Under the pieces are notes generated by a model. That model was not told the origin of the DNA. It saw only the letters and a program-made list of their open reading frames with translations, and ran no database searches. The translations under genes and the position numbers were made by a program. A stretch of DNA of 63,930 nucleotides, counting the filler, from Thermodesulfobacteriota bacterium (GTDB lineage Bacteria > DASVDK01), in NCBI GenBank assembly GCA_036381125.1. It is 5 parts of 5 records of this genome, joined end to end, with 100 filler letters (N's around TTAATTAATTAA, not from the genome) between each part and the next. Parts side by side here need not be neighbours in the genome. Positions count along the whole stretch, not along the records: positions 1 to 24,819 come from DASVDK010000062.1; 4 more parts are not named here. The stretch is one strand, 5' to 3'. Positions 1 to 63,930 of this stretch are shown piece by piece. Numbering within the stretch: position 1 is the first letter of the stretch; every line of letters begins with the position of its first letter.

Positions 1-411
1 CTCGCCCCGGAGGCCGCCCGGCGCGGCGTCTCGATCGTCGTCGAGCCGGCGCCGCCGGTCCTGGTCCGGGCCACGGCCGACGCCGTCGCCGTCATCATCG
101 GCAACCTCCTCGACAACGCCGTGAAGTTCTCTCCGCCGGGAGGGCGGGTGGCCGTCCACCTCGACGCCCGAGGGGGCCGCGGCCGGGTTGCCGTGGCCGA
201 TCAGGGTCCCGGGATCGCGCCGGGGGATCGCGCACGGGTCTTCGAGCGCTTCTACCGCGGCGACCCCTCGCGCGCCCCCGGATCGCCCGGCGTCGGCCTC
301 GGCCTCGCCATCGCGCAGGCGCTCGCGCGCGCCCACGGCGGCCGCATCGAGGTGGGCGACACGCCGGGCGGAGGGGCCACCTTCACCCTCGACCTCCCGC
401 TCGCGGCCTGA
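1..411 (+). CDS. Sensor histidine kinase, C-terminal HATPase domain (5' partial)
   Basis: Frame open from base 1; N box (IIGNLLDNAVKFS), G1 (DQGPGI), F box (FERFYR) and G2 (GVGLGLAI) motifs; TGA at 409-411. Confidence 0.92.
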   Translation, partial: LAPEAARRGVSIVVEPAPPVLVRATADAVAVIIGNLLDNAVKFSPPGGRVAVHLDARGGRGRVAVADQGPGIAPGDRARVFERFYRGDPSRAPGSPGVGLGLAIAQALARAHGGRIEVGDTPGGGATFTLDLPLAA

Positions 412-424
412 GCGGCGGGCCGTT

Positions 425-458
425 CTTCAGGATTCCTTCAGGCGGCCGGGGGTAGGCT
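425..458 (+). promoter_or_regulatory. Putative OmpR/PhoB-family response regulator site plus -10 element
   Basis: CTTCAGG direct repeat at 425-431 and 436-442 (11-bp period), then TAGGCT at 453-458; lies between the kinase and the next operon. Confidence 0.55.
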
Positions 459-502
459 CACCCCGTCGTGAGCAGGCCTCGCCTGCCAGGAGGATCCTTT
501 CG

Positions 503-1012
503 ATGAGCCCAGTACACCTGCACCTCGTCCTCAACCACCTGCCGGCGATCGGCGTCCTCTTCGCCGGCGCCCTGTTCGTCGTCGCCCTGTTCATGCGCAG
601 CGCCCCGTTCCAGCGCGTCGCGCTCTGGTTCCTCGTCCTCTCCGCCCTCGCGGCCGTCCCCGTCTACCTGACCGGCGAGTCGGCCGAGGAGGCCGTCGAG
701 CACCTGCCCGGCGTCGCCGAGACGCTGATCGAGCGGCACGAGGAGGCGGCCGGCGTGACGTTCACCACCATGGAGGTGCTCGGCGGGGTCGCGCTCCTCG
801 CCGCCCTGATCTTCCGGAAGGCGCGCGAGGTGCCCCGGGTGGTCGCGGCCGGGCTCGTGGCGCTCGTCGTCGCCACCTCGGGGCTCTTCACCTGGACCGG
901 GTACCTCGGCGGCCAGATCCGGCACGCCGAGATCCGCTCGGACACCGCTCTCGCCGACGCGGGCGGGGCTGGGGAGGACGGCAGCGGCGGGGAGGATCGG
1001 GACGATGACTAG
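503..1012 (+). CDS. DUF2231-like 4-TM membrane protein (paralog 1)
   Basis: AGGAGG SD then ATG 503; HLVLNHLP N-terminal motif, four hydrophobic helices, conserved IERHEE and GYLGGQIRH. Confidence 0.8.
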   Translation: MSPVHLHLVLNHLPAIGVLFAGALFVVALFMRSAPFQRVALWFLVLSALAAVPVYLTGESAEEAVEHLPGVAETLIERHEEAAGVTFTTMEVLGGVALLAALIFRKAREVPRVVAAGLVALVVATSGLFTWTGYLGGQIRHAEIRSDTALADAGGAGEDGSGGEDRDDD

Positions 1013-1589
1013 GCGCAAGGCGCTCCGCGCGGCGGGTGCGGTCACGACCCTGCTCGTCCTCGCGCCGGCGGCCGCGTCGGCGGCGCCGGAGCGGTTCGCC
1101 GTGATCCCGGAGGCCTCTCGCGTCGAGTTCGTGAGCGGGACGCAGATGGGCGAGTTCCGCGGCGGCACGGCGGCCGTGACGGGGGAGATCGTCTACGACC
1201 CCGACGACCCGTCGCGCCCGCGGGTGGCGCTTTCGGTCGACGCCGGCCGCCTCGAATCCGACAACGCGGCGCGTGACAAGCACATGCGCGAGCGGGTCCT
1301 CGAGGTGTCCCGCTTTCCGGCGATCACGCTGACCGCGACCACGTTCCGCCCGGCAGGCGAGACGGCGGGGACGCTGGAGGGCCGGCTCGCGCTCCACGGC
1401 GTCGAGCGGCCCCTCGGCGTGCCGGTCCGCTTCGCCCGGGAAGGGGCGGCCCTGCGCGCCGACGCGCGGTTCGATCTGGCGCTCGCGGACTTCGGCATGA
1501 CGCCGCCCCGCCTGCTCGGCCTCAAGGTCCGCGACACGGTGACCGTCCTGGCCCGCATCGTGGCCGGGCCGGTACGAGCCGCCCGATGA
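1005..1589 (+). CDS. YceI-family (lipid/polyisoprenoid-binding) secreted protein
   Basis: Signal peptide; SRVEF, SDNAARDKHMR, FPAI, GRLALHGV and ADFGM motifs typical of YceI. Confidence 0.88.
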   Translation: MTRRKALRAAGAVTTLLVLAPAAASAAPERFAVIPEASRVEFVSGTQMGEFRGGTAAVTGEIVYDPDDPSRPRVALSVDAGRLESDNAARDKHMRERVLEVSRFPAITLTATTFRPAGETAGTLEGRLALHGVERPLGVPVRFAREGAALRADARFDLALADFGMTPPRLLGLKVRDTVTVLARIVAGPVRAAR

Positions 1590-2314
1590 TCGGCCGCGAC
1601 CTGCCCGTCGCCCTCGCGACCCTGCTGGTCGCCGCCCTCCTGGGGCTCGGCGCCGTCGCGGCCGCCGCGCGCGACCGGGAGGCCGAATGGGGGCGCGTGG
1701 GGCGCGGCCGGCCGGCGCCGCCCGCGGACGACGTGGTCGTCGACTTCCCCGCGCGCGACGCGGAGAACCCGGGCCGCGTCGCCTTCAGCCACGTGCGGCA
1801 CTTCGGCGCGCTCGGCGAGAAGGCCTGCACGACCTGCCACTCGCCGGAGATGGGCCTCCTCACGAGTCCCGCCTACGCGAGCCGCGCGGCCGATCCCGCG
1901 CTGGAGCCGCACGCGCCGGCCTCCCTCGGCCGCTACTGCGCCACCTGCCACAACGGGACGACGCGACTCTCGCAGGTGGGAGTCCTTGCCGGGCGGGTGG
2001 ACCGGCCGATCTTCACGGCGGCCCGCGGCGGCAGCCTCGCGAGCTGCCAGCGCTGCCACGCCCCGTCCGACCACGGCGCCGACTTCACGAGGCGCCACGA
2101 GGACGTGGCCGAGCGCGTAGGGGCGCAGGCGTGCGCGGGGTGCCACCGGCAGGACTGGGGGACCCGCGACCGGCAGGCCCAGACCGCCCTGCTCGCCGCG
2201 GAGCGGGCCCTCGCCGCGAACCCCGAGGACGCCGTCGCCGCGCGCGTCGTCGGCCCCGACAACTTCTGCGTCTACTGCCACCGTGCCGACGGGAAGTGGC
2301 TCGAGCGGGACTAG
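1586..2314 (+). CDS. Pentaheme c-type cytochrome with c7-like N-terminal domain
   Basis: Signal peptide; FSHVRH motif; five CxxCH (CTTCH, CATCH, CQRCH, CAGCH, CVYCH); ATGA overlap with the YceI stop. Confidence 0.88.
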   Translation: MIGRDLPVALATLLVAALLGLGAVAAAARDREAEWGRVGRGRPAPPADDVVVDFPARDAENPGRVAFSHVRHFGALGEKACTTCHSPEMGLLTSPAYASRAADPALEPHAPASLGRYCATCHNGTTRLSQVGVLAGRVDRPIFTAARGGSLASCQRCHAPSDHGADFTRRHEDVAERVGAQACAGCHRQDWGTRDRQAQTALLAAERALAANPEDAVAARVVGPDNFCVYCHRADGKWLERD

Positions 2315-2343
2315 CCTCGCGTCGAGCCCCGACGGCTCCCCGT

Positions 2344-2418
2344 TGGAAAATGGAAAGACCTGACCCCATGGAAAATGGAAAGACCTGACCCCATGGAAAA
2401 CGAGAGGGGTCAGGCCCC
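2344..2418. repeat. REP-like intergenic repeat, copy 1
   Basis: Two exact tandem 25-mers TGGAAAATGGAAAGACCTGACCCCA (2344-2368, 2369-2393), a partial third, then inverted GGGGTCAGGCCCC (2406-2418); between convergent genes. Confidence 0.8.
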
Positions 2419-3405
2419 AACGTTTTCCCGAACGGTGCCGAGGCCCAGGCCGGCCAGAACCGCCAGTGACACCGCCAGGCCAGTGAGGTTCTCGAGGGAA
2501 TCGGCCGCCGCATCCAGGTCGCCGCCCACGGCGTAGCCGAGGCCCAGGTAGGCGGAGGTCCACATCAGGCGCCCGATAACGGCGAACGCCAGGAACTGCG
2601 GCAACCGACACCGGCTCACGCCGCACAGCACGTTCACCACCGAGCTGAGATGCGAGACGAGCGTGCGACTCAGGAGCACCGTCAGGATGCCCCACCGGTC
2701 GAGGAGTCGCTGAACGCGCGCCCGCCCTGCGGGTGTGTACCCGAACCAGCGCCCCCGCCGTTCCAGGAACTCCCCGCCCAGCACCCGCCCGAGACCGTAG
2801 CCGGCCAGATCGCCGAGCACCGAGGCCGTCACGGCGACGGTGCTTGCTCCCAGCCAGCTCATGCGTGCCTGAGCGACCAGTGAACCGGCAACGGCCGCCG
2901 ACAGTCCAGTGGGCAGCGGCAGGCCCACCGCCCCCAGCAGCAGCGTCAGCCCCAGAGCCGGGTACCGGTACACGAGCAGCGCCGCGAGCAACTCACCGCC
3001 GATCGTGCCCAGCCAGCCCGGGGACGTGTCGTCGCGATTGGTCGTCACGGCCGGTGCGACGTCAACGACCGCTCGCTGCACCCGCCGCACGTACTCGAAC
3101 GGCGAAAGTCCTTCCCGTTCCGCGAGGGCTCTCAGGCTCGTGTCGGGGCGCGTTTCCGGTGCCAGCTCGAGGCGTGCGATCACGGCTGCCTCGGACGCGC
3201 CGTACGTGCCGGCAACGTAGCGAAGCGTCATCCAGGGTCGGATGCTGCTGACATCCGGCGCGCCCACCTGGTATGCCGAGCGCAGCAGCAACAGCGAGTG
3301 GTAGGCGCGGAGCGCGAAGATCACGGTCGCGAGTGTGGCGACCATGACGAGCGCAAGGCGGACCCGATGGAGCCAACGGGAGCGAGCCCGGGTGACGGCA
3401 GCCAC
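2410..3405 (-). CDS. DedA/VTT-domain membrane protein with extra N-terminal domain
   Basis: GGAGGG SD then GTG 3405; GLPLP, SVLGDLAGYGLGR, LLSR and YLGLGYAVG DedA motifs; N-terminal IRPWMTLRYVA domain. Confidence 0.82.
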   Translation of the reverse strand: MAAVTRARSRWLHRVRLALVMVATLATVIFALRAYHSLLLLRSAYQVGAPDVSSIRPWMTLRYVAGTYGASEAAVIARLELAPETRPDTSLRALAEREGLSPFEYVRRVQRAVVDVAPAVTTNRDDTSPGWLGTIGGELLAALLVYRYPALGLTLLLGAVGLPLPTGLSAAVAGSLVAQARMSWLGASTVAVTASVLGDLAGYGLGRVLGGEFLERRGRWFGYTPAGRARVQRLLDRWGILTVLLSRTLVSHLSSVVNVLCGVSRCRLPQFLAFAVIGRLMWTSAYLGLGYAVGGDLDAAADSLENLTGLAVSLAVLAGLGLGTVRENVGA

Positions 3406-3683
3406 CTCGCCCTCCTGAAGGTTCCCCGCGATCGGTTGGCCCCCCGCAGACCTGACGCGTGCCGGACCAACGGCGCCCTGGTACCAGCCGAATAGCCGGG
3501 CCGAGCGCCGCCTGGCTTCGGAGGCCGCCGGCGTTCGGCATACCCGAGCCGAGCGAGCCGCGCACGGGCCGGCGGCCTGCTCCGGGCTCGCGCCACGTGC
3601 CGGCGGCGGTCCAGCGGGCGGCGTGGGCGCGCGACGGGGGAATCGCCTGGACGCCCGGATGGCAGGCAGACCAGATGCGTGCG

Positions 3684-4901
3684 TTACTGCGGCGGGTGGC
3701 AGTCGGGCAGCGGGACCGGGGCGGCCGACGCCGTCGACAGGTCGCCGGCGGAGCCGGCGTCCGGGAGCCGCGTGTCGTCGCGCGGTCCGGGCGGCCAGCC
3801 GGCCGGCACGTACGCGCAGAGCGGGTCGGCCTCGAGGACGTCGCCGGTCATGGCGTACGCCCGCGCGCGGCTGCCGCCGCAGACCTGCTTGAACTCGCAG
3901 ACGCCGCACTTCCCCTTGAGGCGCGACCGGTCGCGCAGCGTCCGGAAGAGACGCGCGTTCCGGTAGACGTCGACGAGGTCGTCGGTGCGGACGTTTCCGG
4001 CCGACACGGGGAGGAAGCCCGAGGGGAAGATCTTCCCCGTGTGGCTCACGAAGACGAAGCCGTCGCCGTCGTTGACGCCGCGCGCCCGCGCGATGCCGTC
4101 GGGCGCGGAGAAGCCGCGCTGCGCGGGGCGCCGGCCGGCCTCGCCCTCGGCTCGCCGCCGCGCCGCCTCGCGCTGGATGACGACGCGCCGGTACTGCGGC
4201 GCCGCGGTGCTCTTCACGTCGAAGGGGGCGACGAGCGAGAGGTCGTACATCCGGTGGAAGATCGCCTCGAACTGCTCCGGCGTCGCCATCAGCTCCGGCC
4301 GCGCGCGTCCCGTCGGGACGACGAAGAAGACCGACCACATGGCGATGCCGAGCCCGGTCATCAGGGCCGCGAGCGCCTCGAAGTCGTCCACGTTGCCGGC
4401 GTTCACCGTGGTGTTCACCTGGGTCGACACCCCGAGGTCGCGCGCGGCGCGCAGCATGGCGATCGTCCAGTCGTACGACCCCTCGACGCCCCGGAACGCG
4501 TCGTGGATCGCCGCGGTCGACCCGTCGAGGCTCACCGCCAGCCTCGCGAGGCCGGCGTCCCGGAGGCGGCGGATCACCTCCGGCGTCATGAGCGGCGTGC
4601 CGGAGGGGGTCATCGCCATGCGCAGGCCGAGCGAGGCGCCGTACGCCACCAGGTCGATCGCGTCGTCGCGCTTGAGCGGGTCGCCGCCGGTCAGGACGAC
4701 CAGCGGCGAGCCGAAGCGGCGGATGTCGCGCAGGAGCCGCCGCGCCTCCTCGGTGGTCAGCTCGTTCGGGTGCCGGCGCGTGATCGCGCAGGCGCGGCAG
4801 TGCCGGCAGGCGAGGTCGCAGGCGCGCGTCATCTCCCAGATCACCACAAAGGGCGCCTGCGAGAAGTCGAGCGGCAGCCGGGGTGGCCTCGTGCCGGTCA
4901 T
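3684..4901 (-). CDS. Radical SAM/SPASM protein, TIGR04053/AhbD-like (putative heme b synthase)
   Basis: WEMTRACDLACRHCRA CxxxCxxC motif, LTGGDPL, C-terminal CGVCEFKQVCGGSRARA...DPLC; directly downstream of ahbC. Confidence 0.75.
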   Translation of the reverse strand: MTGTRPPRLPLDFSQAPFVVIWEMTRACDLACRHCRACAITRRHPNELTTEEARRLLRDIRRFGSPLVVLTGGDPLKRDDAIDLVAYGASLGLRMAMTPSGTPLMTPEVIRRLRDAGLARLAVSLDGSTAAIHDAFRGVEGSYDWTIAMLRAARDLGVSTQVNTTVNAGNVDDFEALAALMTGLGIAMWSVFFVVPTGRARPELMATPEQFEAIFHRMYDLSLVAPFDVKSTAAPQYRRVVIQREAARRRAEGEAGRRPAQRGFSAPDGIARARGVNDGDGFVFVSHTGKIFPSGFLPVSAGNVRTDDLVDVYRNARLFRTLRDRSRLKGKCGVCEFKQVCGGSRARAYAMTGDVLEADPLCAYVPAGWPPGPRDDTRLPDAGSAGDLSTASAAPVPLPDCHPPQ

Positions 4902-4914
4902 CCCCACACCCCCG

Positions 4915-6156
4915 TCACGCATGCGCCGCGAACGGCTCCCGAACCCGGGAGCCGGGCACGAGACCGCACTCGGCGTCGGTCAGGTAGCAGGCCGGGTCCT
5001 CGGCCCACGGGTCGCCGTGCGCGGCCAGCGCCCGCACCCGGAAGCCGCCCCCGCACACGTCGAGCCACTGGCAGGCGCCGCACCGGCCGCCGAGCCGGCC
5101 CGCCCGGCTGCGAAGCTGCGCGAGGAGCGGCAGCGAGCCGTCCTGCCAGATCTCGGAGAAGCGCCGCTCGCGCACGTTGCCGAGCACGGCACTCGACCAG
5201 AACTGGTCGGGGTGGACGTTGCCGAGGAAGTCGACCGCGCCGACCCCGATGCCCGAGCCGTGCAGCCCCCCGCCGTTCCAGGTGAGGAGCGTGAGCGCCT
5301 CGGCGGCCCGCGCGGGGTCCTCCCGGAGGAGGCGCATGTAGATGTAGGGGCCGTCGCACGGGTTGTCCACCGTGAGGACCTCCGTCGCCTTGCCGCGGTC
5401 GGCGAGCGAGCGGGTCCAGTCGAGGATCGCGTCGATCGCGGCGCGCGCCGACGGCGCGTCGAGGGCCTGGTCCCGGGTCCCGCGGCCGCTGTCGACCAGG
5501 TGGTAGAAGCAGACGCGGTCGATTCCCTCGGTCTCGACGAACTCGAAGATCCGCGGTAGCTCGAGGACGTTGTGCCGGGTGAGCGTCATGCGCAGCCCCA
5601 CGCGCTGGCCGACGGCCCGGCAGGCGCGGAAGCCGGCCACGGCCTTCTCGAACGCCCCCTTGTGGCCCCGGAACCGGTCGTTCACGTCGCCGATCCCGTC
5701 GAGGCTGATGCCGACGTAGCCGAGGCCGAACGCCTTGAGCCGCTCTGCCACCTCGGGCGTGATGAGCGTGCCGTTGGTCGAGAGGGTCGTCCGGAGCCGC
5801 CGCGCCTTCGCACGGGCGATGAAGTCGAAGATGTCGGGGCGCATGAGCGGCTCGCCGCCCGAGAGGAGCAGGACCGGGATGCCGAAGTCGGCCAGGTCGT
5901 CGATGAGCGCGAGGCCCTCCTCGGTGGTCAGCTCGCCCGGATAGAACCGGTTGGCCGAGTCGCTGTAGCAGTGCCGGCAGTGGAGGTTGCAGCGACGGCC
6001 CACGTTCCAGACGACCACCGGCCGGCGCTGGGCGGCGGTGGCCGGCCGGTCCGGCAGGACCTCCGAGGGGCGCAGCCCGGCGGTCGACTGCCGCCCGTAC
6101 CGGAGCCCGTCGGCCGGCATGTTGCGCGAGGTGTAAAGGCGAGAGATCCCGATCAT
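4915..6156 (-). CDS. ahbC: Radical SAM protein AhbC/NirJ1 (12,18-didecarboxysiroheme deacetylase)
   Basis: Characteristic MIGISRLY N-terminus after GGAGG SD; WNVGRRCNLHCRHCY, RVCFYHLV, VHPDQFW and CGACQWLDVCGGGFRVRA. Confidence 0.85.
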   Translation of the reverse strand: MIGISRLYTSRNMPADGLRYGRQSTAGLRPSEVLPDRPATAAQRRPVVVWNVGRRCNLHCRHCYSDSANRFYPGELTTEEGLALIDDLADFGIPVLLLSGGEPLMRPDIFDFIARAKARRLRTTLSTNGTLITPEVAERLKAFGLGYVGISLDGIGDVNDRFRGHKGAFEKAVAGFRACRAVGQRVGLRMTLTRHNVLELPRIFEFVETEGIDRVCFYHLVDSGRGTRDQALDAPSARAAIDAILDWTRSLADRGKATEVLTVDNPCDGPYIYMRLLREDPARAAEALTLLTWNGGGLHGSGIGVGAVDFLGNVHPDQFWSSAVLGNVRERRFSEIWQDGSLPLLAQLRSRAGRLGGRCGACQWLDVCGGGFRVRALAAHGDPWAEDPACYLTDAECGLVPGSRVREPFAAHA

Positions 6157-6279
6157 GCGTCCTCCAGGTGAGACGACGTGGCGGCCCCGTGCGGCCCGGC
6201 TTGCACGCGGCACGCCATCCGCCAACTTCGCGAACGTACACGGTTTGCGCAGGCGCTAACTGTACCACGCCCGCCCCGC

Positions 6280-6297
6280 CGGGACATCGGTGCCCCG
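6280..6297. promoter_or_regulatory. Imperfect palindrome, candidate transcription factor site (copy 1)
   Basis: CGGGACATCGGTGCCCCG matches the reverse complement of 7185-7202 at 15/18 positions; in the divergent ahbC / DUF2231 gap, just upstream of a minus-strand TACAGT (6259-6264). Confidence 0.4.
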
Positions 6298-6426
6298 CAA
6301 GCCGGCCGCCAACCGTGCGTCCGGCCGTCGGTGCGCGCTGGCCCGGCCGATGCACCGCCTCGCCGGTGCAGCGAACGGCCTGATCGCGACCCGGCCTGCC
6401 GGACCGCGATCGGAGGGAGAGCCGAG

Positions 6427-6927
6427 ATGACAGCCGCACACGTCCACCTGATCCTTACCCACGTCCCGATCGTCGGGGTCGCCGTCGCCGCTCTGCTCTT
6501 CGTGGTGGCCTGGCGGATGCGCAGCGCCCCCTTCCAGCGCGTCGCCCTCTCGTTCGTCGTCCTCTTCGCGCTGCTCACCATTCCGCTCTACTTCACGGGC
6601 GAGGCGGCGGAGGAGGTCGTCGAGCGGATGCCCGGCGTGTCCGAGCCGCTGATCGAGGAGCACGAGGAGGCGGGAGGGGTCTCGTTCATTGCCGTGGAGG
6701 TGCTCGGCGCGGTAGCCCTCCTCGGGGCCCTCGCCTTTCGCAGGCGGCCCGGCATCCCGGCGGCCTTCTCGACCGTCATCGTCGTCCTCTCGCTCGTCTC
6801 GATCGGCCTCCTCGTGTACACGGGCTCCCTGGGCGGCCAGATACGGCGACCCGAGCTGCGCGCGGAGGGCGCCGCCGCAGACGTCGGGCACGCGCAGCCC
6901 GCTCGGGACGGCGAGGACGACGACTGA
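6427..6927 (+). CDS. DUF2231-like 4-TM membrane protein (paralog 2)
   Basis: GGAGGGAG SD then ATG 6427; aligns end to end with 503-1012 (HLILTHVP, MRSAPFQRVAL, IEEHEEA, LGGQIR). Confidence 0.8.
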   Translation: MTAAHVHLILTHVPIVGVAVAALLFVVAWRMRSAPFQRVALSFVVLFALLTIPLYFTGEAAEEVVERMPGVSEPLIEEHEEAGGVSFIAVEVLGAVALLGALAFRRRPGIPAAFSTVIVVLSLVSIGLLVYTGSLGGQIRRPELRAEGAAADVGHAQPARDGEDDD

Positions 6928-6946
6928 CGCCGGCAGCCGCCGCCGC

Positions 6947-7140
6947 TCACCGGGCACCGTCGGGCGAGACGTACGGCGCCGCCTCGCTCCAGCGCGCAAG
7001 GCCCTGCGGGTCGACGACGAGGACCCGGGCCCGCTCGAGCCTGACGACGCCGTCGCGCTCGAGGGTCTTCAGCGCCCGCTGGACGACCTCGCGTACCGAC
7101 CCGGTCATGGCCGCGATAAGACGTCCGGCGCGACCGCCAT
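6947..7140 (-). pseudogene. Crp/Fnr-family regulator remnant with internal deletion
   Basis: GGAGGA SD plus ATG (7140) gives MAVAPDVL, joined out of frame to a Crp-type HTH C-terminus (IAAMTGSVREVVQRALKTLERDGVV...VDPQGL); no effector domain. Confidence 0.7.
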
Positions 7141-7184
7141 CCCTGCGTCCTCCGGGGAGCGCCCATGGTGTAGCGCGGTGCCGG

Positions 7185-7274
7185 CGCGACATCGATGTCC
7201 CGGCCCGGGGCGCCGCCGCCCCGGTCGCGAGGCCCCCCGGCCAGACGGAGCGCCGCCAGGGGAGCGATGTCGCG
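7185..7274. promoter_or_regulatory. Imperfect palindromes, candidate transcription factor sites (copies 2 and 3)
   Basis: CGCGACATCGATGTCCCG (7185-7202) and CAGGGGAGCGATGTCGCG (7257-7274) in the divergent crp-remnant / hlyD gap. Confidence 0.4.
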
Positions 7275-7434
7275 CCGGTCTTGCCGCCGCCGCCGCGGGC
7301 GCTCTCCTTGCACACCGTACGTGTGCGGATCTCGTGGCGCCTTCTGCGACCGAAGTCGCGGAGAGGCGCGTCCGTGTGCCCTATCGTGTGCGGCGAGGCA
7401 GTCGGGGACCAACGGAATGAAATGGGCTGCCACG

Positions 7435-8625
7435 ATGGCACGGCGCAGGCGGCTGCTGGCCCTCGCGGCGGCGGCGCTGTTCGCCCTGGGCGGCACGCTG
7501 GCCTGGCGCTGGTGGAGCCGCTCGCCCGAGGGCGTCCTGCTCGCATCGGGCACCATCGAGGCGACCGAGGTCGACGTCAACACCAGGGTCGCAGGCCGGG
7601 TCCTCGAGCGGCCGGTCGACGAAGGCGACTGGCTCGAGCCGGGCATGCTCGTGGCGCGCCTCGAGAGCGCCGAGCTGCAGGCCGAGGTGGAGCGGCTGCG
7701 GGCCTCGCTCGCCGCGACCCGAACCCGGCTGCCCCAGCTCCGCACGGAGATCGACCTCAAGGATCGGCTCGCGCGGGCCGGTATCGATCAGGCGAGGGCC
7801 GACCTGGCGGCCCGAGAGGCGCGCCTCGCCGAGCTGCGGAGCGGCGCCCGCCGCCAGGAGGAGCAGATGGCCGCAGCGCAGGCGCGCGAGGCCGAGGCGA
7901 ACCTCGTGAACGCGCGTGCCGAGTTCGAGCGGCAGGAGGCGCTCTTCGAGGAGAGGATCATCGCCCGGCAGGCGCTCGACCGGGCGCGCACCGCCTTCGA
8001 CGTCGCCGCCGAGCGGCACCGCAACGCCCTCGAGCGGCTCGACCTCGTGAGGGAGGGGCCGCGTCAGGAGGAGATCCGCCGGGCCGAGGCCGAGGTCCGG
8101 CAGGCGGCCGCCGCCCTGCGTCTGGCCGAGACGGGCGAGATCGAGGTCGTGCGGGCGCGCCAGGAGCTCGAGACGCTGAAGGCGCAGATCGCCCGCGACG
8201 AGGCGGCGCTCCAGGCGGCGCTCGTCCAGCTCGAGTACACGGTGCTCCGGAGCCCCCGGCGCGGCGTCGTCCTGCGCGAGCACGTCGAGCCGGGCGAGGT
8301 CATCGCCGCCGGCACGCCGGTCGTGACCATCGCCGACCTGCAGGACGTGTGGCTCAAGATCTACGTCCCCGAGCCGCAGCTCGGCCGGGTGAAGCTCGGC
8401 CAGACGGCCGAGGTCACGACCGACTCCTACCCGGGCAAGGTGTACCGGGGGACCGTGACGTTCGTCAGCGCCGAGGCGGAGTTCACCCCGAAGAACGTTC
8501 AGACCCAGGAGGAGCGGGTGAAGCTCGTCTTCGCCGTGAAGATCACCCTGGACAACCCGGACCAGGAGCTGAAGCCGGGCATGCCGGCCGACGCCCGGGT
8601 CCTCATCGAGGAGACGACGTCATGA
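7435..8625 (+). CDS. HlyD-family membrane fusion protein (YbhG-like)
   Basis: N-terminal TM helix, ASGTIEATEV, long coiled coil, AEFTPKNVQT and LKPGMPAD motifs; alternative start at 7417. Confidence 0.9.
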   Translation: MARRRRLLALAAAALFALGGTLAWRWWSRSPEGVLLASGTIEATEVDVNTRVAGRVLERPVDEGDWLEPGMLVARLESAELQAEVERLRASLAATRTRLPQLRTEIDLKDRLARAGIDQARADLAAREARLAELRSGARRQEEQMAAAQAREAEANLVNARAEFERQEALFEERIIARQALDRARTAFDVAAERHRNALERLDLVREGPRQEEIRRAEAEVRQAAAALRLAETGEIEVVRARQELETLKAQIARDEAALQAALVQLEYTVLRSPRRGVVLREHVEPGEVIAAGTPVVTIADLQDVWLKIYVPEPQLGRVKLGQTAEVTTDSYPGKVYRGTVTFVSAEAEFTPKNVQTQEERVKLVFAVKITLDNPDQELKPGMPADARVLIEETTS

Positions 8626-9071
8626 CATTCGAGATCCCCGAACCGCTCAAGGTCGAGCACGAGGCGCTCCACGCCGACCTCGTCGAGGCGATCCGCGCAG
8701 GCGGCCGCGTCGGGGCGGCGGCGCAGGCGGTTGCCGACGTCCTCCATCCGCACTTCGTGCGCGAGGAGGAGATCGCCATGCCGCCGCTCGCGCTGCTCGA
8801 GCCGCTGGCCGCCGGCAGGGTGACGCCCGAGATGGCGAGCGCGCTCGAGATGACCGACGCCCTGAAGGCCGAGCTGCCGCGGATGCTCGCCGAGCACGGG
8901 CGGATCGTGAAGGCGCTCGAGGCCCTGGCCGACGCCGGCCGGGCCGAGGCCAGGCCCGAGATCGTGGCGTTCGCCGAGAAGCTGATGCTCCACGCGCAGG
9001 TCGAGGAGAAGGTCCTCTACCCGGCGTCCATCCTGGTCGGCGAGTACCTGAAGGCCAGGCTCGGCCGGTAA
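8622..9071 (+). CDS. Hemerythrin-like (HHE) domain protein
   Basis: ATGA overlap with the hlyD stop; EHEALH...HFVREE...EHGRI...HAQVEE gives the H..HxxxE..H..HxxxE di-iron pattern. Confidence 0.82.
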   Translation: MTFEIPEPLKVEHEALHADLVEAIRAGGRVGAAAQAVADVLHPHFVREEEIAMPPLALLEPLAAGRVTPEMASALEMTDALKAELPRMLAEHGRIVKALEALADAGRAEARPEIVAFAEKLMLHAQVEEKVLYPASILVGEYLKARLGR

Positions 9072-9073
9072 CC

Positions 9074-10027
9074 ATGAGCGAGCCGGCCATCGAGATCCGC
9101 GGGCTCACCCGCCGCTTCGGCTCGATCACGGCGGTCGACCGCCTGAGCCTCACCATCCCGAAGGGGGAGCTCTTCGGCCTGGTGGGCCCCGACGGCGCCG
9201 GCAAGACGACGATGCTGCGGATGCTGGCCGGCATCCTCGCGCCGACGGACGGTGACGCCCGGGTGGCCGGACGGTCGATCCGGACGGAGCCGGAGGCGGT
9301 CAAGGACCGCATCGCCTACATGTCGCAGCGCTTCGGCCTCTACGGGGACCTCACGGTGCTCGAGAACCTCCTGTTCTACGCCGACCTCTTCGAGGTCCCG
9401 GCGGGGGAGCGGCCGGCGAGGATCGAGCGGCTCCTCGGCTTCAGCAACCTCACGCCGTTCAAGGGCCGCCTCGCCGACACGCTCTCGGGCGGCATGAAGC
9501 AGAAGCTCGGGCTCGCCTGCGCCCTGATCCACACGCCGGAGATCGTCCTCCTCGACGAGCCGACCAACGGCGTCGACCCGGTGTCGCGGCGCGACTTCTG
9601 GCGGATCCTCTACGAGATGCTCAAGGAGGGGGTGACGATCGTCGTGACCACCGCGTACCTCGACGAGGCGGAGCGGTGCAACCGGGTCGGCCTCCTGCAC
9701 CAGGGTCGCCTCCTCGCCCTCGACACGCCCGACCGCGTGAAGGCGCTCGTGGCCGAGGAGATGGTCGAGATCCCGGTGGCCGACGCCTGGCGGGCGCGCC
9801 GGGTCCTCGAGGCCGTCCCCCAGGCGAGGGGGGTGAGTCTCTTCGGTCACCGCCTCCACGTGGCCCTGGGCGACGCGGAGCGCGACCTCCCGTCGGTCCT
9901 GGCCGCCCTCGAGGCCGAGGGCCTCGCGCCGCACGACGCTCGCCGCGTCGTCCCGTCGCTCGAGGACGTCTTCATCGCCATGGTGGAGCGGAGCCCCCAG
10001 GGAGCGCCCGATGGCCGCGCCGCCTGA
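9074..10027 (+). CDS. ABC transporter ATP-binding subunit (YbhF N-half-like)
   Basis: Walker A GPDGAGKT, LSGGM signature, LLDEPT. Confidence 0.93.
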   Translation: MSEPAIEIRGLTRRFGSITAVDRLSLTIPKGELFGLVGPDGAGKTTMLRMLAGILAPTDGDARVAGRSIRTEPEAVKDRIAYMSQRFGLYGDLTVLENLLFYADLFEVPAGERPARIERLLGFSNLTPFKGRLADTLSGGMKQKLGLACALIHTPEIVLLDEPTNGVDPVSRRDFWRILYEMLKEGVTIVVTTAYLDEAERCNRVGLLHQGRLLALDTPDRVKALVAEEMVEIPVADAWRARRVLEAVPQARGVSLFGHRLHVALGDAERDLPSVLAALEAEGLAPHDARRVVPSLEDVFIAMVERSPQGAPDGRAA

Positions 10028-10964
10028 CCTCGCCGTACGGGTCCGGGGCCTCGAGCGGCGCTTCGGCGACTTCGTGGCCGTGGACCGCGTTTCCTTCGAG
10101 GTCCCGTGGGGCGAAGTCTTCGGCTTCCTCGGCCCCAACGGCGCCGGCAAGTCGACCACCATCCGGATGCTGACCGGGCTCCTCGCGCCGACCGCCGGCG
10201 AGGGTGAGGTGGCCGGGTACGACGTCCGCACCGAGGGCGAGGCCATCAAGGCGCGGATCGGCTACATGTCCCAGAGGTTCTCGCTCTACGAGGACCTGAC
10301 CGTCGAGCAGAACCTCGACTTCTACGGCGGGATCTACCGCATCCCGAAGGCGAAGAAGGGGGCCCGCAAGACCTGGGCGGTGGAGATGGCCGGGCTGGCC
10401 GGCCGCGAGCGGACGCTCACGCGCGAGCTGGCCGGGGGCTGGCGGCAGCGGCTCGCGCTCGGCGCGGCGATCCTCCACGAGCCGAGGATCCTCTTCCTCG
10501 ACGAGCCGACGTCCGGCGTCGACCCGATCTCGCGCCGCGCCTTCTGGGACCTCATCCGGACGCTCGCCCGCGACGGCGTCACCGTCTTCGTCACGACCCA
10601 CTACATGGACGAGGCGGAGTACTGCGACCGGCTCGCGCTCATCTACCGGGGGCGAATGATCGCGCTCGGCACCCCCGACCAGCTCAAACGCGAACACATG
10701 CCCGAGGACGTGCTCGAGGTGGCCGTCGACCGCCCGGTCGAGGCGCTCGAGGCCCTCTCGCGCGAGCCGTCGGTCCGCGAGGCGGCCATCTTCGGGGCCC
10801 TGCTCCACGTGGTCGTCCCCGAGGCCGCCGCCGGCGTGCCGGTGGTCCGCTCGACGCTCGAGGGGGCCGGCCTGCGGGTCTCCCGGATCGAGCGGATCCT
10901 GCCCACCCTCGAGGACGTGTTCGTCTCGCTCATCGAGGCGGAGGACCGGAAGGAGGCTCGCTGA
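10011..10964 (+). CDS. ABC transporter ATP-binding subunit (YbhF C-half-like)
   Basis: GPNGAGKS, LAGGWRQR, FLDEPTSGVDP, TTHYMDEAE. Confidence 0.93.
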   Translation: MAAPPDLAVRVRGLERRFGDFVAVDRVSFEVPWGEVFGFLGPNGAGKSTTIRMLTGLLAPTAGEGEVAGYDVRTEGEAIKARIGYMSQRFSLYEDLTVEQNLDFYGGIYRIPKAKKGARKTWAVEMAGLAGRERTLTRELAGGWRQRLALGAAILHEPRILFLDEPTSGVDPISRRAFWDLIRTLARDGVTVFVTTHYMDEAEYCDRLALIYRGRMIALGTPDQLKREHMPEDVLEVAVDRPVEALEALSREPSVREAAIFGALLHVVVPEAAAGVPVVRSTLEGAGLRVSRIERILPTLEDVFVSLIEAEDRKEAR

Positions 10965-10965
10965 C

Positions 10966-12090
10966 GTGCGTCTCGCCCGCCTCTTCGCCGTGGCCCGCAA
11001 GGAGGTCATCCAGATCCGGCGCGACCCGCGCAGCCTGGCGATGGCGTTCGTCATCCCGATGATCCTCCTCTTCCTCTTCGGCTACGCGCTCACGCTCGAC
11101 GTCGACGACCTGACGACGATCGTCTACGACCAGGACCGCACGGCCGCGAGCCGGGAGTTCCTCGCCCGCTTCGAGGAGTCGGGCTACTTCAGGGTCGTGG
11201 CCCACGCGGAGGCCTACGGCGACCTCGAGCGCGCCATCGACGCCGGCCGCGCCCAGGTCGGCCTCGTCGTCCCCACGGGCTTCGCCCGCGACCTCGACCG
11301 GGACCGCCGCGTGCCGGTCCAGGCGATCCTCGACGGCAGCGACTCGAACACCGCCACCATCGCCATCGCCTACCTCGAGGGGATCGCGGGCCGCTACTCG
11401 GACGAGCTCGTCACGGCGAGGGTCGGCCTGGGCGCCCGGGAGCCGCCGGTCGAGAGCCGGCTGCGCGTCTGGTACAACCCGGAGATCGAGAGCAAGAACT
11501 ACATCGTGCCGGGCCTGATCGCCGTCATCATGATGGTGATCGCGGCCCTCCTCACCTCCCTCACGATCGCGCGGGAGTGGGAGCGCGGCACGATGGAGCA
11601 GCTCGTCGCCACCCCGGTCCGGGTCCCGGAGCTGGTCCTCGGCAAGCTCCTCCCCTACTTCGGCATCGGCCTCGTCGACGTGGCGCTGGCGGTCCTGGCG
11701 AGCACCCTCGTCTTCCGCGTCCCCCTCCGCGGGAACGTCGTGCTGCTCCTCGGCCTCTCGCTCGTCTTCCTCCTCGGGGCCCTGAGCCTGGGCCTCCTGA
11801 TCTCGATCCGGGCGAAGTCGCAGCTCGTGGCGAGCCAGGTCGCCATGGTGGTCACGTTCCTCCCCTCGTTCCTCCTGTCGGGGTTCATGTACGACATCGG
11901 CAACATGCCGGGCTGGCTGCAGACCGTCACCTACGCGTTCCCGGCCCGGTACTTCGTGACGATCCTCAAGGGCATCTACCTGAAAGGGGTCGGTCCGCCG
12001 GCGCTGGTCGTGGAGGCCGCGTTCCTCGCGCTCTTCGCCCTCGCCGTGACGGCCGCCGCGCTCCGGGCGTTCCGCAAGAACCTCGAATGA
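10966..12090 (+). CDS. ABC-2 type permease (YbhS-like)
   Basis: RKEVIQIRRDPR, WYNPE, AREWERGTMEQL; multiple TM helices. Confidence 0.92.
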   Translation: MRLARLFAVARKEVIQIRRDPRSLAMAFVIPMILLFLFGYALTLDVDDLTTIVYDQDRTAASREFLARFEESGYFRVVAHAEAYGDLERAIDAGRAQVGLVVPTGFARDLDRDRRVPVQAILDGSDSNTATIAIAYLEGIAGRYSDELVTARVGLGAREPPVESRLRVWYNPEIESKNYIVPGLIAVIMMVIAALLTSLTIAREWERGTMEQLVATPVRVPELVLGKLLPYFGIGLVDVALAVLASTLVFRVPLRGNVVLLLGLSLVFLLGALSLGLLISIRAKSQLVASQVAMVVTFLPSFLLSGFMYDIGNMPGWLQTVTYAFPARYFVTILKGIYLKGVGPPALVVEAAFLALFALAVTAAALRAFRKNLE

Positions 12091-12106
12091 CGGAAGGGGG
12101 CCGACC

Positions 12107-12967
12107 GTGACCGGGACGACAGACCTCCGGGGCATCAAGCTCGCTCTCGCGACCTACGTCGTCGTCTTCGTGATGAAGCTCGCCGTGTACTTCATGTCCG
12201 GAGTCATGGCGCTCCTCGCCGAAGCGTTCCACACCCTGAGCGACGTCCTGATCTCGGGCTTCCTCCTCCTGGCGGCCAGGTGGTCGCGCAAGGCGCCCGA
12301 TCAGGTGCACATGTTCGGCTACGGACGGGCGCAGAACGTGGCGGCCCTGGTGGCAGCGACCCTCTTCATCTCCTTCACGAGCCTTCGGCTCTACGAGGAG
12401 GCGATCCCCAGGCTCTTCAGGCCCGAGGCGGCCGCCTACGAGAACCTCCCGCTCGCCGTCGGCGTGCTCGTCGTCTCGATGCTGATCGCCGCCGCGCCGC
12501 TGGTCGTGCTCCTCAGGCAACGCGCGCGGGGCGCGGCCGCCAGGGCTCAGCTCATGGAGCTCGTGAACGACGAGCTGGGCCTCGTGGCCGCGCTCGTCGG
12601 GACCCTCTTCGTCATCCGGGGACAGCCGCTCGCCGACCCGATCGCCACCCTGGTCGTCGCCACGATCATCGCGGCGAACGCCGTCGGGCTCTTCAAGGAC
12701 AACCTCCGCGTCCTGATCGGGCGGTCGCCGGGGCCGGAGTACCTGGCGAAGGTCGAGAGAGCCGCTCGGTCGGTCGACGGGGTCGAGGGCGTCCGGGACC
12801 TCAAGGCCGAGTACGTCGGGCCCGACGAGGTCCACGCCGGCATGCGCATCGGCGTGCGGCGGGGCGTCCCGGTCGAGGAGGCCGGCCGCATCGTGGCGGA
12901 GGTGCGGCGGCGCGTGCAGGACGAGGTCGACTGCCGCCACTGCTTCGTCGAGCTGGACGTGGCGTAG
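12107..12967 (+). CDS. Cation diffusion facilitator (CDF) family transporter
   Basis: AEAFHTLSD, PDQVHMFGYGRA and ADPIA motifs; C-terminal ZT_dimer-like domain. Confidence 0.88.
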   Translation: MTGTTDLRGIKLALATYVVVFVMKLAVYFMSGVMALLAEAFHTLSDVLISGFLLLAARWSRKAPDQVHMFGYGRAQNVAALVAATLFISFTSLRLYEEAIPRLFRPEAAAYENLPLAVGVLVVSMLIAAAPLVVLLRQRARGAAARAQLMELVNDELGLVAALVGTLFVIRGQPLADPIATLVVATIIAANAVGLFKDNLRVLIGRSPGPEYLAKVERAARSVDGVEGVRDLKAEYVGPDEVHAGMRIGVRRGVPVEEAGRIVAEVRRRVQDEVDCRHCFVELDVA

Positions 12968-12978
12968 GGGTCCGGACG

Positions 12979-14133
12979 ATGTGGGAACGCGTGAAGCACA
13001 TGCTGATCAAGGAGTTCATCCAGATCCTCAGGGACCCGCGGATGAAGGCGGTCATCTTCGTGACGCCCGTCCTCCAGCTCCTCGTCTTCGGCTACGCGGT
13101 GACGACCGACGTGACGGAGATCCCGACGGCCGTCGCGGACCTCGACCGCAGCCAGCAGACGCGGGAGATCGTCCGGCGCTTCGAGTCCTCCGGATACTTC
13201 AGGGTCGTCCGCCGGGTCGCCGACGCGCGCGACCTCCGGGCCCTCCTCGACCGGGGGACCGTGAAGGCGGCGCTCCAGTTCGACCCCGGCTTCACGACCG
13301 ACCTGCAGCGGGGCCGCACGGCGAGCCTCCAGATCCTCGTCGACGGCACCGACTCGAACACGGCCAGCGTCGTCATGGACTACGCGAACCGGATCGTCGC
13401 CCGCTACAATCAGGACGCCGCGCCCGCCGCCCGGGCCGCGGCGCGTCTGGCGGTCGGCACCGCGCCCGGTCCCGAACGGACGGCCCTCCCGAGCGTCGAC
13501 CTCCGGACGCGGGCCTGGTACAACCCCGACCTCGAGAGCCGCAACTACAATGTCCCGGCGGTGATCGCCATCATCGTCATGCTGACCTCGCTCCTCCTCA
13601 CGTCGATGGCCATCGTGCGCGAGCGCGAGATCGGCACGATGGAGCAGCTCATGGTCACGCCCATACGGCCGGCCGATCTGATCCTCGGCAAGACCCTGCC
13701 GTTCGCGCTCATCGGCTTCTTCGACGTCGCGCTGATCACGGCGGTCGCCGTCCTCTGGTTCGCGGTGCCGATCGCGGGAAGCCTCCTCCTGCTCCTCGGC
13801 GCGACGGCGCTGTACCTCGCCTCGACGCTCGGGATCGGCCTCTTCATCTCGACCGTCTCGAGGACGCAGCAGCAGGCGCTCATGTCGACGTTCTTCGTCT
13901 ACCTGCCGGCGGTCCTCCTCTCGGGCTTCATGTTCCCCATCGCCAACATGCCGCCGGCGATCCAGTACCTGACCTACGTGAACCCGCTCCGGTACTTCCT
14001 CGTGATCATCCGGGGGATCTTCCTCAAGGGGAACGGCCCGGACGTCCTCTGGCCGCAGATGCTGGCGCTCTCCGTCCTCGGCGTCATCGTCCTCACGGCC
14101 AGCACGCTGAGGTTTCGGAAGCGGCTCGATTGA
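12979..14133 (+). CDS. ABC-2 type permease (YbhR-like)
   Basis: MWERVKHMLIKEFIQILRDPR, WYNPDL, REREIGTMEQL, NPLRYF. Confidence 0.92.
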   Translation: MWERVKHMLIKEFIQILRDPRMKAVIFVTPVLQLLVFGYAVTTDVTEIPTAVADLDRSQQTREIVRRFESSGYFRVVRRVADARDLRALLDRGTVKAALQFDPGFTTDLQRGRTASLQILVDGTDSNTASVVMDYANRIVARYNQDAAPAARAAARLAVGTAPGPERTALPSVDLRTRAWYNPDLESRNYNVPAVIAIIVMLTSLLLTSMAIVREREIGTMEQLMVTPIRPADLILGKTLPFALIGFFDVALITAVAVLWFAVPIAGSLLLLLGATALYLASTLGIGLFISTVSRTQQQALMSTFFVYLPAVLLSGFMFPIANMPPAIQYLTYVNPLRYFLVIIRGIFLKGNGPDVLWPQMLALSVLGVIVLTASTLRFRKRLD

Positions 14134-14149
14134 GAAGGAGAGTCGATTC

Positions 14150-14638
14150 GTGACGAAGACGAGATCCACGAGGCGTGCACGGGCCGCCGTCGCCGCGGCC
14201 CTGACCGTGATCACCGTCGGTTTCGCCGCCGGGTCCCCGAACCTCGGCAGGGCCGACACCCCGAGTCCCGCCGACACCCGGCAGCGGCTCGCGCTGCCGG
14301 CCGGGCCGCGCGACCAGGTGCTCGCCGAGATGCGGCACATGCTGGAATCGGTGAACGGTATTCTCGGGGGCCTCGCCGACGGCGACATGCGCGCCGTCGA
14401 GAAGGCCGCGCGCGCGTCCGGCATGGCGGCGGCCGGCAACGTGAACCCCCAGATACGGCAACGCCTGCCCCAGGCCTTCCTCAAGCTCGGGATGGGGACC
14501 CACAAGGCGTTCGATGCGCTCGCCGACACGATGGCGGCCGGCGGGACCCGGGAGGACGCGCTGAGGGGCCTCACGGAGATCACGTCGAGGTGCGTGTCGT
14601 GTCACGCGACGTACCGGCTCGACGAAGCGCCGCACTAG
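14150..14638 (+). CDS. Class II cytochrome c (cytochrome c'-like)
   Basis: AAGGAG SD; signal peptide; helical protein with a single C-terminal CVSCHATYR. Confidence 0.8.
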   Translation: MTKTRSTRRARAAVAAALTVITVGFAAGSPNLGRADTPSPADTRQRLALPAGPRDQVLAEMRHMLESVNGILGGLADGDMRAVEKAARASGMAAAGNVNPQIRQRLPQAFLKLGMGTHKAFDALADTMAAGGTREDALRGLTEITSRCVSCHATYRLDEAPH

Positions 14639-14771
14639 GGTTCACCGACCGGGCGTAACGGGGGTCGTCCCCGTGCGGATCCGGTCGCAGGCCCCGGGCC
14701 GCTCCCCCCTCCTTTCGAACCCGCCCGCCGTGTAAGCCGGCTGGAAGGCCGGCCGGCGATCCTCCCTCGCG

Positions 14772-14981
14772 ATGAATCGAGCAGGCCCGAAGCGCCCGGG
14801 TGCCGGCGAGCCGGTCTCCTTCGTCATCGTGCTCTGGCTCGAGCCGGGGCGGCGAGGGGCGAAGCCGGAGTGGCGCTGGCGCGTGCGGCAGGCGCAGACC
14901 GGTGAGGAGGGCTGCTTCCGGCGCCTCGACGACGTGCTCGCGTACGTCAAGAGCCGGGCGGGCGTCCCGGCACCGGCCTGA
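14772..14981 (+). CDS. Small conserved-looking hypothetical protein
   Basis: 69 aa with SFVIVLWLE...[12 protein letters not shown]...F..LDDVLAYV pattern; fills the gap before the cytochrome gene. Confidence 0.6.
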
Positions 14982-15014
14982 CGGCGGCGAGCCGAGGGGG
15001 AAGCGAGGGATCGG

Positions 15015-15842
15015 ATGGTACGGCGACGTTCTCGCGCATGGGTGCTCGGACTCGTCCTGGCCGGTGGGTTCGTACCGGCCCTCGCGGCGTGGGCGGCGCC
15101 CTCGCCGGCGGACGGCGAGCGGCTCTTCCAGGAGCGCTGCGCCGCCTGCCACACCATCGGCAAGGGGGACCTCGTCGGCCCGGACCTCCAGGGGATCACC
15201 GCCCGCCGCGACCGGGACTGGCTCGTCCGGTGGATCGTCGCGCCCGACCGGATGCTGGCGGCGGGCGACCCGATCGCCACGGCCAGCCTCGCGAAGTACG
15301 GCGTCCCGATGCCCAACCTCGGGGTGACCGAGGCCGAGGCGGCGGCCCTCGTGGGCTATCTCGGCGCGCAGGCGGGCCCCGCCCCCGCGCCGCAGCCGGC
15401 GCGGGCGGTCGCACTCCCGCCGGGCGACCCGGCGGCCGGCAAGGACCTCTTCACCGGAGCCGCACGGCTCGCCGGCGGCGGCCCCCCGTGCATGGCCTGC
15501 CACAGCGTCGCCGGCATCGGCGCGCTCGGCGGCGGCGCGCTGGGGCCCGACCTCACGCCGGCCTACGCGAAGTTCGGGGCGAGCGGAATCGCCTCGATCC
15601 TCGCGACGATGCCCTTCCCCACCATGGCGCCGATCTTCACGACGCAGCCGCTCACCGCGCGGGAGCAGGCCGACCTCGCCGCGTTCCTGGAGCAGACGGC
15701 GGTGATGCAGCGGCCGCCGCAGGCGGTCGGCGCGCTCGCCGCGCTCGCGGGCGCCGGGGCGGTGCTCCTCCTGGCGCTGGCCAACCTGCTCTGGCGCCAC
15801 CGACTCACCGGCGTGCGGCGGTCGCTGGTCAACCGGGGGTAA
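15015..15842 (+). CDS. Membrane-anchored diheme cytochrome c (NarC-like)
   Basis: Signal peptide, CAACH and CMACH each followed by GPDL and a distal Met, C-terminal TM helix; 5 bp upstream of narG. Confidence 0.88.
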
Positions 15843-15847
15843 CCGAC

Positions 15848-18800
15848 ATGGGCTGGATCCAGGACCTCGTCAGGCCGAAGGCGCGCCAGTGGGAGGAGTT
15901 CTACCGGAACCGCTGGCAGCACGACAACGTCGTCCGCAGCACCCACGGGGTCAACTGCACGGGCGGCTGCTCGTGGGCCGTGTTCGTGAAGGACGGCATC
16001 GTCACATGGGAGATGCAGCAGACCGACTACCCGATGCTCGAGCCGGGCCTGCCGCCCTACGAGCCGCGCGGCTGCCAGCGGGGCATCTCGGCCTCCTGGT
16101 ACGTCTACAGCCCGATCCGCGTGAAGTACCCGTACGTCCGCGGTGCGCTCATGGACCTCTGGCGCGAGGCGCGCGGGCGGCACGCGAACCCGGTGGAGGC
16201 GTGGGGCTCGATCGTCGGCGATCCCGAGAAGCGGGCCCGCTACCAGCGCGCGCGGGGCAAGGGCGGCTTTCGCCGCGCGCGCTGGGACGAGGTCCTCGAG
16301 CTCGTCGCCGCCGCCTGCCTGCACACGGCGAAGCGCTGGGGGCCCGACCGCGTGTTCGGCTTCTCCCCCATCCCCGCGATGTCGTACCTCTCGTACGCCG
16401 GCGGCTCGCGCTTCCTGCAGCTCTTCGGCGGCGTGAACATGAGCTTCTACGACTGGTACGCCGACCTCCCGAACGCCTTCCCCGAGATCTGGGGCGACCA
16501 GACCGACGTCTGCGAGAGCGCCGACTGGTTCAACGCCAGGTACATCGTGTCGATGGGCTCGAACCTCAACATGACGCGCACGCCGGACGTGCACTTCATC
16601 TCCGAGGCGCGCCACGAGGGGGCCAAGTTCGTCGTCATCGCCCCCGACTTCAGCCAGGTGGCCAAGTACGCCGACTGGTGGATCCCCGTGCGCGCCGGCC
16701 AGGACACGGCGCTCTGGATGGCGGTGAACCACGTCATCCTCACCGAGTTCCACGCCGCCCGTGAGGTCCCCTACTTCACCGACTACCTGCGGCGCTACAC
16801 GGACGCCCCGTTCCTCGTCGAGCTGGTCAGGGGCGACGGCGGCTACGTGCCGGGGCAGTTCCTGCGCGCCGGGCGGCTCGCCCGGTACCGGAACACGGAA
16901 CTCGGCGACTGGAAGCTCCTCGTCCACGACGCGGCGAGCGGCGAGCCCCGGATGCCGAAGGGGGCGGTCGGGTTCCGGTGGGGCCGCGAGACGGGTAAGT
17001 GGAACCTCGAGATGAAGGACGGCCTCGACAACGCGCCGATCGAGCCGGTCCTGACGTTCCTCGGCCGCGAGGAGGGCGTCCTCGAGGTCGGCTTCCACGA
17101 CTTCGCCGGCGGTCGGATGGTGTCGCGCGGCGTGCCGGTGCGGTACGTCGAGACCGCCGAGGGGCGCGTCCCGGTCACCACGGTCTTCGACCTCCTCATG
17201 GCGCAGTTCGGCGTCGGCCGCGGCCTCGCCGGCGCCTACCCGACCGGCTACGACGACGACGCCCCCTACACGCCCGCGTGGCAGGAGCGGTTCACCGGGA
17301 TCGGCCGCGAGACCGTCATCCGGCTCGCGCGCGAGTTCGCCGGCAACGCCGAGGCGACCCGCGGCCGCTCCATGATCATCGTCGGCGCGAGCATCAACCA
17401 CTGGTACAACAACAACCTCGCCTATCGCGCCCCCATCACGGCCCTGATCCTCACCGGCTGCTGCGGCCGCAACGGCGGCGGGATGAACCACTACGTCGGC
17501 CAGGAGAAGCTGACCCTCGTGGCGCCCTGGACGACGCTCGCCTTCGCCCTCGACTGGGTGAGGCCGCCGCGCCGGCAGCAGTCGCCCCTCTGGCACTACC
17601 TCCACAGCGACCAGTGGCGCTACGAGGGGGACTTCACCGAGTACGCCGCGGTCCCGCCCGGCGCGCGCTGGGCGAAGGGCCACGCGGCCGACCTGGCCGC
17701 CAGGGCGGTGCGCCTCGGGTGGATGCCCTTCTACCCGCAGTTCGACCGCAACCCGCTCGACCTCGCGCGGGAGGCGGAGGCGGCCGGCGCCGCGACCGGG
17801 GAGGCCGCGGCGCGCTGGACGGTCGAGCAGATCCGGAGCCGCCGGCTCCGCTTCGCCGTGGACGACCCGGACGCCGAGGCGAACTGGCCGCGCGTCTGGC
17901 TCATCTGGCGCGGCAACGCGATCATGTCGAGCGCGAAGGGGCACGAGTTCTTCCTGCGCCACTACCTCGGGACGCACGACAACAGCGTCGCCGAGGAGCA
18001 CGCCAGGGGCCGCACCCGGACGGTCACGTTCCGGGAGCCGGCGCCCCGGGGCAAGATGGACCTCGTGGTCGACGTGAACTTCCGCATGGACACGTCGGCG
18101 CTCTACTCCGACGTCGTCCTGCCGACCGCGATGTGGTACGAGAAGAACGACCTCAACACGACCGACCTGCACTCCTTCATCCATCCGCTCGGCGCCGCCG
18201 TGCCGCCGGTCTGGGAGGCGAAGAGCGACTGGGAGATCTTCAAGGCGCTCGCCCGCACGGTGAGCGACCTCGCGCCGCTCGTCTTCCCGAAGCCGGTCCG
18301 CGACCTGGTCGCCACGCCGCTCATGCACGACACGCCCGACGAGGTCGCCCAGCCCGCGGTGCTCGACTGGGCGGCCGGCGAGTGCGAGCCGGTCCCGGGC
18401 GCGACGATGCCGCACATCCGGGTCGTCGAGCGGGACTACGTCAACCTCTACAACCGCTTCGTCTCGTTCGGCCCGAACGCGCGCGAGGACGGCCTCGACG
18501 GCAACGGCGTCCACGTCCCGATCGAGCGGTTCTACGACGAGCTGCTCGAGAACCCGGTCGGCGGCACTCCCGATCCGCGGCACCTGCGCTGCGTCGCCTG
18601 GGGCGGCCGCAAGTACCCGTCCCTGGAGGACGCCCTCGACGCCGCGAACCTGCTGCTCCACCTGTCGCCGGAGACCAACGGCGAGGTCGCGTACGAGGCC
18701 TTCCGGCACGAGGAGGCGCGCGTCGGCCTGCCGCTCGCCGACCTGGCGGAGAAGGTGCGCGGCGTGCGCATGAGCTTCGGCGACCTCACCCGGCAGCCGA

Positions 18801-19492
18801 GGCGCACGCTGATCAGCCCCTGCTGGACCGGCATGGTCAACGACGGCCGCGCCTACGCCGCCTGGTGCATCAACGTCGAGCGGCTCGTCCCCTGGCGGAC
18901 GCTCTCGGGGCGGCAGCACCTCTACGTCGATCACCCCCACTACCTCGACTTCGGCGAGCACCTGCCGACCTTCAAGGCGAAGCTCGACCCGCGGCGGACG
19001 GGCGACATCGTCCTGAGCCCCAACGGCGACGGCTGCCTCGTGCTGAACTACATCACGCCGCACGGCAAGTGGCACATCCACTCGACCTACTACGACAACC
19101 ACCGGATGCTCACGCTCTCGCGGGGAATCGAGCCCTGCTGGATCAACGACCGCGACGCCGAGCGGATCGGCATCAGGGACAACGACTGGGTCGAGGTCTA
19201 CAACGACAACGGCGTCATGGTGACCCGGGCGGCGGTGAGCGCCAGGGTCCAGCCCGGCACCTGCATGGTCTACCACTCGCCCGAGCGGACCATCTCCATC
19301 CCGAAGTCGCAGGTCCGCGGGGGGCGGCGGGGCGGCGGGCACAACAGCCTCACGCGCACCCGGATCAACCCGGTCCAGCTCGCCGGCGGTTATGCCCAGT
19401 TCACCTACGGCTTCAACTACTGGGGGCCGATCGGCATCTTCACCCGGGACACGTACGTGGTGGTCCGACGGCTCGAGCGGCTCGAATGGTGA
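15848..19492 (+). CDS. narG: Nitrate reductase / nitrite oxidoreductase alpha subunit (cytoplasm-facing NarG/NxrA, 1214 aa)
   Basis: [10 protein letters not shown]...RGCQRG FS0 motif, [10 protein letters not shown] Mo-ligand region, [26 protein letters not shown]; no Tat signal. Confidence 0.96.
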
Positions 19493-20037
19493 CGGGCGGA
19501 GAGAAGGCGGACGGGCCGCTCACCCGGCGGCGGCTCTCGGAGCACTTTTTGCGCGTCTTCCACGAGGATCACCGCGCCCTGCGCGACGAACTGCTCGACC
19601 TCGTGGAGGCGCTCCGCGCGCGCGACGGGGCGGCGGTCCGGTCGCGGCTCGACCGGATCGCGGCCGACACCGGGCCCCACTTCCGTTACGAGGAGGAGGC
19701 GCTCTACCCGGCGCTCGTCGAGATCCTCGGGCCCGAGCCGATGGAGGACCTCTTCGGCGACCACGACCGGTTCATCGGCGTCGCGGGGAGCCTGGCCGCG
19801 CTCGCGGCCCGAAGCGTCCTCTCCGACGAGGACGCCGCCTACGGCATCCGCCTCGCCCGGAGCGTCCTCCCCCACGTGAGCCGCTGCGGCGGGCTCGCGA
19901 TCCTGGTGGAGGCCCTCTCGAACGAGACGGTGCGGGCCGTCCTGGGCGCCCGGGCGTACGCGCGCGCCGATGGGCTGGACCTGTTCGACTGGGCCATGCG
20001 GGTGCGGCGCCGGCCCCGCGTCGCGACGGCGGTGTAG
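19486..20037 (+). CDS. Hemerythrin-like domain protein between narG and narH
   Basis: Start overlaps the narG stop (ATG 19486 or GTG 19489); FHEDHRAL...[11 protein letters not shown]...DHDR...HVSRC. Confidence 0.75.
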
Positions 20038-20078
20038 GGCGCGCCCGGGACCCGGTCACGGGCGGCAAGGAGGACGAC

Positions 20079-21580
<1,502 letters not shown>

Positions 21581-21587
<7 letters not shown>

Positions 21588-22138
21588 GGCGACGGCTCCT
21601 CGCGCTCTTCGCGGACATCCTCGACTACCCGGGCCCCGGGCTGGCGCGGGCGGTCGGCGCGTGCGAGGCGCTGGCGGCGTCGGCGAGCGCCGAGGCGGCG
21701 TCGCTCCTCGGCGCGTTCCGAACCTTCGTCGAGCAGACCCCCCTCGCCCGCCTCGAGGAGGTCTACACCGCCACGTTCGACCTCGACGCCGCCTGCCATC
21801 CCTACGTCGGCTACCACCTCTTCGGCGAGACCTACAAGCGGAGCGTCTTCCTCGTGGGGTTGCGCGAGCGCTACCGCGCGATCGGCTACCTGGACGGCGC
21901 GGAGCTGCCCGACCACGTCGCGGTCCTCCTCCGCTTCCTCGCGCTGACGGAGGACGCGGCGCAGGCCGAGGAGGTCGTGCAGGAGGCGCTCCTCCCGGCG
22001 CTCGAGCGGATGACCGCCGGGGCCGACGCGGGCCCGGAGGAGGCCGGGCACGAGCCGAAGCCGGCGCACTACCGGCCGGTCCTCCGCGCCCTGTACCTCG
22101 TCCTCGGAGGGGAGGCCGCGCGGGCCGCGGCCGTGTGA
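21581..22138 (+). CDS. narJ: Nitrate reductase molybdenum cofactor assembly chaperone
   Basis: LDYP, YTATFDL and ELPDHVAVLLRF motifs; operon position. Confidence 0.9.
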
Positions 22139-22180
22139 TCCGCGGAGCCCCACGGGCCCCGAGCCAAGGAGGCCGCACCC

Positions 22181-22861
22181 ATGGTCGACCTGCTCCTGTT
22201 CGCCGTGTTCCCCTACGTCGCCGCCGCGCTCGCCGTCGTCGGCGGGGTCTACCGGTACGCGAACGACCGCTTCTCGTTCTCGAGCCAGTCGTCGCAGTTC
22301 CTCGAGAACCGGGCCCTCTTCTGGGGCTCGGTGGCCTGGCACTACGGGGTGCTCGTCATCCTCCTCGCGCACCTCCTCGCGCTGCTCTTCCCGGGGGCAT
22401 GGGCGACCCTGATCGCGTCCCCCCTGCGCCTCTACGCGCTCGAGGTGACCGGCCTCGCCCTGGCGGTCGTGACGATCGCGGGGCTCGCGGCGTTGATCGT
22501 CCGGCGGCTCTCGAGCCCGCGCGCGGCGGCCGTGACGAGCCCGATGGACTGGGTCCTGCTCGCGGCCCTTCTCGCGCAGGTCGTGCTCGGCTTCTGGGTG
22601 GCCCTCTTCTACCGCTGGGGGTCCGACTGGTACCTGCACACGGCCGTCCCCTGGCTCGTGTCGCTCGTCACGTTCTCGCCCCGCATCCAGCACGTGGCGG
22701 CGCTGCCGTGGGTGGTGAAGCTGCACATGACCGGCGCGTTCGTCCTCCTCGCCCTCTTCCCGTTCACTCGCCTCGTCCACGTCGTCACGGTGCCGATCGC
22801 CTACCTCTGGCGACCCTACCAGGTGGCGATCTGGAACCGGCGCACCGCCGCCGGGCGATAG
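22181..22861 (+). CDS. narI: Respiratory nitrate reductase gamma subunit (cytochrome b)
   Basis: VFPYV, SSQSSQFLE, WHYG...AH, KLH and FPFTRLVH heme-b His ligands; five TM helices. Confidence 0.93.
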   Translation: MVDLLLFAVFPYVAAALAVVGGVYRYANDRFSFSSQSSQFLENRALFWGSVAWHYGVLVILLAHLLALLFPGAWATLIASPLRLYALEVTGLALAVVTIAGLAALIVRRLSSPRAAAVTSPMDWVLLAALLAQVVLGFWVALFYRWGSDWYLHTAVPWLVSLVTFSPRIQHVAALPWVVKLHMTGAFVLLALFPFTRLVHVVTVPIAYLWRPYQVAIWNRRTAAGR

Positions 22862-22865
22862 CGCC

Positions 22866-24062
22866 GTGGCCTCCCGACCGGCGAACCGCCAGCTCGCGCT
22901 GGCGACCGTCGCGTTCGGGGTCGCCTTCGCGGTGTGGGGCCTCCTCCCCGGGCTGATGCCGGTGCTCGGGGAGGCGTACCGCCGCGAGGAGGGGCATCGC
23001 CTCGGCGCCGCCGCGGCGGCGCTCGTGGTCGCGATCCCGGTCGTCCTCGGCTCGCTCGGCCGCATCCCGGCCGGCATGCTGGCGGACCGGTTCGGCGGCC
23101 GCCTCGTCTTCAGCGCCCTCCTGGTCCTGGTCGCCGTTCCCTGCTTCGCCCTCGCGCTCGACCACGACGACTACGACCGGCTCCTCGTTTTCGGGCTCTG
23201 GATCGGCCTCGCGGGGGCGGCGTTCGCGGTGGGCGTCGGCTTCGTCTCGGCCTGGTTCCCGCCCGACCGGCAGGGCGCGGCGCTCGGCGTCTACGGCACC
23301 GGCAACGTCGGCCAGTCGGCGGCGGTGTTCCTCGCGCCGCTCCTCGCGACGACGATCGGCCTCGCTGCGACGTTCGCGCTCTTCGGCGCCGCCGCGCTGG
23401 CGTACGGGATCGCCTTCGCCCTCCTCGCCCGCGACGCGGCACCCGCCCGGCGCCGCGAGCCGATGGTGGCCGGCCTCCGCGCGCTCCTGGCCGACCCGGC
23501 GGCCTGGCGGCTCTCGCTCTTCTACTTCCTGACGTTCGGCGGGTTCGTGGCGCTCGGCGTCTACCTGCCGACCCTCCTGCGGGAGACGTTCGGCCTCGCC
23601 CCGGTCGACGCCGGCGCGCGGACCGCCGGGTTCGTCCTCCTCGCCACGGCGGTCCGGCCGGTCGGGGGGTGTCTCGGCGACCGGGTCGGCGGGGAGCGCG
23701 TGCTCGCGGGCGTCTTCGCGGGGGTCGCCCTCCTCGCGTGGCTCCTCGTGCTCGACTCGATCTATCCGTTCACCGTCGGCGCGCTCGGCTCCGCCGCGCT
23801 CCTCGGCCTCGGCAACGGCGCCGTCTTCAAGCTCGTCGCGCAGCGCTTCCCGCAGCGGACCGGCACCGCCACGGGGCTCGTCGGCGCGGCCGGCGGCCTC
23901 GGCGGCTTCTTCCCGCCCCTCGCGCTCGGGCTCTTCAAGGACACGGTCGGCAGCTACGCGCCCGGGTTCGCCCTCCTCAGCGTCTTCGCCCTCGTCTGCG
24001 AGCTCGTGCTCGTGCGCACGGTCGCGCCCGACGTCTGGAAGCCGACGCGGGTCGCGTCCTGA
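22866..24062 (+). CDS. narK: NarK/NasA-family nitrate/nitrite MFS transporter
   Basis: GSLGRIPAGMLADRFGGR, WFPPDRQGAALG, YFLTFGGFVA, GLGNGAVFK, GAAGGLGGFFPP. Confidence 0.9.
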   Translation: MASRPANRQLALATVAFGVAFAVWGLLPGLMPVLGEAYRREEGHRLGAAAAALVVAIPVVLGSLGRIPAGMLADRFGGRLVFSALLVLVAVPCFALALDHDDYDRLLVFGLWIGLAGAAFAVGVGFVSAWFPPDRQGAALGVYGTGNVGQSAAVFLAPLLATTIGLAATFALFGAAALAYGIAFALLARDAAPARRREPMVAGLRALLADPAAWRLSLFYFLTFGGFVALGVYLPTLLRETFGLAPVDAGARTAGFVLLATAVRPVGGCLGDRVGGERVLAGVFAGVALLAWLLVLDSIYPFTVGALGSAALLGLGNGAVFKLVAQRFPQRTGTATGLVGAAGGLGGFFPPLALGLFKDTVGSYAPGFALLSVFALVCELVLVRTVAPDVWKPTRVAS

Positions 24063-24093
24063 TCCCCACCCTCCTCGACGCGATCGACGGGGG

Positions 24094-24819
24094 TCAGGTC
24101 TCGACCCGCCGACCCCCGTCACGCGGCGCGGGGCCGGCGCGGACCCGCTCGGCGAGCCGCTCGGTCTCGGGCAGCGGCGCGACGCCGAGCTCCTGCCGCA
24201 GGATCTCGCGGCAGGTCCGGTACTGGCGCAGCGCCTCGTCGCGCCGGCCGGCGCGCCAGAGCGCCTCCACGAGCCGCCGGTGGATCTCCTCCCGGATCGG
24301 GTCCACGCGGAGGGCGCGGCGGCAGCAGGCAATCGCCCGATCGAGGTCTCCCTCGCGCGCGTGGAGGCCTGCGAGCGCGGTCAGCACGTCGAGCAGGAGC
24401 TCGCGCAGGTGCTCCCGCTCGAGGCTGCACCAGTCCGCGTCCGGCTCCCCCTCGAGGAGGTCTCCCCGGTAGAGGTCGGCCGCCGTCTCGTACGCGCCGA
24501 TCGCCTCCGCGATCGCCCCCGACCGCTCGGCGCGCCGGCCTGCCGCCACGGCCGCGCCGAACGCCCGCACGTCGACCCAGCAGGCGTCCCCGACGTCGAG
24601 GCGATACGCGTCGGGGGTGCGGCGGACGACCGACGCGTCGAGGACGCGGCGCAGGGCGTGGACGACGACGTGCAGCCGGCCGGCCGCGAGCGCGGGGGCC
24701 GCCCCCGGCCAGAGGATCGCCTGAAGCGTGTCGCAGGGGACCGGTCGGCCGGCGTTGACGAGGAGGACCTTGAGCAGCGTGAGCGCCTTTCGGCGGCCGA
24801 CCATCTCCGGCGTCACGAG
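24094..24819 (-). CDS. SARP/BTAD-domain transcriptional regulator (5' partial)
   Basis: Winged-helix end (LWP...LHVVVHALRRVL), WVDV, LYRGDLL, DPIREEIHRRL, LRQELGVAPLPET; frame open to the contig end. Confidence 0.88.
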   Translation of the reverse strand, partial: LVTPEMVGRRKALTLLKVLLVNAGRPVPCDTLQAILWPGAAPALAAGRLHVVVHALRRVLDASVVRRTPDAYRLDVGDACWVDVRAFGAAVAAGRRAERSGAIAEAIGAYETAADLYRGDLLEGEPDADWCSLEREHLRELLLDVLTALAGLHAREGDLDRAIACCRRALRVDPIREEIHRRLVEALWRAGRRDEALRQYRTCREILRQELGVAPLPETERLAERVRAGPAPRDGGRRVET

Positions 24820-24919
24820 NNNNNNNNNNNNNNNNNNNNNNNNNNNNNNNNNNNNNNNNNNNNTTAATTAATTAANNNNNNNNNNNNNNNNNNNNNNNNN
24901 NNNNNNNNNNNNNNNNNNN
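24820..24919. other. Artificial contig linker
   Basis: N-run, TTAATTAATTAA (stops in all six frames), N-run. Confidence 0.98.
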
Positions 24920-25016
24920 CGGCCGCGCGCGTACGCTGCACCCGGTCGGCGACGTGCCGGATCCGGTCGATCGTGGCGACCGATGTGCCGCCGTACTTCT
25001 GGACGATGAGCGACAA
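24920..25016 (-). CDS. lysC: Aspartate kinase N-terminus (3' partial; absent from the ORF track)
   Basis: TTG at 25016 reads (M)SLIVQKYGGTSVATIDRIRHVADRV, the aspartokinase KxGGTSV signature. Confidence 0.88.
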
Positions 25017-25158
25017 GGGTGTCCGACTCCGAGGGGGTCTCCGAAGACGCGCAATCCGAAAGGGTTGCGTACCCGACCTGGCGTGTCAAGCGCTGCTTCG
25101 CCGTGCTGGCTCGCCGCGCCTGTTCGGCGCCCGGCCCGGGTGGTAGGCTTGAGCCCTC

Positions 25159-27063
25159 GTGAGTGAAGCCGTCGCCCCGTCGCGGGCGGCCGCGCCCCGC
25201 GGCGCGGCCGCCCTGCCTCTCACGCTCGCCGCGCTCGGGATCGTCTACGGCGACATCGGCACGAGCCCTCTTTACGCCCTCCGGGAGGCCTTCAGCGGCC
25301 GGTACGGCATCGAGGCTTCCCGGGCGCACGTCCTCGGGGTCCTCTCGCTCGTCTTCTGGGCGCTTGCCGCGGTCGTCACCGTGAAGTACCTCGGCTTCAT
25401 CATGAGGGCCGACAATCGGGGCGAGGGGGGGATCTTCGCCCTTCTGGCCCTCGTGCCGCGAGTCGCCGAGCGCGGGCCGTCGGGCCGGGCGAGGGCGCTC
25501 GTGCTGCTCGCCCTGTTCGGCGCGGCCCTCCTCTACGGCGACGGCGCGATCACGCCCGCCATCTCCGTCCTGTCCGCGGTCGAGGGGCTCCAGGTCGGCA
25601 TGGACGCCTCCCAGCCGGCCGTCATCGCGCTCACCGTGGCGATCCTCGTCGGGCTGTTCCTCGTCCAGCGGCGGGGCACCGCCGGCATCGGCCGGGTCTT
25701 CGGCCCGATCATGCTCGTCTGGTTCACGGCGATCGGACTCCTCGGTCTCGTCCAGGTCGCGCGCGAACCGTCGGTCCTCGCGGCGCTGAACCCGCTCTAC
25801 GGCGTCGAGCTGTTCGTCGAGCGGCCGTTTCGCACCTTCGCCCTCCTCGGCGCGGTCGTGCTCGTCGTCACGGGAAGCGAGGCGCTCTACGCCGACATGG
25901 GGCACTTCGGGCGCCGCCCGATCCGGCTCGGTTGGCTCGGCCTCGTCTGGCCGGCCCTCGTCCTGAACTACTTCGGCCAGGGGGCGCTCCTCCTCGAGTC
26001 GCCCGGCGCCGCGGTGAGCCCGTTCTACGCGCTCGTGCCCAGGCCGCTGCTCTACCCGATGGTCGGCCTCGCGACGGCGGCCACGATCATCGCCTCGCAG
26101 GCGCTCATCTCGGGGGCGTTCTCGCTCGCACGCCAGGCGGTCCAGCTCGGCTACTGGCCACGCGTGACGATCGTCCACACCTCCGAGTCGGCCGAGGGGC
26201 AGATCTACATCCCCGAGGTCAACTACGGGCTCATGGTGGCCTGCATCTGGCTCGTGCTCGAGTTCCAGGAGTCTGGCGCCCTGGCCGCGGCCTACGGCCT
26301 CGCCGTGACCGGCACCATGACCATCACGTCGATCGTCTACTTCGTCGTGCTGACGCAGGCGTGGCGCTGGCCCCCCTGGCGCGCCGGCCTGCTCGTGGCC
26401 GGGTTCCTCGCCTTCGACCTTCCGTTCCTCGGCTCGGCCCTGCTCAAGTTCACCGAGGGGGGCTGGTTCCCCGTGGCGGTCGGCGCCGCCGTCTTCGCCG
26501 TGATGCTCACCTGGAAGGACGGGCGTGCGGTGCTCGCGCGGCAGATGCAGGAGCGCACGATGCCGATGGACCTCCTCCTCGAGGACGTGGCCAGGCGAAG
26601 GCTGCCGCGGGTCCCCGGGACCGCGGTCTTCATGGCGTCCGATCCCCGGGGCGCGCCGGTCGCCCTCCTCCACCACCTCAAGCACGACAAGGTGCTCCAC
26701 GAGCAGGTCGTGCTGCTGTCGATCGTGCCGAAGGACGTACCGCGCGTCCCGGCCGACGAGCGGCTCGCCATCGAGCGCCTCGGCGAAGGCTTCTGGCGCG
26801 TCGTCGCCCGCTACGGCTTCATGGAGACGCCGAACGTGCCGGAGATCCTCGGCCGCTGCCTCGGGCACGGCCTCTCGACCGATCCGATGACGACGACCTT
26901 CTACCTCTCCCGCGAGACCCTCCTCACCCACGGCCGCTCCGGCATGATGCGCTGGCGCAAGGCGCTCTTCGCCTTCCTCTCGCGCAACGCCCGCCCGGCC
27001 ACCGCCTACTTCGGGATCCCCCCCGGCCGCGTGGTGGAGCTGGGGATGCAGGTCGAGATCTAG
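25159..27063 (+). CDS. kup: Kup/HAK/KT potassium transporter
   Basis: GIVYGDIGTSPLYA, ADNRGEGG, YGDGAITPAISVLSAVEG, EALYADMGHFG, GQIYIPEVN. Confidence 0.96.
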   Translation: MSEAVAPSRAAAPRGAAALPLTLAALGIVYGDIGTSPLYALREAFSGRYGIEASRAHVLGVLSLVFWALAAVVTVKYLGFIMRADNRGEGGIFALLALVPRVAERGPSGRARALVLLALFGAALLYGDGAITPAISVLSAVEGLQVGMDASQPAVIALTVAILVGLFLVQRRGTAGIGRVFGPIMLVWFTAIGLLGLVQVAREPSVLAALNPLYGVELFVERPFRTFALLGAVVLVVTGSEALYADMGHFGRRPIRLGWLGLVWPALVLNYFGQGALLLESPGAAVSPFYALVPRPLLYPMVGLATAATIIASQALISGAFSLARQAVQLGYWPRVTIVHTSESAEGQIYIPEVNYGLMVACIWLVLEFQESGALAAAYGLAVTGTMTITSIVYFVVLTQAWRWPPWRAGLLVAGFLAFDLPFLGSALLKFTEGGWFPVAVGAAVFAVMLTWKDGRAVLARQMQERTMPMDLLLEDVARRRLPRVPGTAVFMASDPRGAPVALLHHLKHDKVLHEQVVLLSIVPKDVPRVPADERLAIERLGEGFWRVVARYGFMETPNVPEILGRCLGHGLSTDPMTTTFYLSRETLLTHGRSGMMRWRKALFAFLSRNARPATAYFGIPPGRVVELGMQVEI

Positions 27064-27176
27064 CGCCGGCGGGCCGCTCGAGCCCTCCCCCCGGGGCGGT
27101 GCGGATGCCTTACGGCCTTACCCGGTGGCAGCCGCGGGCGAGGTGCAGGCCTCGCGGTGCCTGCCAGGGATCGGGG

Positions 27177-27539
27177 CTAGGCCTCCGGCGGCGGCGTGGG
27201 CCTGCCGAACGCCATCCGCGCCACCCGCGCGATCGCCATGACGATGCCGTAGGTGCAGCCCCACACGAGGAGCCGCTCGCCGAGCGGCATGGGCTTGTCG
27301 AGCGTCGGTAGCAGGGCGATCAGCGCGGCGGCCGCGGAGAGGACCGGGCCGGCCCAGAGGGCGTGCAGGAGGCCGCGCAGGTCGCGGCCCGGCGCGGTCC
27401 AGGCGAGGGCGGCTGCGGCGAGGCCGGCGAGGACGGCCCAGTTGACCGCGTCGCCGGGACGCCCGAAGAGGCGCGACCAGCCGAAGGCTGCCGCGGCCGG
27501 CACCGCGACGGCGACGAGGAACCGGGCGAGTGCGGCCAC
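27177..27539 (-). CDS. Hypothetical membrane protein (about 4 TM)
   Basis: 120-aa hydrophobic ORF starting 4 bp after the tsaE stop. Confidence 0.55.
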   Translation of the reverse strand: MAALARFLVAVAVPAAAAFGWSRLFGRPGDAVNWAVLAGLAAAALAWTAPGRDLRGLLHALWAGPVLSAAAALIALLPTLDKPMPLGERLLVWGCTYGIVMAIARVARMAFGRPTPPPEA

Positions 27540-27543
27540 GGCG

Positions 27544-28011
27544 TCAGGCGGCGAGGGCCGCGAGGCGGGCCGCCGACCTGGGGCCGCGCGCGACGAGACC
27601 GATCCGCCGCTCCCCCTCCCCTTCCCCTTCGATGGTCACCTCGATCCGGTCGGCCGGCAGGAGCGACGGCGCGCGCTCCGCCCACTCGACCGCGAGGACG
27701 GCGTCGTCGGCGATCTCCTCGAGGCCGAGGTCGTAGGCGGCCGAGGCCTCGTCGAGGCGGAAGAGGTCGGCGTGGACGACCGGGACGCGGCCGCCGTACC
27801 GGGCGACCAGGGCGAAGGTGGGCGAGGAGACCTCGCCCGGGTCGCCCCCCGCGCCGCCGACGAGGCCACGGACGAACTCCGTCTTGCCGGCTCCGAGCGG
27901 CCCGTGGAGGGCCACGGCGTCGCCCGGCTCGAGCAGCGCCCCGAGCCGGCGCCCCACCTCGCGCGTCGACGCGGCGGTCGGCGCGGTGACCTGCCGCCGC
28001 TCGCCGCTCAC
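27544..28011 (-). CDS. tsaE: tRNA threonylcarbamoyladenosine biosynthesis ATPase
   Basis: GPLGAGKT, VSSPTFAL, HADLFRL and VEWAE; GTGA overlap with the nnr stop. Confidence 0.92.
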   Translation of the reverse strand: MSGERRQVTAPTAASTREVGRRLGALLEPGDAVALHGPLGAGKTEFVRGLVGGAGGDPGEVSSPTFALVARYGGRVPVVHADLFRLDEASAAYDLGLEEIADDAVLAVEWAERAPSLLPADRIEVTIEGEGEGERRIGLVARGPRSAARLAALAA

Positions 28012-29579
28012 GCGGCCTTCGGCGCGAGGGCGGCGAGCACCCGCGGGAGCCTCCCTGCCAGGTCGGTGGCGAGGAGACCGGCCGGGCCGACCTCCTCGGC
28101 CCCGAGGTCGCCGGCCGCCCCGTGCAGGTAGGCGCCGAGCTCCGCCGCCGACGCGGCGTCGAGGCCCTGCCCCAGCAGGGCGCCGATCACGCCCGAGAGG
28201 ACGTCCCCCATGCCGCCGGAGGCCATCGCCGGGTTGCCGGTCGAGTTCACGGCCAGCGCGCCGTCCGGCCTGGCGACCAGGGTCCGGTGCCCCTTGAGGA
28301 GCGCGATTGCCCCGGACAGCCTGGCGGCTTCGCGGGCCGCCGCCGGCCGGTCGGCCTCGACCTCGCGCGTCGTCCGGCCGAGGAGCCGGCCCATCTCGCC
28401 CGGGTGGGGGGTGAGGACCCGCGGGCCGGCGGCACCCTTGAGCGCCGCGAGCCCCTCGGCCCCGCCGAGCGCGTTGAGGCCGTCGGCGTCGAGGAGCAGC
28501 GGCCGCTCGACCCGGCGCGCGAGCTCGCGGACCACCGTCACGGCCCCGGGCCGCGTGGTGAGGCCCGGGCCGAGGACGACGGCGTCGCGCGCCGCGGCCA
28601 GCTCGACGAGGAGCGGGAGGGCCGACGCGTCGAGGGCGCCGTCGGGCCCCTCGGGCAGCGGCCGGACCATCGCCTCCCAGAGCTTGGTCTCGAGCGCCGG
28701 CCTGAGCGAGGCGGGCGCCGCCACGGTCACGAGCCCCGCCCCGGCCCGGAGGGCGCCGAGCGCCGCCAGGGCCGCGGCGCCGGCCGTCCCCTGCGCCCCC
28801 GCCACGACGAGGACGTGTCCGTACGTCCCCTTGTGCCCGGCCGGGTCGCGCGGCAGGAGCCTCGCCAGCGCCGGCGCGACCTCGTCCCGGTCGAGGAGCC
28901 GGTCGCCGGGCGCCGCGTCGAGGAGCGCCCTGGGATGGCCGATGTCGACGACCTCTACCCGACCGGCCAGCGACGCGCCCGGATCGAGGGCGAGGCCGAG
29001 CTTGGCGAGGCCGAACGTCACCGTGAGCCGGGCCCGCACGGCGACGCCGAGAACCGCGCCGGTGCCGGCATGGACGCCGGAGGGGAGGTCGAGGGCGACG
29101 ACCGGTGCGCCGCAGCCGTTCAGCCACTCGACCGCGCGGCGGTGGACCCCTTCGAGGGGGCGCGCAAGCCCCGTCCCGAAGAGGGCGTCCACCGCGAGGT
29201 CGACCGCCGGCGGGAGCGCCGCGACGAGGGCCGCCTCGTCCGGCGCCTCGGCGAGGAGCCCGGGAGCGGCCGCCTCGAGCGCCGCGAGGGCCCGAGCGGC
29301 GTCCCCCCTGACCTGGTCGCGACGGCCGACGAGGAGCGGCCGCACCGAGCGGGCGCCCGCGGACACCAGGTGGCGGGCCACGACGAAGCCGTCGCCGCCG
29401 TTGTTGCCGGGGCCGCAGAGGAGCGCCACCCGCCCGGCCCACTCCGAGGCGAAGCGCCGGCAGATCGCCTCGAACGCGGCGCGCCCCGCCCGCTCCATGA
29501 GTTCGGGCGTGGCGGGCCCGCCGGCGGCCGCCGACTCCCGGTCGAGCCGCAGCATCGTCTCGGGTGCGACGAGCTTCAT
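28008..29579 (-). CDS. nnr: Bifunctional NAD(P)H-hydrate epimerase/dehydratase
   Basis: CGPGNNGGDG, DALFGTG, HKGTYG, LTPHPGEM, MASGGMGDVLSG. Confidence 0.94.
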   Translation of the reverse strand: MKLVAPETMLRLDRESAAAGGPATPELMERAGRAAFEAICRRFASEWAGRVALLCGPGNNGGDGFVVARHLVSAGARSVRPLLVGRRDQVRGDAARALAALEAAAPGLLAEAPDEAALVAALPPAVDLAVDALFGTGLARPLEGVHRRAVEWLNGCGAPVVALDLPSGVHAGTGAVLGVAVRARLTVTFGLAKLGLALDPGASLAGRVEVVDIGHPRALLDAAPGDRLLDRDEVAPALARLLPRDPAGHKGTYGHVLVVAGAQGTAGAAALAALGALRAGAGLVTVAAPASLRPALETKLWEAMVRPLPEGPDGALDASALPLLVELAAARDAVVLGPGLTTRPGAVTVVRELARRVERPLLLDADGLNALGGAEGLAALKGAAGPRVLTPHPGEMGRLLGRTTREVEADRPAAAREAARLSGAIALLKGHRTLVARPDGALAVNSTGNPAMASGGMGDVLSGVIGALLGQGLDAASAAELGAYLHGAAGDLGAEEVGPAGLLATDLAGRLPRVLAALAPKAA

Positions 29580-29637
29580 CCGCGGGGGCCCTCGAGGACG
29601 CCCCGGGGAGCCTTCGACAGCGATCGCAGCAGAGCCG

Positions 29638-30018
29638 TCATGGGCCCTCGAGGACCACGACGGCGACCGCGTAGGCGTCGTCGTGGGACAGGGAGACGTG
29701 GGTGCGGACGACGCCGCGCGCGTCGGCCGAGCGACGGGCGGCCCCCTCGACGGCGAGTACCGGCCGGCCGGAGGCCTCGCGGGCGACCGACACGTCGCGC
29801 CACCGCATGCCGGCGCCGACGCCGATGCCGAGCGCCTTGGCGAAGGCCTCCTTGGCCGCGAACCGTGCGGCGAAGGCGATGCCCGGCCGCCGCTGGGTGC
29901 GGCAGTAGGCCGACTCCTCGGCGGTGAAGATCCGCCGCTCGAACCGGTCGCCGTGCGCCGTGAAGGCCGCCTCGAGCCGCTCGACCGACGCGAGGTCGAC
30001 CCCGACCCCGATGATCAC
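29638..30018 (-). CDS. acpS: Holo-ACP synthase
   Basis: [27 protein letters not shown]. Confidence 0.95.
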
Positions 30019-30746
30019 CGCCGGTCCACGACGATCAGCGCCTTCATCTCCCGCACCGCCTCGGCCATGCCGACGAGGAGGGCCCGCGCGACGATGTTGT
30101 GGCCGATCGCGAAGGTCTCCAGCTCCGGGATGGCGGCGATCCGGCCGACGTTGCGGTAGGTGAGGCCGTGGCCCACGTTCACCCGCAGGCCGGCGGCGCG
30201 GGCGAAGGCCGCGCCGCTGGCGATGACCGAGGCCTCGCGCTCGAGGCCGGCCTCGGTCCGCTCGTGCGCGTAGCGCCCGGTGTGCAGCTCCACGAACCGC
30301 GCCCCGGTGCGCGCCGCCGCCTCGAGCTGCGCCCGGTCGGCGTCGACGAAGAGCGAGACCGGGATGCCGGCCGCCGAGAGCGTCTCGACGGTGTCGCGCA
30401 GCGCCGCCTCGTTGCGGATCACGTCGAGCCCCCCCTCGGTCGTCAGCTCCTCGCGCCGTTCCGGCACCAGGGTCACCAGGTCGGGGCGAAGCTGGCGCGC
30501 GATGCCGACCATCTCGTCGGTGCCGGCCATCTCGAGGTTCAGCTCGACCCGCACGGTTTCCCTGAGGATCCGCACGTCGCGGTCCTGGATGTGGCGCCGG
30601 TCCTCGCGCAGGTGCACCGTGATGCCGTCGGCGCCGCCGAGCTCGGCGGCAACGGCCGCGTGGACGGGGTCGGGCTCCACGTCGCGCCGCGCCTGGCGCA
30701 CGGTGGCGACGTGGTCGATGTTGACGCTGAGACGCCGATGGGTCAT
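30015..30746 (-). CDS. pdxJ: Pyridoxine 5'-phosphate synthase
   Basis: [34 protein letters not shown]. Confidence 0.96.
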
Positions 30747-30756
30747 GCGAATGCCC

Positions 30757-32109
30757 TCACGACAGGGACCGGGCGAGGAGGTCGGCCATCTCGTCCGCGT
30801 AGGCGCGGATCGCCCGGTCATCGGTCCCCTCGACCATGACCCGCACCAGGTTCTCCGTCCCCGAGTAGCGTACGAGCAGGCGTCCCTCCTCCCCGAGCGC
30901 CGCCTCGATGCGCCGCATCGCCGCCTGGACGTCGGGGAGCGTCGAGAGCGGCGGCTTCCTCGCCACCTTCACGTTCACCAGCACCTGCGGCACCCGCTCC
31001 ATGACCGCCGCCAGCTCCGAGAGGCGCCGCCCCCGACGCTTCAGGATGGCGAGGAGCTGCAGCGCCGACAAGATGCCGTCGCCGGTCGTGTTGTGCTCGA
31101 GGAAGACCATGTGGCCCGACTGCTCGCCGCCGAAGGCGTAGCCGCCGCGGCGCATCTCCTCGACGACGTAGCGATCGCCCACCTGGGTGCGAACCACCCG
31201 CCCGCCGGCCCGGCGCAGCGCGATGTCGAGGCCGAGGTTGCTCATCACGGTCGTCACGACGGTCCCCTTGCTGAGCGCCCCCCGGCCGAGCAGCTCGAGC
31301 CCGCAGACGGCCATGATGGCGTCGCCGTCGACGATCTGCCCCCGCTCGTCGGCCACGATCAGGCGGTCGCCGTCGCCGTCGAGCGCGATGCCGAGGTCGG
31401 CCCCGTTGTCGACCACCGCGCGCGCCATGGCGTCCGGATGGACCGCGCCGCAGAGGTGGTTGATGTTCGCCCCGTTGGGGCGCACCCCCATGAGGACCAG
31501 CTCCGCGCCCAGCTCCTCGAGGACGGCCGGCGCCACCTTGTAGGCCGCGCCGTGGGCGCAGTCGAGCACGATGCGCAGCCCCTCGAGCGTGAGGTCCCGG
31601 GGGAAGGTGTTCTTCAGGAAGACGACGTACCGGCCGACGGCGTCGTCGATGCGAAAGGCCTTGCCGACGAGGTCGGCCGTCGGCCGCGGGCCGTCGACCC
31701 CGCCCTCGACGAGGCGCTCGATCTGCGCCTCCACCTCGTCCGGCAGCTTGAAGCCGTCGCGTGAGAAGAACTTGATCCCGTTGTCCTGGAACGGGTTGTG
31801 GGAGGCGGAGATGACGACCCCGGCGTCGGCGCGCATCGACTGCGTGAGGAAGGCGATCCCCGGCGTCGGCAGGGGGCCCACCAGGAGCACGTCGACCCCC
31901 ATCGAGCAGATGCCGGCCGACAGCGCCATCTCGAACATGTAGCCCGAGAGCCTCGTGTCCTTGCCGATGACGATACGGTGCCGGCCGGGCCCTCGCCGGA
32001 AGACGTGCGCGGCGGCACGCCCCAGCGCAAGGGCCACCTCGGCCGTCATGGGTGGCTCGTTGGCGATTCCCCGGACCCCGTCGGTCCCGAAGAGGTTCCG
32101 CACAGTCAT
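30757..32109 (-). CDS. glmM: Phosphoglucosamine mutase
   Basis: [35 protein letters not shown]. Confidence 0.96.
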
Positions 32110-32135
32110 CCGCCGCTCCCCTCCAGAGGGTTCGC

Positions 32136-32831
32136 TCAGGGCTCGTCCCGGCCGATCCGGACCTGGACCTGCACGACCGCCGGCCCGTCGAGGCGCACGC
32201 CCGCGGCCGGGGCCTCCAGCGGCACCTCGCGCTCCAGGTCGGCCACCGCGCCGGCGACGTCGACGTCCACGGTCCGCACGGCCTCGATGCGGGCAACCGC
32301 CTCGGTACCGCCCACGATGTCGACCGCCGGCGGCTCGACCCGCCAGCCCTTCACCTCGAGCCCCGCCTCCGGGGCTCCGACGATCGAGGCCTCGACCGGC
32401 ACCCGGCGCCGCGTGATCGGGTCGAGCCGCACCTCGATCTCGGGCGGGGTCAGCCGCACGAGGTTGATCCCGCTCGGCAGCGTGACCGCGGACGGCGTGA
32501 GCCGCACGCGGATCGGGTGGTCGGGGCTCGCCCCCGACACGTCGACCGATACCTTGACCTGATCGGGCGAGAGCGACGCGAGGCGGGTCTGCGGGCCGGT
32601 CACCCGGACCTGCGCCTCGCGCTCCACGTCCGCCGCGACCACCGTGCCGGACGGGATGTTCCGCAGATCGATCGGCACGATGAGGCCGATCTCCGCCTCC
32701 CGTTCGCCCACGACGAACAGCCAGAGGACCACCGCGAAGACCACGGCCAGGATCTTGAGCTGCCAGTTCTCGCGCAGCCCGCGCCGCACGCGCCGCAGGT
32801 GGGGGCGCAGCATGCGCCTGCCGGCCGCCAT
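32136..32831 (-). CDS. cdaR: YbbR-domain protein (diadenylate cyclase regulator)
   Basis: [21 protein letters not shown] helix followed by YbbR-like repeats; between cdaA and glmM. Confidence 0.85.
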
Positions 32832-33652
32832 CAGCGGGGGGCCACCTCGACCGCCGACTCCTCGGGCGCGGCGCCCCTCGGTCCACCTCGCATCCGGTCG
32901 GGGTCGAAGATCTCGTAGAGCGACTTCTTCAGCGTGCCGGCATCGAGCCCGCGCTGGATCTGTCCGGCGACGACCAGCGACACGCTGCCGGTCTCCTCGG
33001 AGACCGAGACGACGACCGCGTCGGTCTCCTCGGTGAGGCCGAGGGCGGCCCGGTGGCGCGTGCCGAGGTCGCGTTGCACGTTGGGGTTCGTCGTGAGGGG
33101 GAAGTAGCACCCGGCGGCCGAGATCCTCCCCTTCTGGATGATGATGGCGCCGTCGTGCAGCGGCGAGTTGGGCCAGAAGATCGTGAGGATCAGCTCCTTC
33201 GTGACGGTCGCGTCGATCGTCGTCCCCACGTCCACGTAGTCCCTGAGTCCCGTTCGCCGCTCGATGGCGATGAGCCCCCCCACCCGCTCCGCCCCCATCG
33301 CGACGGCCGCCTTCACGACCTCGTCGAGGACCGGCTCCTCCCCCTCGGCGCCGGAGCCGAAGAGGAAGGGGCTGCGGGCGACCTGCGCGAGCGCGCGGCG
33401 GATGTCGGCCTGGAACACGACGATGATCACGAGGATGATCGACGAGAGGAAGTTCGAGAGGATCCACTCGAGCGTCAGCAGGCGGAAGGTCTCCGCCACG
33501 TGGAACACGAGGAAGACGATGGCGAGGCCCGTGAGGATCTGGACCGCCCGCGTCCCCTTGATGAGGACCATGAGCCGGTAGAAGACGAACGCCACGACGG
33601 CGATGTCGACCAGGTCCACCCAGCGGACGCTCGTGAGCAGGTCCCGCAGCAT
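32831..33652 (-). CDS. cdaA: Diadenylate cyclase CdaA/DacA
   Basis: Three N-terminal TM helices; PLHDGA and GTRHRAA catalytic motifs; VSEETG. Confidence 0.95.
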
Positions 33653-33656
33653 GCCG

Positions 33657-34511
33657 CTACGCGTCCGGCGCCGATCGAACGGCGTGGGCGACCCGCGCGA
33701 CGCGCCGCATGGTCGCGACGTCGTGGACCCGGATCACGTCGACCCCGAGGAAGGCGGCGATCGCCACGGCGGCGGCGGTGCCGTGGGCCCTCGCCTGCAT
33801 GTCCGGCTCCTCGAGGGTGCGGGCGATGAAGGACTTCATGGAGGGCCCGAGGACCACCGGGTGGCCGAGCGCCCGCACCCGCCCGACCTCGCGCACCAGC
33901 ACGAGGTTCTCGGCCAGGGTCTTGCCGAAGCCGATCCCGGGGTCGAGGAAGATCCGCTCGGCCGCGATCCCGGCGGCGCGCGCGCGGGCGGCGGCCTCGC
34001 GCAGGTCGTCGAGGACGCGCGGCAACGGCGCGCCGAGGGTCGCGGCGTCGTGGAAGCGTCAGGGCAGGCCGGTCGAGTGCATGAGGATCACGGCGGCCCC
34101 GCGTCCGGCCGCCACGGCGGCCAGCTCCGCGTCGGCCCTGAGCGCGGTCACGTCGTTCACGATGTCGGCGCCCGCGTCGAGCGCGCGGGCGGCCGTGGCC
34201 GCCCGGTAGGTGTCCACCGACAGCGGCACCGGCACCTCCCTGGCGAGTCGCTCGATCACCGGCAGGATCCGCGCGACCTCCTCGGCGCCCGACACCGGGG
34301 CGCCGCCGGGCCGCGTCGACTCCCCGCCGACGTCGATCAGGTCCGCCCCCTCGGCCACGAGCGCGCGGCCGCGCGCCACCGCAGCGTCCGGGTCGAGGTA
34401 GAGTCCGCCGTCGCTGAAGGAGTCGGGCGTGACGTTGAGGACGCCCATGACGAGCGGGCGTTCGCCGATCACCAGGCGCTTGCCGCCGCGGAACTCCAGC
34501 ACGTTCGGCAC
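33657..34511 (-). pseudogene. folP: Dihydropteroate synthase interrupted by an in-frame TGA (34059-34061)
   Basis: MGVLNVTPDSFSDGG, GGESTRPG and NDV in the first half; DPGIGFGK and IRVHDV in the second; same frame, with one TGA in MHSTGLP*RFHD. Confidence 0.85.
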
Positions 34512-34580
34512 ATGGGCCTCCGAAGTGCTCGCGCGCCGAGCCCCGGGTCCGGTGCGGAACGGCAGGGCGTCGGGGAACGG

Positions 34581-36497
<1,917 letters not shown>

Positions 36498-36570
36498 CGA
36501 CTCCCCCTTGCACCGCAGGCCCCGAAGTGCGATCTGCATCAACCGGACCGACACCTTTCGGGCGTGCGTT

Positions 36571-36599
36571 CTTATAGCAGAACCGGCCTCCCGTCACAA
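36571..36599 (-). promoter_or_regulatory. Putative sigma70 promoter of ftsH
   Basis: Minus strand TTGTGA-N17-TATAAG with TG extension. Confidence 0.55.
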
Positions 36600-36600
36600 G

Positions 36601-37698
36601 TTACGGCCCGGTACGCGCGGCCCGATCGGGCCTCGGCCGCGCCCGTCCGGTCCTCTCCGGGACGCGGCCCGCGACCTCCAGGGCGCCGCGCTCGAGGGAC
36701 ACGGCCACCCGACCCGGCCATCGCACCGGCCCCCCGACCGACCGGCCCCGGCCGGCCGCCCGGCGGCCGGCCACGAGGCGGCGGGCGGCCTCCACCTGGG
36801 CGAAGGACGGGGCCGGCGCCTCCGGGGCCGCCCGGCTCCCGGCGAGACGGAGCACCCGGCGCTGGAGCGCAACCGGAAGCGCGGCGAGCCCCGAGGCGGA
36901 CAGCCGCACCGCCGCCGGCCCGGCGTCCAGCAGCACCCGGTCGTAGGCCCCCTCGGCCAGGCCGGCGAGGACCGCCTCCTCGTCGCGGGCGATCGCCGCG
37001 GTGGCCGCCAGCGCCTCGTCCAGGCGCGCGTTGACCCGCCGCCGCAACGGCGGCAGCAGGTCCAGGCGCAGGGCGTTCCTCAGCCAGCGGCGGTCGGCGT
37101 TCGTCGGGTCGGGATGGATCGGCAGGCCCCGCTCGGCGACGCGGGCCGCGAGGTCGGCGCGGGGCACGTCGAGCAGCGGCCGGACGAGACGCAGCGGGGG
37201 GCCGCCATCTGGGTCGGGGAGGCTCCGCGAGGGGGCCATTCCGCCGAGGCCTCTGAGCCCCGTCCCCCGCAGGAGCCGCAGCAGCACCGTCTCGGCCTGG
37301 TCGTCCCGGCTGTGCGCCACCGCCACCACGCCGCACCCCGTCTCCCGCGCAAGGCGCGCCAGGGCGGCGTAGCGGGCCCGCCGGAGCGCCGCCTCGCCCG
37401 GCATCGGCGCCCCGGGCGCCGGCGCCGGCAGGCGCGCCTCGCGGTACGGCAGGCCGCGCTCCGCGGCAAGCCGCTCGACGAGGGCGGCCGCCTTGCGCCC
37501 CTCGGCGCCTCGCAGGCCGTGGTCCACGTGCCCCACGACGAGGTCCACCCCCAGACGCGGCGCGAGGAGGGCGAGGAGGTCGAGGAGGGCCACCGAGTCT
37601 GCCCCGCCCGACACCGCCACGAGGCATCGCTCGCCCGCCGCGAGGAGCGGCCCCTCGCGCAGCGCCCGCTCGACCCGCGCGAGGAGCCCCGCGGCCAT
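36601..37698 (-). CDS. tilS: tRNA(Ile)-lysidine synthetase (short form, no evident TilS_C domain)
   Basis: AVSGGADS PP-loop, HVDHGLR, AHSRDDQAET, VRPLL, DPTN, RNALR. Confidence 0.9.
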   Translation of the reverse strand: MAAGLLARVERALREGPLLAAGERCLVAVSGGADSVALLDLLALLAPRLGVDLVVGHVDHGLRGAEGRKAAALVERLAAERGLPYREARLPAPAPGAPMPGEAALRRARYAALARLARETGCGVVAVAHSRDDQAETVLLRLLRGTGLRGLGGMAPSRSLPDPDGGPPLRLVRPLLDVPRADLAARVAERGLPIHPDPTNADRRWLRNALRLDLLPPLRRRVNARLDEALAATAAIARDEEAVLAGLAEGAYDRVLLDAGPAAVRLSASGLAALPVALQRRVLRLAGSRAAPEAPAPSFAQVEAARRLVAGRRAAGRGRSVGGPVRWPGRVAVSLERGALEVAGRVPERTGRARPRPDRAARTGP

Positions 37699-37700
37699 GG

Positions 37701-38843
37701 TCAGATCATCTCGATCAACCGCGCCAGCAGCGCCGCCCGCTCCGGCATCCGGTCCACCCGGACGTGCTCGTGCAGGGCATGGGCGCCGTCGCCGATGGCG
37801 CCGAGGCCGTCGAGCGTCGGGACGCCGAGCGCGGAGGTGAAGTTGCCGTCGCTGCCGCCGCCGACCGACGCCTCGCCGGGCTCGGGCAGCCCGATGGCGG
37901 CGGCCGCCTGCCGCGCGAGCGCGAGCAGGCGAGCGGCGGCCTCGGTGCGCTCCATCGGCGGGCGGTTGAGGCCGCCTTCGACCTCGATCCGCGCGTCGGG
38001 GTGCGCGGGGCGGAGCGCCCGGATCGCCGCGTCGACGCGGTCGGCCTCGGCGCGGCTCGACACGCGCACGTCCAGTTCGGCCGTCGCCTCGGCGGCGATC
38101 ACGTTCGGCCGCGTGCCGCCGGTCGCCACCCCGACGTTCACCGTCGTCCCCCGGCCGAGGTCGGTGAGCGCGTGGCAGGCGAGGATCACGCGCGCCATCT
38201 CCTCGAGCGCGCTCACCCCCTTCTCGGGCTCGAGGCCGGCATGGGCCGCGCGGCCGGTGACGCGGAGCGAGTAGAGGCCGACCCCCTTGCGCCCGGTCTT
38301 GAGCGCGCCGCGCTCGCCCGCCGCCGGCTCGAGGATGAGCGCGGCGGCGGCCCCTCGCGCCTCGGCCTCCACCACGGGGCGGCTCTGCCGGCTGCCGCGC
38401 TCCTCGTCGCCGGTCGCGAGGAGGACGACCGGGCGCGGCGGCGTCCGACCGAGCGCGCGCAGCGCCGCGAGGGCGAAGAGCCCCTGCACGAGCCCCGCCT
38501 TCATGTCGAAGACCCCGGGGCCGCGCGCGACCTGACCGTCGAGGGTGAAGGGACGCGCCTTGACCGTCCCGAGCGGCCAGACCGTGTCGAGGTGGCCGAT
38601 GAGGACGACCGGTGCGGCCCCGGCGTCGGCCCCGTCGAAGCGGGCGCGCACGGCGCGGGCCGCGCTGCCGCACGGCAGGCGGTCGACGCGGGCGCCGAGG
38701 TCCGCCGCGGCGCGAGCCAGAAGGTCGCCGGCCGTCTCGACGTGTCCGGGGGAGTCGGAGGGAGACTCCGCGTCGACGAGCGCCGCGAGCGCGGCGACCA
38801 TGTCGGCGCGGTGTTCGTGCAGCCAGCCAAGCAGGGGGTCCAT
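37701..38843 (-). CDS. M20-family metallopeptidase (carboxypeptidase G2-like)
   Basis: GHLDTV, GPGVFDMKAG, GDEERGS, GGSDGN, GAHALHE. Confidence 0.9.
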   Translation of the reverse strand: MDPLLGWLHEHRADMVAALAALVDAESPSDSPGHVETAGDLLARAAADLGARVDRLPCGSAARAVRARFDGADAGAAPVVLIGHLDTVWPLGTVKARPFTLDGQVARGPGVFDMKAGLVQGLFALAALRALGRTPPRPVVLLATGDEERGSRQSRPVVEAEARGAAAALILEPAAGERGALKTGRKGVGLYSLRVTGRAAHAGLEPEKGVSALEEMARVILACHALTDLGRGTTVNVGVATGGTRPNVIAAEATAELDVRVSSRAEADRVDAAIRALRPAHPDARIEVEGGLNRPPMERTEAAARLLALARQAAAAIGLPEPGEASVGGGSDGNFTSALGVPTLDGLGAIGDGAHALHEHVRVDRMPERAALLARLIEMI

Positions 38844-38927
38844 TCTCACACCGTATCAGGGACCCGTGAGCCTGGCAATTCGGCGGGAAGCGGCCCGCGC
38901 TCGCGCGAGCCGCCGGGACGGCGATCA

Positions 38928-38951
38928 GGAGGGGGACGCCGGTCCCCCTCC
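38928..38951 (-). terminator. GC-rich hairpin, probable terminator of the 38964-39671 gene
   Basis: Perfect 10-bp stem GGAGGGGGAC-GCCG-GTCCCCCTCC, 12 bp after the stop; no clear U-tract. Confidence 0.5.
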
Positions 38952-38963
38952 CGACCCCGAACG

Positions 38964-39671
38964 CTACTGGCTGGAGCCTCCGCCCGAGCCGCCGCTGCCG
39001 CCCGAGCCGCCGCTGCCGCCCGAGCCGCTGCCGCCGCCCGAGCCGCTGCTGCCGCCCGAGCCGCTGCTGCCGCCCGAGCCGCTCGTGCCGCCGCCCCCGG
39101 TCGAGCCGCCCTCGCTACCCGGCACGACCGGTGCGCCCTGGCCGATCCCGGGCGCCTGGGTACCTGGAGGCGTGCCGCCCTCGACCGAAGCCGGACCGGT
39201 GCCGAGACTGTCGGACGGCAGCGGAGCCCCCTCGCCCGGACGCGTCGTCTCCGAGCCGCTCGTCCCCGAGAGGCTCATGCCGGCCTCCTCTTCCACGCGG
39301 GCCCGCAACTCCGGATCGGTCTGCACCTGCCGGTGGATCTCCTGGAACTCCTCGACCGTCATCGACGAGCCGAGGCCCGTGAGCGTCGTGCTCAGGGTCT
39401 GCTCCTTGCCCTCGAGGTCGCCGCTCTGGAGCGCGGCCCTCAACTCCTCGTGCTGGTCCCCCTCCTGGACCTCCTGCCGGATGCGCGCGTACTCGCGCAG
39501 ATCCTCGTCGCTGATCGTGCTTGCCGCACGGCCGCCATGCGACATCCCGCCCGAGGGCGCCGTCTGGGAGGCCGGCTGGTCGGCCGTCGACTGGGCCGCG
39601 GCCGGAGCGGCCGCGAGGAGGCCGAGAGCGGCCAGGAGCGCCGTCGTGTTCGTCGCCACGTTCACCTGCAT
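38964..39671 (-). CDS. Secreted protein, DUF4168-like core plus Gly/Ser-rich disordered tail
   Basis: AAGGAG SD plus ATG; signal peptide (AAPAAA-Q); ISDEDLREYARI...MTVEEFQEIHRQVQTDPELRARV core. Confidence 0.7.
   Translation of the reverse strand: MQVNVATNTTALLAALGLLAAAPAAAQSTADQPASQTAPSGGMSHGGRAASTISDEDLREYARIRQEVQEGDQHEELRAALQSGDLEGKEQTLSTTLTGLGSSMTVEEFQEIHRQVQTDPELRARVEEEAGMSLSGTSGSETTRPGEGAPLPSDSLGTGPASVEGGTPPGTQAPGIGQGAPVVPGSEGGSTGGGGTSGSGGSSGSGGSSGSGGGSGSGGSGGSGGSGGSGGGSSQ
38980..39087. repeat. Intragenic 18-bp tandem repeat x6
   Basis: CCGCCCGAGCCGC(C/T)GCTG-like units encoding (S/G)(S/G)GSGG. Confidence 0.9.
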
Positions 39672-39810
39672 GTGTCTGTACTCCTTCCGTCCGTGACGGC
39701 CGTTCGCGCAATCGGCGCACGGCCGATCGCCGGACCTGATCCGGCGCATGCACGAATCGAGAGCAAGTTGCGGGCCGACGCGAGGGGCACCGGCACGCCC
39801 CACGCGACCG

Positions 39811-40923
39811 TCAGGCCGCGAAGCGGGCGAGCGTGAAGGGAGCGAGGAGCGGCGAGGTCCGCCCGTCGAGGATGAGGTCGGCGAGCAGCCGTGCGGTGAT
39901 CGGGGCGAGGAGGATGCCGTTGCGGAAGTGGCCGGTCGCGAGGACGAGCCCCGGCAGCCCGGGCACGGCGCCGAGGATCGGCAGGCCGTCGGGCGTGCCG
40001 GGCCTGAGCCCCGCCCACGCGCGGACGACGCCCGCGGCCGCGAGGGCGGGCACGCCGTCGCACGCCGCCCGCGCGAGGCCCGCCACCGCGCCCAGCGTGA
40101 CGCGCGTGTCGAAGCCGGCCTCCTCGACCGTCGCGCCGACCAGCACGCGCCCCGCGGCGCGCGGCACGAGATAGGCGTCGGCCGTCCAGACGAGCGCGTG
40201 CAGGCGGCCCACCGGCAGACGGGTCTCGATCATCTGCCCCTTCACCGGCCGCACCGGGACGACGAGGCCGAGCGTCGCGGCGAGCCCCGCCGACCAGGCG
40301 CCCGCGGCGAGCACCGTGACGCCGGCCGGCAGCGGGCCGGCCTCGGTCTCGAGGCCGGTCACGCGCGACCCCTCGCGCAGCACCCCGGTCACCGCCACGC
40401 CGAGGCGGAACTCGACGCCACGGTCGCGGGCGAGGTCGGCCAGCGCGCGCGTCAACCGCTCGTTGTCCACCTGCCAGGGGATCGGGTCGTGCATGGCGCC
40501 GAGGATCCGCGGCGAGAGCGCCGGCTCGAGACGCCGGGCCTCGGAGGCCTCGAGCCAGCGGGCGTCGTCGCCGTCGGCGCGGCGCCGGGCGGCGGTCTCG
40601 GCGAGGCGCGCCGCCTCGCCCTCGTCGAGGGCGACGTGCAGCAGGCCCGGCTGCCGCAGCTCGACGTCCGTGCCGGTCCGGTCGCGCAGCCGAGCGGCGA
40701 GCGGCTCGAAGAGCGGCAACGAGGCGCGGGCGAGGTCGAGGAAGGCGCCGGCGGCCGCGGTCTCCCCTTGCGGCACCAGCATGCCGGCCGCCGCCGAGGA
40801 GGCCCCGGCTCCCGGCTCGGCGCGGTCGACGACCGTCACCCGGCAGCCGGCGTCGGCCAGTTCGAGCGCGAGCGCCGAACCGATGATGCCCGCGCCCGCG
40901 ATGACGACGTCGGCCCGGCTCAC
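39811..40923 (-). CDS. thiO: Glycine oxidase
   Basis: GAGIIG, ASSAAAGML, PVKGQ, GATVEEAGFD, WAGLRP, GHFRNGILLAP. Confidence 0.9.
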   Translation of the reverse strand: MSRADVVIAGAGIIGSALALELADAGCRVTVVDRAEPGAGASSAAAGMLVPQGETAAAGAFLDLARASLPLFEPLAARLRDRTGTDVELRQPGLLHVALDEGEAARLAETAARRRADGDDARWLEASEARRLEPALSPRILGAMHDPIPWQVDNERLTRALADLARDRGVEFRLGVAVTGVLREGSRVTGLETEAGPLPAGVTVLAAGAWSAGLAATLGLVVPVRPVKGQMIETRLPVGRLHALVWTADAYLVPRAAGRVLVGATVEEAGFDTRVTLGAVAGLARAACDGVPALAAAGVVRAWAGLRPGTPDGLPILGAVPGLPGLVLATGHFRNGILLAPITARLLADLILDGRTSPLLAPFTLARFAA

Positions 40924-41621
40924 GCCGGCCAGGCCTCGGCCGCGCTCGCTTCGGCCGGGGCGATCCGCCCGTCCACGAGCGTGACGAGCCGGCCGCCGAG
41001 CGCGGCCAGCGCCGTCTGGTCATGGGTCACGTAGAGGAGCGCGGCGCCGGTCCTGCGCAGGCGGGCCGCGAGCCGGTCGAGGATGGCGAGCCGGGTCGGC
41101 ACGTCCACGAGCGACACCGGCTCGTCGGCGATGAGAAGGGCCGGACGCTCCGCCAGGGCGCGAGCGAGGATCACCCGCTGCCGCTCGCCGCCCGACAGGG
41201 TCGCCAGCGGCCGGTCGAGGAAGCGCGCGAAGTCGGGCAGCCCGGCGTCCGCGAAGGCCGTCTCGTCGCGGGTCGCGCCCAGGAACTCGCTCACCGCGAC
41301 CTTGGGATCGACGAGGGCGTCGGTGTCCTGCGGGATGTACGCGATCTGGCCCGCGCGGCGCACGTGGCCGCGCGTCTGCCGCACGCGCCCGGCCGCGATG
41401 CCGGCCAGGGTGGACTTGCCGCTGCCCGACGGTCCCGTGAGCCCGACGAACTCGCCCGGCGCCACCGAGAGCGACACGCCGTCGAGCGCGAGCGCCCGCG
41501 TCGGCCGGCCCCACAGGACCGCGAGGCGGGGCGACAGCCGATAGATCTTCACGACCTCCTCGAGCGCGAGCACGGGCCCGGCCGGAGCGGTCTCACGCAC
41601 GGTTCGGCTCTCCTTCGGCAT
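40920..41621 (-). CDS. ABC transporter ATP-binding protein (Opp/DppF-like, short)
   Basis: GPSGSGKST, LSGGERQR, LIADEPVSLVD, VTHD; start uncertain. Confidence 0.82.
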   Translation of the reverse strand: MPKESRTVRETAPAGPVLALEEVVKIYRLSPRLAVLWGRPTRALALDGVSLSVAPGEFVGLTGPSGSGKSTLAGIAAGRVRQTRGHVRRAGQIAYIPQDTDALVDPKVAVSEFLGATRDETAFADAGLPDFARFLDRPLATLSGGERQRVILARALAERPALLIADEPVSLVDVPTRLAILDRLAARLRRTGAALLYVTHDQTALAALGGRLVTLVDGRIAPAEASAAEAWPA

Positions 41622-41713
41622 GGGAACGATCGATCTCGCGCGGCCCCCGTCCCGGCCGCCCGGGACGAGGCTCCGGCCGTCGTCGGGAGGGCCGTTCGGA
41701 CGAGGGAGGGAAT

Positions 41714-41789
41714 TGGTGGCGGCGGGTGGAGTCGAACCACCGCATAAGGGCTTATGAGACCCCCGCCTTAACCGCTTGGCTACGCCGCC
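41714..41789 (-). tRNA. tRNA with CAT anticodon, probably elongator tRNA-Met
   Basis: GGCGGCG/CGCCGCC acceptor stem, CT-CAT-AA loop, GGTTCGACTCC T-arm, encoded ACCA 3' end; 76 nt. Confidence 0.92.
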
Positions 41790-41802
41790 GGAAAACCTCG
41801 TC

Positions 41803-41830
41803 ATTGTATCGGCGGGGCGTGCCCTGTCAA
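41803..41830 (-). promoter_or_regulatory. Sigma70 promoter of the tRNA
   Basis: Minus strand TTGACA-N16-TACAAT, 13 nt upstream of the tRNA 5' end. Confidence 0.8.
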
Positions 41831-41887
41831 CCGACCGGCGGCCGACCGGGCCCCCGCGGCGGGCGGCTTTTGCTACGCTCGGGAGCC

Positions 41888-42304
41888 ATGGCCGATCTGA
41901 TCCAGCACTGGCAGGAGCGGTGGATCGACGTGATCTTCCCGGCCGACGTGCCCCCGCTCGGCCGAGAGGGCGGTCCGTTCGCTCACGGGTTCAGCATCTA
42001 CGACGGCGTCGTCGTGGTGTGGGACAAGCGCTACGACCCGACCATCCTCACCTGGCTCGACATGCTCGACGACCGGACCATCGAGAACCTCGCCCTCGTC
42101 GTGGAGCGCGGCGGCCAGGTGGCGCTCCGCTGGCGGCACGAGGTCCCCAGCCAGTACACGGCGGGCACCGCCATCCCCGTCCTCATCGGCGCCGACGACA
42201 CCGGCGAGTTCATGATCGTCGACTCGGCCCTCCTCGGCGGCAACGGCGAGGACCCCAAGCCGTCGAAGAAGCGCGACCGAAGGCTTCGACTGGTCAAGAA
42301 GTAG
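41888..42304 (+). CDS. Hypothetical protein
   Basis: 138-aa ORF with strong GC3 codon bias and globular composition (MADLIQHWQERWIDVIF...); no family recognised. Confidence 0.7.
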   Translation: MADLIQHWQERWIDVIFPADVPPLGREGGPFAHGFSIYDGVVVVWDKRYDPTILTWLDMLDDRTIENLALVVERGGQVALRWRHEVPSQYTAGTAIPVLIGADDTGEFMIVDSALLGGNGEDPKPSKKRDRRLRLVKK

Positions 42305-42371
42305 CGCCCACGGGCCCTCGTGCACGAGCGGGTGCGCGGCGCGGGTCGGCTGCCCGCCGTGGAGAACGAGC

Positions 42372-42422
42372 GGGGTCGGACCCCGACGTTCCCCGGCCTG
42401 GAAAATGGAAAGGCCTGACCCC
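42372..42422. repeat. REP-like intergenic repeat, copy 2
   Basis: GGGGTCGGACCCC (42372-42384) plus TGGAAAATGGAAAGGCCTGACCCC (42399-42422; 23/24 match to the unit at 2344); between convergent genes. Confidence 0.8.
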
Positions 42423-42425
42423 GTT

Positions 42426-43253
42426 CTAGCGGAGCCGCGGGTCGAGGAGGTCGCGCAGCGCGTCGCCGAGCAGATTGAAGGCGAGGACCGTCACCGCGAC
42501 GGCGACACCCGGCACCACCGCCATCCAGGGCGCGAGCGAGAGGTACCCCTGGGCCTCCTGGAGCATCTTCCCCCAGGAGGGCAGCGGCGGCTGGGTCCCG
42601 AGCCCGAGGTACGAGAGGCTCGCTTCGGCGACGATGGCGCGTCCGACGGCGAGGCTCGCCTGCACGATCACCGGCCCCATGGCATTCGGCAGGATGTGCC
42701 GGCCGAGGACGTAGGCCGGACCCGCCCCCTGTGCCTCGACCGCGGTGACGAACTCCCGGCTCGCCAGGACGAGCACGACGCTTCGGGTCAGCCGGGCGAA
42801 CACCGGGATCCCGACGATTCCGATCGCGATCGCGGCGTTGCGGTGGCCTGGCCCCAGCGCCGCGACGACCGTGATGGCGAGGAGGAGCGCCGGGAAGGCC
42901 AGCAGGCCGTCCATGGCTCGCATGGCCCCCTCGTCGAGCCACCCGCGGACGTATCCGGCGAGCGCGCCGATGGCGACCCCCACGCTCACGGAGATGGCGA
43001 CTGACAGACCGGCGACCGTCATGGCGATGGAGGCGCCGCGCATCAGGCGGCTCAGGATGTCGCGGCCGAACTGGTCGGTGCCGAGCGGGTGCTCGGCCGT
43101 CGGCGCCTTCAGGCGCTTGCCGATCTCGACGGCCGCCGGGTCGTGCGGCGTGTAGACCATGCCGACCAGCGCGATCACCGAGATGAGCGCGACCGCGACG
43201 AGGCTCGCGACCGCCCCCCGACCGAGCCGCCCGCCCTGCGCGACGACGGTCAT
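42426..43253 (-). CDS. Peptide/nickel ABC permease (DppC-like)
   Basis: HPLGTDQFGRDILSR, HILPN, EASLSYLGLG, FNLLGDALRDLLDPR. Confidence 0.92.
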   Translation of the reverse strand: MTVVAQGGRLGRGAVASLVAVALISVIALVGMVYTPHDPAAVEIGKRLKAPTAEHPLGTDQFGRDILSRLMRGASIAMTVAGLSVAISVSVGVAIGALAGYVRGWLDEGAMRAMDGLLAFPALLLAITVVAALGPGHRNAAIAIGIVGIPVFARLTRSVVLVLASREFVTAVEAQGAGPAYVLGRHILPNAMGPVIVQASLAVGRAIVAEASLSYLGLGTQPPLPSWGKMLQEAQGYLSLAPWMAVVPGVAVAVTVLAFNLLGDALRDLLDPRLR

Positions 43254-44197
43254 GCGCGTCGGGTCCTCGGGTCGAGCCACGCGTAGGAGAGGTCGACCAG
43301 CAGGTTCAGGACGACCGTCAGCGCCGCGAGGAAGAAGACGAGCCCCTGGATCAGCGGCCAGTCGCGATTCACGACGGCGAAGAGCACGAGACGGCCGAGG
43401 CCAGGGAGCGCGAAGATCTGCTCGACGATGATCGCGCCGCCGAGGACGCTCCCCACCTGGAGGCCGACGACGGTCACCGTCGGGACGAGGGCGTTGCGCA
43501 ACGTGTGCCAGTACACCACGCGCGACTCCGGGAGCCCCTTCGCGCGGGCCGTCCGCACGAAGTCCTCGCGCATGACGTCGAGCATCGAGGAGCGCTGCAT
43601 CCGGGCGATCTGCGCCGCCAGCACGACGCCGAGCGCCAGCGACGGCATGGCGAGGGAGCGCAGCGCCTCGGCCGGGTCGTCGCTCCACGGCTCGTAGCCG
43701 CCCGTCGGCAGCCACCTGAGCTTCAGCGCGAACGCGAAGATCAGCATGATGCCGAGCCAGAAGGACGGAATCGCCTGGCCGAGCTGGGAGAAGACGAGCG
43801 CGCCGTAGTCGGCCACCGTGCCCCGCCGGGCGGCGGCGACGACGCCGAGCGGAAGCCCGATGGCGAGCGCCACCAGGAGCGCCAGGACCGACAGAGAGAG
43901 CGTGACCGGCAACCGCTCGGCGATGAGGTCGAGCACCGGCCGCTTGTGCCGGATCGAGATGCCCAGCTCGCCGCGCGCGACCGACGCCACCCACGCGCCG
44001 TACTGCACGAGGAGCGGGCGATCGGTGCCGAGCTCGCGTCGCATCTCGGCCAGGGTGTCACCGGGCGACTCGGCGCCCAGGATCAGCAGCGCCGGGTCGC
44101 CCGGGAGCACCCGAAGGAGCAGGAACGTGAAGATCGAGACGACGACGAGCGTCACCGCGACGCTCGCCGCCCGGGCGAGGAGGTCCGTGCCGCGCAT
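43250..44197 (-). CDS. Peptide/nickel ABC permease (DppB-like)
   Basis: LPGDPA, RLPVTL, PSFWLG, RTARAKGL, EQIFALPGLG, LDPR. Confidence 0.92.
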   Translation of the reverse strand: MRGTDLLARAASVAVTLVVVSIFTFLLLRVLPGDPALLILGAESPGDTLAEMRRELGTDRPLLVQYGAWVASVARGELGISIRHKRPVLDLIAERLPVTLSLSVLALLVALAIGLPLGVVAAARRGTVADYGALVFSQLGQAIPSFWLGIMLIFAFALKLRWLPTGGYEPWSDDPAEALRSLAMPSLALGVVLAAQIARMQRSSMLDVMREDFVRTARAKGLPESRVVYWHTLRNALVPTVTVVGLQVGSVLGGAIIVEQIFALPGLGRLVLFAVVNRDWPLIQGLVFFLAALTVVLNLLVDLSYAWLDPRTRRA

Positions 44198-44218
44198 CGC
44201 CGCTCGGGCCGGGCGCTC

Positions 44219-45736
44219 CTACCGCGACGCCCGGTAGACGTCCGTCAGCCGATTGCCCGGGATCGGCAGCTCGGCGTAGCCCCACACGTCGCGCTGGAAG
44301 CCGACGATGGCGTCCCGCGACACGAGGAACACGCACGCGGCATCCTCGGAGAGCAGCTCCTGGAGCCGCCTCACGATCGCCCTCCGCTTCGCGCGGTCGT
44401 GCGTGCCGTCCCCTTCGGTCAGGAGCCGGTCGAACTCCGGGTTCGAGTAGCCGAAGTAGTTCGCGTTGTACCCGGTCTTGAAGCGCTCGAGCAGGGTCAT
44501 CGGGTCGAGCCGGCCGTAGTGCCCGATGGTCGTGAGCGCGTAGTCCTTCTGCTTGTAGACCCGGTCGAGCCACTGTCCCCACTCAAGCGTCTCGAGCCTC
44601 GCCCTGATGCCGACCCGCGTGAGCTGGCTCGCGATGATCTCGCCGGCCGCGCTGTAGTCGGGATACGGCTGCGGAAGGTACAGCGTAGTCTCGAAGCCGT
44701 TCGGGTAGCCGGCCTCCGCGAGGAGCGCCTTCGCCTTCGCGACGTCGTGCGGGTAGCGGCCGTTGAGGTCGACGTAGTACTCGCCGATGATCGGCGCCAT
44801 GAAGCTGCCGATCAGCCGTCCGTAGCCGAAGTTGGCCCCTTCGAGCACCGCCGCGCGATCGATGGCGTGGAAGAGGGCTCGCCGGACCCGAAGGTCGTCG
44901 AACGGCTTTCGCGCCGCGTTGATGGCCAGCTCGCTCAGCGTGTTGCTCGGGTACGTCTCCACCCGGAGCGACCGGTTCGCCCGTAGCTCCTCGACCATCT
45001 GCGGCGGGATCCGCTCGGTGATGTCGATCTCGCCCGCCCTGAGCGCGGTGACGCGCGCCGTCTCGTCGGGGATGACCTTGAAGAGGACCTCGTCGAGGTA
45101 CGGGCGTCCCGGCACGAAGTATCGGGCGTTCTTGACCAGCTTGATGTGGCTATCGGGAACCCACTCGACGAATCGGAAGGGGCCCGTGCCGATCGGCCTG
45201 CGCGCGAGCCCGTCGCCGGCTCCTTCCGGCACGATGGCGGCCCACCCGTACGCCAGATCGGAGAGGAAGCGAGCGGAGGGGCGCGAGAGCGTGATCGCGA
45301 CGGTCGTCGGCGACGGCGTCTCGACGCGGGCGATGACGGCGTAGTCAGCGGCGTGAGGGCTCCTGCCCTTCTCCGCCATCCGGGCGAGGCTGTACTTGAC
45401 GTCGGCCGACGTAAGCGGCTTGCCGTCGTGGAACGTCACGCCGCGACGCAGCTCGAACGTGTAGGTGAGGCCGTCACGCGAGATGTCCCACCGCTCCGCC
45501 AGACCCGGCAGGAGCTCGCCCCTGGCGTTCGTGGCGACGAGGCTGTCGAAGATGTTCATCGTGATGATGAACGTCGAGTCGGCCGGGCTGCGGTGCGGGT
45601 CGAGCCCGTCGGGGTTGGCCAGGGCGGCGACCGTCACCGCCCCGCCCGGCCTCGGGGCCGGGGGGGTCTCGGCGGCCGTGGCGCCCGCGGCGCAGAGGAG
45701 CAGCGCGGCCAGCGCGCCGAGGAGCCTCGAGATCAT
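44219..45736 (-). CDS. Peptide ABC substrate-binding protein (family 5, DppA-like)
   Basis: Signal peptide; LDPH, LRRGVTFHDG, IGTGPF, PFDDLRVRRAL. Confidence 0.92.
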   Translation of the reverse strand: MISRLLGALAALLLCAAGATAAETPPAPRPGGAVTVAALANPDGLDPHRSPADSTFIITMNIFDSLVATNARGELLPGLAERWDISRDGLTYTFELRRGVTFHDGKPLTSADVKYSLARMAEKGRSPHAADYAVIARVETPSPTTVAITLSRPSARFLSDLAYGWAAIVPEGAGDGLARRPIGTGPFRFVEWVPDSHIKLVKNARYFVPGRPYLDEVLFKVIPDETARVTALRAGEIDITERIPPQMVEELRANRSLRVETYPSNTLSELAINAARKPFDDLRVRRALFHAIDRAAVLEGANFGYGRLIGSFMAPIIGEYYVDLNGRYPHDVAKAKALLAEAGYPNGFETTLYLPQPYPDYSAAGEIIASQLTRVGIRARLETLEWGQWLDRVYKQKDYALTTIGHYGRLDPMTLLERFKTGYNANYFGYSNPEFDRLLTEGDGTHDRAKRRAIVRRLQELLSEDAACVFLVSRDAIVGFQRDVWGYAELPIPGNRLTDVYRASR

Positions 45737-46410
45737 CGGGAGCCCTCCTTCCTTGCCGGGACGATCGGCAGCAGGATGTGGGACGGCCGTGCGGCGTCAT
45801 GGTAGACGGCCTGGTGCGCGACGACGACGCGGCGCTCGCGCCCCGGCGGCTCGCCCGTGTTGGGGTTCACGTCGAAGTGCGGGAAGTTGCTGCTCGAGAT
45901 GTCGAGGCGGATCCGGTGCCCGCGCTCGAAGCGGTTCGAGGTGGGCTGGGGCTCGATGGTGATCCGATAGACCTCGCCCGGCTCCATCGGCTCGGCCCGC
46001 TCGAACCCGTTGCGGTAGCGGACACGGAGGATCGAGTCCGCGATGTTCAGCGCGTAGCCGGTCGGATAGTCCTCGTTCGCCGGGTACTCGTCCACGAGCT
46101 TGGCCGTGAAGTCCGTGTCGACCGCGGAGGAGCTGATCCAGAGCGTCACGGTGAGGGGGCCGGTCACCTCGACCGCCTCGGCGAGGGGCGGGGTGCGGAA
46201 GACGAGCACGTCACGGCGCTGGGCGAGCGGCAGGGTGTCCGTACAGAGGGACAGGTCCGCGCGCCCCCGCTGATCGAAGCCGCCCCCTTCGAGGAGGCCG
46301 GGCACACCGAGGTTCTGGAAGTTCCCCCCGATGGTCGGCACCGGGTCGGCCGGGTTGAACGTGTACCGGCTCGGCTCGACGCCGCCGGACGGCGGCTCCG
46401 GCGAGAGCAG
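45733..46410 (-). CDS. CocE/NonD-family hydrolase C-terminal domain (5' partial)
   Basis: PVPTIGG, RRDVLVFRTPPL, EVTGP, DTDFTAKLVD, GHRIRLDISSSNFPHFDVNPNTG. Confidence 0.9.
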   Translation of the reverse strand: MLSPEPPSGGVEPSRYTFNPADPVPTIGGNFQNLGVPGLLEGGGFDQRGRADLSLCTDTLPLAQRRDVLVFRTPPLAEAVEVTGPLTVTLWISSSAVDTDFTAKLVDEYPANEDYPTGYALNIADSILRVRYRNGFERAEPMEPGEVYRITIEPQPTSNRFERGHRIRLDISSSNFPHFDVNPNTGEPPGRERRVVVAHQAVYHDAARPSHILLPIVPARKEGSR

Positions 46411-46510
46411 NNNNNNNNNNNNNNNNNNNNNNNNNNNNNNNNNNNNNNNNNNNNTTAATTAATTAANNNNNNNNNNNNNNNNNNNNNNNNNNNNNNNNNN
46501 NNNNNNNNNN
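46411..46510. other. Artificial contig linker
   Basis: N-run with TTAATTAATTAA. Confidence 0.98.
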
Positions 46511-47283
46511 CCGCCCCCGGCCCGGGCGGCGTTCACCGCCTCGGCCGCCTCGGGCGCCACCTCGTACCGCTCCGGCAGCATCCGGTGCGCCGCGTAGTCG
46601 TCGCCCCGGATGGCGGCGAAGGTGCCGGGCCCGACCCAGAGCGTGATGCGCACGACCCGCACGCCCGCCCGCTCGAGCGCCGCCAGGAGGGCCGGCGTGA
46701 AGTGAAGCCCCGCCGTCGGAGCCGCCACCGCGCCGTCGCGCGCCGCGTAGACCGTCTGGTAGGCCTCGGCGTCGGCGCCGCCGGCCGGCGCCTCGCCCGG
46801 CGCGCGGCGGATGTACGGCGGCAACGGGACCTCCCCCTGCCGGCGCAGCTCGGCCGCGAGCGGCGCCCCCTCGAAGGCGACCAGGAGCGCCCCGCCGCCC
46901 GGGGCCGCGACCACCTCGCCCGCGAGCGGCGGCGCGAAGAGGACGCGCGCGCCGGGGCCGAGGTGACGGGCCGGCCGGCCGATCGCCTCCCAGACCTCGC
47001 GTCCGCCGGCCGTCACGTCGGGACGCGGCCGCGTGACGAGCAGCTCCACGCCGCCCCCGGAGGGACGCCGGCCCCTCAGCCTGGCCGGCACGACCCGCGC
47101 GTCGTTCACCACCAGGCAGTCGCCCGGCGCGAGGAACCGGGGGAGGTCGGACACCCGGGCGTGCGCTCGCGCGCCGGTCGTCCGATCGAGCACGAGCAGC
47201 CTGGCCGCGTCGCGCGGCTCGGCCGGCCGCTGCGCGATCTGCGCCTCGGGCACGTCGAAGTCGAAGTCGCGCAGGCTCGTCAC
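46511..47283 (-). CDS. queA: SAM:tRNA ribosyltransferase-isomerase (3' partial)
   Basis: DFDFDVPEAQIAQRP, VPLPPYI, YQTVYA, AVAAPTAGLHFT; alternative start at ATG 47349. Confidence 0.93.
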
Positions 47284-47345
47284 GACGCTCCCGTTTCCTC
47301 CCGGCTGGAGACTCTCGTCGCGCAGAGGTGGAGGGCCGGCGGCGC

Positions 47346-48539
47346 TCATGGGACGACGAGCCTGGCTCCCGGGTAGTAGTACTCGAGGATCTGCCGGTAG
47401 TCGTGGCCCGCCAGCGCCATGCCGCGGGCCCCCCACTGGCACATCCCCACCCCGTGGCCGGCCCCCCGCCCCTCGAAGCCGAGATCCTGGCCGTCGCGCG
47501 CCACCTCGAACGCGGTGCTCTTGAGCCGGCTGAAGCCGAGAAGGCGCCTGAGGTCGGTCGCCGGCAGGACGAACGACCCGGCGGCGGCGGTCGCCACGAT
47601 GGTGCGCGCGCGGCCGCTCCCGGTGCGATCGCGCACGTCGAGGCGCGCGAGCCCGGCGGCGGGGTAGCCGGCCTCGACGAGCCGGCGCTCGACCTCCGCG
47701 ACCGGCACCGAGACGCGCCATTCGTAGACCGGCGACTCGCGGTCGTAGGGGCAGCGCTGCGCGACGAGGTAGGGCCTGGGCGTCCCCCAGACCTCCTCCG
47801 ACGCCTCCGTGTGCCCCCCGGCCGTCGAGTGGAAGGCGGCCAGGATCGGCGCGCCGGCGGCGTCCGCCAGCCACTCGCCGGCCGTGGCCGCCACGGCGGC
47901 CGCCGCGCGCGGGTCCTCCGCCTGCACCCCCCCGTAGACCTGGTCGAGGACCGAGGTCTCGAGGTCGTAGCGCGCACCCGCGCGCCGCCGCGCCTCGCGC
48001 CGGAAGCGCGCGTAGGTCCGCGACGCGACCGCCTGCGCCTTGAGCGCCTCCATGGGCCAGGTCCTGGCGTCCATCTCGAGCGGGACGACGCCGGCCAGGT
48101 ACCGCTCCATCGCGATCTCGTTCACGACGAGGAGCGCCCCGCCGTCCGCCAGGAGCTCCACCCGTCCGCGGAGGCGCCTCGGCGGCCCGCCGTCGACGGC
48201 CACGACGAGCGGCCCCGCCCCCTCGACGCGCAGCCGCCCCGCGCCCGACGGACGGCCGTCGAGCGTCACCTCGCCTCCCGCCGCCGCCAGCACGACCCCC
48301 ACCGCCCCAGGCCGCCCGGCGAGCGCCCCCTGCCCCCCCTCGGCGTCGCTGACGACGAGGCTCGTCCCCTCGACGGCCACGCGCGCCGCCCCGAGCGCCA
48401 CCGCGAGGCGCACCGACGGACCGGCGTCGAGCGCCGCGTCGACGTCGGCCGGAGGCGGCGGCTCGGGACCTCTCGGGCCGGCCGCGCAGCCGGCGGCCAG
48501 CACGACCAGGAGGAGCCAGGCCGCGGCGGGCTGGACCAC
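47346..48539 (-). CDS. SpoIID/LytB-domain lipoprotein
   Basis: LAAGC lipobox; YLAGVVPLEM, EALKAQAVASRTYA, QVYGG, GAGHGVGMCQWGA. Confidence 0.92.
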   Translation of the reverse strand: MVQPAAAWLLLVVLAAGCAAGPRGPEPPPPADVDAALDAGPSVRLAVALGAARVAVEGTSLVVSDAEGGQGALAGRPGAVGVVLAAAGGEVTLDGRPSGAGRLRVEGAGPLVVAVDGGPPRRLRGRVELLADGGALLVVNEIAMERYLAGVVPLEMDARTWPMEALKAQAVASRTYARFRREARRRAGARYDLETSVLDQVYGGVQAEDPRAAAAVAATAGEWLADAAGAPILAAFHSTAGGHTEASEEVWGTPRPYLVAQRCPYDRESPVYEWRVSVPVAEVERRLVEAGYPAAGLARLDVRDRTGSGRARTIVATAAAGSFVLPATDLRRLLGFSRLKSTAFEVARDGQDLGFEGRGAGHGVGMCQWGARGMALAGHDYRQILEYYYPGARLVVP

Positions 48540-48543
48540 GCGG

Positions 48544-49326
48544 CTAGGATCCCGCCCGCGTGGCCGTACCGCCGAGGAGCGGCCGGATCAGCTCGATCGG
48601 CAGCGGGAAGACCATCGTCGTGCCCTTGCCGCCGTTCGAGATCTCGACGAGCGTCTGGAGGTACCGGAGCTGGAGCGCCTGCGGCTGGCTGCCGATGACG
48701 GCCGCCGCCTGGGCGATCTTCTCCGACGCCTGCAGCTCCCCCTCGGCCGAGATGATCTTGGCCCGCCGCTCGCGCTCGGCCTCGGCCTGCCGCGCCATGG
48801 CGCGCTGCATCTCCTGGGGCAGGTCGATCCCCTTCAGCTCGACGTTCGACACCTTCACGCCCCAGGGGTCGGTGTGCTTGTCGAGGATGGTCTGCAGCTC
48901 GGTGTTGATCTTCTCCCGCTCCGCGAGCAGCTCGTCGAGCGCCGCCTGGCCGCAGACGCTCCTGAGCGTCGTCTGCGCGAGCTGGGAGGTGGCGTAGAGG
49001 TAGTTCTCGACCTCGACGATGGCCCGCATCGGCGCGAGGACGCGGAAGTAGATGACCGCGTTCACCTTGACCGAGACGTTGTCGCGGGTGATCACGTCCT
49101 GCGGCGGCACGTCCATCGCGACCGTCCGGAGGCTCACCTTGGCCATCTTGTCGATGATCGGCACCAGGATGATGATGCCGGGCCCCTTCACCCCGATGGC
49201 CCGGCCGAGCCGGAAGATCACGCCGCGCTCGTACTCGTTCAGCACGCGGATCGAGTAGAGGATGACGATGACGACGATCGCGACGGCGACCACCATCGGC
49301 ACCGACCACTCCGGCACATTGAACAT
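48544..49326 (-). CDS. Slipin / SPFH (stomatin-like) protein
   Basis: [38 protein letters not shown]. Confidence 0.94.
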
Positions 49327-49341
49327 GCTCCCTCCCCCCTC

Positions 49342-50667
49342 TCAGGACGTCCGGTCGGCCGGCTCGACCTCGACGACGAAGCCGCGAACCGCCGTGACCC
49401 GTACCCGCTCGCCCGCCGCGATGGGCGTGGCCGACCGGGCGTTCCAGTACTCGCCGTGCACGAAGACCTTCCCTTCCGGCGCGATCGGGCCGAGCGCCTC
49501 GCCCGTCTCGCCGATCAGATCGGCCTCGCCGCCCATGGCCGGGCGCCGCTGCGATCGCACGGCCGCCCCGACGATGAGGAGCAGCCCGAGGGCGAGCGTG
49601 GCCACCGTCGGCACGACCACCAGGAGCGACACCCGGAGGTAGTTCGGCGCCGACCAGTCGACGAAGATGATCGAGCCGAGCGCGAGCGCCACGACGCCGC
49701 CCACGCCGAGGATCCCGTGGCTCGCCACCTTCACCTCGGCGATGAGCAGGCCCAGGCCGACCAGGATGAGGAGGATGCCGGCCCAGTTGATCGGCAGCAC
49801 CTGGAAGGCGAACATGGCGAGGATGAGCGCGATCGCCCCGGTCACGCCCGGCAGGATGGCGCCCGGGTTGTAGAACTCGATGGCGAGCCCGGCGAGCCCG
49901 GCCAGGAAGAGGAGGTAGGCCAGGTTGGGGTTGGCGAGCACCGAGAGGACGCGCAGGTTCCAGCGCATCTCGAACGGCACGATCCGCGCCCCCTTCGTCC
50001 GGACCACCACCTTGCGCCCCTCGACGTCCACCTTGCGGCCGTCGGCCTTGTCGAGCGCCTCGGCCACGCTGGCCGCGACGAAGTCGACCACGTTGAGCTT
50101 CGCCGCCTCCTCGGCCTGGACCGAGGCGGCCTCGCGCACCGCCTTGACGGCCCACTCGGCGTTGCGCCCCCGCTGGCGCGCGAGCCCCTCGATGTAGGCG
50201 GCGGCGTCGTTCACGATCTTCTTCTGCATCGTCTCGTCGATCTCGCCGCCCCCGGCCGCCACCGGCGACGCCGCGCCGATGTTCGTCCCGGGCGCCATCG
50301 CCGCCACGTGGGCGGCGATGGTGATGAACGCGCCGGCCGACCCGGCGTGCGCGCCGGGCGGGCCCACGTAGACCATCACCGGGACCTTCGAGGCCAGGAT
50401 GTCCTTGACGATTTCGCGCATCGAGGAGACGAGGCCCCCCGGCGTGTCGAGCTGGACGACGAGCGCCGCCGCCCGCGCCAGCTCCGCCGCGGCGATCGCC
50501 TCCTCGATGTACGCCGCCGTCACCGGCGTGATCGCGTCGTCCACGACCGCCAGGTAGACCACCGGCGCGGCGGCCGGCTCCGCCGGCGCCGGCGACGGCC
50601 CCGCGGCCCCCGGGCGGACCAGGACGAGACCGGCGATCGCGAGGCACAGCGCCGCGAGGTACCGCAC
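49342..50667 (-). CDS. nfeD: NfeD-family membrane-bound serine protease (long form)
   Basis: LDTPGG, AGSAG, MAPGTNIGAA, TM region, OB-fold VFVHGEYWNA; paired with the slipin. Confidence 0.92.
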   Translation of the reverse strand: MRYLAALCLAIAGLVLVRPGAAGPSPAPAEPAAAPVVYLAVVDDAITPVTAAYIEEAIAAAELARAAALVVQLDTPGGLVSSMREIVKDILASKVPVMVYVGPPGAHAGSAGAFITIAAHVAAMAPGTNIGAASPVAAGGGEIDETMQKKIVNDAAAYIEGLARQRGRNAEWAVKAVREAASVQAEEAAKLNVVDFVAASVAEALDKADGRKVDVEGRKVVVRTKGARIVPFEMRWNLRVLSVLANPNLAYLLFLAGLAGLAIEFYNPGAILPGVTGAIALILAMFAFQVLPINWAGILLILVGLGLLIAEVKVASHGILGVGGVVALALGSIIFVDWSAPNYLRVSLLVVVPTVATLALGLLLIVGAAVRSQRRPAMGGEADLIGETGEALGPIAPEGKVFVHGEYWNARSATPIAAGERVRVTAVRGFVVEVEPADRTS

Positions 50668-51554
50668 TACCCCTCCTCCGGCAGCGCGGCCAGGGCGTCG
50701 CGCACGAGCTTCATGTCCTCCCAGACCTCGCGCTTGGCCGCCGGGTTGCGCAGGAGGTACGCGGGGTGGAACGTCGGCATCACCCGGTAGTCCCCCGCCT
50801 GGTGGAACTTCCCGCGCAGCGCCGTGATCCCCCGCGTCGTCCCGAGGAGCGTCTGCGCGGCGACGCTGCCGAGCGCGACGACGACCCTGGGGCGGACCAC
50901 CGCCATCGTCTGCCTCAGGAACGGCTGGCACGCGGCGATCTCGTCCGGCTCCGGCCTGCGGTTGTCGGGAGGCCGGCACCGCACGACGTTCGCGATGTAC
51001 ACCTGCTCCCGTCTCAGGCCGATCGCCTCGATGATCTTCGTGAGGAGCTGGCCGGCGCGCCCCACGAAGGGCTCGCCCTGCAGGTCCTCGTCGCGGCCGG
51101 GGCCCTCGCCGACGAACATGAGGCGCGCCCGCTCGTTGCCGACGCCGAACACGATGTTGGTGCGCCCCTCCCAGAGCTTGCACCGGCGGCAGTCGCCGAG
51201 CCGCTCGCGCACCTCGGCCAGGCTCGCGGCCGGCGGCTCGGCCGGCCCGGCGGCGAGGAGCCCGGCCCCGCCCCGCCCGCGCGGCCGGTCGGCGGCCACC
51301 GGCATGCCGAAGAGGTCCCTGGCCGGGGCGGCCGGCGGGGGCGGCGGCGTCGGGGGGGCCGCGGCGGCTCGGGGGCCGGCTACCGGTCCGGGCGTCGGCG
51401 GCTCCGGCACATGTGTTTCGGGACGCGCCGGGGCGGGCCGCCCCCGCCCCTCGGGGGCCACCCACTCCACGCCGGCCCTGCGCCACTCGGCCAGCGCCGC
51501 GCGCACCTCGGCCACGAGACGGGCCGCGTCGTCCTTGCCAGCCTGACGGCTCAT
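50667..51554 (-). CDS. Uracil-DNA glycosylase family 4 with N-terminal extension
   Basis: [37 protein letters not shown]. Confidence 0.93.
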
Positions 51555-51630
51555 GCCCTCGTCGCCTCCTCGAGCCTCGGGCGCCTCACCTTGACACACC
51601 GGAGCGCCCTGTGATAGCTAACAGACCCGC

Positions 51631-52590
51631 ATGCTTCAACCAGGCTCGCTCCTCTTCGGCGTGACGGCGTTCACGCTCCTGCTGCTGGCGCCGGACGCCG
51701 CGTACGCCTGGGGCCCCGGGACCCATCTGCAGGTGGGCTCCCAGGTCCTCGAGAACCTGGCCATCCTGACCCCCGCGCTCCAGGACCTGCTCAGACGCTA
51801 CCCGTACGACTTCCTCTACGGCTGCATCGGGGCCGACATCATCATCGGCAAGAAGTACCGCATCAAACAGGTCTTCCACTGCCACAACTGGAGCACGGGC
51901 TTCCGGCTCCTCGACGCCGCCGAGACGCCGCACGAGTCGGCCTTCGCCTACGGCTACCTCTGCCACCTGGCCGCCGACACGATCTCCCACAACTACTTCG
52001 TCCCCTGCCAGGAGATCGCCTCCTACTCGGCCAACTCCCTGCGGCACACCTACTGGGAGGTCCGGTTCGACGACTTCATCGACCCCCGGATGTGGCCCCT
52101 CGCGCGGGTGGTCCACGACGAGGCCCACGGCCGCAACGACGGCCTCCTGCAGCGCGTGCTCGCGGACACGATCTTCTCGTTCCGGACCAACAAGCGGATC
52201 TTCACCGGCCTCATCTCGCTGCAGCAGGTCCGGCACTGGCGCAAGATGGTGACCCTCCTGGCCACCCGCTCGAGCTTCCCCTTCACCCGGGACGACTTCG
52301 AGCGCTACTACCGCCTCACGCAGAACGCGGTCTTCGCCTTCATGATCGACGGCCAGACGTCGCGGACGGTCGAGGCCGACCCGATCGGCCGGCGCAACCT
52401 CCATGCGGCCGCGCTGATCCGCAAGACGCTGAGGACGCTGTCGAGGCGCAGGGTGCTGTCGCCGGCGCAGTGCGAGGAGATCGTCCGCGAGGTCACGCGC
52501 AGCCTCGAGACCGGCCTCGAGAGCGCCTTCCGCGAGCCGGAACTCCTCAGCCTCCCCTCGGTGCGGCGGCTCGCGGCGGCGCGGCGTTGA
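51631..52590 (+). CDS. Zinc-dependent phospholipase C family protein
   Basis: Signal-like N-terminus then AWGPGTH; YGYLCHLAAD, HNYFVP and HTYWE metal ligands; TTGACA at 51591. Confidence 0.8.
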   Translation: MLQPGSLLFGVTAFTLLLLAPDAAYAWGPGTHLQVGSQVLENLAILTPALQDLLRRYPYDFLYGCIGADIIIGKKYRIKQVFHCHNWSTGFRLLDAAETPHESAFAYGYLCHLAADTISHNYFVPCQEIASYSANSLRHTYWEVRFDDFIDPRMWPLARVVHDEAHGRNDGLLQRVLADTIFSFRTNKRIFTGLISLQQVRHWRKMVTLLATRSSFPFTRDDFERYYRLTQNAVFAFMIDGQTSRTVEADPIGRRNLHAAALIRKTLRTLSRRRVLSPAQCEEIVREVTRSLETGLESAFREPELLSLPSVRRLAAARR

Positions 52591-52621
52591 CGGCTCGCGG
52601 CCGGCTCACGCCGCCCCGTCG

Positions 52622-53005
52622 CTACCCCTTCACCAGCTCGCGCACCCGGTCGAGGATCGCGTCGGCCACCTCGCTCTTCGGCGCGAGGGGATGCTCGTCG
52701 GCCGCGCCGTCGCCGCGCACGAGGACGACCGCGTTGGTCTCGCTCCCGAACCCGCAGCCGGGCGCCGACACGTCGTTGGCCACGATCAGGTCGACCCCCT
52801 TGGCCGCGAGCTTGGCGCGCGCGTGGTGGACCAGGTCGGCGGTCTCCGCCGCGAAGCCGACGAGCACCGGTCCGGGGCGGCCCGCCGCCCGCCCGTCGCG
52901 GCGCCGCCGCCCGAGCTCGGCCAGGATGTCGAGGTTGCGCACGAGGTCGAGCCGGATCCCGTCCTCGCCGTCCACCTTCTTGATCTTCTGGTCGGCCGCC
53001 TTGAC
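52622..53005 (-). CDS. coaBC: CoaBC C-terminal (phosphopantothenate-cysteine ligase) part (5' partial)
   Basis: KIKK, NLDIL, VGFAAET, DLIVANDV, GFGSETN. Confidence 0.92.
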   Translation of the reverse strand, partial: VKAADQKIKKVDGEDGIRLDLVRNLDILAELGRRRRDGRAAGRPGPVLVGFAAETADLVHHARAKLAAKGVDLIVANDVSAPGCGFGSETNAVVLVRGDGAADEHPLAPKSEVADAILDRVRELVKG

Positions 53006-53006
53006 G

Positions 53007-53106
53007 NNNNNNNNNNNNNNNNNNNNNNNNNNNNNNNNNNNNNNNNNNNNTTAATTAATTAANNNNNNNNNNNNNNNNNNNNNNNNNNNNNNNNNNNNNN
53101 NNNNNN
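53007..53106. other. Artificial contig linker
   Basis: N-run with TTAATTAATTAA. Confidence 0.98.
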
Positions 53107-53107
53107 C

Positions 53108-53728
53108 GTCGACGGCGGCAGCGCCGACGCCACGGTGGAGGTCGCGCGCCGCGCGGGCGCGACCGTGCTCGCCGCGCCGCGCGGGCGGGGCCGGCAGCTC
53201 GCCGCGGGCGCCGACGCCGCGACGGGCGACGTCCTGCTCTTCTGCCACGCCGACTGCCGGCTGCCGGCCGGCTGGGCGACGGCGGTGCGCGCCGCGCTCG
53301 CGGCCGGCCGCGACGTCGTCGGCGGCGCCTTCCGCCTCGGCATCGCGAGCCCGCGGCCGAGCCTGGCGATCGTCGCCGCCTCGGCGAACGTCCGCAGCCG
53401 GCTCACCGGGCACCCGTACGGCGATCAGGCGCTGTTCGTACGCGCCGAGGCGTACCGGGCCGTCGGCGGCTTCGCGCCGCTGCCGCTCATGGAGGACATC
53501 GACCTCTGCCGCCGCCTGTGGCGGGTCGGCCGCCTCGTGCAGCTCGACCTGGCGGTCCGGGTGTCGGCGCGGCGCTGGGAGCGCGAGGGGACGCTCTACG
53601 CGACGCTTCGCAACGCGGTCCTGGCGGGGCTCTTCTACCTCGGCGTCGATCCGGCGCGGCTCGCCCGCTGGTATCGTCCCGAGCCGGCGACGCCCGGGCG
53701 GGCCGTGCGCTGCCGTTTGCTACCCTGA
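53108..53728 (+). CDS. Glycosyltransferase family 2, TIGR04283-like (5' partial)
   Basis: VDGGSADAT, GRGRQL, LLFCHAD, YGDQALF, PLMEDI, SARRW. Confidence 0.88.
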   Translation, partial: VDGGSADATVEVARRAGATVLAAPRGRGRQLAAGADAATGDVLLFCHADCRLPAGWATAVRAALAAGRDVVGGAFRLGIASPRPSLAIVAASANVRSRLTGHPYGDQALFVRAEAYRAVGGFAPLPLMEDIDLCRRLWRVGRLVQLDLAVRVSARRWEREGTLYATLRNAVLAGLFYLGVDPARLARWYRPEPATPGRAVRCRLLP

Positions 53729-53732
53729 CCGC

Positions 53733-55634
53733 ATGCGCCTCTTCCTGATCCGCCACGGCGAGACGCCGTGGAACCGCCGCCAGCGGTGCCAGGGCGTCAC
53801 CGACGTGCCGCTGTCGGCGACGGGTCGGGCGCAGGCCGCGGGCCTCGCGGCGGCGCTCGCCGACGAGCCGCTCGTCGCCGTCTACTCGAGCCCGCTCGCG
53901 CGGGCCGCCGAGACGGCGCGCGCGGTCGCGGCGCCCCACGGCCTGCCGGTCGTCGGCCATCCGGGACTGCGGGAACTCGACCACGGCGCGTGCGAGGGGC
54001 TCACGCCGCGTGAGCTGGCCGAGCGCTTCGGCGACATCCTGGCCGCCTGGCGCCGCGCGCCGGCGGACGTGCTCCTGCCGGGCGGGGAGTCGATGCGGCA
54101 GGCGGCGCGGCGCGCGACGGCGGCGATCGAGGAGATCGCCGCGCGGCACGACGACCGGGACGCCGTCGCGGTCGTGACCCACAACCTCGTCATCCTCGCC
54201 CTGCTGTCGCGCGCCCTCGGCTGGCCGCTCGACCGGTTCCGGGAGCTCAGGCAGGACACGGCCGGCGTCTCGGTCCTGCACGTGACGCCGGCGGGAGAGG
54301 CGCGCGTCGAGACCGTGAACGAGACGGCCCATCTCGGCTACCTGGCGCGGTCGACGGCGCCGGCCGGCGGGGAGTCGCCGGGGCCGGCCCTCGCGGACCC
54401 GCCCCGTCTCTTCGCCGACCTCGACGCGCCGTTCAGCTACCTGGTCCTGCAGGGACTCGCCGCCCGGGGGGCGCCGAGGCTCGGCTGGCGCGGGCTCGTC
54501 GGCGCGCCGGCCTCGTCGCCGCGGGCGAGCCGGGCCGCGGCCCGGCTCGCCGCGCAGGTCGGCCTGCCGCTCGTCGATCCGCCGCCGGCCGGCGACCTGC
54601 GGCCGGCCCTGCGCCTGCTCGCCGACGCCGAGGCCCACGCCGGGCTCGGCGTCCGGCTCGGCGCGCGCCTGGCCGACCTGCGGTTCCGCCAGGGGCGCGA
54701 CCTGGCCGATCGCCGCCTGCTCGTCGAGGCGGCCGCCGCGGCGGGGCTCCCGGCGGAGCGCGCCGACGCGGTCCTCGACCGGAGCACCCCGCTCGGCGCG
54801 GCCGCCGAGGCCCGCGTCGACGCCGATCAGGCGGAGGCCGCGGCGTGCCGGATCGCCGGCGTGCCGGCCGCCGTGGGAGGGGGGCGGGTGCGGATCGGCA
54901 TGGCGCTGCTCGCGCTGTCGCGCCGGCTCGTCCGCCCGGTACGGGCCGTCGCCGCGCGCGGCGCGGCGCTGGCCGCCGCCGGGCTCGTCGGCATCGGCTG
55001 CGGCGGCCAGGGGCTCTTCGCCGGGCTCACGCCGACGCAGCCGGTCTCGGTGGTGTCGAGCGAGGCGCTCGCCGAGACGCCGGTCACCCGCGTGGCGGTC
55101 ACCGACCTCGACGCGCGCGACGGACGGCCGGACGACGGCGCGTTCCTCGCCGCCGCCATCCGCGAGACGCTCCAGGGGAGGCCGGGGCTCTCGGTGGCCG
55201 CGGCCCAGGAGGTGGAAGAGGCGGCCGCCGCGACGGCATCGGACGTCGAGGGGGACGACCCGTGGCCGCCGGCGCGCGTCCGCCGGCTCGCCGACGCGCT
55301 CGGCGCCGACGCCGTGATCACCGGACGCATCGTCCGCTTCGTCGACCGGGTCGGATCGGCCGCCGCGGCGCGGGAGCCGGCGTCGGTGGAGCTGGTGATC
55401 GAGATGGTCCGGGGCGCCGACGGCGCGCTCCTGTGGCGGGGGACCTTCGACTACACGCAGCGGGCGCTCTCGGAGAACCTCGCCGACGTGGGGCTCTTCT
55501 TCCGCGGCGGCGCCAGGTGGCTCACGGCGCGGGAGCTGGCGCGTCTGGGGATCGAGTCGCTGCTGCAGGAGCTGCCGGTGCCCCGGGGGCCCGGCGCGCC
55601 GGCTCCGGCTACGGCTCCCGGGGGCGCTCGGTGA
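53733..55634 (+). CDS. Histidine phosphatase plus DsbA/FrnE-like domain plus lipoprotein-like domain in one frame (possibly two genes; second start 54900)
   Basis: RHGET, YSSPLARA and VTHN in the N-terminus; DAPFSYL...IAGVPA middle domain; in-frame MALLALSRR...LVGIGC lipoprotein-like signal from 54900. Confidence 0.7.
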   Translation: MRLFLIRHGETPWNRRQRCQGVTDVPLSATGRAQAAGLAAALADEPLVAVYSSPLARAAETARAVAAPHGLPVVGHPGLRELDHGACEGLTPRELAERFGDILAAWRRAPADVLLPGGESMRQAARRATAAIEEIAARHDDRDAVAVVTHNLVILALLSRALGWPLDRFRELRQDTAGVSVLHVTPAGEARVETVNETAHLGYLARSTAPAGGESPGPALADPPRLFADLDAPFSYLVLQGLAARGAPRLGWRGLVGAPASSPRASRAAARLAAQVGLPLVDPPPAGDLRPALRLLADAEAHAGLGVRLGARLADLRFRQGRDLADRRLLVEAAAAAGLPAERADAVLDRSTPLGAAAEARVDADQAEAAACRIAGVPAAVGGGRVRIGMALLALSRRLVRPVRAVAARGAALAAAGLVGIGCGGQGLFAGLTPTQPVSVVSSEALAETPVTRVAVTDLDARDGRPDDGAFLAAAIRETLQGRPGLSVAAAQEVEEAAAATASDVEGDDPWPPARVRRLADALGADAVITGRIVRFVDRVGSAAAAREPASVELVIEMVRGADGALLWRGTFDYTQRALSENLADVGLFFRGGARWLTARELARLGIESLLQELPVPRGPGAPAPATAPGGAR

Positions 55635-56064
55635 TCATGCCGAGCTCGCGCACCCCGGCCGCCTTGATGGCGTCCATCACCTCGACCACCGCGCCGTACG
55701 GCACCCCCCTGTCCCCCCGAAAGTAGACGATCTCCGGGACCCGGCCGCCCCCCGCCGCCCTCAGGCGCACGGGGAGGTCGGCGAGGCGGATCTCGCGCTC
55801 GTCGAGCAGCAGCCGGCCGTCGCGCGTGAGGACCAGGCTCACCGCCGGCGCCTCCTTCACGTCGCCGGTGCGCGACTCGGGTAGCGCCACGTCCAGGCCG
55901 CGTGTGAGGAGCGGGGTCGCGACCATGAAGATGATCAGCAGGACGAGCACCACGTCGACGAGCGGCGTGACGTTCATCTCGACGAGGGGGTGACGGCCGC
56001 GGAAGCGCGCGATCGGCGACGCACCCCGCCCGCGCTCCTCGATCCCCTCGCCGCCGAAGGCCAC
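55609..56064 (-). CDS. ExbD/TolR biopolymer transport protein
   Basis: EMNVTPLVDVVLVLLIIFMVATP; GDRGVPYGAVVEVMD. Confidence 0.92.
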   Translation of the reverse strand: MAFGGEGIEERGRGASPIARFRGRHPLVEMNVTPLVDVVLVLLIIFMVATPLLTRGLDVALPESRTGDVKEAPAVSLVLTRDGRLLLDEREIRLADLPVRLRAAGGGRVPEIVYFRGDRGVPYGAVVEVMDAIKAAGVRELGMITERPREP

Positions 56065-56085
56065 CGGACGCCGCCTCGGCCGCCG

Positions 56086-56787
56086 CTAGCGCCCGCCGCC
56101 GAGCGGCGCCTGGGCCTGGGCGAGCGGCAGGCCGGTGGCGGCGCGGCTCGCGAGGTCGAGGACCTCGCCCGAGGCGGTCTCGAGCCTGAGCGCGAGGCCC
56201 CGCAGGCGGCCGACGAAGTAGTTGTAGGCGACGACCGCGGGGATGGCCACGAAGAGGCCGGCCGCGGTGGCGACGAGCGCCTCGGCGATGCCGGAGGACA
56301 CCGTGGCGAGTCCGCCCGACCCGGTGACGCCGATCGCCCGGAACGCGCGCATGATCCCGATGACGGTGAAGAGGAGGCCGATGAACGGGCTGACCGAGCC
56401 GAGCGTGCCGAGGACGCCGAGCCGCGTCTCCAGCTCGTCGAGCGCGAGCGCCGCGGCCCGCTCCATGGCGCCGCGTGCGAGGGCGAGGCGATCGAACCAG
56501 GCCGCCCGGCCGTCGGTCGGGCCGCCGGCCAGCTCGGCCAGGCCGGCGCCGAGGACGCGGGCGGCCAGCCCGCTTCCCGAGGGCGGCAGGGCCGCCCGGG
56601 CCTCGGCCAGGCGCCCCTCGCGCAGATAGGCGCGCACGCGGGCGAGGTCGGCGTCGAAGCCACGCCGGGCGCGACGGAACGCGGCGGCCCGCTCGAGCAT
56701 GACGGCGACCGATGCGACGGAGAGGAGGGCGAGGAGGACGAGGGCCGGCCCTCCGGCCTTCAGCAGCTCGGTGAGACTATCCGGCAC
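56086..56787 (-). CDS. ExbB/TolQ/MotA proton channel family protein
   Basis: SPFIGLLFTVIGIM; GIAEALVATAAGLFVAIPA. Confidence 0.92.
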   Translation of the reverse strand: MPDSLTELLKAGGPALVLLALLSVASVAVMLERAAAFRRARRGFDADLARVRAYLREGRLAEARAALPPSGSGLAARVLGAGLAELAGGPTDGRAAWFDRLALARGAMERAAALALDELETRLGVLGTLGSVSPFIGLLFTVIGIMRAFRAIGVTGSGGLATVSSGIAEALVATAAGLFVAIPAVVAYNYFVGRLRGLALRLETASGEVLDLASRAATGLPLAQAQAPLGGGR

Positions 56788-56814
56788 GGGGGGCGACCCT
56801 GGAGCAGTCGGGCA

Positions 56815-58460
<1,646 letters not shown>

Positions 58461-58462
58461 CG

Positions 58463-59203
58463 ATGATCCCGGCCGCGGACGTCTCGTTCCTCGTCGCGTT
58501 CGTTGCGGGCGTGCTCTCCTTCGTCTCACCCTGCGTCCTGCCGCTCGTGCCGTCGTACCTGTCGGTCGTGAGCGGCCTGTCGTTCGACCGGATGACCGAC
58601 CCGCTCGACGCCGCCGCGCGCCGCCGGGTGCTCGTGCACGCGGCGCTCTTCATCGCCGGCTTCTCGCTGGTGTTCATCGTGCTCGGCCTCTCGGCGAGCG
58701 CGATCGGCCGGCTCCTCGGCAGTCAGCGGAGCTGGCTGCCGACGGTGAGCGGGGTGCTGATCATCCTCCTCGGCGTCTACATCCTCGCGACGCCGCTCCT
58801 GCCGGCGCTCGGCGCCGAGGCGCGGCTCGTCCACCTGCGCGCCAGGCCGGCCGGCTACCTCGGGTCGGTCCTCGTCGGCATGGCCTTCGCCGCCGCCTGG
58901 ACGCCCTGCATCGGCCCGACCCTCGGCGCGATCCTCACCCTGGCGTCCACGCGCGAGCACGCCACGTCGGCCGCGGCCCTCCTCGTCGTGTACTCGCTCG
59001 GCCTCGGGGTGCCGCTCCTGGTCGCCGCGGCGGCGTTCAACCGCTTCCTCGCCCTGTTCGGCGCCGTGAAGCGGTACATGCCCGCCGTCACCGTCGCGAG
59101 CGGCCTCCTCCTGGTGGCGGTCGGCGTGATGACGCTCACGGGCTACCTCACGCGACTCAACCTCTACCTGCTGCGCCTCTTCCCCTTCCTGATCCTCAAC
59201 TGA
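58463..59203 (+). CDS. ccdA: Cytochrome c biogenesis protein CcdA (DsbD beta domain)
   Basis: LSFVSPCVLPLVPSY and WTPCIGPTL redox cysteines; six TM helices. Confidence 0.92.
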   Translation: MIPAADVSFLVAFVAGVLSFVSPCVLPLVPSYLSVVSGLSFDRMTDPLDAAARRRVLVHAALFIAGFSLVFIVLGLSASAIGRLLGSQRSWLPTVSGVLIILLGVYILATPLLPALGAEARLVHLRARPAGYLGSVLVGMAFAAAWTPCIGPTLGAILTLASTREHATSAAALLVVYSLGLGVPLLVAAAAFNRFLALFGAVKRYMPAVTVASGLLLVAVGVMTLTGYLTRLNLYLLRLFPFLILN

Positions 59204-59254
59204 GCGAGGCGGGGCTCGGGCGGCTTTCGCGCGGTGGGCGGGCTGACCGCTCGC

Positions 59255-59283
59255 TTGACAGCCCCGAGAGGGACGGCCATGAT
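59255..59283 (+). promoter_or_regulatory. Sigma70 promoter, probably leaderless, for the gcvH-like gene
   Basis: TTGACA-N17-CATGAT, then 7 nt to ATG 59291. Confidence 0.65.
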
Positions 59284-59290
59284 GCCGCGC

Positions 59291-59731
59291 ATGGGGCCGG
59301 AGGGCTACCGCTACTCGGCGCACCACCTCTGGGTGAGCCGCATCGGGCGAATCGCCCGCGTCGGCATCACCGACTTCGCCCAGCGCGAGCTGGGGGAGGT
59401 GCTCTTCGTCGAGCTGCCCGAGGTGGACGACGAGCTCGAGCGCAACGAGACGTTCGGCGAGATCGAGTCCGGCCGGACGACGAGCGAGCTGGTCATGCCG
59501 GTCAGCGGGACGGTGGTCGCCGTGAACGAGGACCTCGACGAGGCGCCGGGCGCCGTCAACGAGGACCCGTACGGTCGCGGTTGGCTCGTCGAGGTCGAGC
59601 TGGCCGACCCGTCCGAGCTCGAGGAGCTGCTGGACGCCGATGCGTACGCCCGGCTGGTGGACGCGGAGGCGGACCCGGACGACGCCTCCGCCCGCCCACA
59701 AGGGGAGAACGGCAACGCCGACGACCGCTAG
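59291..59731 (+). CDS. GcvH-like protein lacking the lipoyl-lysine
   Basis: YSAHHLW, VGITDFAQRELG, PVSGTVVAVN and VNEDPYGRGW H-protein motifs; ESGR in place of ESxK. Confidence 0.88.
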   Translation: MGPEGYRYSAHHLWVSRIGRIARVGITDFAQRELGEVLFVELPEVDDELERNETFGEIESGRTTSELVMPVSGTVVAVNEDLDEAPGAVNEDPYGRGWLVEVELADPSELEELLDADAYARLVDAEADPDDASARPQGENGNADDR

Positions 59732-60056
59732 GCGCCCGGTCGGGGTCGCCCTCGCCACGCTGCTGGTCGCATCCGCGTCGGCCCCCGCCTTCGCCGGGCC
59801 GGCGTCGGGGGGCGATCCCGCGCGCGGACGGGCCCTCTTCACCTCTCGCAACTGCAACCTCTGTCACAAGATCGGCGGCCGCGGCGGCAATCTCGCCCCG
59901 GCGCTCGACCGGGTCGGACGGCGGCTGTCGGCCGACCGGATGTTCCGCATCCTGCGCGACCCGCGCTCGCTGAACCCGGAGGGGCACATGCCCAACCCGA
60001 ACCTCTCCGAGGACGAGGCGCGCCACCTGGCGGCCTACCTGGCCACGCTCCGCTAG
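59640..60056 (+). CDS. Monoheme class I cytochrome c (start uncertain)
   Basis: Signal-like hydrophobic stretch; GDPARGRALF, CNLCH, APAL, HMP distal Met, AYLATL. Confidence 0.8.
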   Translation: MRTPGWWTRRRTRTTPPPAHKGRTATPTTARRPVGVALATLLVASASAPAFAGPASGGDPARGRALFTSRNCNLCHKIGGRGGNLAPALDRVGRRLSADRMFRILRDPRSLNPEGHMPNPNLSEDEARHLAAYLATLR

Positions 60057-60061
60057 GGGCC

Positions 60062-60364
60062 GTGCTGCGCCTGCTCGTCGCCGCCGCGCTGCTCGCCGGG
60101 GCGACCCTCGGCGTGGCCGCCGAGCGGGGCGGCGACGTCCGCTACGACGCCGGCCCGGGGCCGGCGGTCTTCCGCCACTCGACGCACGACACGCCCGAGA
60201 TGCGCTGCTCGACCTGCCACACGCGCCTCTTCCCGTTCCGGCAGGTCGGCGGCTTCGACCACGCCGACATGCGGGCGGGACGGGCCTGCGGCGCCTGCCA
60301 CGACGGCGTGCAGGCGTTCGGCACCGAGGTGGAGGCCTCGTGCGGGCGCTGCCACGCGCGGTAG
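60062..60364 (+). CDS. Triheme c7-type cytochrome
   Basis: Signal peptide; AVFRHSTH, CSTCH, GRACGACHDG, CGRCH. Confidence 0.9.
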   Translation: MLRLLVAAALLAGATLGVAAERGGDVRYDAGPGPAVFRHSTHDTPEMRCSTCHTRLFPFRQVGGFDHADMRAGRACGACHDGVQAFGTEVEASCGRCHAR

Positions 60365-60437
60365 CGGAAGCCCTTTTTCTCTGGTCTTGCCTCCGGCTCG
60401 CTGATACACTTCGGCGCCCCGTACGGAGGTGAGCCGC

Positions 60438-60725
60438 ATGAGCGGGAAGAGCCGCCTCTCGATCCGTGCCGTGCTCGCCGGCCTCGTGCTGGTCGGGATG
60501 GGCGTGGCCACCGTCTTCGGGGACCGGGGGCTCGTCCGGATGCTCGCGCTCGAGCGCGACCTCGCGGCGATCCAGGCGGCCACCGACCGCCTCGCCGAGG
60601 AGAACCGCCGGCTCGCCGCCGCGATCGCCCGGCTGCGCGACGACCCGCGGGCGCTCGAGGCGGCCGCCCGCCGCGACCTCGGCCTCGTCGCGCCCGACGA
60701 GATCGTCTTCGAGTTCCCGGAGTAG
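60438..60725 (+). CDS. ftsB: Septum formation initiator FtsB/DivIC
   Basis: TM helix, FGDRGL, coiled coil, LEAAARRDLGLVAPDE; GGAGG SD; alternative GTG start 60429. Confidence 0.85.
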   Translation: MSGKSRLSIRAVLAGLVLVGMGVATVFGDRGLVRMLALERDLAAIQAATDRLAEENRRLAAAIARLRDDPRALEAAARRDLGLVAPDEIVFEFPE

Positions 60726-60730
60726 CGCGC

Positions 60731-61769
60731 GTGGCGCCGGCGATCGTCGTCGCGGCGCTCGCCCTGGCCGCGGCCGGCCTCGGGGCGGCCCGCGCGGCCT
60801 GGCCCGCCGCGGCCGCGGCCTGGCCGCTCGTCTACCTTGCCGTCGCCGTCGCGGCGCTCCGCGCGTCGCCGGCCGCCGCCCTCCTCGTGGTCCTGGGCGG
60901 GGTCGCGGGGGAGGCCGTGCTGGCCTGGCCGCTCGCTCCCGGCGCCGTCGGCCGGGCCGCGCTCGACGCCCTCGTCGGCGCCGGCTTCGCGATCGGCCTT
61001 CCGGCGCTGGTCCGCCGGGACGCACGCCCCGCGGCGCCGGCGTCGGCGCCGGCCGACCCGCCCGCGGTCGACGCGCCGCCGGTCGACCACCAGGGGGAGG
61101 CCGACCAGGCGCTTCGCCGGATCCTCGCCGAGGTGCTCGCCGCCCAGGGGGCCGACGGCGCCGTCTTCCTCGCCGAGGACCCCGACAGCGGTCGCATCGT
61201 GGTGCGCTGTGCGGCACCCGACGGGGCGCCGGTCGACCTCGCCGGCCGTTACGACCGCGACGAGGAGGCCGTCTTCCGCTGGCTCTGGGAGCGCCGCCGC
61301 CTCCTCAGCATTCCGGAGATCGTGCCGGGGTTCCGGCGCGTGCCGTTCCTCCTGCCCGGGGCGCCGGTGCAGGCGTTCCTCGGCGTCCCGGTCCTGCGGG
61401 GCGCCGACGTGCTCGGCGCGCTCTGCGTCTTCTCGCGCACGCCCGGGGCCTTCGGCCACGAGCAGGAGCGGCTGCTCGGCTTCGCCGCGCGGGAGATCGC
61501 GGAGTCGGTCGGCCAGGCGCGCCGGCTCGTCGTCACCTCCCGCCAGGCCCGCGACTTCGAGCGGCTCTTCCTCGCCATGCAGCGTCTCACCGCCACGCTC
61601 GACCTCGGCCCGCTCCTCGAGCAGATCCTCGAGGCGGCCGAGACGATCGCGCCGTACGACGACGCGGTGGTGCTCCTCGGCGAGGAGGAGGGCGCGTCGG
61701 TCCGCGTCGCGGCAGCCGGCCCGGGCGGCGCCGGGCGCCGCGCCGGCGGCCGGCGGGGACCGGCGAAGG
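60731..61769 (+). CDS. Membrane-anchored tandem GAF-domain signalling protein (3' partial)
   Basis: Hydrophobic N-terminus; FLGVPVLRGADVLGALCVFS...AFG GAF motif; second GAF starts at TLDLGPLL. Confidence 0.75.
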
Positions 61770-61869
61770 NNNNNNNNNNNNNNNNNNNNNNNNNNNNNNN
61801 NNNNNNNNNNNNNTTAATTAATTAANNNNNNNNNNNNNNNNNNNNNNNNNNNNNNNNNNNNNNNNNNNN
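61770..61869. other. Artificial contig linker
   Basis: N-run with TTAATTAATTAA. Confidence 0.98.
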
Positions 61870-61870
61870 C

Positions 61871-62260
61871 GAGGCGCGCACGGCCGAGGCCGAGCGCCGC
61901 CTCGCCGCCGCCCAGGCCGAGCTGGCCCAGGTCGAGGCCGACCTCGCCTCGAAGCGCAGCGCCCTCAAGGTGCTCGACGCCGAGATCGCGGGCAAGCAGG
62001 GCACGTCCGCGCGCCTCGGGCAGGTGTGCGCCGAGTTGGAGGCGAAGGCCGCGGCCTCGGCCACGACGCTCGACACGGCGCTCGCGAACCACGCCGAGCA
62101 GATTGACGCCGCGAAGGCCGCCCTGGCGCGGGCGACGGCCGAGGCCGACCGCGCGTGGGCTCGGGCCGAGGCCCTGAAGGCCGAGGCCGACCGGCTCGAG
62201 GTCCACGTGGCCGACCTCAAGGCCGAGCGGGCGAAGCTGGCCCAGGCGGTGGCGGCGTGA
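61871..62260 (+). CDS. Coiled-coil hypothetical protein (5' partial)
   Basis: Ala/Glu-rich heptad pattern; frame open from the contig start. Confidence 0.65.
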   Translation, partial: EARTAEAERRLAAAQAELAQVEADLASKRSALKVLDAEIAGKQGTSARLGQVCAELEAKAAASATTLDTALANHAEQIDAAKAALARATAEADRAWARAEALKAEADRLEVHVADLKAERAKLAQAVAA

Positions 62261-62607
62261 GGCGCCTGCTCCTGATCCTGGCCGTCGTGCTCGCCGCCAC
62301 GCCCGCCTCTGCCGAGCCGACGCCCGTGAACCGCTTCGTCGAGTGGGACTACAGCGGCAAGGCCGACGGCTTCTACCTCTACCTCGCCCCCGAGACGGAG
62401 AGCCCGCGCGTCTACTCGGATGCGCGCCGGGTGCAGATCGCCGATCCGGCCGCCCGCTCGGTCGTGCTCGTGGACGTGTACGCGCAGGCGACCGAGGGCG
62501 TCTGCGTGAAGATGACGGCCTACCGGGGCACGTGGGAGAGCGGGTTCTCGAACGAGGCGTGCGGGTTCTTCGGGCTCGGCGCCCCCGCCAACTTGCGGAT
62601 TCGGTAG
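62257..62607 (+). CDS. Small secreted fibronectin type III-like protein
   Basis: GTGA overlap; signal peptide; W...GFYLY...VKMTAY...ESGFSNEAC...APANLRI pattern. Confidence 0.65.
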   Translation: MRRLLLILAVVLAATPASAEPTPVNRFVEWDYSGKADGFYLYLAPETESPRVYSDARRVQIADPAARSVVLVDVYAQATEGVCVKMTAYRGTWESGFSNEACGFFGLGAPANLRIR

Positions 62608-62609
62608 CG

Positions 62610-63029
62610 ATGGCCGGCTCGTTCAGCGACTTCCTGGAAAACGAACTCCTCGACCATGTCTTCGGGGCCGCGGCCTATACCGCGCCGGCCACGCTGTACA
62701 TCGCCCTCTTCACGGCGGCGCCGACCGATGCCGGGGGCGGGACGGAGGTCTCGACCGGCGTCTGGACCAACTACGCCCGCGTGGCCGTCACGAACAACGC
62801 GACGAACTTTCCGGCCGCCTCGGGTGGGGCCAAGAGCAACGGGACCCTCATCGACTTCGGGACGGCGGCGATCAGCGGGGCCGCGCCCACGGTGGTGGCG
62901 ATCGGCGTCTACGACGCGGCAGTCGCCGGCAACCTGCTCGCGTGGTGTGATGCCGCCGCGAGTAAGACCATCAACAACGGGGACCCCGTGACGATCCCGA
63001 ACGGGGACCTCGACCTCACGCTGACCTAG
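62610..63029 (+). CDS. Phage minor structural / tail-associated protein
   Basis: SDFLENELLDHVF...TLYIALFTAAP...EVS...YARVAV...GVYDAAVAGNLL, a pattern recalled from phage virion genes preceding tail fibres. Confidence 0.7.
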   Translation: MAGSFSDFLENELLDHVFGAAAYTAPATLYIALFTAAPTDAGGGTEVSTGVWTNYARVAVTNNATNFPAASGGAKSNGTLIDFGTAAISGAAPTVVAIGVYDAAVAGNLLAWCDAAASKTINNGDPVTIPNGDLDLTLT

Positions 63030-63031
63030 CC

Positions 63032-63930
63032 GTGGCCTTCGTCCAGGCGTGGACCGACTCGACCCTCGGCCCGACCGTCAACGTGACGGTCTCGGTCTCG
63101 GCCGGCGACGTGCTGGTCGCGTGGCTCGTCGAGGACACGAACCCCGCGGGTGACAGCGTGAACCCATCGAACTGGCCGACGGGGTTCACCCACGTCCACG
63201 CCATCGACACGTTCGCCGATGGGCAGGTGCTGGCGGTCGGGATCAAGGTCGCGGACGGCTCCGAAGGGCTCCTGACCTTCGGCTTCCCGAGCGGGAACGA
63301 CTGCATCGGCGGCGTGGCCGCGTTCTCGGGCCGCGATACGACGACCCCGCAAGACGTGGCGGCCGTCGAGGCGAGCGTGGACACGGCGCAGAACTCGCCG
63401 TGGACGGTCGACGCGTCGATCACGCCCGTCACCGATGGGTGCGACCTCGTCGCCATCATGGGCTCGGACATCACGTCGTCCCAGGACGTGGTCCACAGCT
63501 TCTCGGGCGGCGGCCTCACGTGGACCGTCGCGGCCGATCAGTGGTCGGGCGATTTCGAAAACGTCGCCGTGGGCTACGCGGTGCAGCCCGCGGCCGGGGC
63601 CATCACGGTCACCGGCACCGGCACGCGCAGCGGCGCGACGGCCGGCCGGGCGATGATCCTCCTCGCGCTCCGGCCGGCCGCGGGCGGCGGCGGGACGCCC
63701 CAGACGTTGGCCGGCACGATCGCGGGTGTCTCCGGCGTCTCCGGTGCCCTTCGGGTCGCCAAGCCCCTGGGGGGCACCGTGGCCGGCGCCTCGACTGTCT
63801 CGGCCGGCCTCCAGGTGGCCAAGCGGCTCGGGGGCGCCGTGGCCGGGGCGTCAAGCCTCGCCGCCGCCCTGCGCGTGGCCAAGCCGCTCGCCGGCACCGT
63901 GGCCGGCGCCTCGGCCCTCACGGCCGCGCT
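63032..63930 (+). CDS. Putative phage tail fibre / virion protein (3' partial; absent from the ORF track)
   Basis: GTG 63032 open to the window end: MAFVQAWTDS...AGDVLVAW beta-rich domain, then 20-aa repeats. Confidence 0.65.
   Translation, partial: MAFVQAWTDSTLGPTVNVTVSVSAGDVLVAWLVEDTNPAGDSVNPSNWPTGFTHVHAIDTFADGQVLAVGIKVADGSEGLLTFGFPSGNDCIGGVAAFSGRDTTTPQDVAAVEASVDTAQNSPWTVDASITPVTDGCDLVAIMGSDITSSQDVVHSFSGGGLTWTVAADQWSGDFENVAVGYAVQPAAGAITVTGTGTRSGATAGRAMILLALRPAAGGGGTPQTLAGTIAGVSGVSGALRVAKPLGGTVAGASTVSAGLQVAKRLGGAVAGASSLAAALRVAKPLAGTVAGASALTAA
63707..63930 (+). repeat. Intragenic 60-bp (20-aa) tandem repeat, at least 3.7 units
   Basis: LAGTIAGVSGVSGALRVAKP / LGGTVAGASTVSAGLQVAKR / LGGAVAGASSLAAALRVAKP / LAGTVAGASALTAA. 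Confidence 0.85.

Follow-up and report, generated by a model that had tools for sequence, protein, structure and literature searches.

A complete operon on contig 1 of the window (the whole stretch of DNA that was analysed, 63,930 nucleotides) probably encodes a membrane-bound, cytoplasm-facing respiratory nitrate reductase of the NarC type, a four-subunit form known first from Thermus (narCGHJIK), its host being an uncultured soil bacterium with close relatives labelled Thermodesulfobacteriota. The assignment draws on the genes present, the families they belong to, their conserved cofactor ligands and their place in the trees; catalytic direction is not readable from sequence. The enzyme is a member of a widespread group that includes those of nitrite oxidisers; it most likely reduces nitrate and is a fairly ordinary find. 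Contig boundaries were set by the N spacers, contig 1 occupying positions 1-24819, and all seven genes reported by the first-pass annotation were found at the positions given there, on the + strand and in the order diheme cytochrome c, NarG, an extra gene of 183 aa, NarH, NarJ, NarI and NarK-like transporter. The operon and its neighbours are as follows.

14150..14638, + strand: small c-type cytochrome, possibly cytochrome c'-like, 162 aa; neighbouring gene, weak assignment
14772..14981, + strand: conserved small ORF, 69 aa, just 5' of the cytochrome c gene and outside the region first annotated
15015..15842, + strand: NarC-like membrane-anchored diheme cytochrome c, 275 aa; Pfam Cytochrom_C, E 2.6e-17
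15848..19492, + strand: NarG, catalytic Mo-bisMGD subunit, 1214 aa; TIGR01580, 1495.7 bits against a cut-off of 1084
19486..20037, + strand: hemerythrin-like protein, 183 aa; Pfam Hemerythrin, E 2.6e-11, 44.5 bits against a cut-off of 25.3
20079..21587, + strand: NarH, iron-sulfur subunit, 502 aa, GTG start; TIGR01660, 634.2 bits against a cut-off of 524; Pfam Fer4_11 and Nitr_red_bet_C
21581..22138, + strand: NarJ, molybdenum-cofactor insertion chaperone, 185 aa; TIGR00684, 67.8 bits against 59.35; Pfam Nitrate_red_del
22181..22861, + strand: NarI, diheme b membrane anchor with the quinol site, 226 aa; Pfam Nitrate_red_gam, E 6.7e-69; TIGR00351, 139.2 against 105.55
22866..24062, + strand: NarK-like MFS transporter, 398 aa; Pfam MFS_1; TIGR00886 (NarK family), 210.5 bits, below the cut-off of 311.7
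24094..24816, - strand: SARP/BTAD-type transcriptional regulator, truncated by the end of contig 1; Pfam BTAD, E 3e-35, and TPR repeats

NarG, NarH, NarJ and NarI each scored above the NCBIfam equivalog cut-off, and NarI has five hydrophobic stretches. The cytochrome c that heads the operon carries CxxCH at residues 42 and 159 and hydrophobic stretches at its N-terminal and C-terminal ends; it is 48% identical to its Nitrobacter counterpart, 46% to that of Methanoperedens and 39% (over 200 aa) to the one preceding narG in Thermus. The MFS transporter is 36% identical to the Thermus MFS gene 3' of narI. Upstream of the operon no FNR-type box was found, and so no positive sign of anaerobic control; the SARP/BTAD regulator is at most a candidate for a link with the operon. 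The 162-aa cytochrome matched Pfam Cytochrom_C_2 only under the cut-off (E 3.6e-4, 21.9 bits against 26.5) and had no match in the NCBIfam search; it has an N-terminal hydrophobic stretch and a single C-terminal CxxCH at residue 148. Contig 1 additionally encodes a cytochrome with five CxxCH motifs, which fits anaerobic-type electron transport in the organism.

The translation of narG agrees with the reported length, and no twin-arginine motif was seen at its N-terminus when the sequence was read by eye. Alignment with E. coli NarG structures extended over residues 12-1214 (1255 bits) and showed counterparts of E. coli H50, C54, C58 and C93, the His/Cys ligands of FS0, and of D223, the Asp that binds Mo (precursor numbering). 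The claim that both subunits are closer to nitrite oxidoreductases (NXRs) than to the E. coli type is borne out: NarG shares 70% identity with Nitrobacter NxrA and 68-69% with Nitrococcus NxrA as against 47% with E. coli NarG, and the corresponding values for NarH are 66%, 65% and 50%. NarG is nearer still (74-81%) to homologs from metagenome-assembled genomes (MAGs) labelled Chloroflexota, Actinomycetota, Acidobacteriota and Eremiobacterota, and is 76% identical to that of Methanoperedens. The peptide motifs quoted as NXR-like are all present in the NarG translation, but they are clade-wide, occurring in 58-77 of the 77 non-NXR rows.

Phylogenetic analysis of NarG (IQ-TREE, LG+G4, 70 rows x 1214 columns), with Nitrobacter and Nitrococcus but not Nitrolancea NxrA as NXR references, placed the window inside a 51-row clade (support 100/99) together with the cytoplasmic NXRs, while the Thermus, Geobacter, actinobacterial and E. 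coli types fell outside. Within that clade the window's NarG grouped at 100/97 with P0002, P0003, L185 (labelled Binatia) and P0004. The group lay outside a 34-row clade (100/99) within which both NxrA references are nested, and the window's NarG was likewise outside the smallest clade uniting the two. Uniting the window group with the 14-row clade that holds the NXRs was rejected by an AU test (p 0.017) at a cost of 90 log-likelihood units, the group having been chosen after the tree was seen. A quick NarH tree put the window beside L185 inside a 40-row clade (support 100), and it and a 139-row FastTree agreed with the main NarG tree; by its own branching criterion, therefore, the first-pass reading is not refuted. 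Among the FastTree records, L042 and L027 look mis-binned. The wider clade with the NXRs is large and consists mostly of MAGs from lineages in which nitrite oxidation is not known, together with Methanoperedens, whose NarG forms the basal branch of the entire 51-row clade (100/99) and which is described as a nitrate reducer (PMC4683180).

Of the systems already known, the plasmid-borne NarCGHJI(K) of Thermus thermophilus has the same succession of cytochrome c, alpha, beta, chaperone (TorD-family in Thermus), gamma and MFS genes, a cytochrome with two heme c motifs and a membrane anchor, an active site towards the cytoplasm and a NarG that is 62% identical. However, the Thermus sequence falls outside the 51-row clade, and its operon has alpha directly followed by beta and is flanked by Crp/Fnr and GAF proteins rather than a SARP/BTAD fragment. 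A second nar operon of NarC type assigned to 'Candidatus Methanoperedens' BLZ2 and METP1 shows full cytochrome c-G-H-J-I synteny with the window (NarG 75-76%, NarH 71%), although its host is archaeal and neither a hemerythrin nor a NarK-like gene was detected beside it. In strain MPEBLZ a second narG copy, which may differ from the Methanoperedens homolog compared here, is reported as expressed (RPKM 342) in a nitrate-fed methane-oxidising culture (PMC4683180). E. coli NarGHJI (structures such as 1Q16) has the same subunits and cofactor ligands but falls in the outgroup clade of the tree, lacks the cytochrome c subunit and has narK upstream.

By analogy with the E. coli and Thermus enzymes, quinol would be oxidised at the diheme-b NarI and electrons would travel by way of the four Fe-S clusters in NarH, then FS0 in NarG, to reach the Mo-bisMGD centre, where nitrate would be reduced to nitrite. 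NarJ would serve the maturation of NarG, and the NarK-like protein may bring nitrate in and take nitrite out. The periplasmic, membrane-anchored diheme cytochrome c would bind NarI, be required in assembly and perhaps open a side route linking the enzyme with periplasmic cytochromes. The Thermus NarC is described as a membrane-bound periplasmic diheme cytochrome c that has NarI as its partner and is needed for an active, membrane-bound nitrate reductase (PMC7694296).

The first-pass annotation had offered either an unrecognised nitrite oxidiser or a nitrate reducer whose enzyme belongs to the NXR-related clade, and the latter is the better reading. A physiological NXR in a so far unrecognised aerobic nitrite oxidiser is very improbable; under this proposal cytoplasmic NarG would oxidise nitrite, and NarH, NarI and the diheme cytochrome c would hand the electrons on to a terminal oxidase, the route proposed in Nitrobacter. 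The NarG identities to both NxrA proteins, the shared 51-row clade and the homologous cytochrome c at the head of the operon all speak for it, as do the documented horizontal spread of cytoplasmic NXR modules between phyla (PMC3504966) and the proposal that non-NOB genera with Nitrobacter-like operons are potential NOB (PMC12823411). NarJ and NarI homologs follow in the NXR loci as well, and the layout does resemble the Nitrobacter nxr locus in gene order, but this is not specific, since a cytochrome c homolog lies 5' of narG in 69/81 related loci and on the Thermus thermophilus plasmid, where an operon of the same type is described as a proven nitrate reductase (PMC7694296). The extra gene likewise matches the Nitrobacter X gene in position but not in identity, being a hemerythrin rather than an FKBP-type isomerase; FKBP-type X genes between narG and narH were confined to rows of the clade with Nitrobacter and Nitrococcus. 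The absence of NxrX is not diagnostic because Nitrococcus, with a narG-narH gap of 84 bases, also lacks it. With the clade broad, the motifs clade-wide, the extra gene unrelated to NxrX and NarG outside the clade nesting the proven NXRs, resemblance alone does not indicate nitrite oxidation. Strong matches to the RuBisCO large subunit were obtained in both controls, Nitrobacter and Nitrococcus, and in three of 31 other, possibly incomplete genomes carrying enzymes of the clade (L016, L023 and L043, two of which have their NarG in the 14-row clade), but in none of the other 28. The Binatia genome, whose NarG is nearest to that of the window among those surveyed, gave no such match. The labelling of the host's close relatives as Thermodesulfobacteriota, a mostly anaerobic phylum, also argues against nitrite oxidation.

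It is improbable, too, that the enzyme works in both directions, respiring nitrate without oxygen and, under oxic or micro-oxic conditions, oxidising nitrite through the NarC-like cytochrome for extra electrons or nitrite removal, with the hemerythrin aiding sensing or tolerance of the O2/NO switch. In vitro the Nitrobacter enzyme works as a nitrate reductase, and its reversibility is stressed in reviews (PMC12300631). For Nitrobacter, the corresponding cytochrome c subunit has been proposed as the way out for electrons from the enzyme (PMC7694296), so that this subunit is compatible with either direction and could let electrons leave or enter bypassing quinol. The enzyme also lies phylogenetically between proven reductases and proven oxidases, the operon contains a hemerythrin-type di-iron protein, and the stretch or near relatives (about 94-97% DNA identity) occur in DNA runs from soil, mangrove and plastisphere, habitats of fluctuating oxygen. 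However, no sequence feature shows nitrite oxidation, which thermodynamically requires a high-potential acceptor chain, and a role for the hemerythrin is deduced from family membership.

Whether the operon belongs to this host is a separate matter, compatible with any functional reading. The first-pass caveat, that binning alone connects contig 1 with the core contigs, was fair, and there is some small chance that it is mis-binned and that the operon comes from another community member, e.g. of the Chloroflexota or Actinomycetota. The nearest named relatives of NarG are scattered over many phyla, several records look mis-binned themselves, and a SARP/BTAD regulator, of a type commonest in actinomycetes, adjoins the operon. 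The suggested tetranucleotide comparison gave a correlation of 0.976 between contigs 1 and 2, barely over unrelated high-GC controls (up to 0.970). The binning gains modest support from a protein labelled Thermodesulfobacteriota that shares a 90% cluster with the window's NarG, a 98% match of contig 2 FtsH with the same label, similar ladders of relatives (97, 92, 86 and 83% for NarG; 98, 97, 95, 89, 87 and 84% for FtsH), the alike GC of contig 1 (72.8%) and contig 2 (73.9%), and the five-CxxCH cytochrome.

The locus offers two additions, both small: the hemerythrin between narG and narH and the conserved 69-aa ORF upstream. The ORF has a high third-position GC in its frame and belongs to no family in Pfam or NCBIfam; tblastn matches it in 9 distinct related contigs, where it again precedes the cytochrome c gene (36-64% identity, best E 6.5e-18), and its closest Atlas clusters, which with scores <0.9 are leads only, are unnamed proteins of 62-68 aa, commonest in Chloroflexota. 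The hemerythrin gene, the start of which overlaps the end of narG, is not homologous to the FKBP-type NxrX of Nitrobacter and has 140 homologs at E <= 1e-5; judged from family membership, its di-iron product may be an accessory protein that senses or detoxifies O2, NO or nitrite or protects Fe-S clusters. H29, H65, E69-71, H93, D94 and E142 are invariant across 34 sequences, and an AlphaFold2 model (pLDDT 93.2) is all helical, with hemerythrin-like proteins as its top PDB neighbours, though at E >= 0.05.

Six-frame reading together with Pfam and NCBIfam scans recovered on contig 1 (1-24819), the first of the five contigs that N spacers join in the window, the compact + strand operon that the first-pass annotation had described, with genes and coordinates in agreement.

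Genes of the operon, with family scores and cut-offs
15015-15842, +: diheme cytochrome c, 275 aa; two CxxCH motifs, hydrophobic N- and C-termini
15848-19492, +: NarG, 1214 aa; TIGR01580 1495.7 bits (cut-off 1084)
19486-20037, +: hemerythrin-domain protein, 183 aa; PF01814 44.5 bits (cut-off 25.3)
20079-21587, +: NarH; TIGR01660 634.2 bits (cut-off 524)
21581-22138, +: NarJ; TIGR00684 67.8 bits (cut-off 59.35)
22181-22861, +: NarI; TIGR00351 139.2 bits (cut-off 105.55)
22866-24062, +: MFS transporter; NarK-family match 210 bits, under the cut-off of 311.7

The curated NCBIfam equivalog cut-offs were exceeded by all four of the alpha, beta, delta and gamma subunits, and the alignment of NarG with the E. 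coli enzyme of known structure ran from end to end (1255 bits). The FS0 motif H-x3-C-x3-C, a distal cysteine and an aspartate were conserved, in alignment with E. coli H50, C54, C58, C93 and D223 (precursor numbering); in the E. coli structure the first four are the FS0 ligands and D223 is the Mo-ligand aspartate. Reading of the NarG N-terminus by eye confirmed that it has no twin-arginine motif, and the MFS gene with its below-cut-off NarK-family match lies directly downstream of the narI gene. The lack of a Tat motif and the nearby MFS gene are, at the level of sequence, the features of a NarGHI enzyme with a predicted cytoplasmic active site. Only 5 bases separate the end of the cytochrome c gene from narG, and the cytochrome is 39% identical to its Thermus counterpart over 200 aa. 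Since narG is directly preceded by the gene of a putatively membrane-anchored diheme cytochrome c, the operon can be classed as NarC-type, after the cytochrome of the Thermus narCGHJIK operon.

Thermus NarC is described in a passage of PMC7694296 as a membrane-bound periplasmic diheme cytochrome c which interacts with NarI and is required for an active, membrane-attached nitrate reductase; the same passage points out that Nitrobacter has a cluster like it, and the paper also reports that nar clusters were transferred into Thermus strain HB27. On the annotated Thermus plasmid the genes follow one another as in the window: c-type cytochrome, alpha, beta, chaperone, gamma and MFS. Among 81 related locus rows a cytochrome c homolog was found directly upstream of narG in 69, the remaining 12 being E. 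coli, five loci in which narG begins close to or right at the edge of its contig, two contigs labelled Heimdallarchaeota, and L028, L031, L033 and L035, which are stand-alone copies or relatives of nxrA. The cytochrome-first layout does resemble the Nitrobacter locus, as had been proposed, but because it is shared by Thermus and by most loci of the clade it is a trait of a large Nar/NXR clade and not of nitrite oxidisers. The sequence motifs that had been put forward as NXR marks were present in 11 of 11 named Nitrobacter and Nitrococcus rows, but also in 58-77 of the 77 remaining clade rows, with the caveat that the count for WEMQQTDY is biased upward since this motif served as a search pattern in both scans.

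Relatives were sought by a scan of one genome per species, from which the best 80 of 596 were kept. The nearest were spread over many phyla.

Identity to the window NarG
74-81%: MAGs labelled Chloroflexota, Actinomycetota, Acidobacteriota, Gemmatimonadota, Eremiobacterota and Burkholderiales
75-76%: two Methanoperedens-type archaea
70%: Nitrobacter
68-69%: Nitrococcus, two copies
61-67%: Geobacter, Anaeromyxobacter and Myxococcales types
62%: Thermus thermophilus
47%: E. coli

With Nitrococcus NxrA as the query, the nearest sequences beyond its own close kin were of Chloroflexota type (71-73%), with Nitrobacter at 69%. NarG phylogeny was examined with a FastTree analysis of 139 rows and a careful IQ-TREE analysis (LG+G4, ultrafast bootstrap / SH-aLRT) of 70 rows and 1214 columns, the rows being a selection from the 139 plus five close database proteins; a quick tree of NarH comprised 56 rows. 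In the careful tree the outgroup (E. coli, Paracoccus, Ralstonia, Bacillus and the actinobacterial type) was followed by Thermus, then by a group of Geobacter, Anaeromyxobacter, Acidobacteria and cyanobacteria, then by Hippea and lastly by a clade of 51 rows (100/99) whose basal branch was Methanoperedens. The relatives at 92%, 86% and 83% and a Binatia-labelled MAG joined the window NarG in a group of 5 rows (100/97), and the sister of this group was a 44-row clade (93/89). The NxrA sequences of Nitrobacter and Nitrococcus were nested much deeper, as separate lineages within a 14-row clade (99/90), itself enclosed by a 34-row clade (100/99) from which the window was excluded. A tree constrained to unite the window group with the 14-row clade was worse by 90.3 log-likelihood units (AU p 0.017), for a group picked after inspection of the tree and under LG+G4 with no mixture model. 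The NarH tree was less resolved but agreed, with the window and Binatia sequences paired (96) in a 40-row clade (100) outside the Nitrobacter lineage. The proposal that the enzyme belongs to the Nitrobacter-type NXR clade therefore stands in part: it does not branch with Thermus, Geobacter or actinobacterial Nar, but it lies outside the smallest clade spanned by the enzymes of proven nitrite oxidisers. Nitrolancea NxrA was not recovered in two scans of genome contigs, with window NarG and Nitrococcus NxrA as queries, and is absent from the trees, perhaps because the Nitrolancea nxrA copies are, according to a passage of PMC3504966, fragments on contig boundaries. Methylomirabilis was likewise not recovered in these two scans; the function of its NXR-like Nar was left open by PMC6094997.

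The gene between narG and narH had been likened to that of Nitrobacter, and in position the likeness holds. The window gene, however, encodes a hemerythrin which is not homologous to NxrX, the FKBP-type isomerase encoded between nxrA and nxrB in Nitrobacter, so that the locus is not of Nitrobacter type. There were 140 locus rows with both a narG end and a narH start (some contigs being represented twice), and 33 of them had more than 300 bases between the two genes. A Nitrobacter-type X lay in that gap in 22 of the 33 rows, all from the clade that holds Nitrobacter and Nitrococcus; X is an FKBP-type isomerase (Pfam FKBP_C) in Nitrobacter and in L023, a Thermomicrobiaceae MAG. Nitrococcus, in contrast, has no gene X between narG and narH, and NxrX is thus not universal among cytoplasmic NXRs.

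Homologs of the window hemerythrin were found in only two of 163 related locus rows, at the same position in L129 (Anaerolineales) and upstream, beside an MFS gene, in L021 (Solirubrobacteraceae). The family is small, with 140 proteins at E <= 1e-5 in a large protein collection. Two of its closest members are probably also adjacent to NarG, judging solely from contig sizes: they lie on contigs of 4519 and 36219 bases, the same sizes as the contigs of the 97% NarG and of one sequence in the 86% NarG cluster. In a plastisphere DNA run one contig spans the end of narG into the hemerythrin gene (18014-19737, ~94% identity). In 34 family members H29, H65, E69-71, H93, D94 and E142 were invariant, and H130 was conserved at 90% or more. 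The AlphaFold2 model was a confident helical bundle (pLDDT 93.2); Foldseek found no PDB match at E <= 0.001, the best neighbours being hemerythrin-like, weakly (E 0.05-0.25, TM about 0.5). The Pfam score, the conserved putative metal ligands and the modelled bundle together point to a hemerythrin HHE protein. By analogy with di-iron nitrosative-stress proteins such as YtfE (a passage of PMC9052748), it may act in O2 or NO sensing, in nitrite or NO handling, or in Fe-S protection.

What the operon does for its host is most likely respiratory nitrate reduction. This reading is favoured because NarG falls outside the proven-NXR clade, because the same operon type is a proven reductase in Thermus and because the window has no NxrX. 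It is favoured also by the basal position of the Methanoperedens copies, together with a further narG copy, possibly the Methanoperedens homolog of the tree, that is reported in part of PMC4683180 to be expressed in a culture fed with nitrate. A further argument is that RuBisCO is scarce in the host genomes of the clade. Strong large-subunit matches were obtained in both controls (Nitrobacter and Nitrococcus) and in three of 31 other genomes (those of L016, L023 and L043), and the NarGs of two of these three hosts belong to the 14-row clade. The nearest genome searched, labelled Binatia, gave no match; the survey covered genomes of relatives only, not that of the window, and the MAGs are possibly incomplete. 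Dedicated nitrite oxidation, one of the two possibilities raised by the first-pass annotation, is improbable. Among the ORFs scanned in the 64-kb window no genes for a cytochrome c oxidase chain or CO2 fixation were seen.

The direction of catalysis is not fixed by anything in the sequence, and several points limit the certainty of this reading. Nar and NXR are reversible, as stated in a passage of PMC12300631, electrons could leave through the cytochrome c subunit, and the region upstream of the operon showed no site for an anaerobic regulator: a search of 14639-15014 for an FNR-type consensus box gave no match, with six matches elsewhere at up to two mismatches against 1.6 expected. Use of the enzyme in both directions is an alternative, albeit an unlikely one. 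A more novel reading, also improbable, would make the host a nitrite oxidiser in a phylum not known to contain one, with the operon hemerythrin as the O2- or NO-responsive element setting the direction of catalysis. Respiratory nitrate reduction remains the preferred reading, and with it nitrate respiration joins the abilities predicted for a poorly characterised lineage.

The window operon is a further case of an enzyme group already described. Nitrobacter-like cytoplasmic NxrA/NarG is, according to a passage of PMC12823411, widespread in non-nitrifiers, and calls of nitrite-oxidising bacteria need cultures; spread of the cytoplasmic NXR module by horizontal transfer is reported in part of PMC3504966. 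Look-alikes of Nitrobacter NXR are common in soil genomes and form a general trap. Most of them are probably nitrate reductases, and marker-gene surveys that count them would thus overestimate the guild of nitrite oxidisers, a point also made in a passage of the Microflora Danica paper (PMC12823411). For Nar specialists the operon may offer a hemerythrin family found between narG and narH in a few lineages, and a conserved 69-aa ORF before the cytochrome gene. This unannotated ORF (14772-14981, +) immediately precedes the cytochrome c gene and has high third-position GC. It was found by tblastn at the same relative place in nine distinct related contigs (36-64% identity), from Dehalococcoidia, Thermomicrobiales, other Chloroflexota and one Acidobacteriota, and has no Pfam or NCBIfam family.

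Attribution of the operon to its host depends on the binning of contig 1. The window NarG is P0122 in the protein collection, and a partial protein of the same 90% cluster is labelled Thermodesulfobacteriota, as is a 98% relative of the FtsH encoded on contig 2. FtsH gave a ladder of relatives at 98, 97, 95, 89, 87 and 84%, then 77% and below, and NarG one at 97, 92, 86 and 83%; their similarity lends modest support to the bin. Tetranucleotide correlation between contigs 1 and 2 (r = 0.976) was too close to that of unrelated high-GC loci (0.93-0.97) for composition to discriminate. In five genomes holding related NarGs, FtsH was 49-70% and enolase 60-73% identical. A scan of genome contigs yielded no close species representative of the host (FtsH at most 74%), and beyond a handful of close relatives FtsH was at most 77% identical to anything. 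One soil DNA run, possibly the source of the stretch, contained nearly all of it, and in DNA runs of other studies, from soil, mangrove and plastisphere, relatives at ~94-97% DNA identity covered a large part of the operon; runs with a share below 0.2 were left out. Contigs of 182-356 bases from a compost RNA library (X20) matched parts of the cytochrome c, narG, narJ/narI and MFS genes at ~90-99% identity, with a word share of only 0.07, and such matches are no proof of transcription.

Contig 1 carries further cytochromes. An ORF at 1277-2314 (+), with its frame open from 1277 and a likely start near residue 103 of the translation, has five CxxCH motifs and matches Pfam cytochrome c7 and class III cytochromes. 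Directly before the operon, 14150-14638 (+) encodes 162 aa with an N-terminal hydrophobic stretch and one CxxCH 15 residues from the C-terminus; its Pfam cytochrome c' match is weak and below the gathering score, and this small cytochrome might bind NO. Two radical-SAM genes, an HlyD/ABC-2 export system and a cation-efflux gene are also present, and a SARP/BTAD-TPR regulator (24094-24816, -), cut by the contig end, diverges from the transporter gene.

Related loci provided some additional observations. One contig of a Gaiellales MAG (L004) carries two nar operons side by side, at about 1-5100 and 8208-15700; they differ in type, E. coli/actinobacterial in one (52% identity to the window for NarG, 53% for NarH) and NarC in the other (78% for NarG). 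In the FastTree analysis NxrA from L042, labelled Mycobacterium, and L027/L166, labelled 'uncultured archaeon', lay among Nitrobacter sequences, and L027 has a full Nitrobacter-type operon including the FKBP-type X; both have the appearance of Nitrobacter contigs that were mis-binned or mislabelled. The Thermomicrobiaceae MAG represented by L023/L143 has a NarG whose sister is Nitrococcus NxrA (91/96), encodes an FKBP-type X between the A and B genes, gives a strong RuBisCO large-subunit match (436 bits) and is a candidate Nitrolancea-like nitrite oxidiser. In Methanoperedens sp. BLZ2 (L011) a 129.6-kb contig (C27 of G005) holds a NarC-type narG at 26761-30360 and, near 81-83 kb, an open frame of 1160 aa for a distant molybdopterin oxidoreductase, which is probably the Tat-type Nar of the literature.
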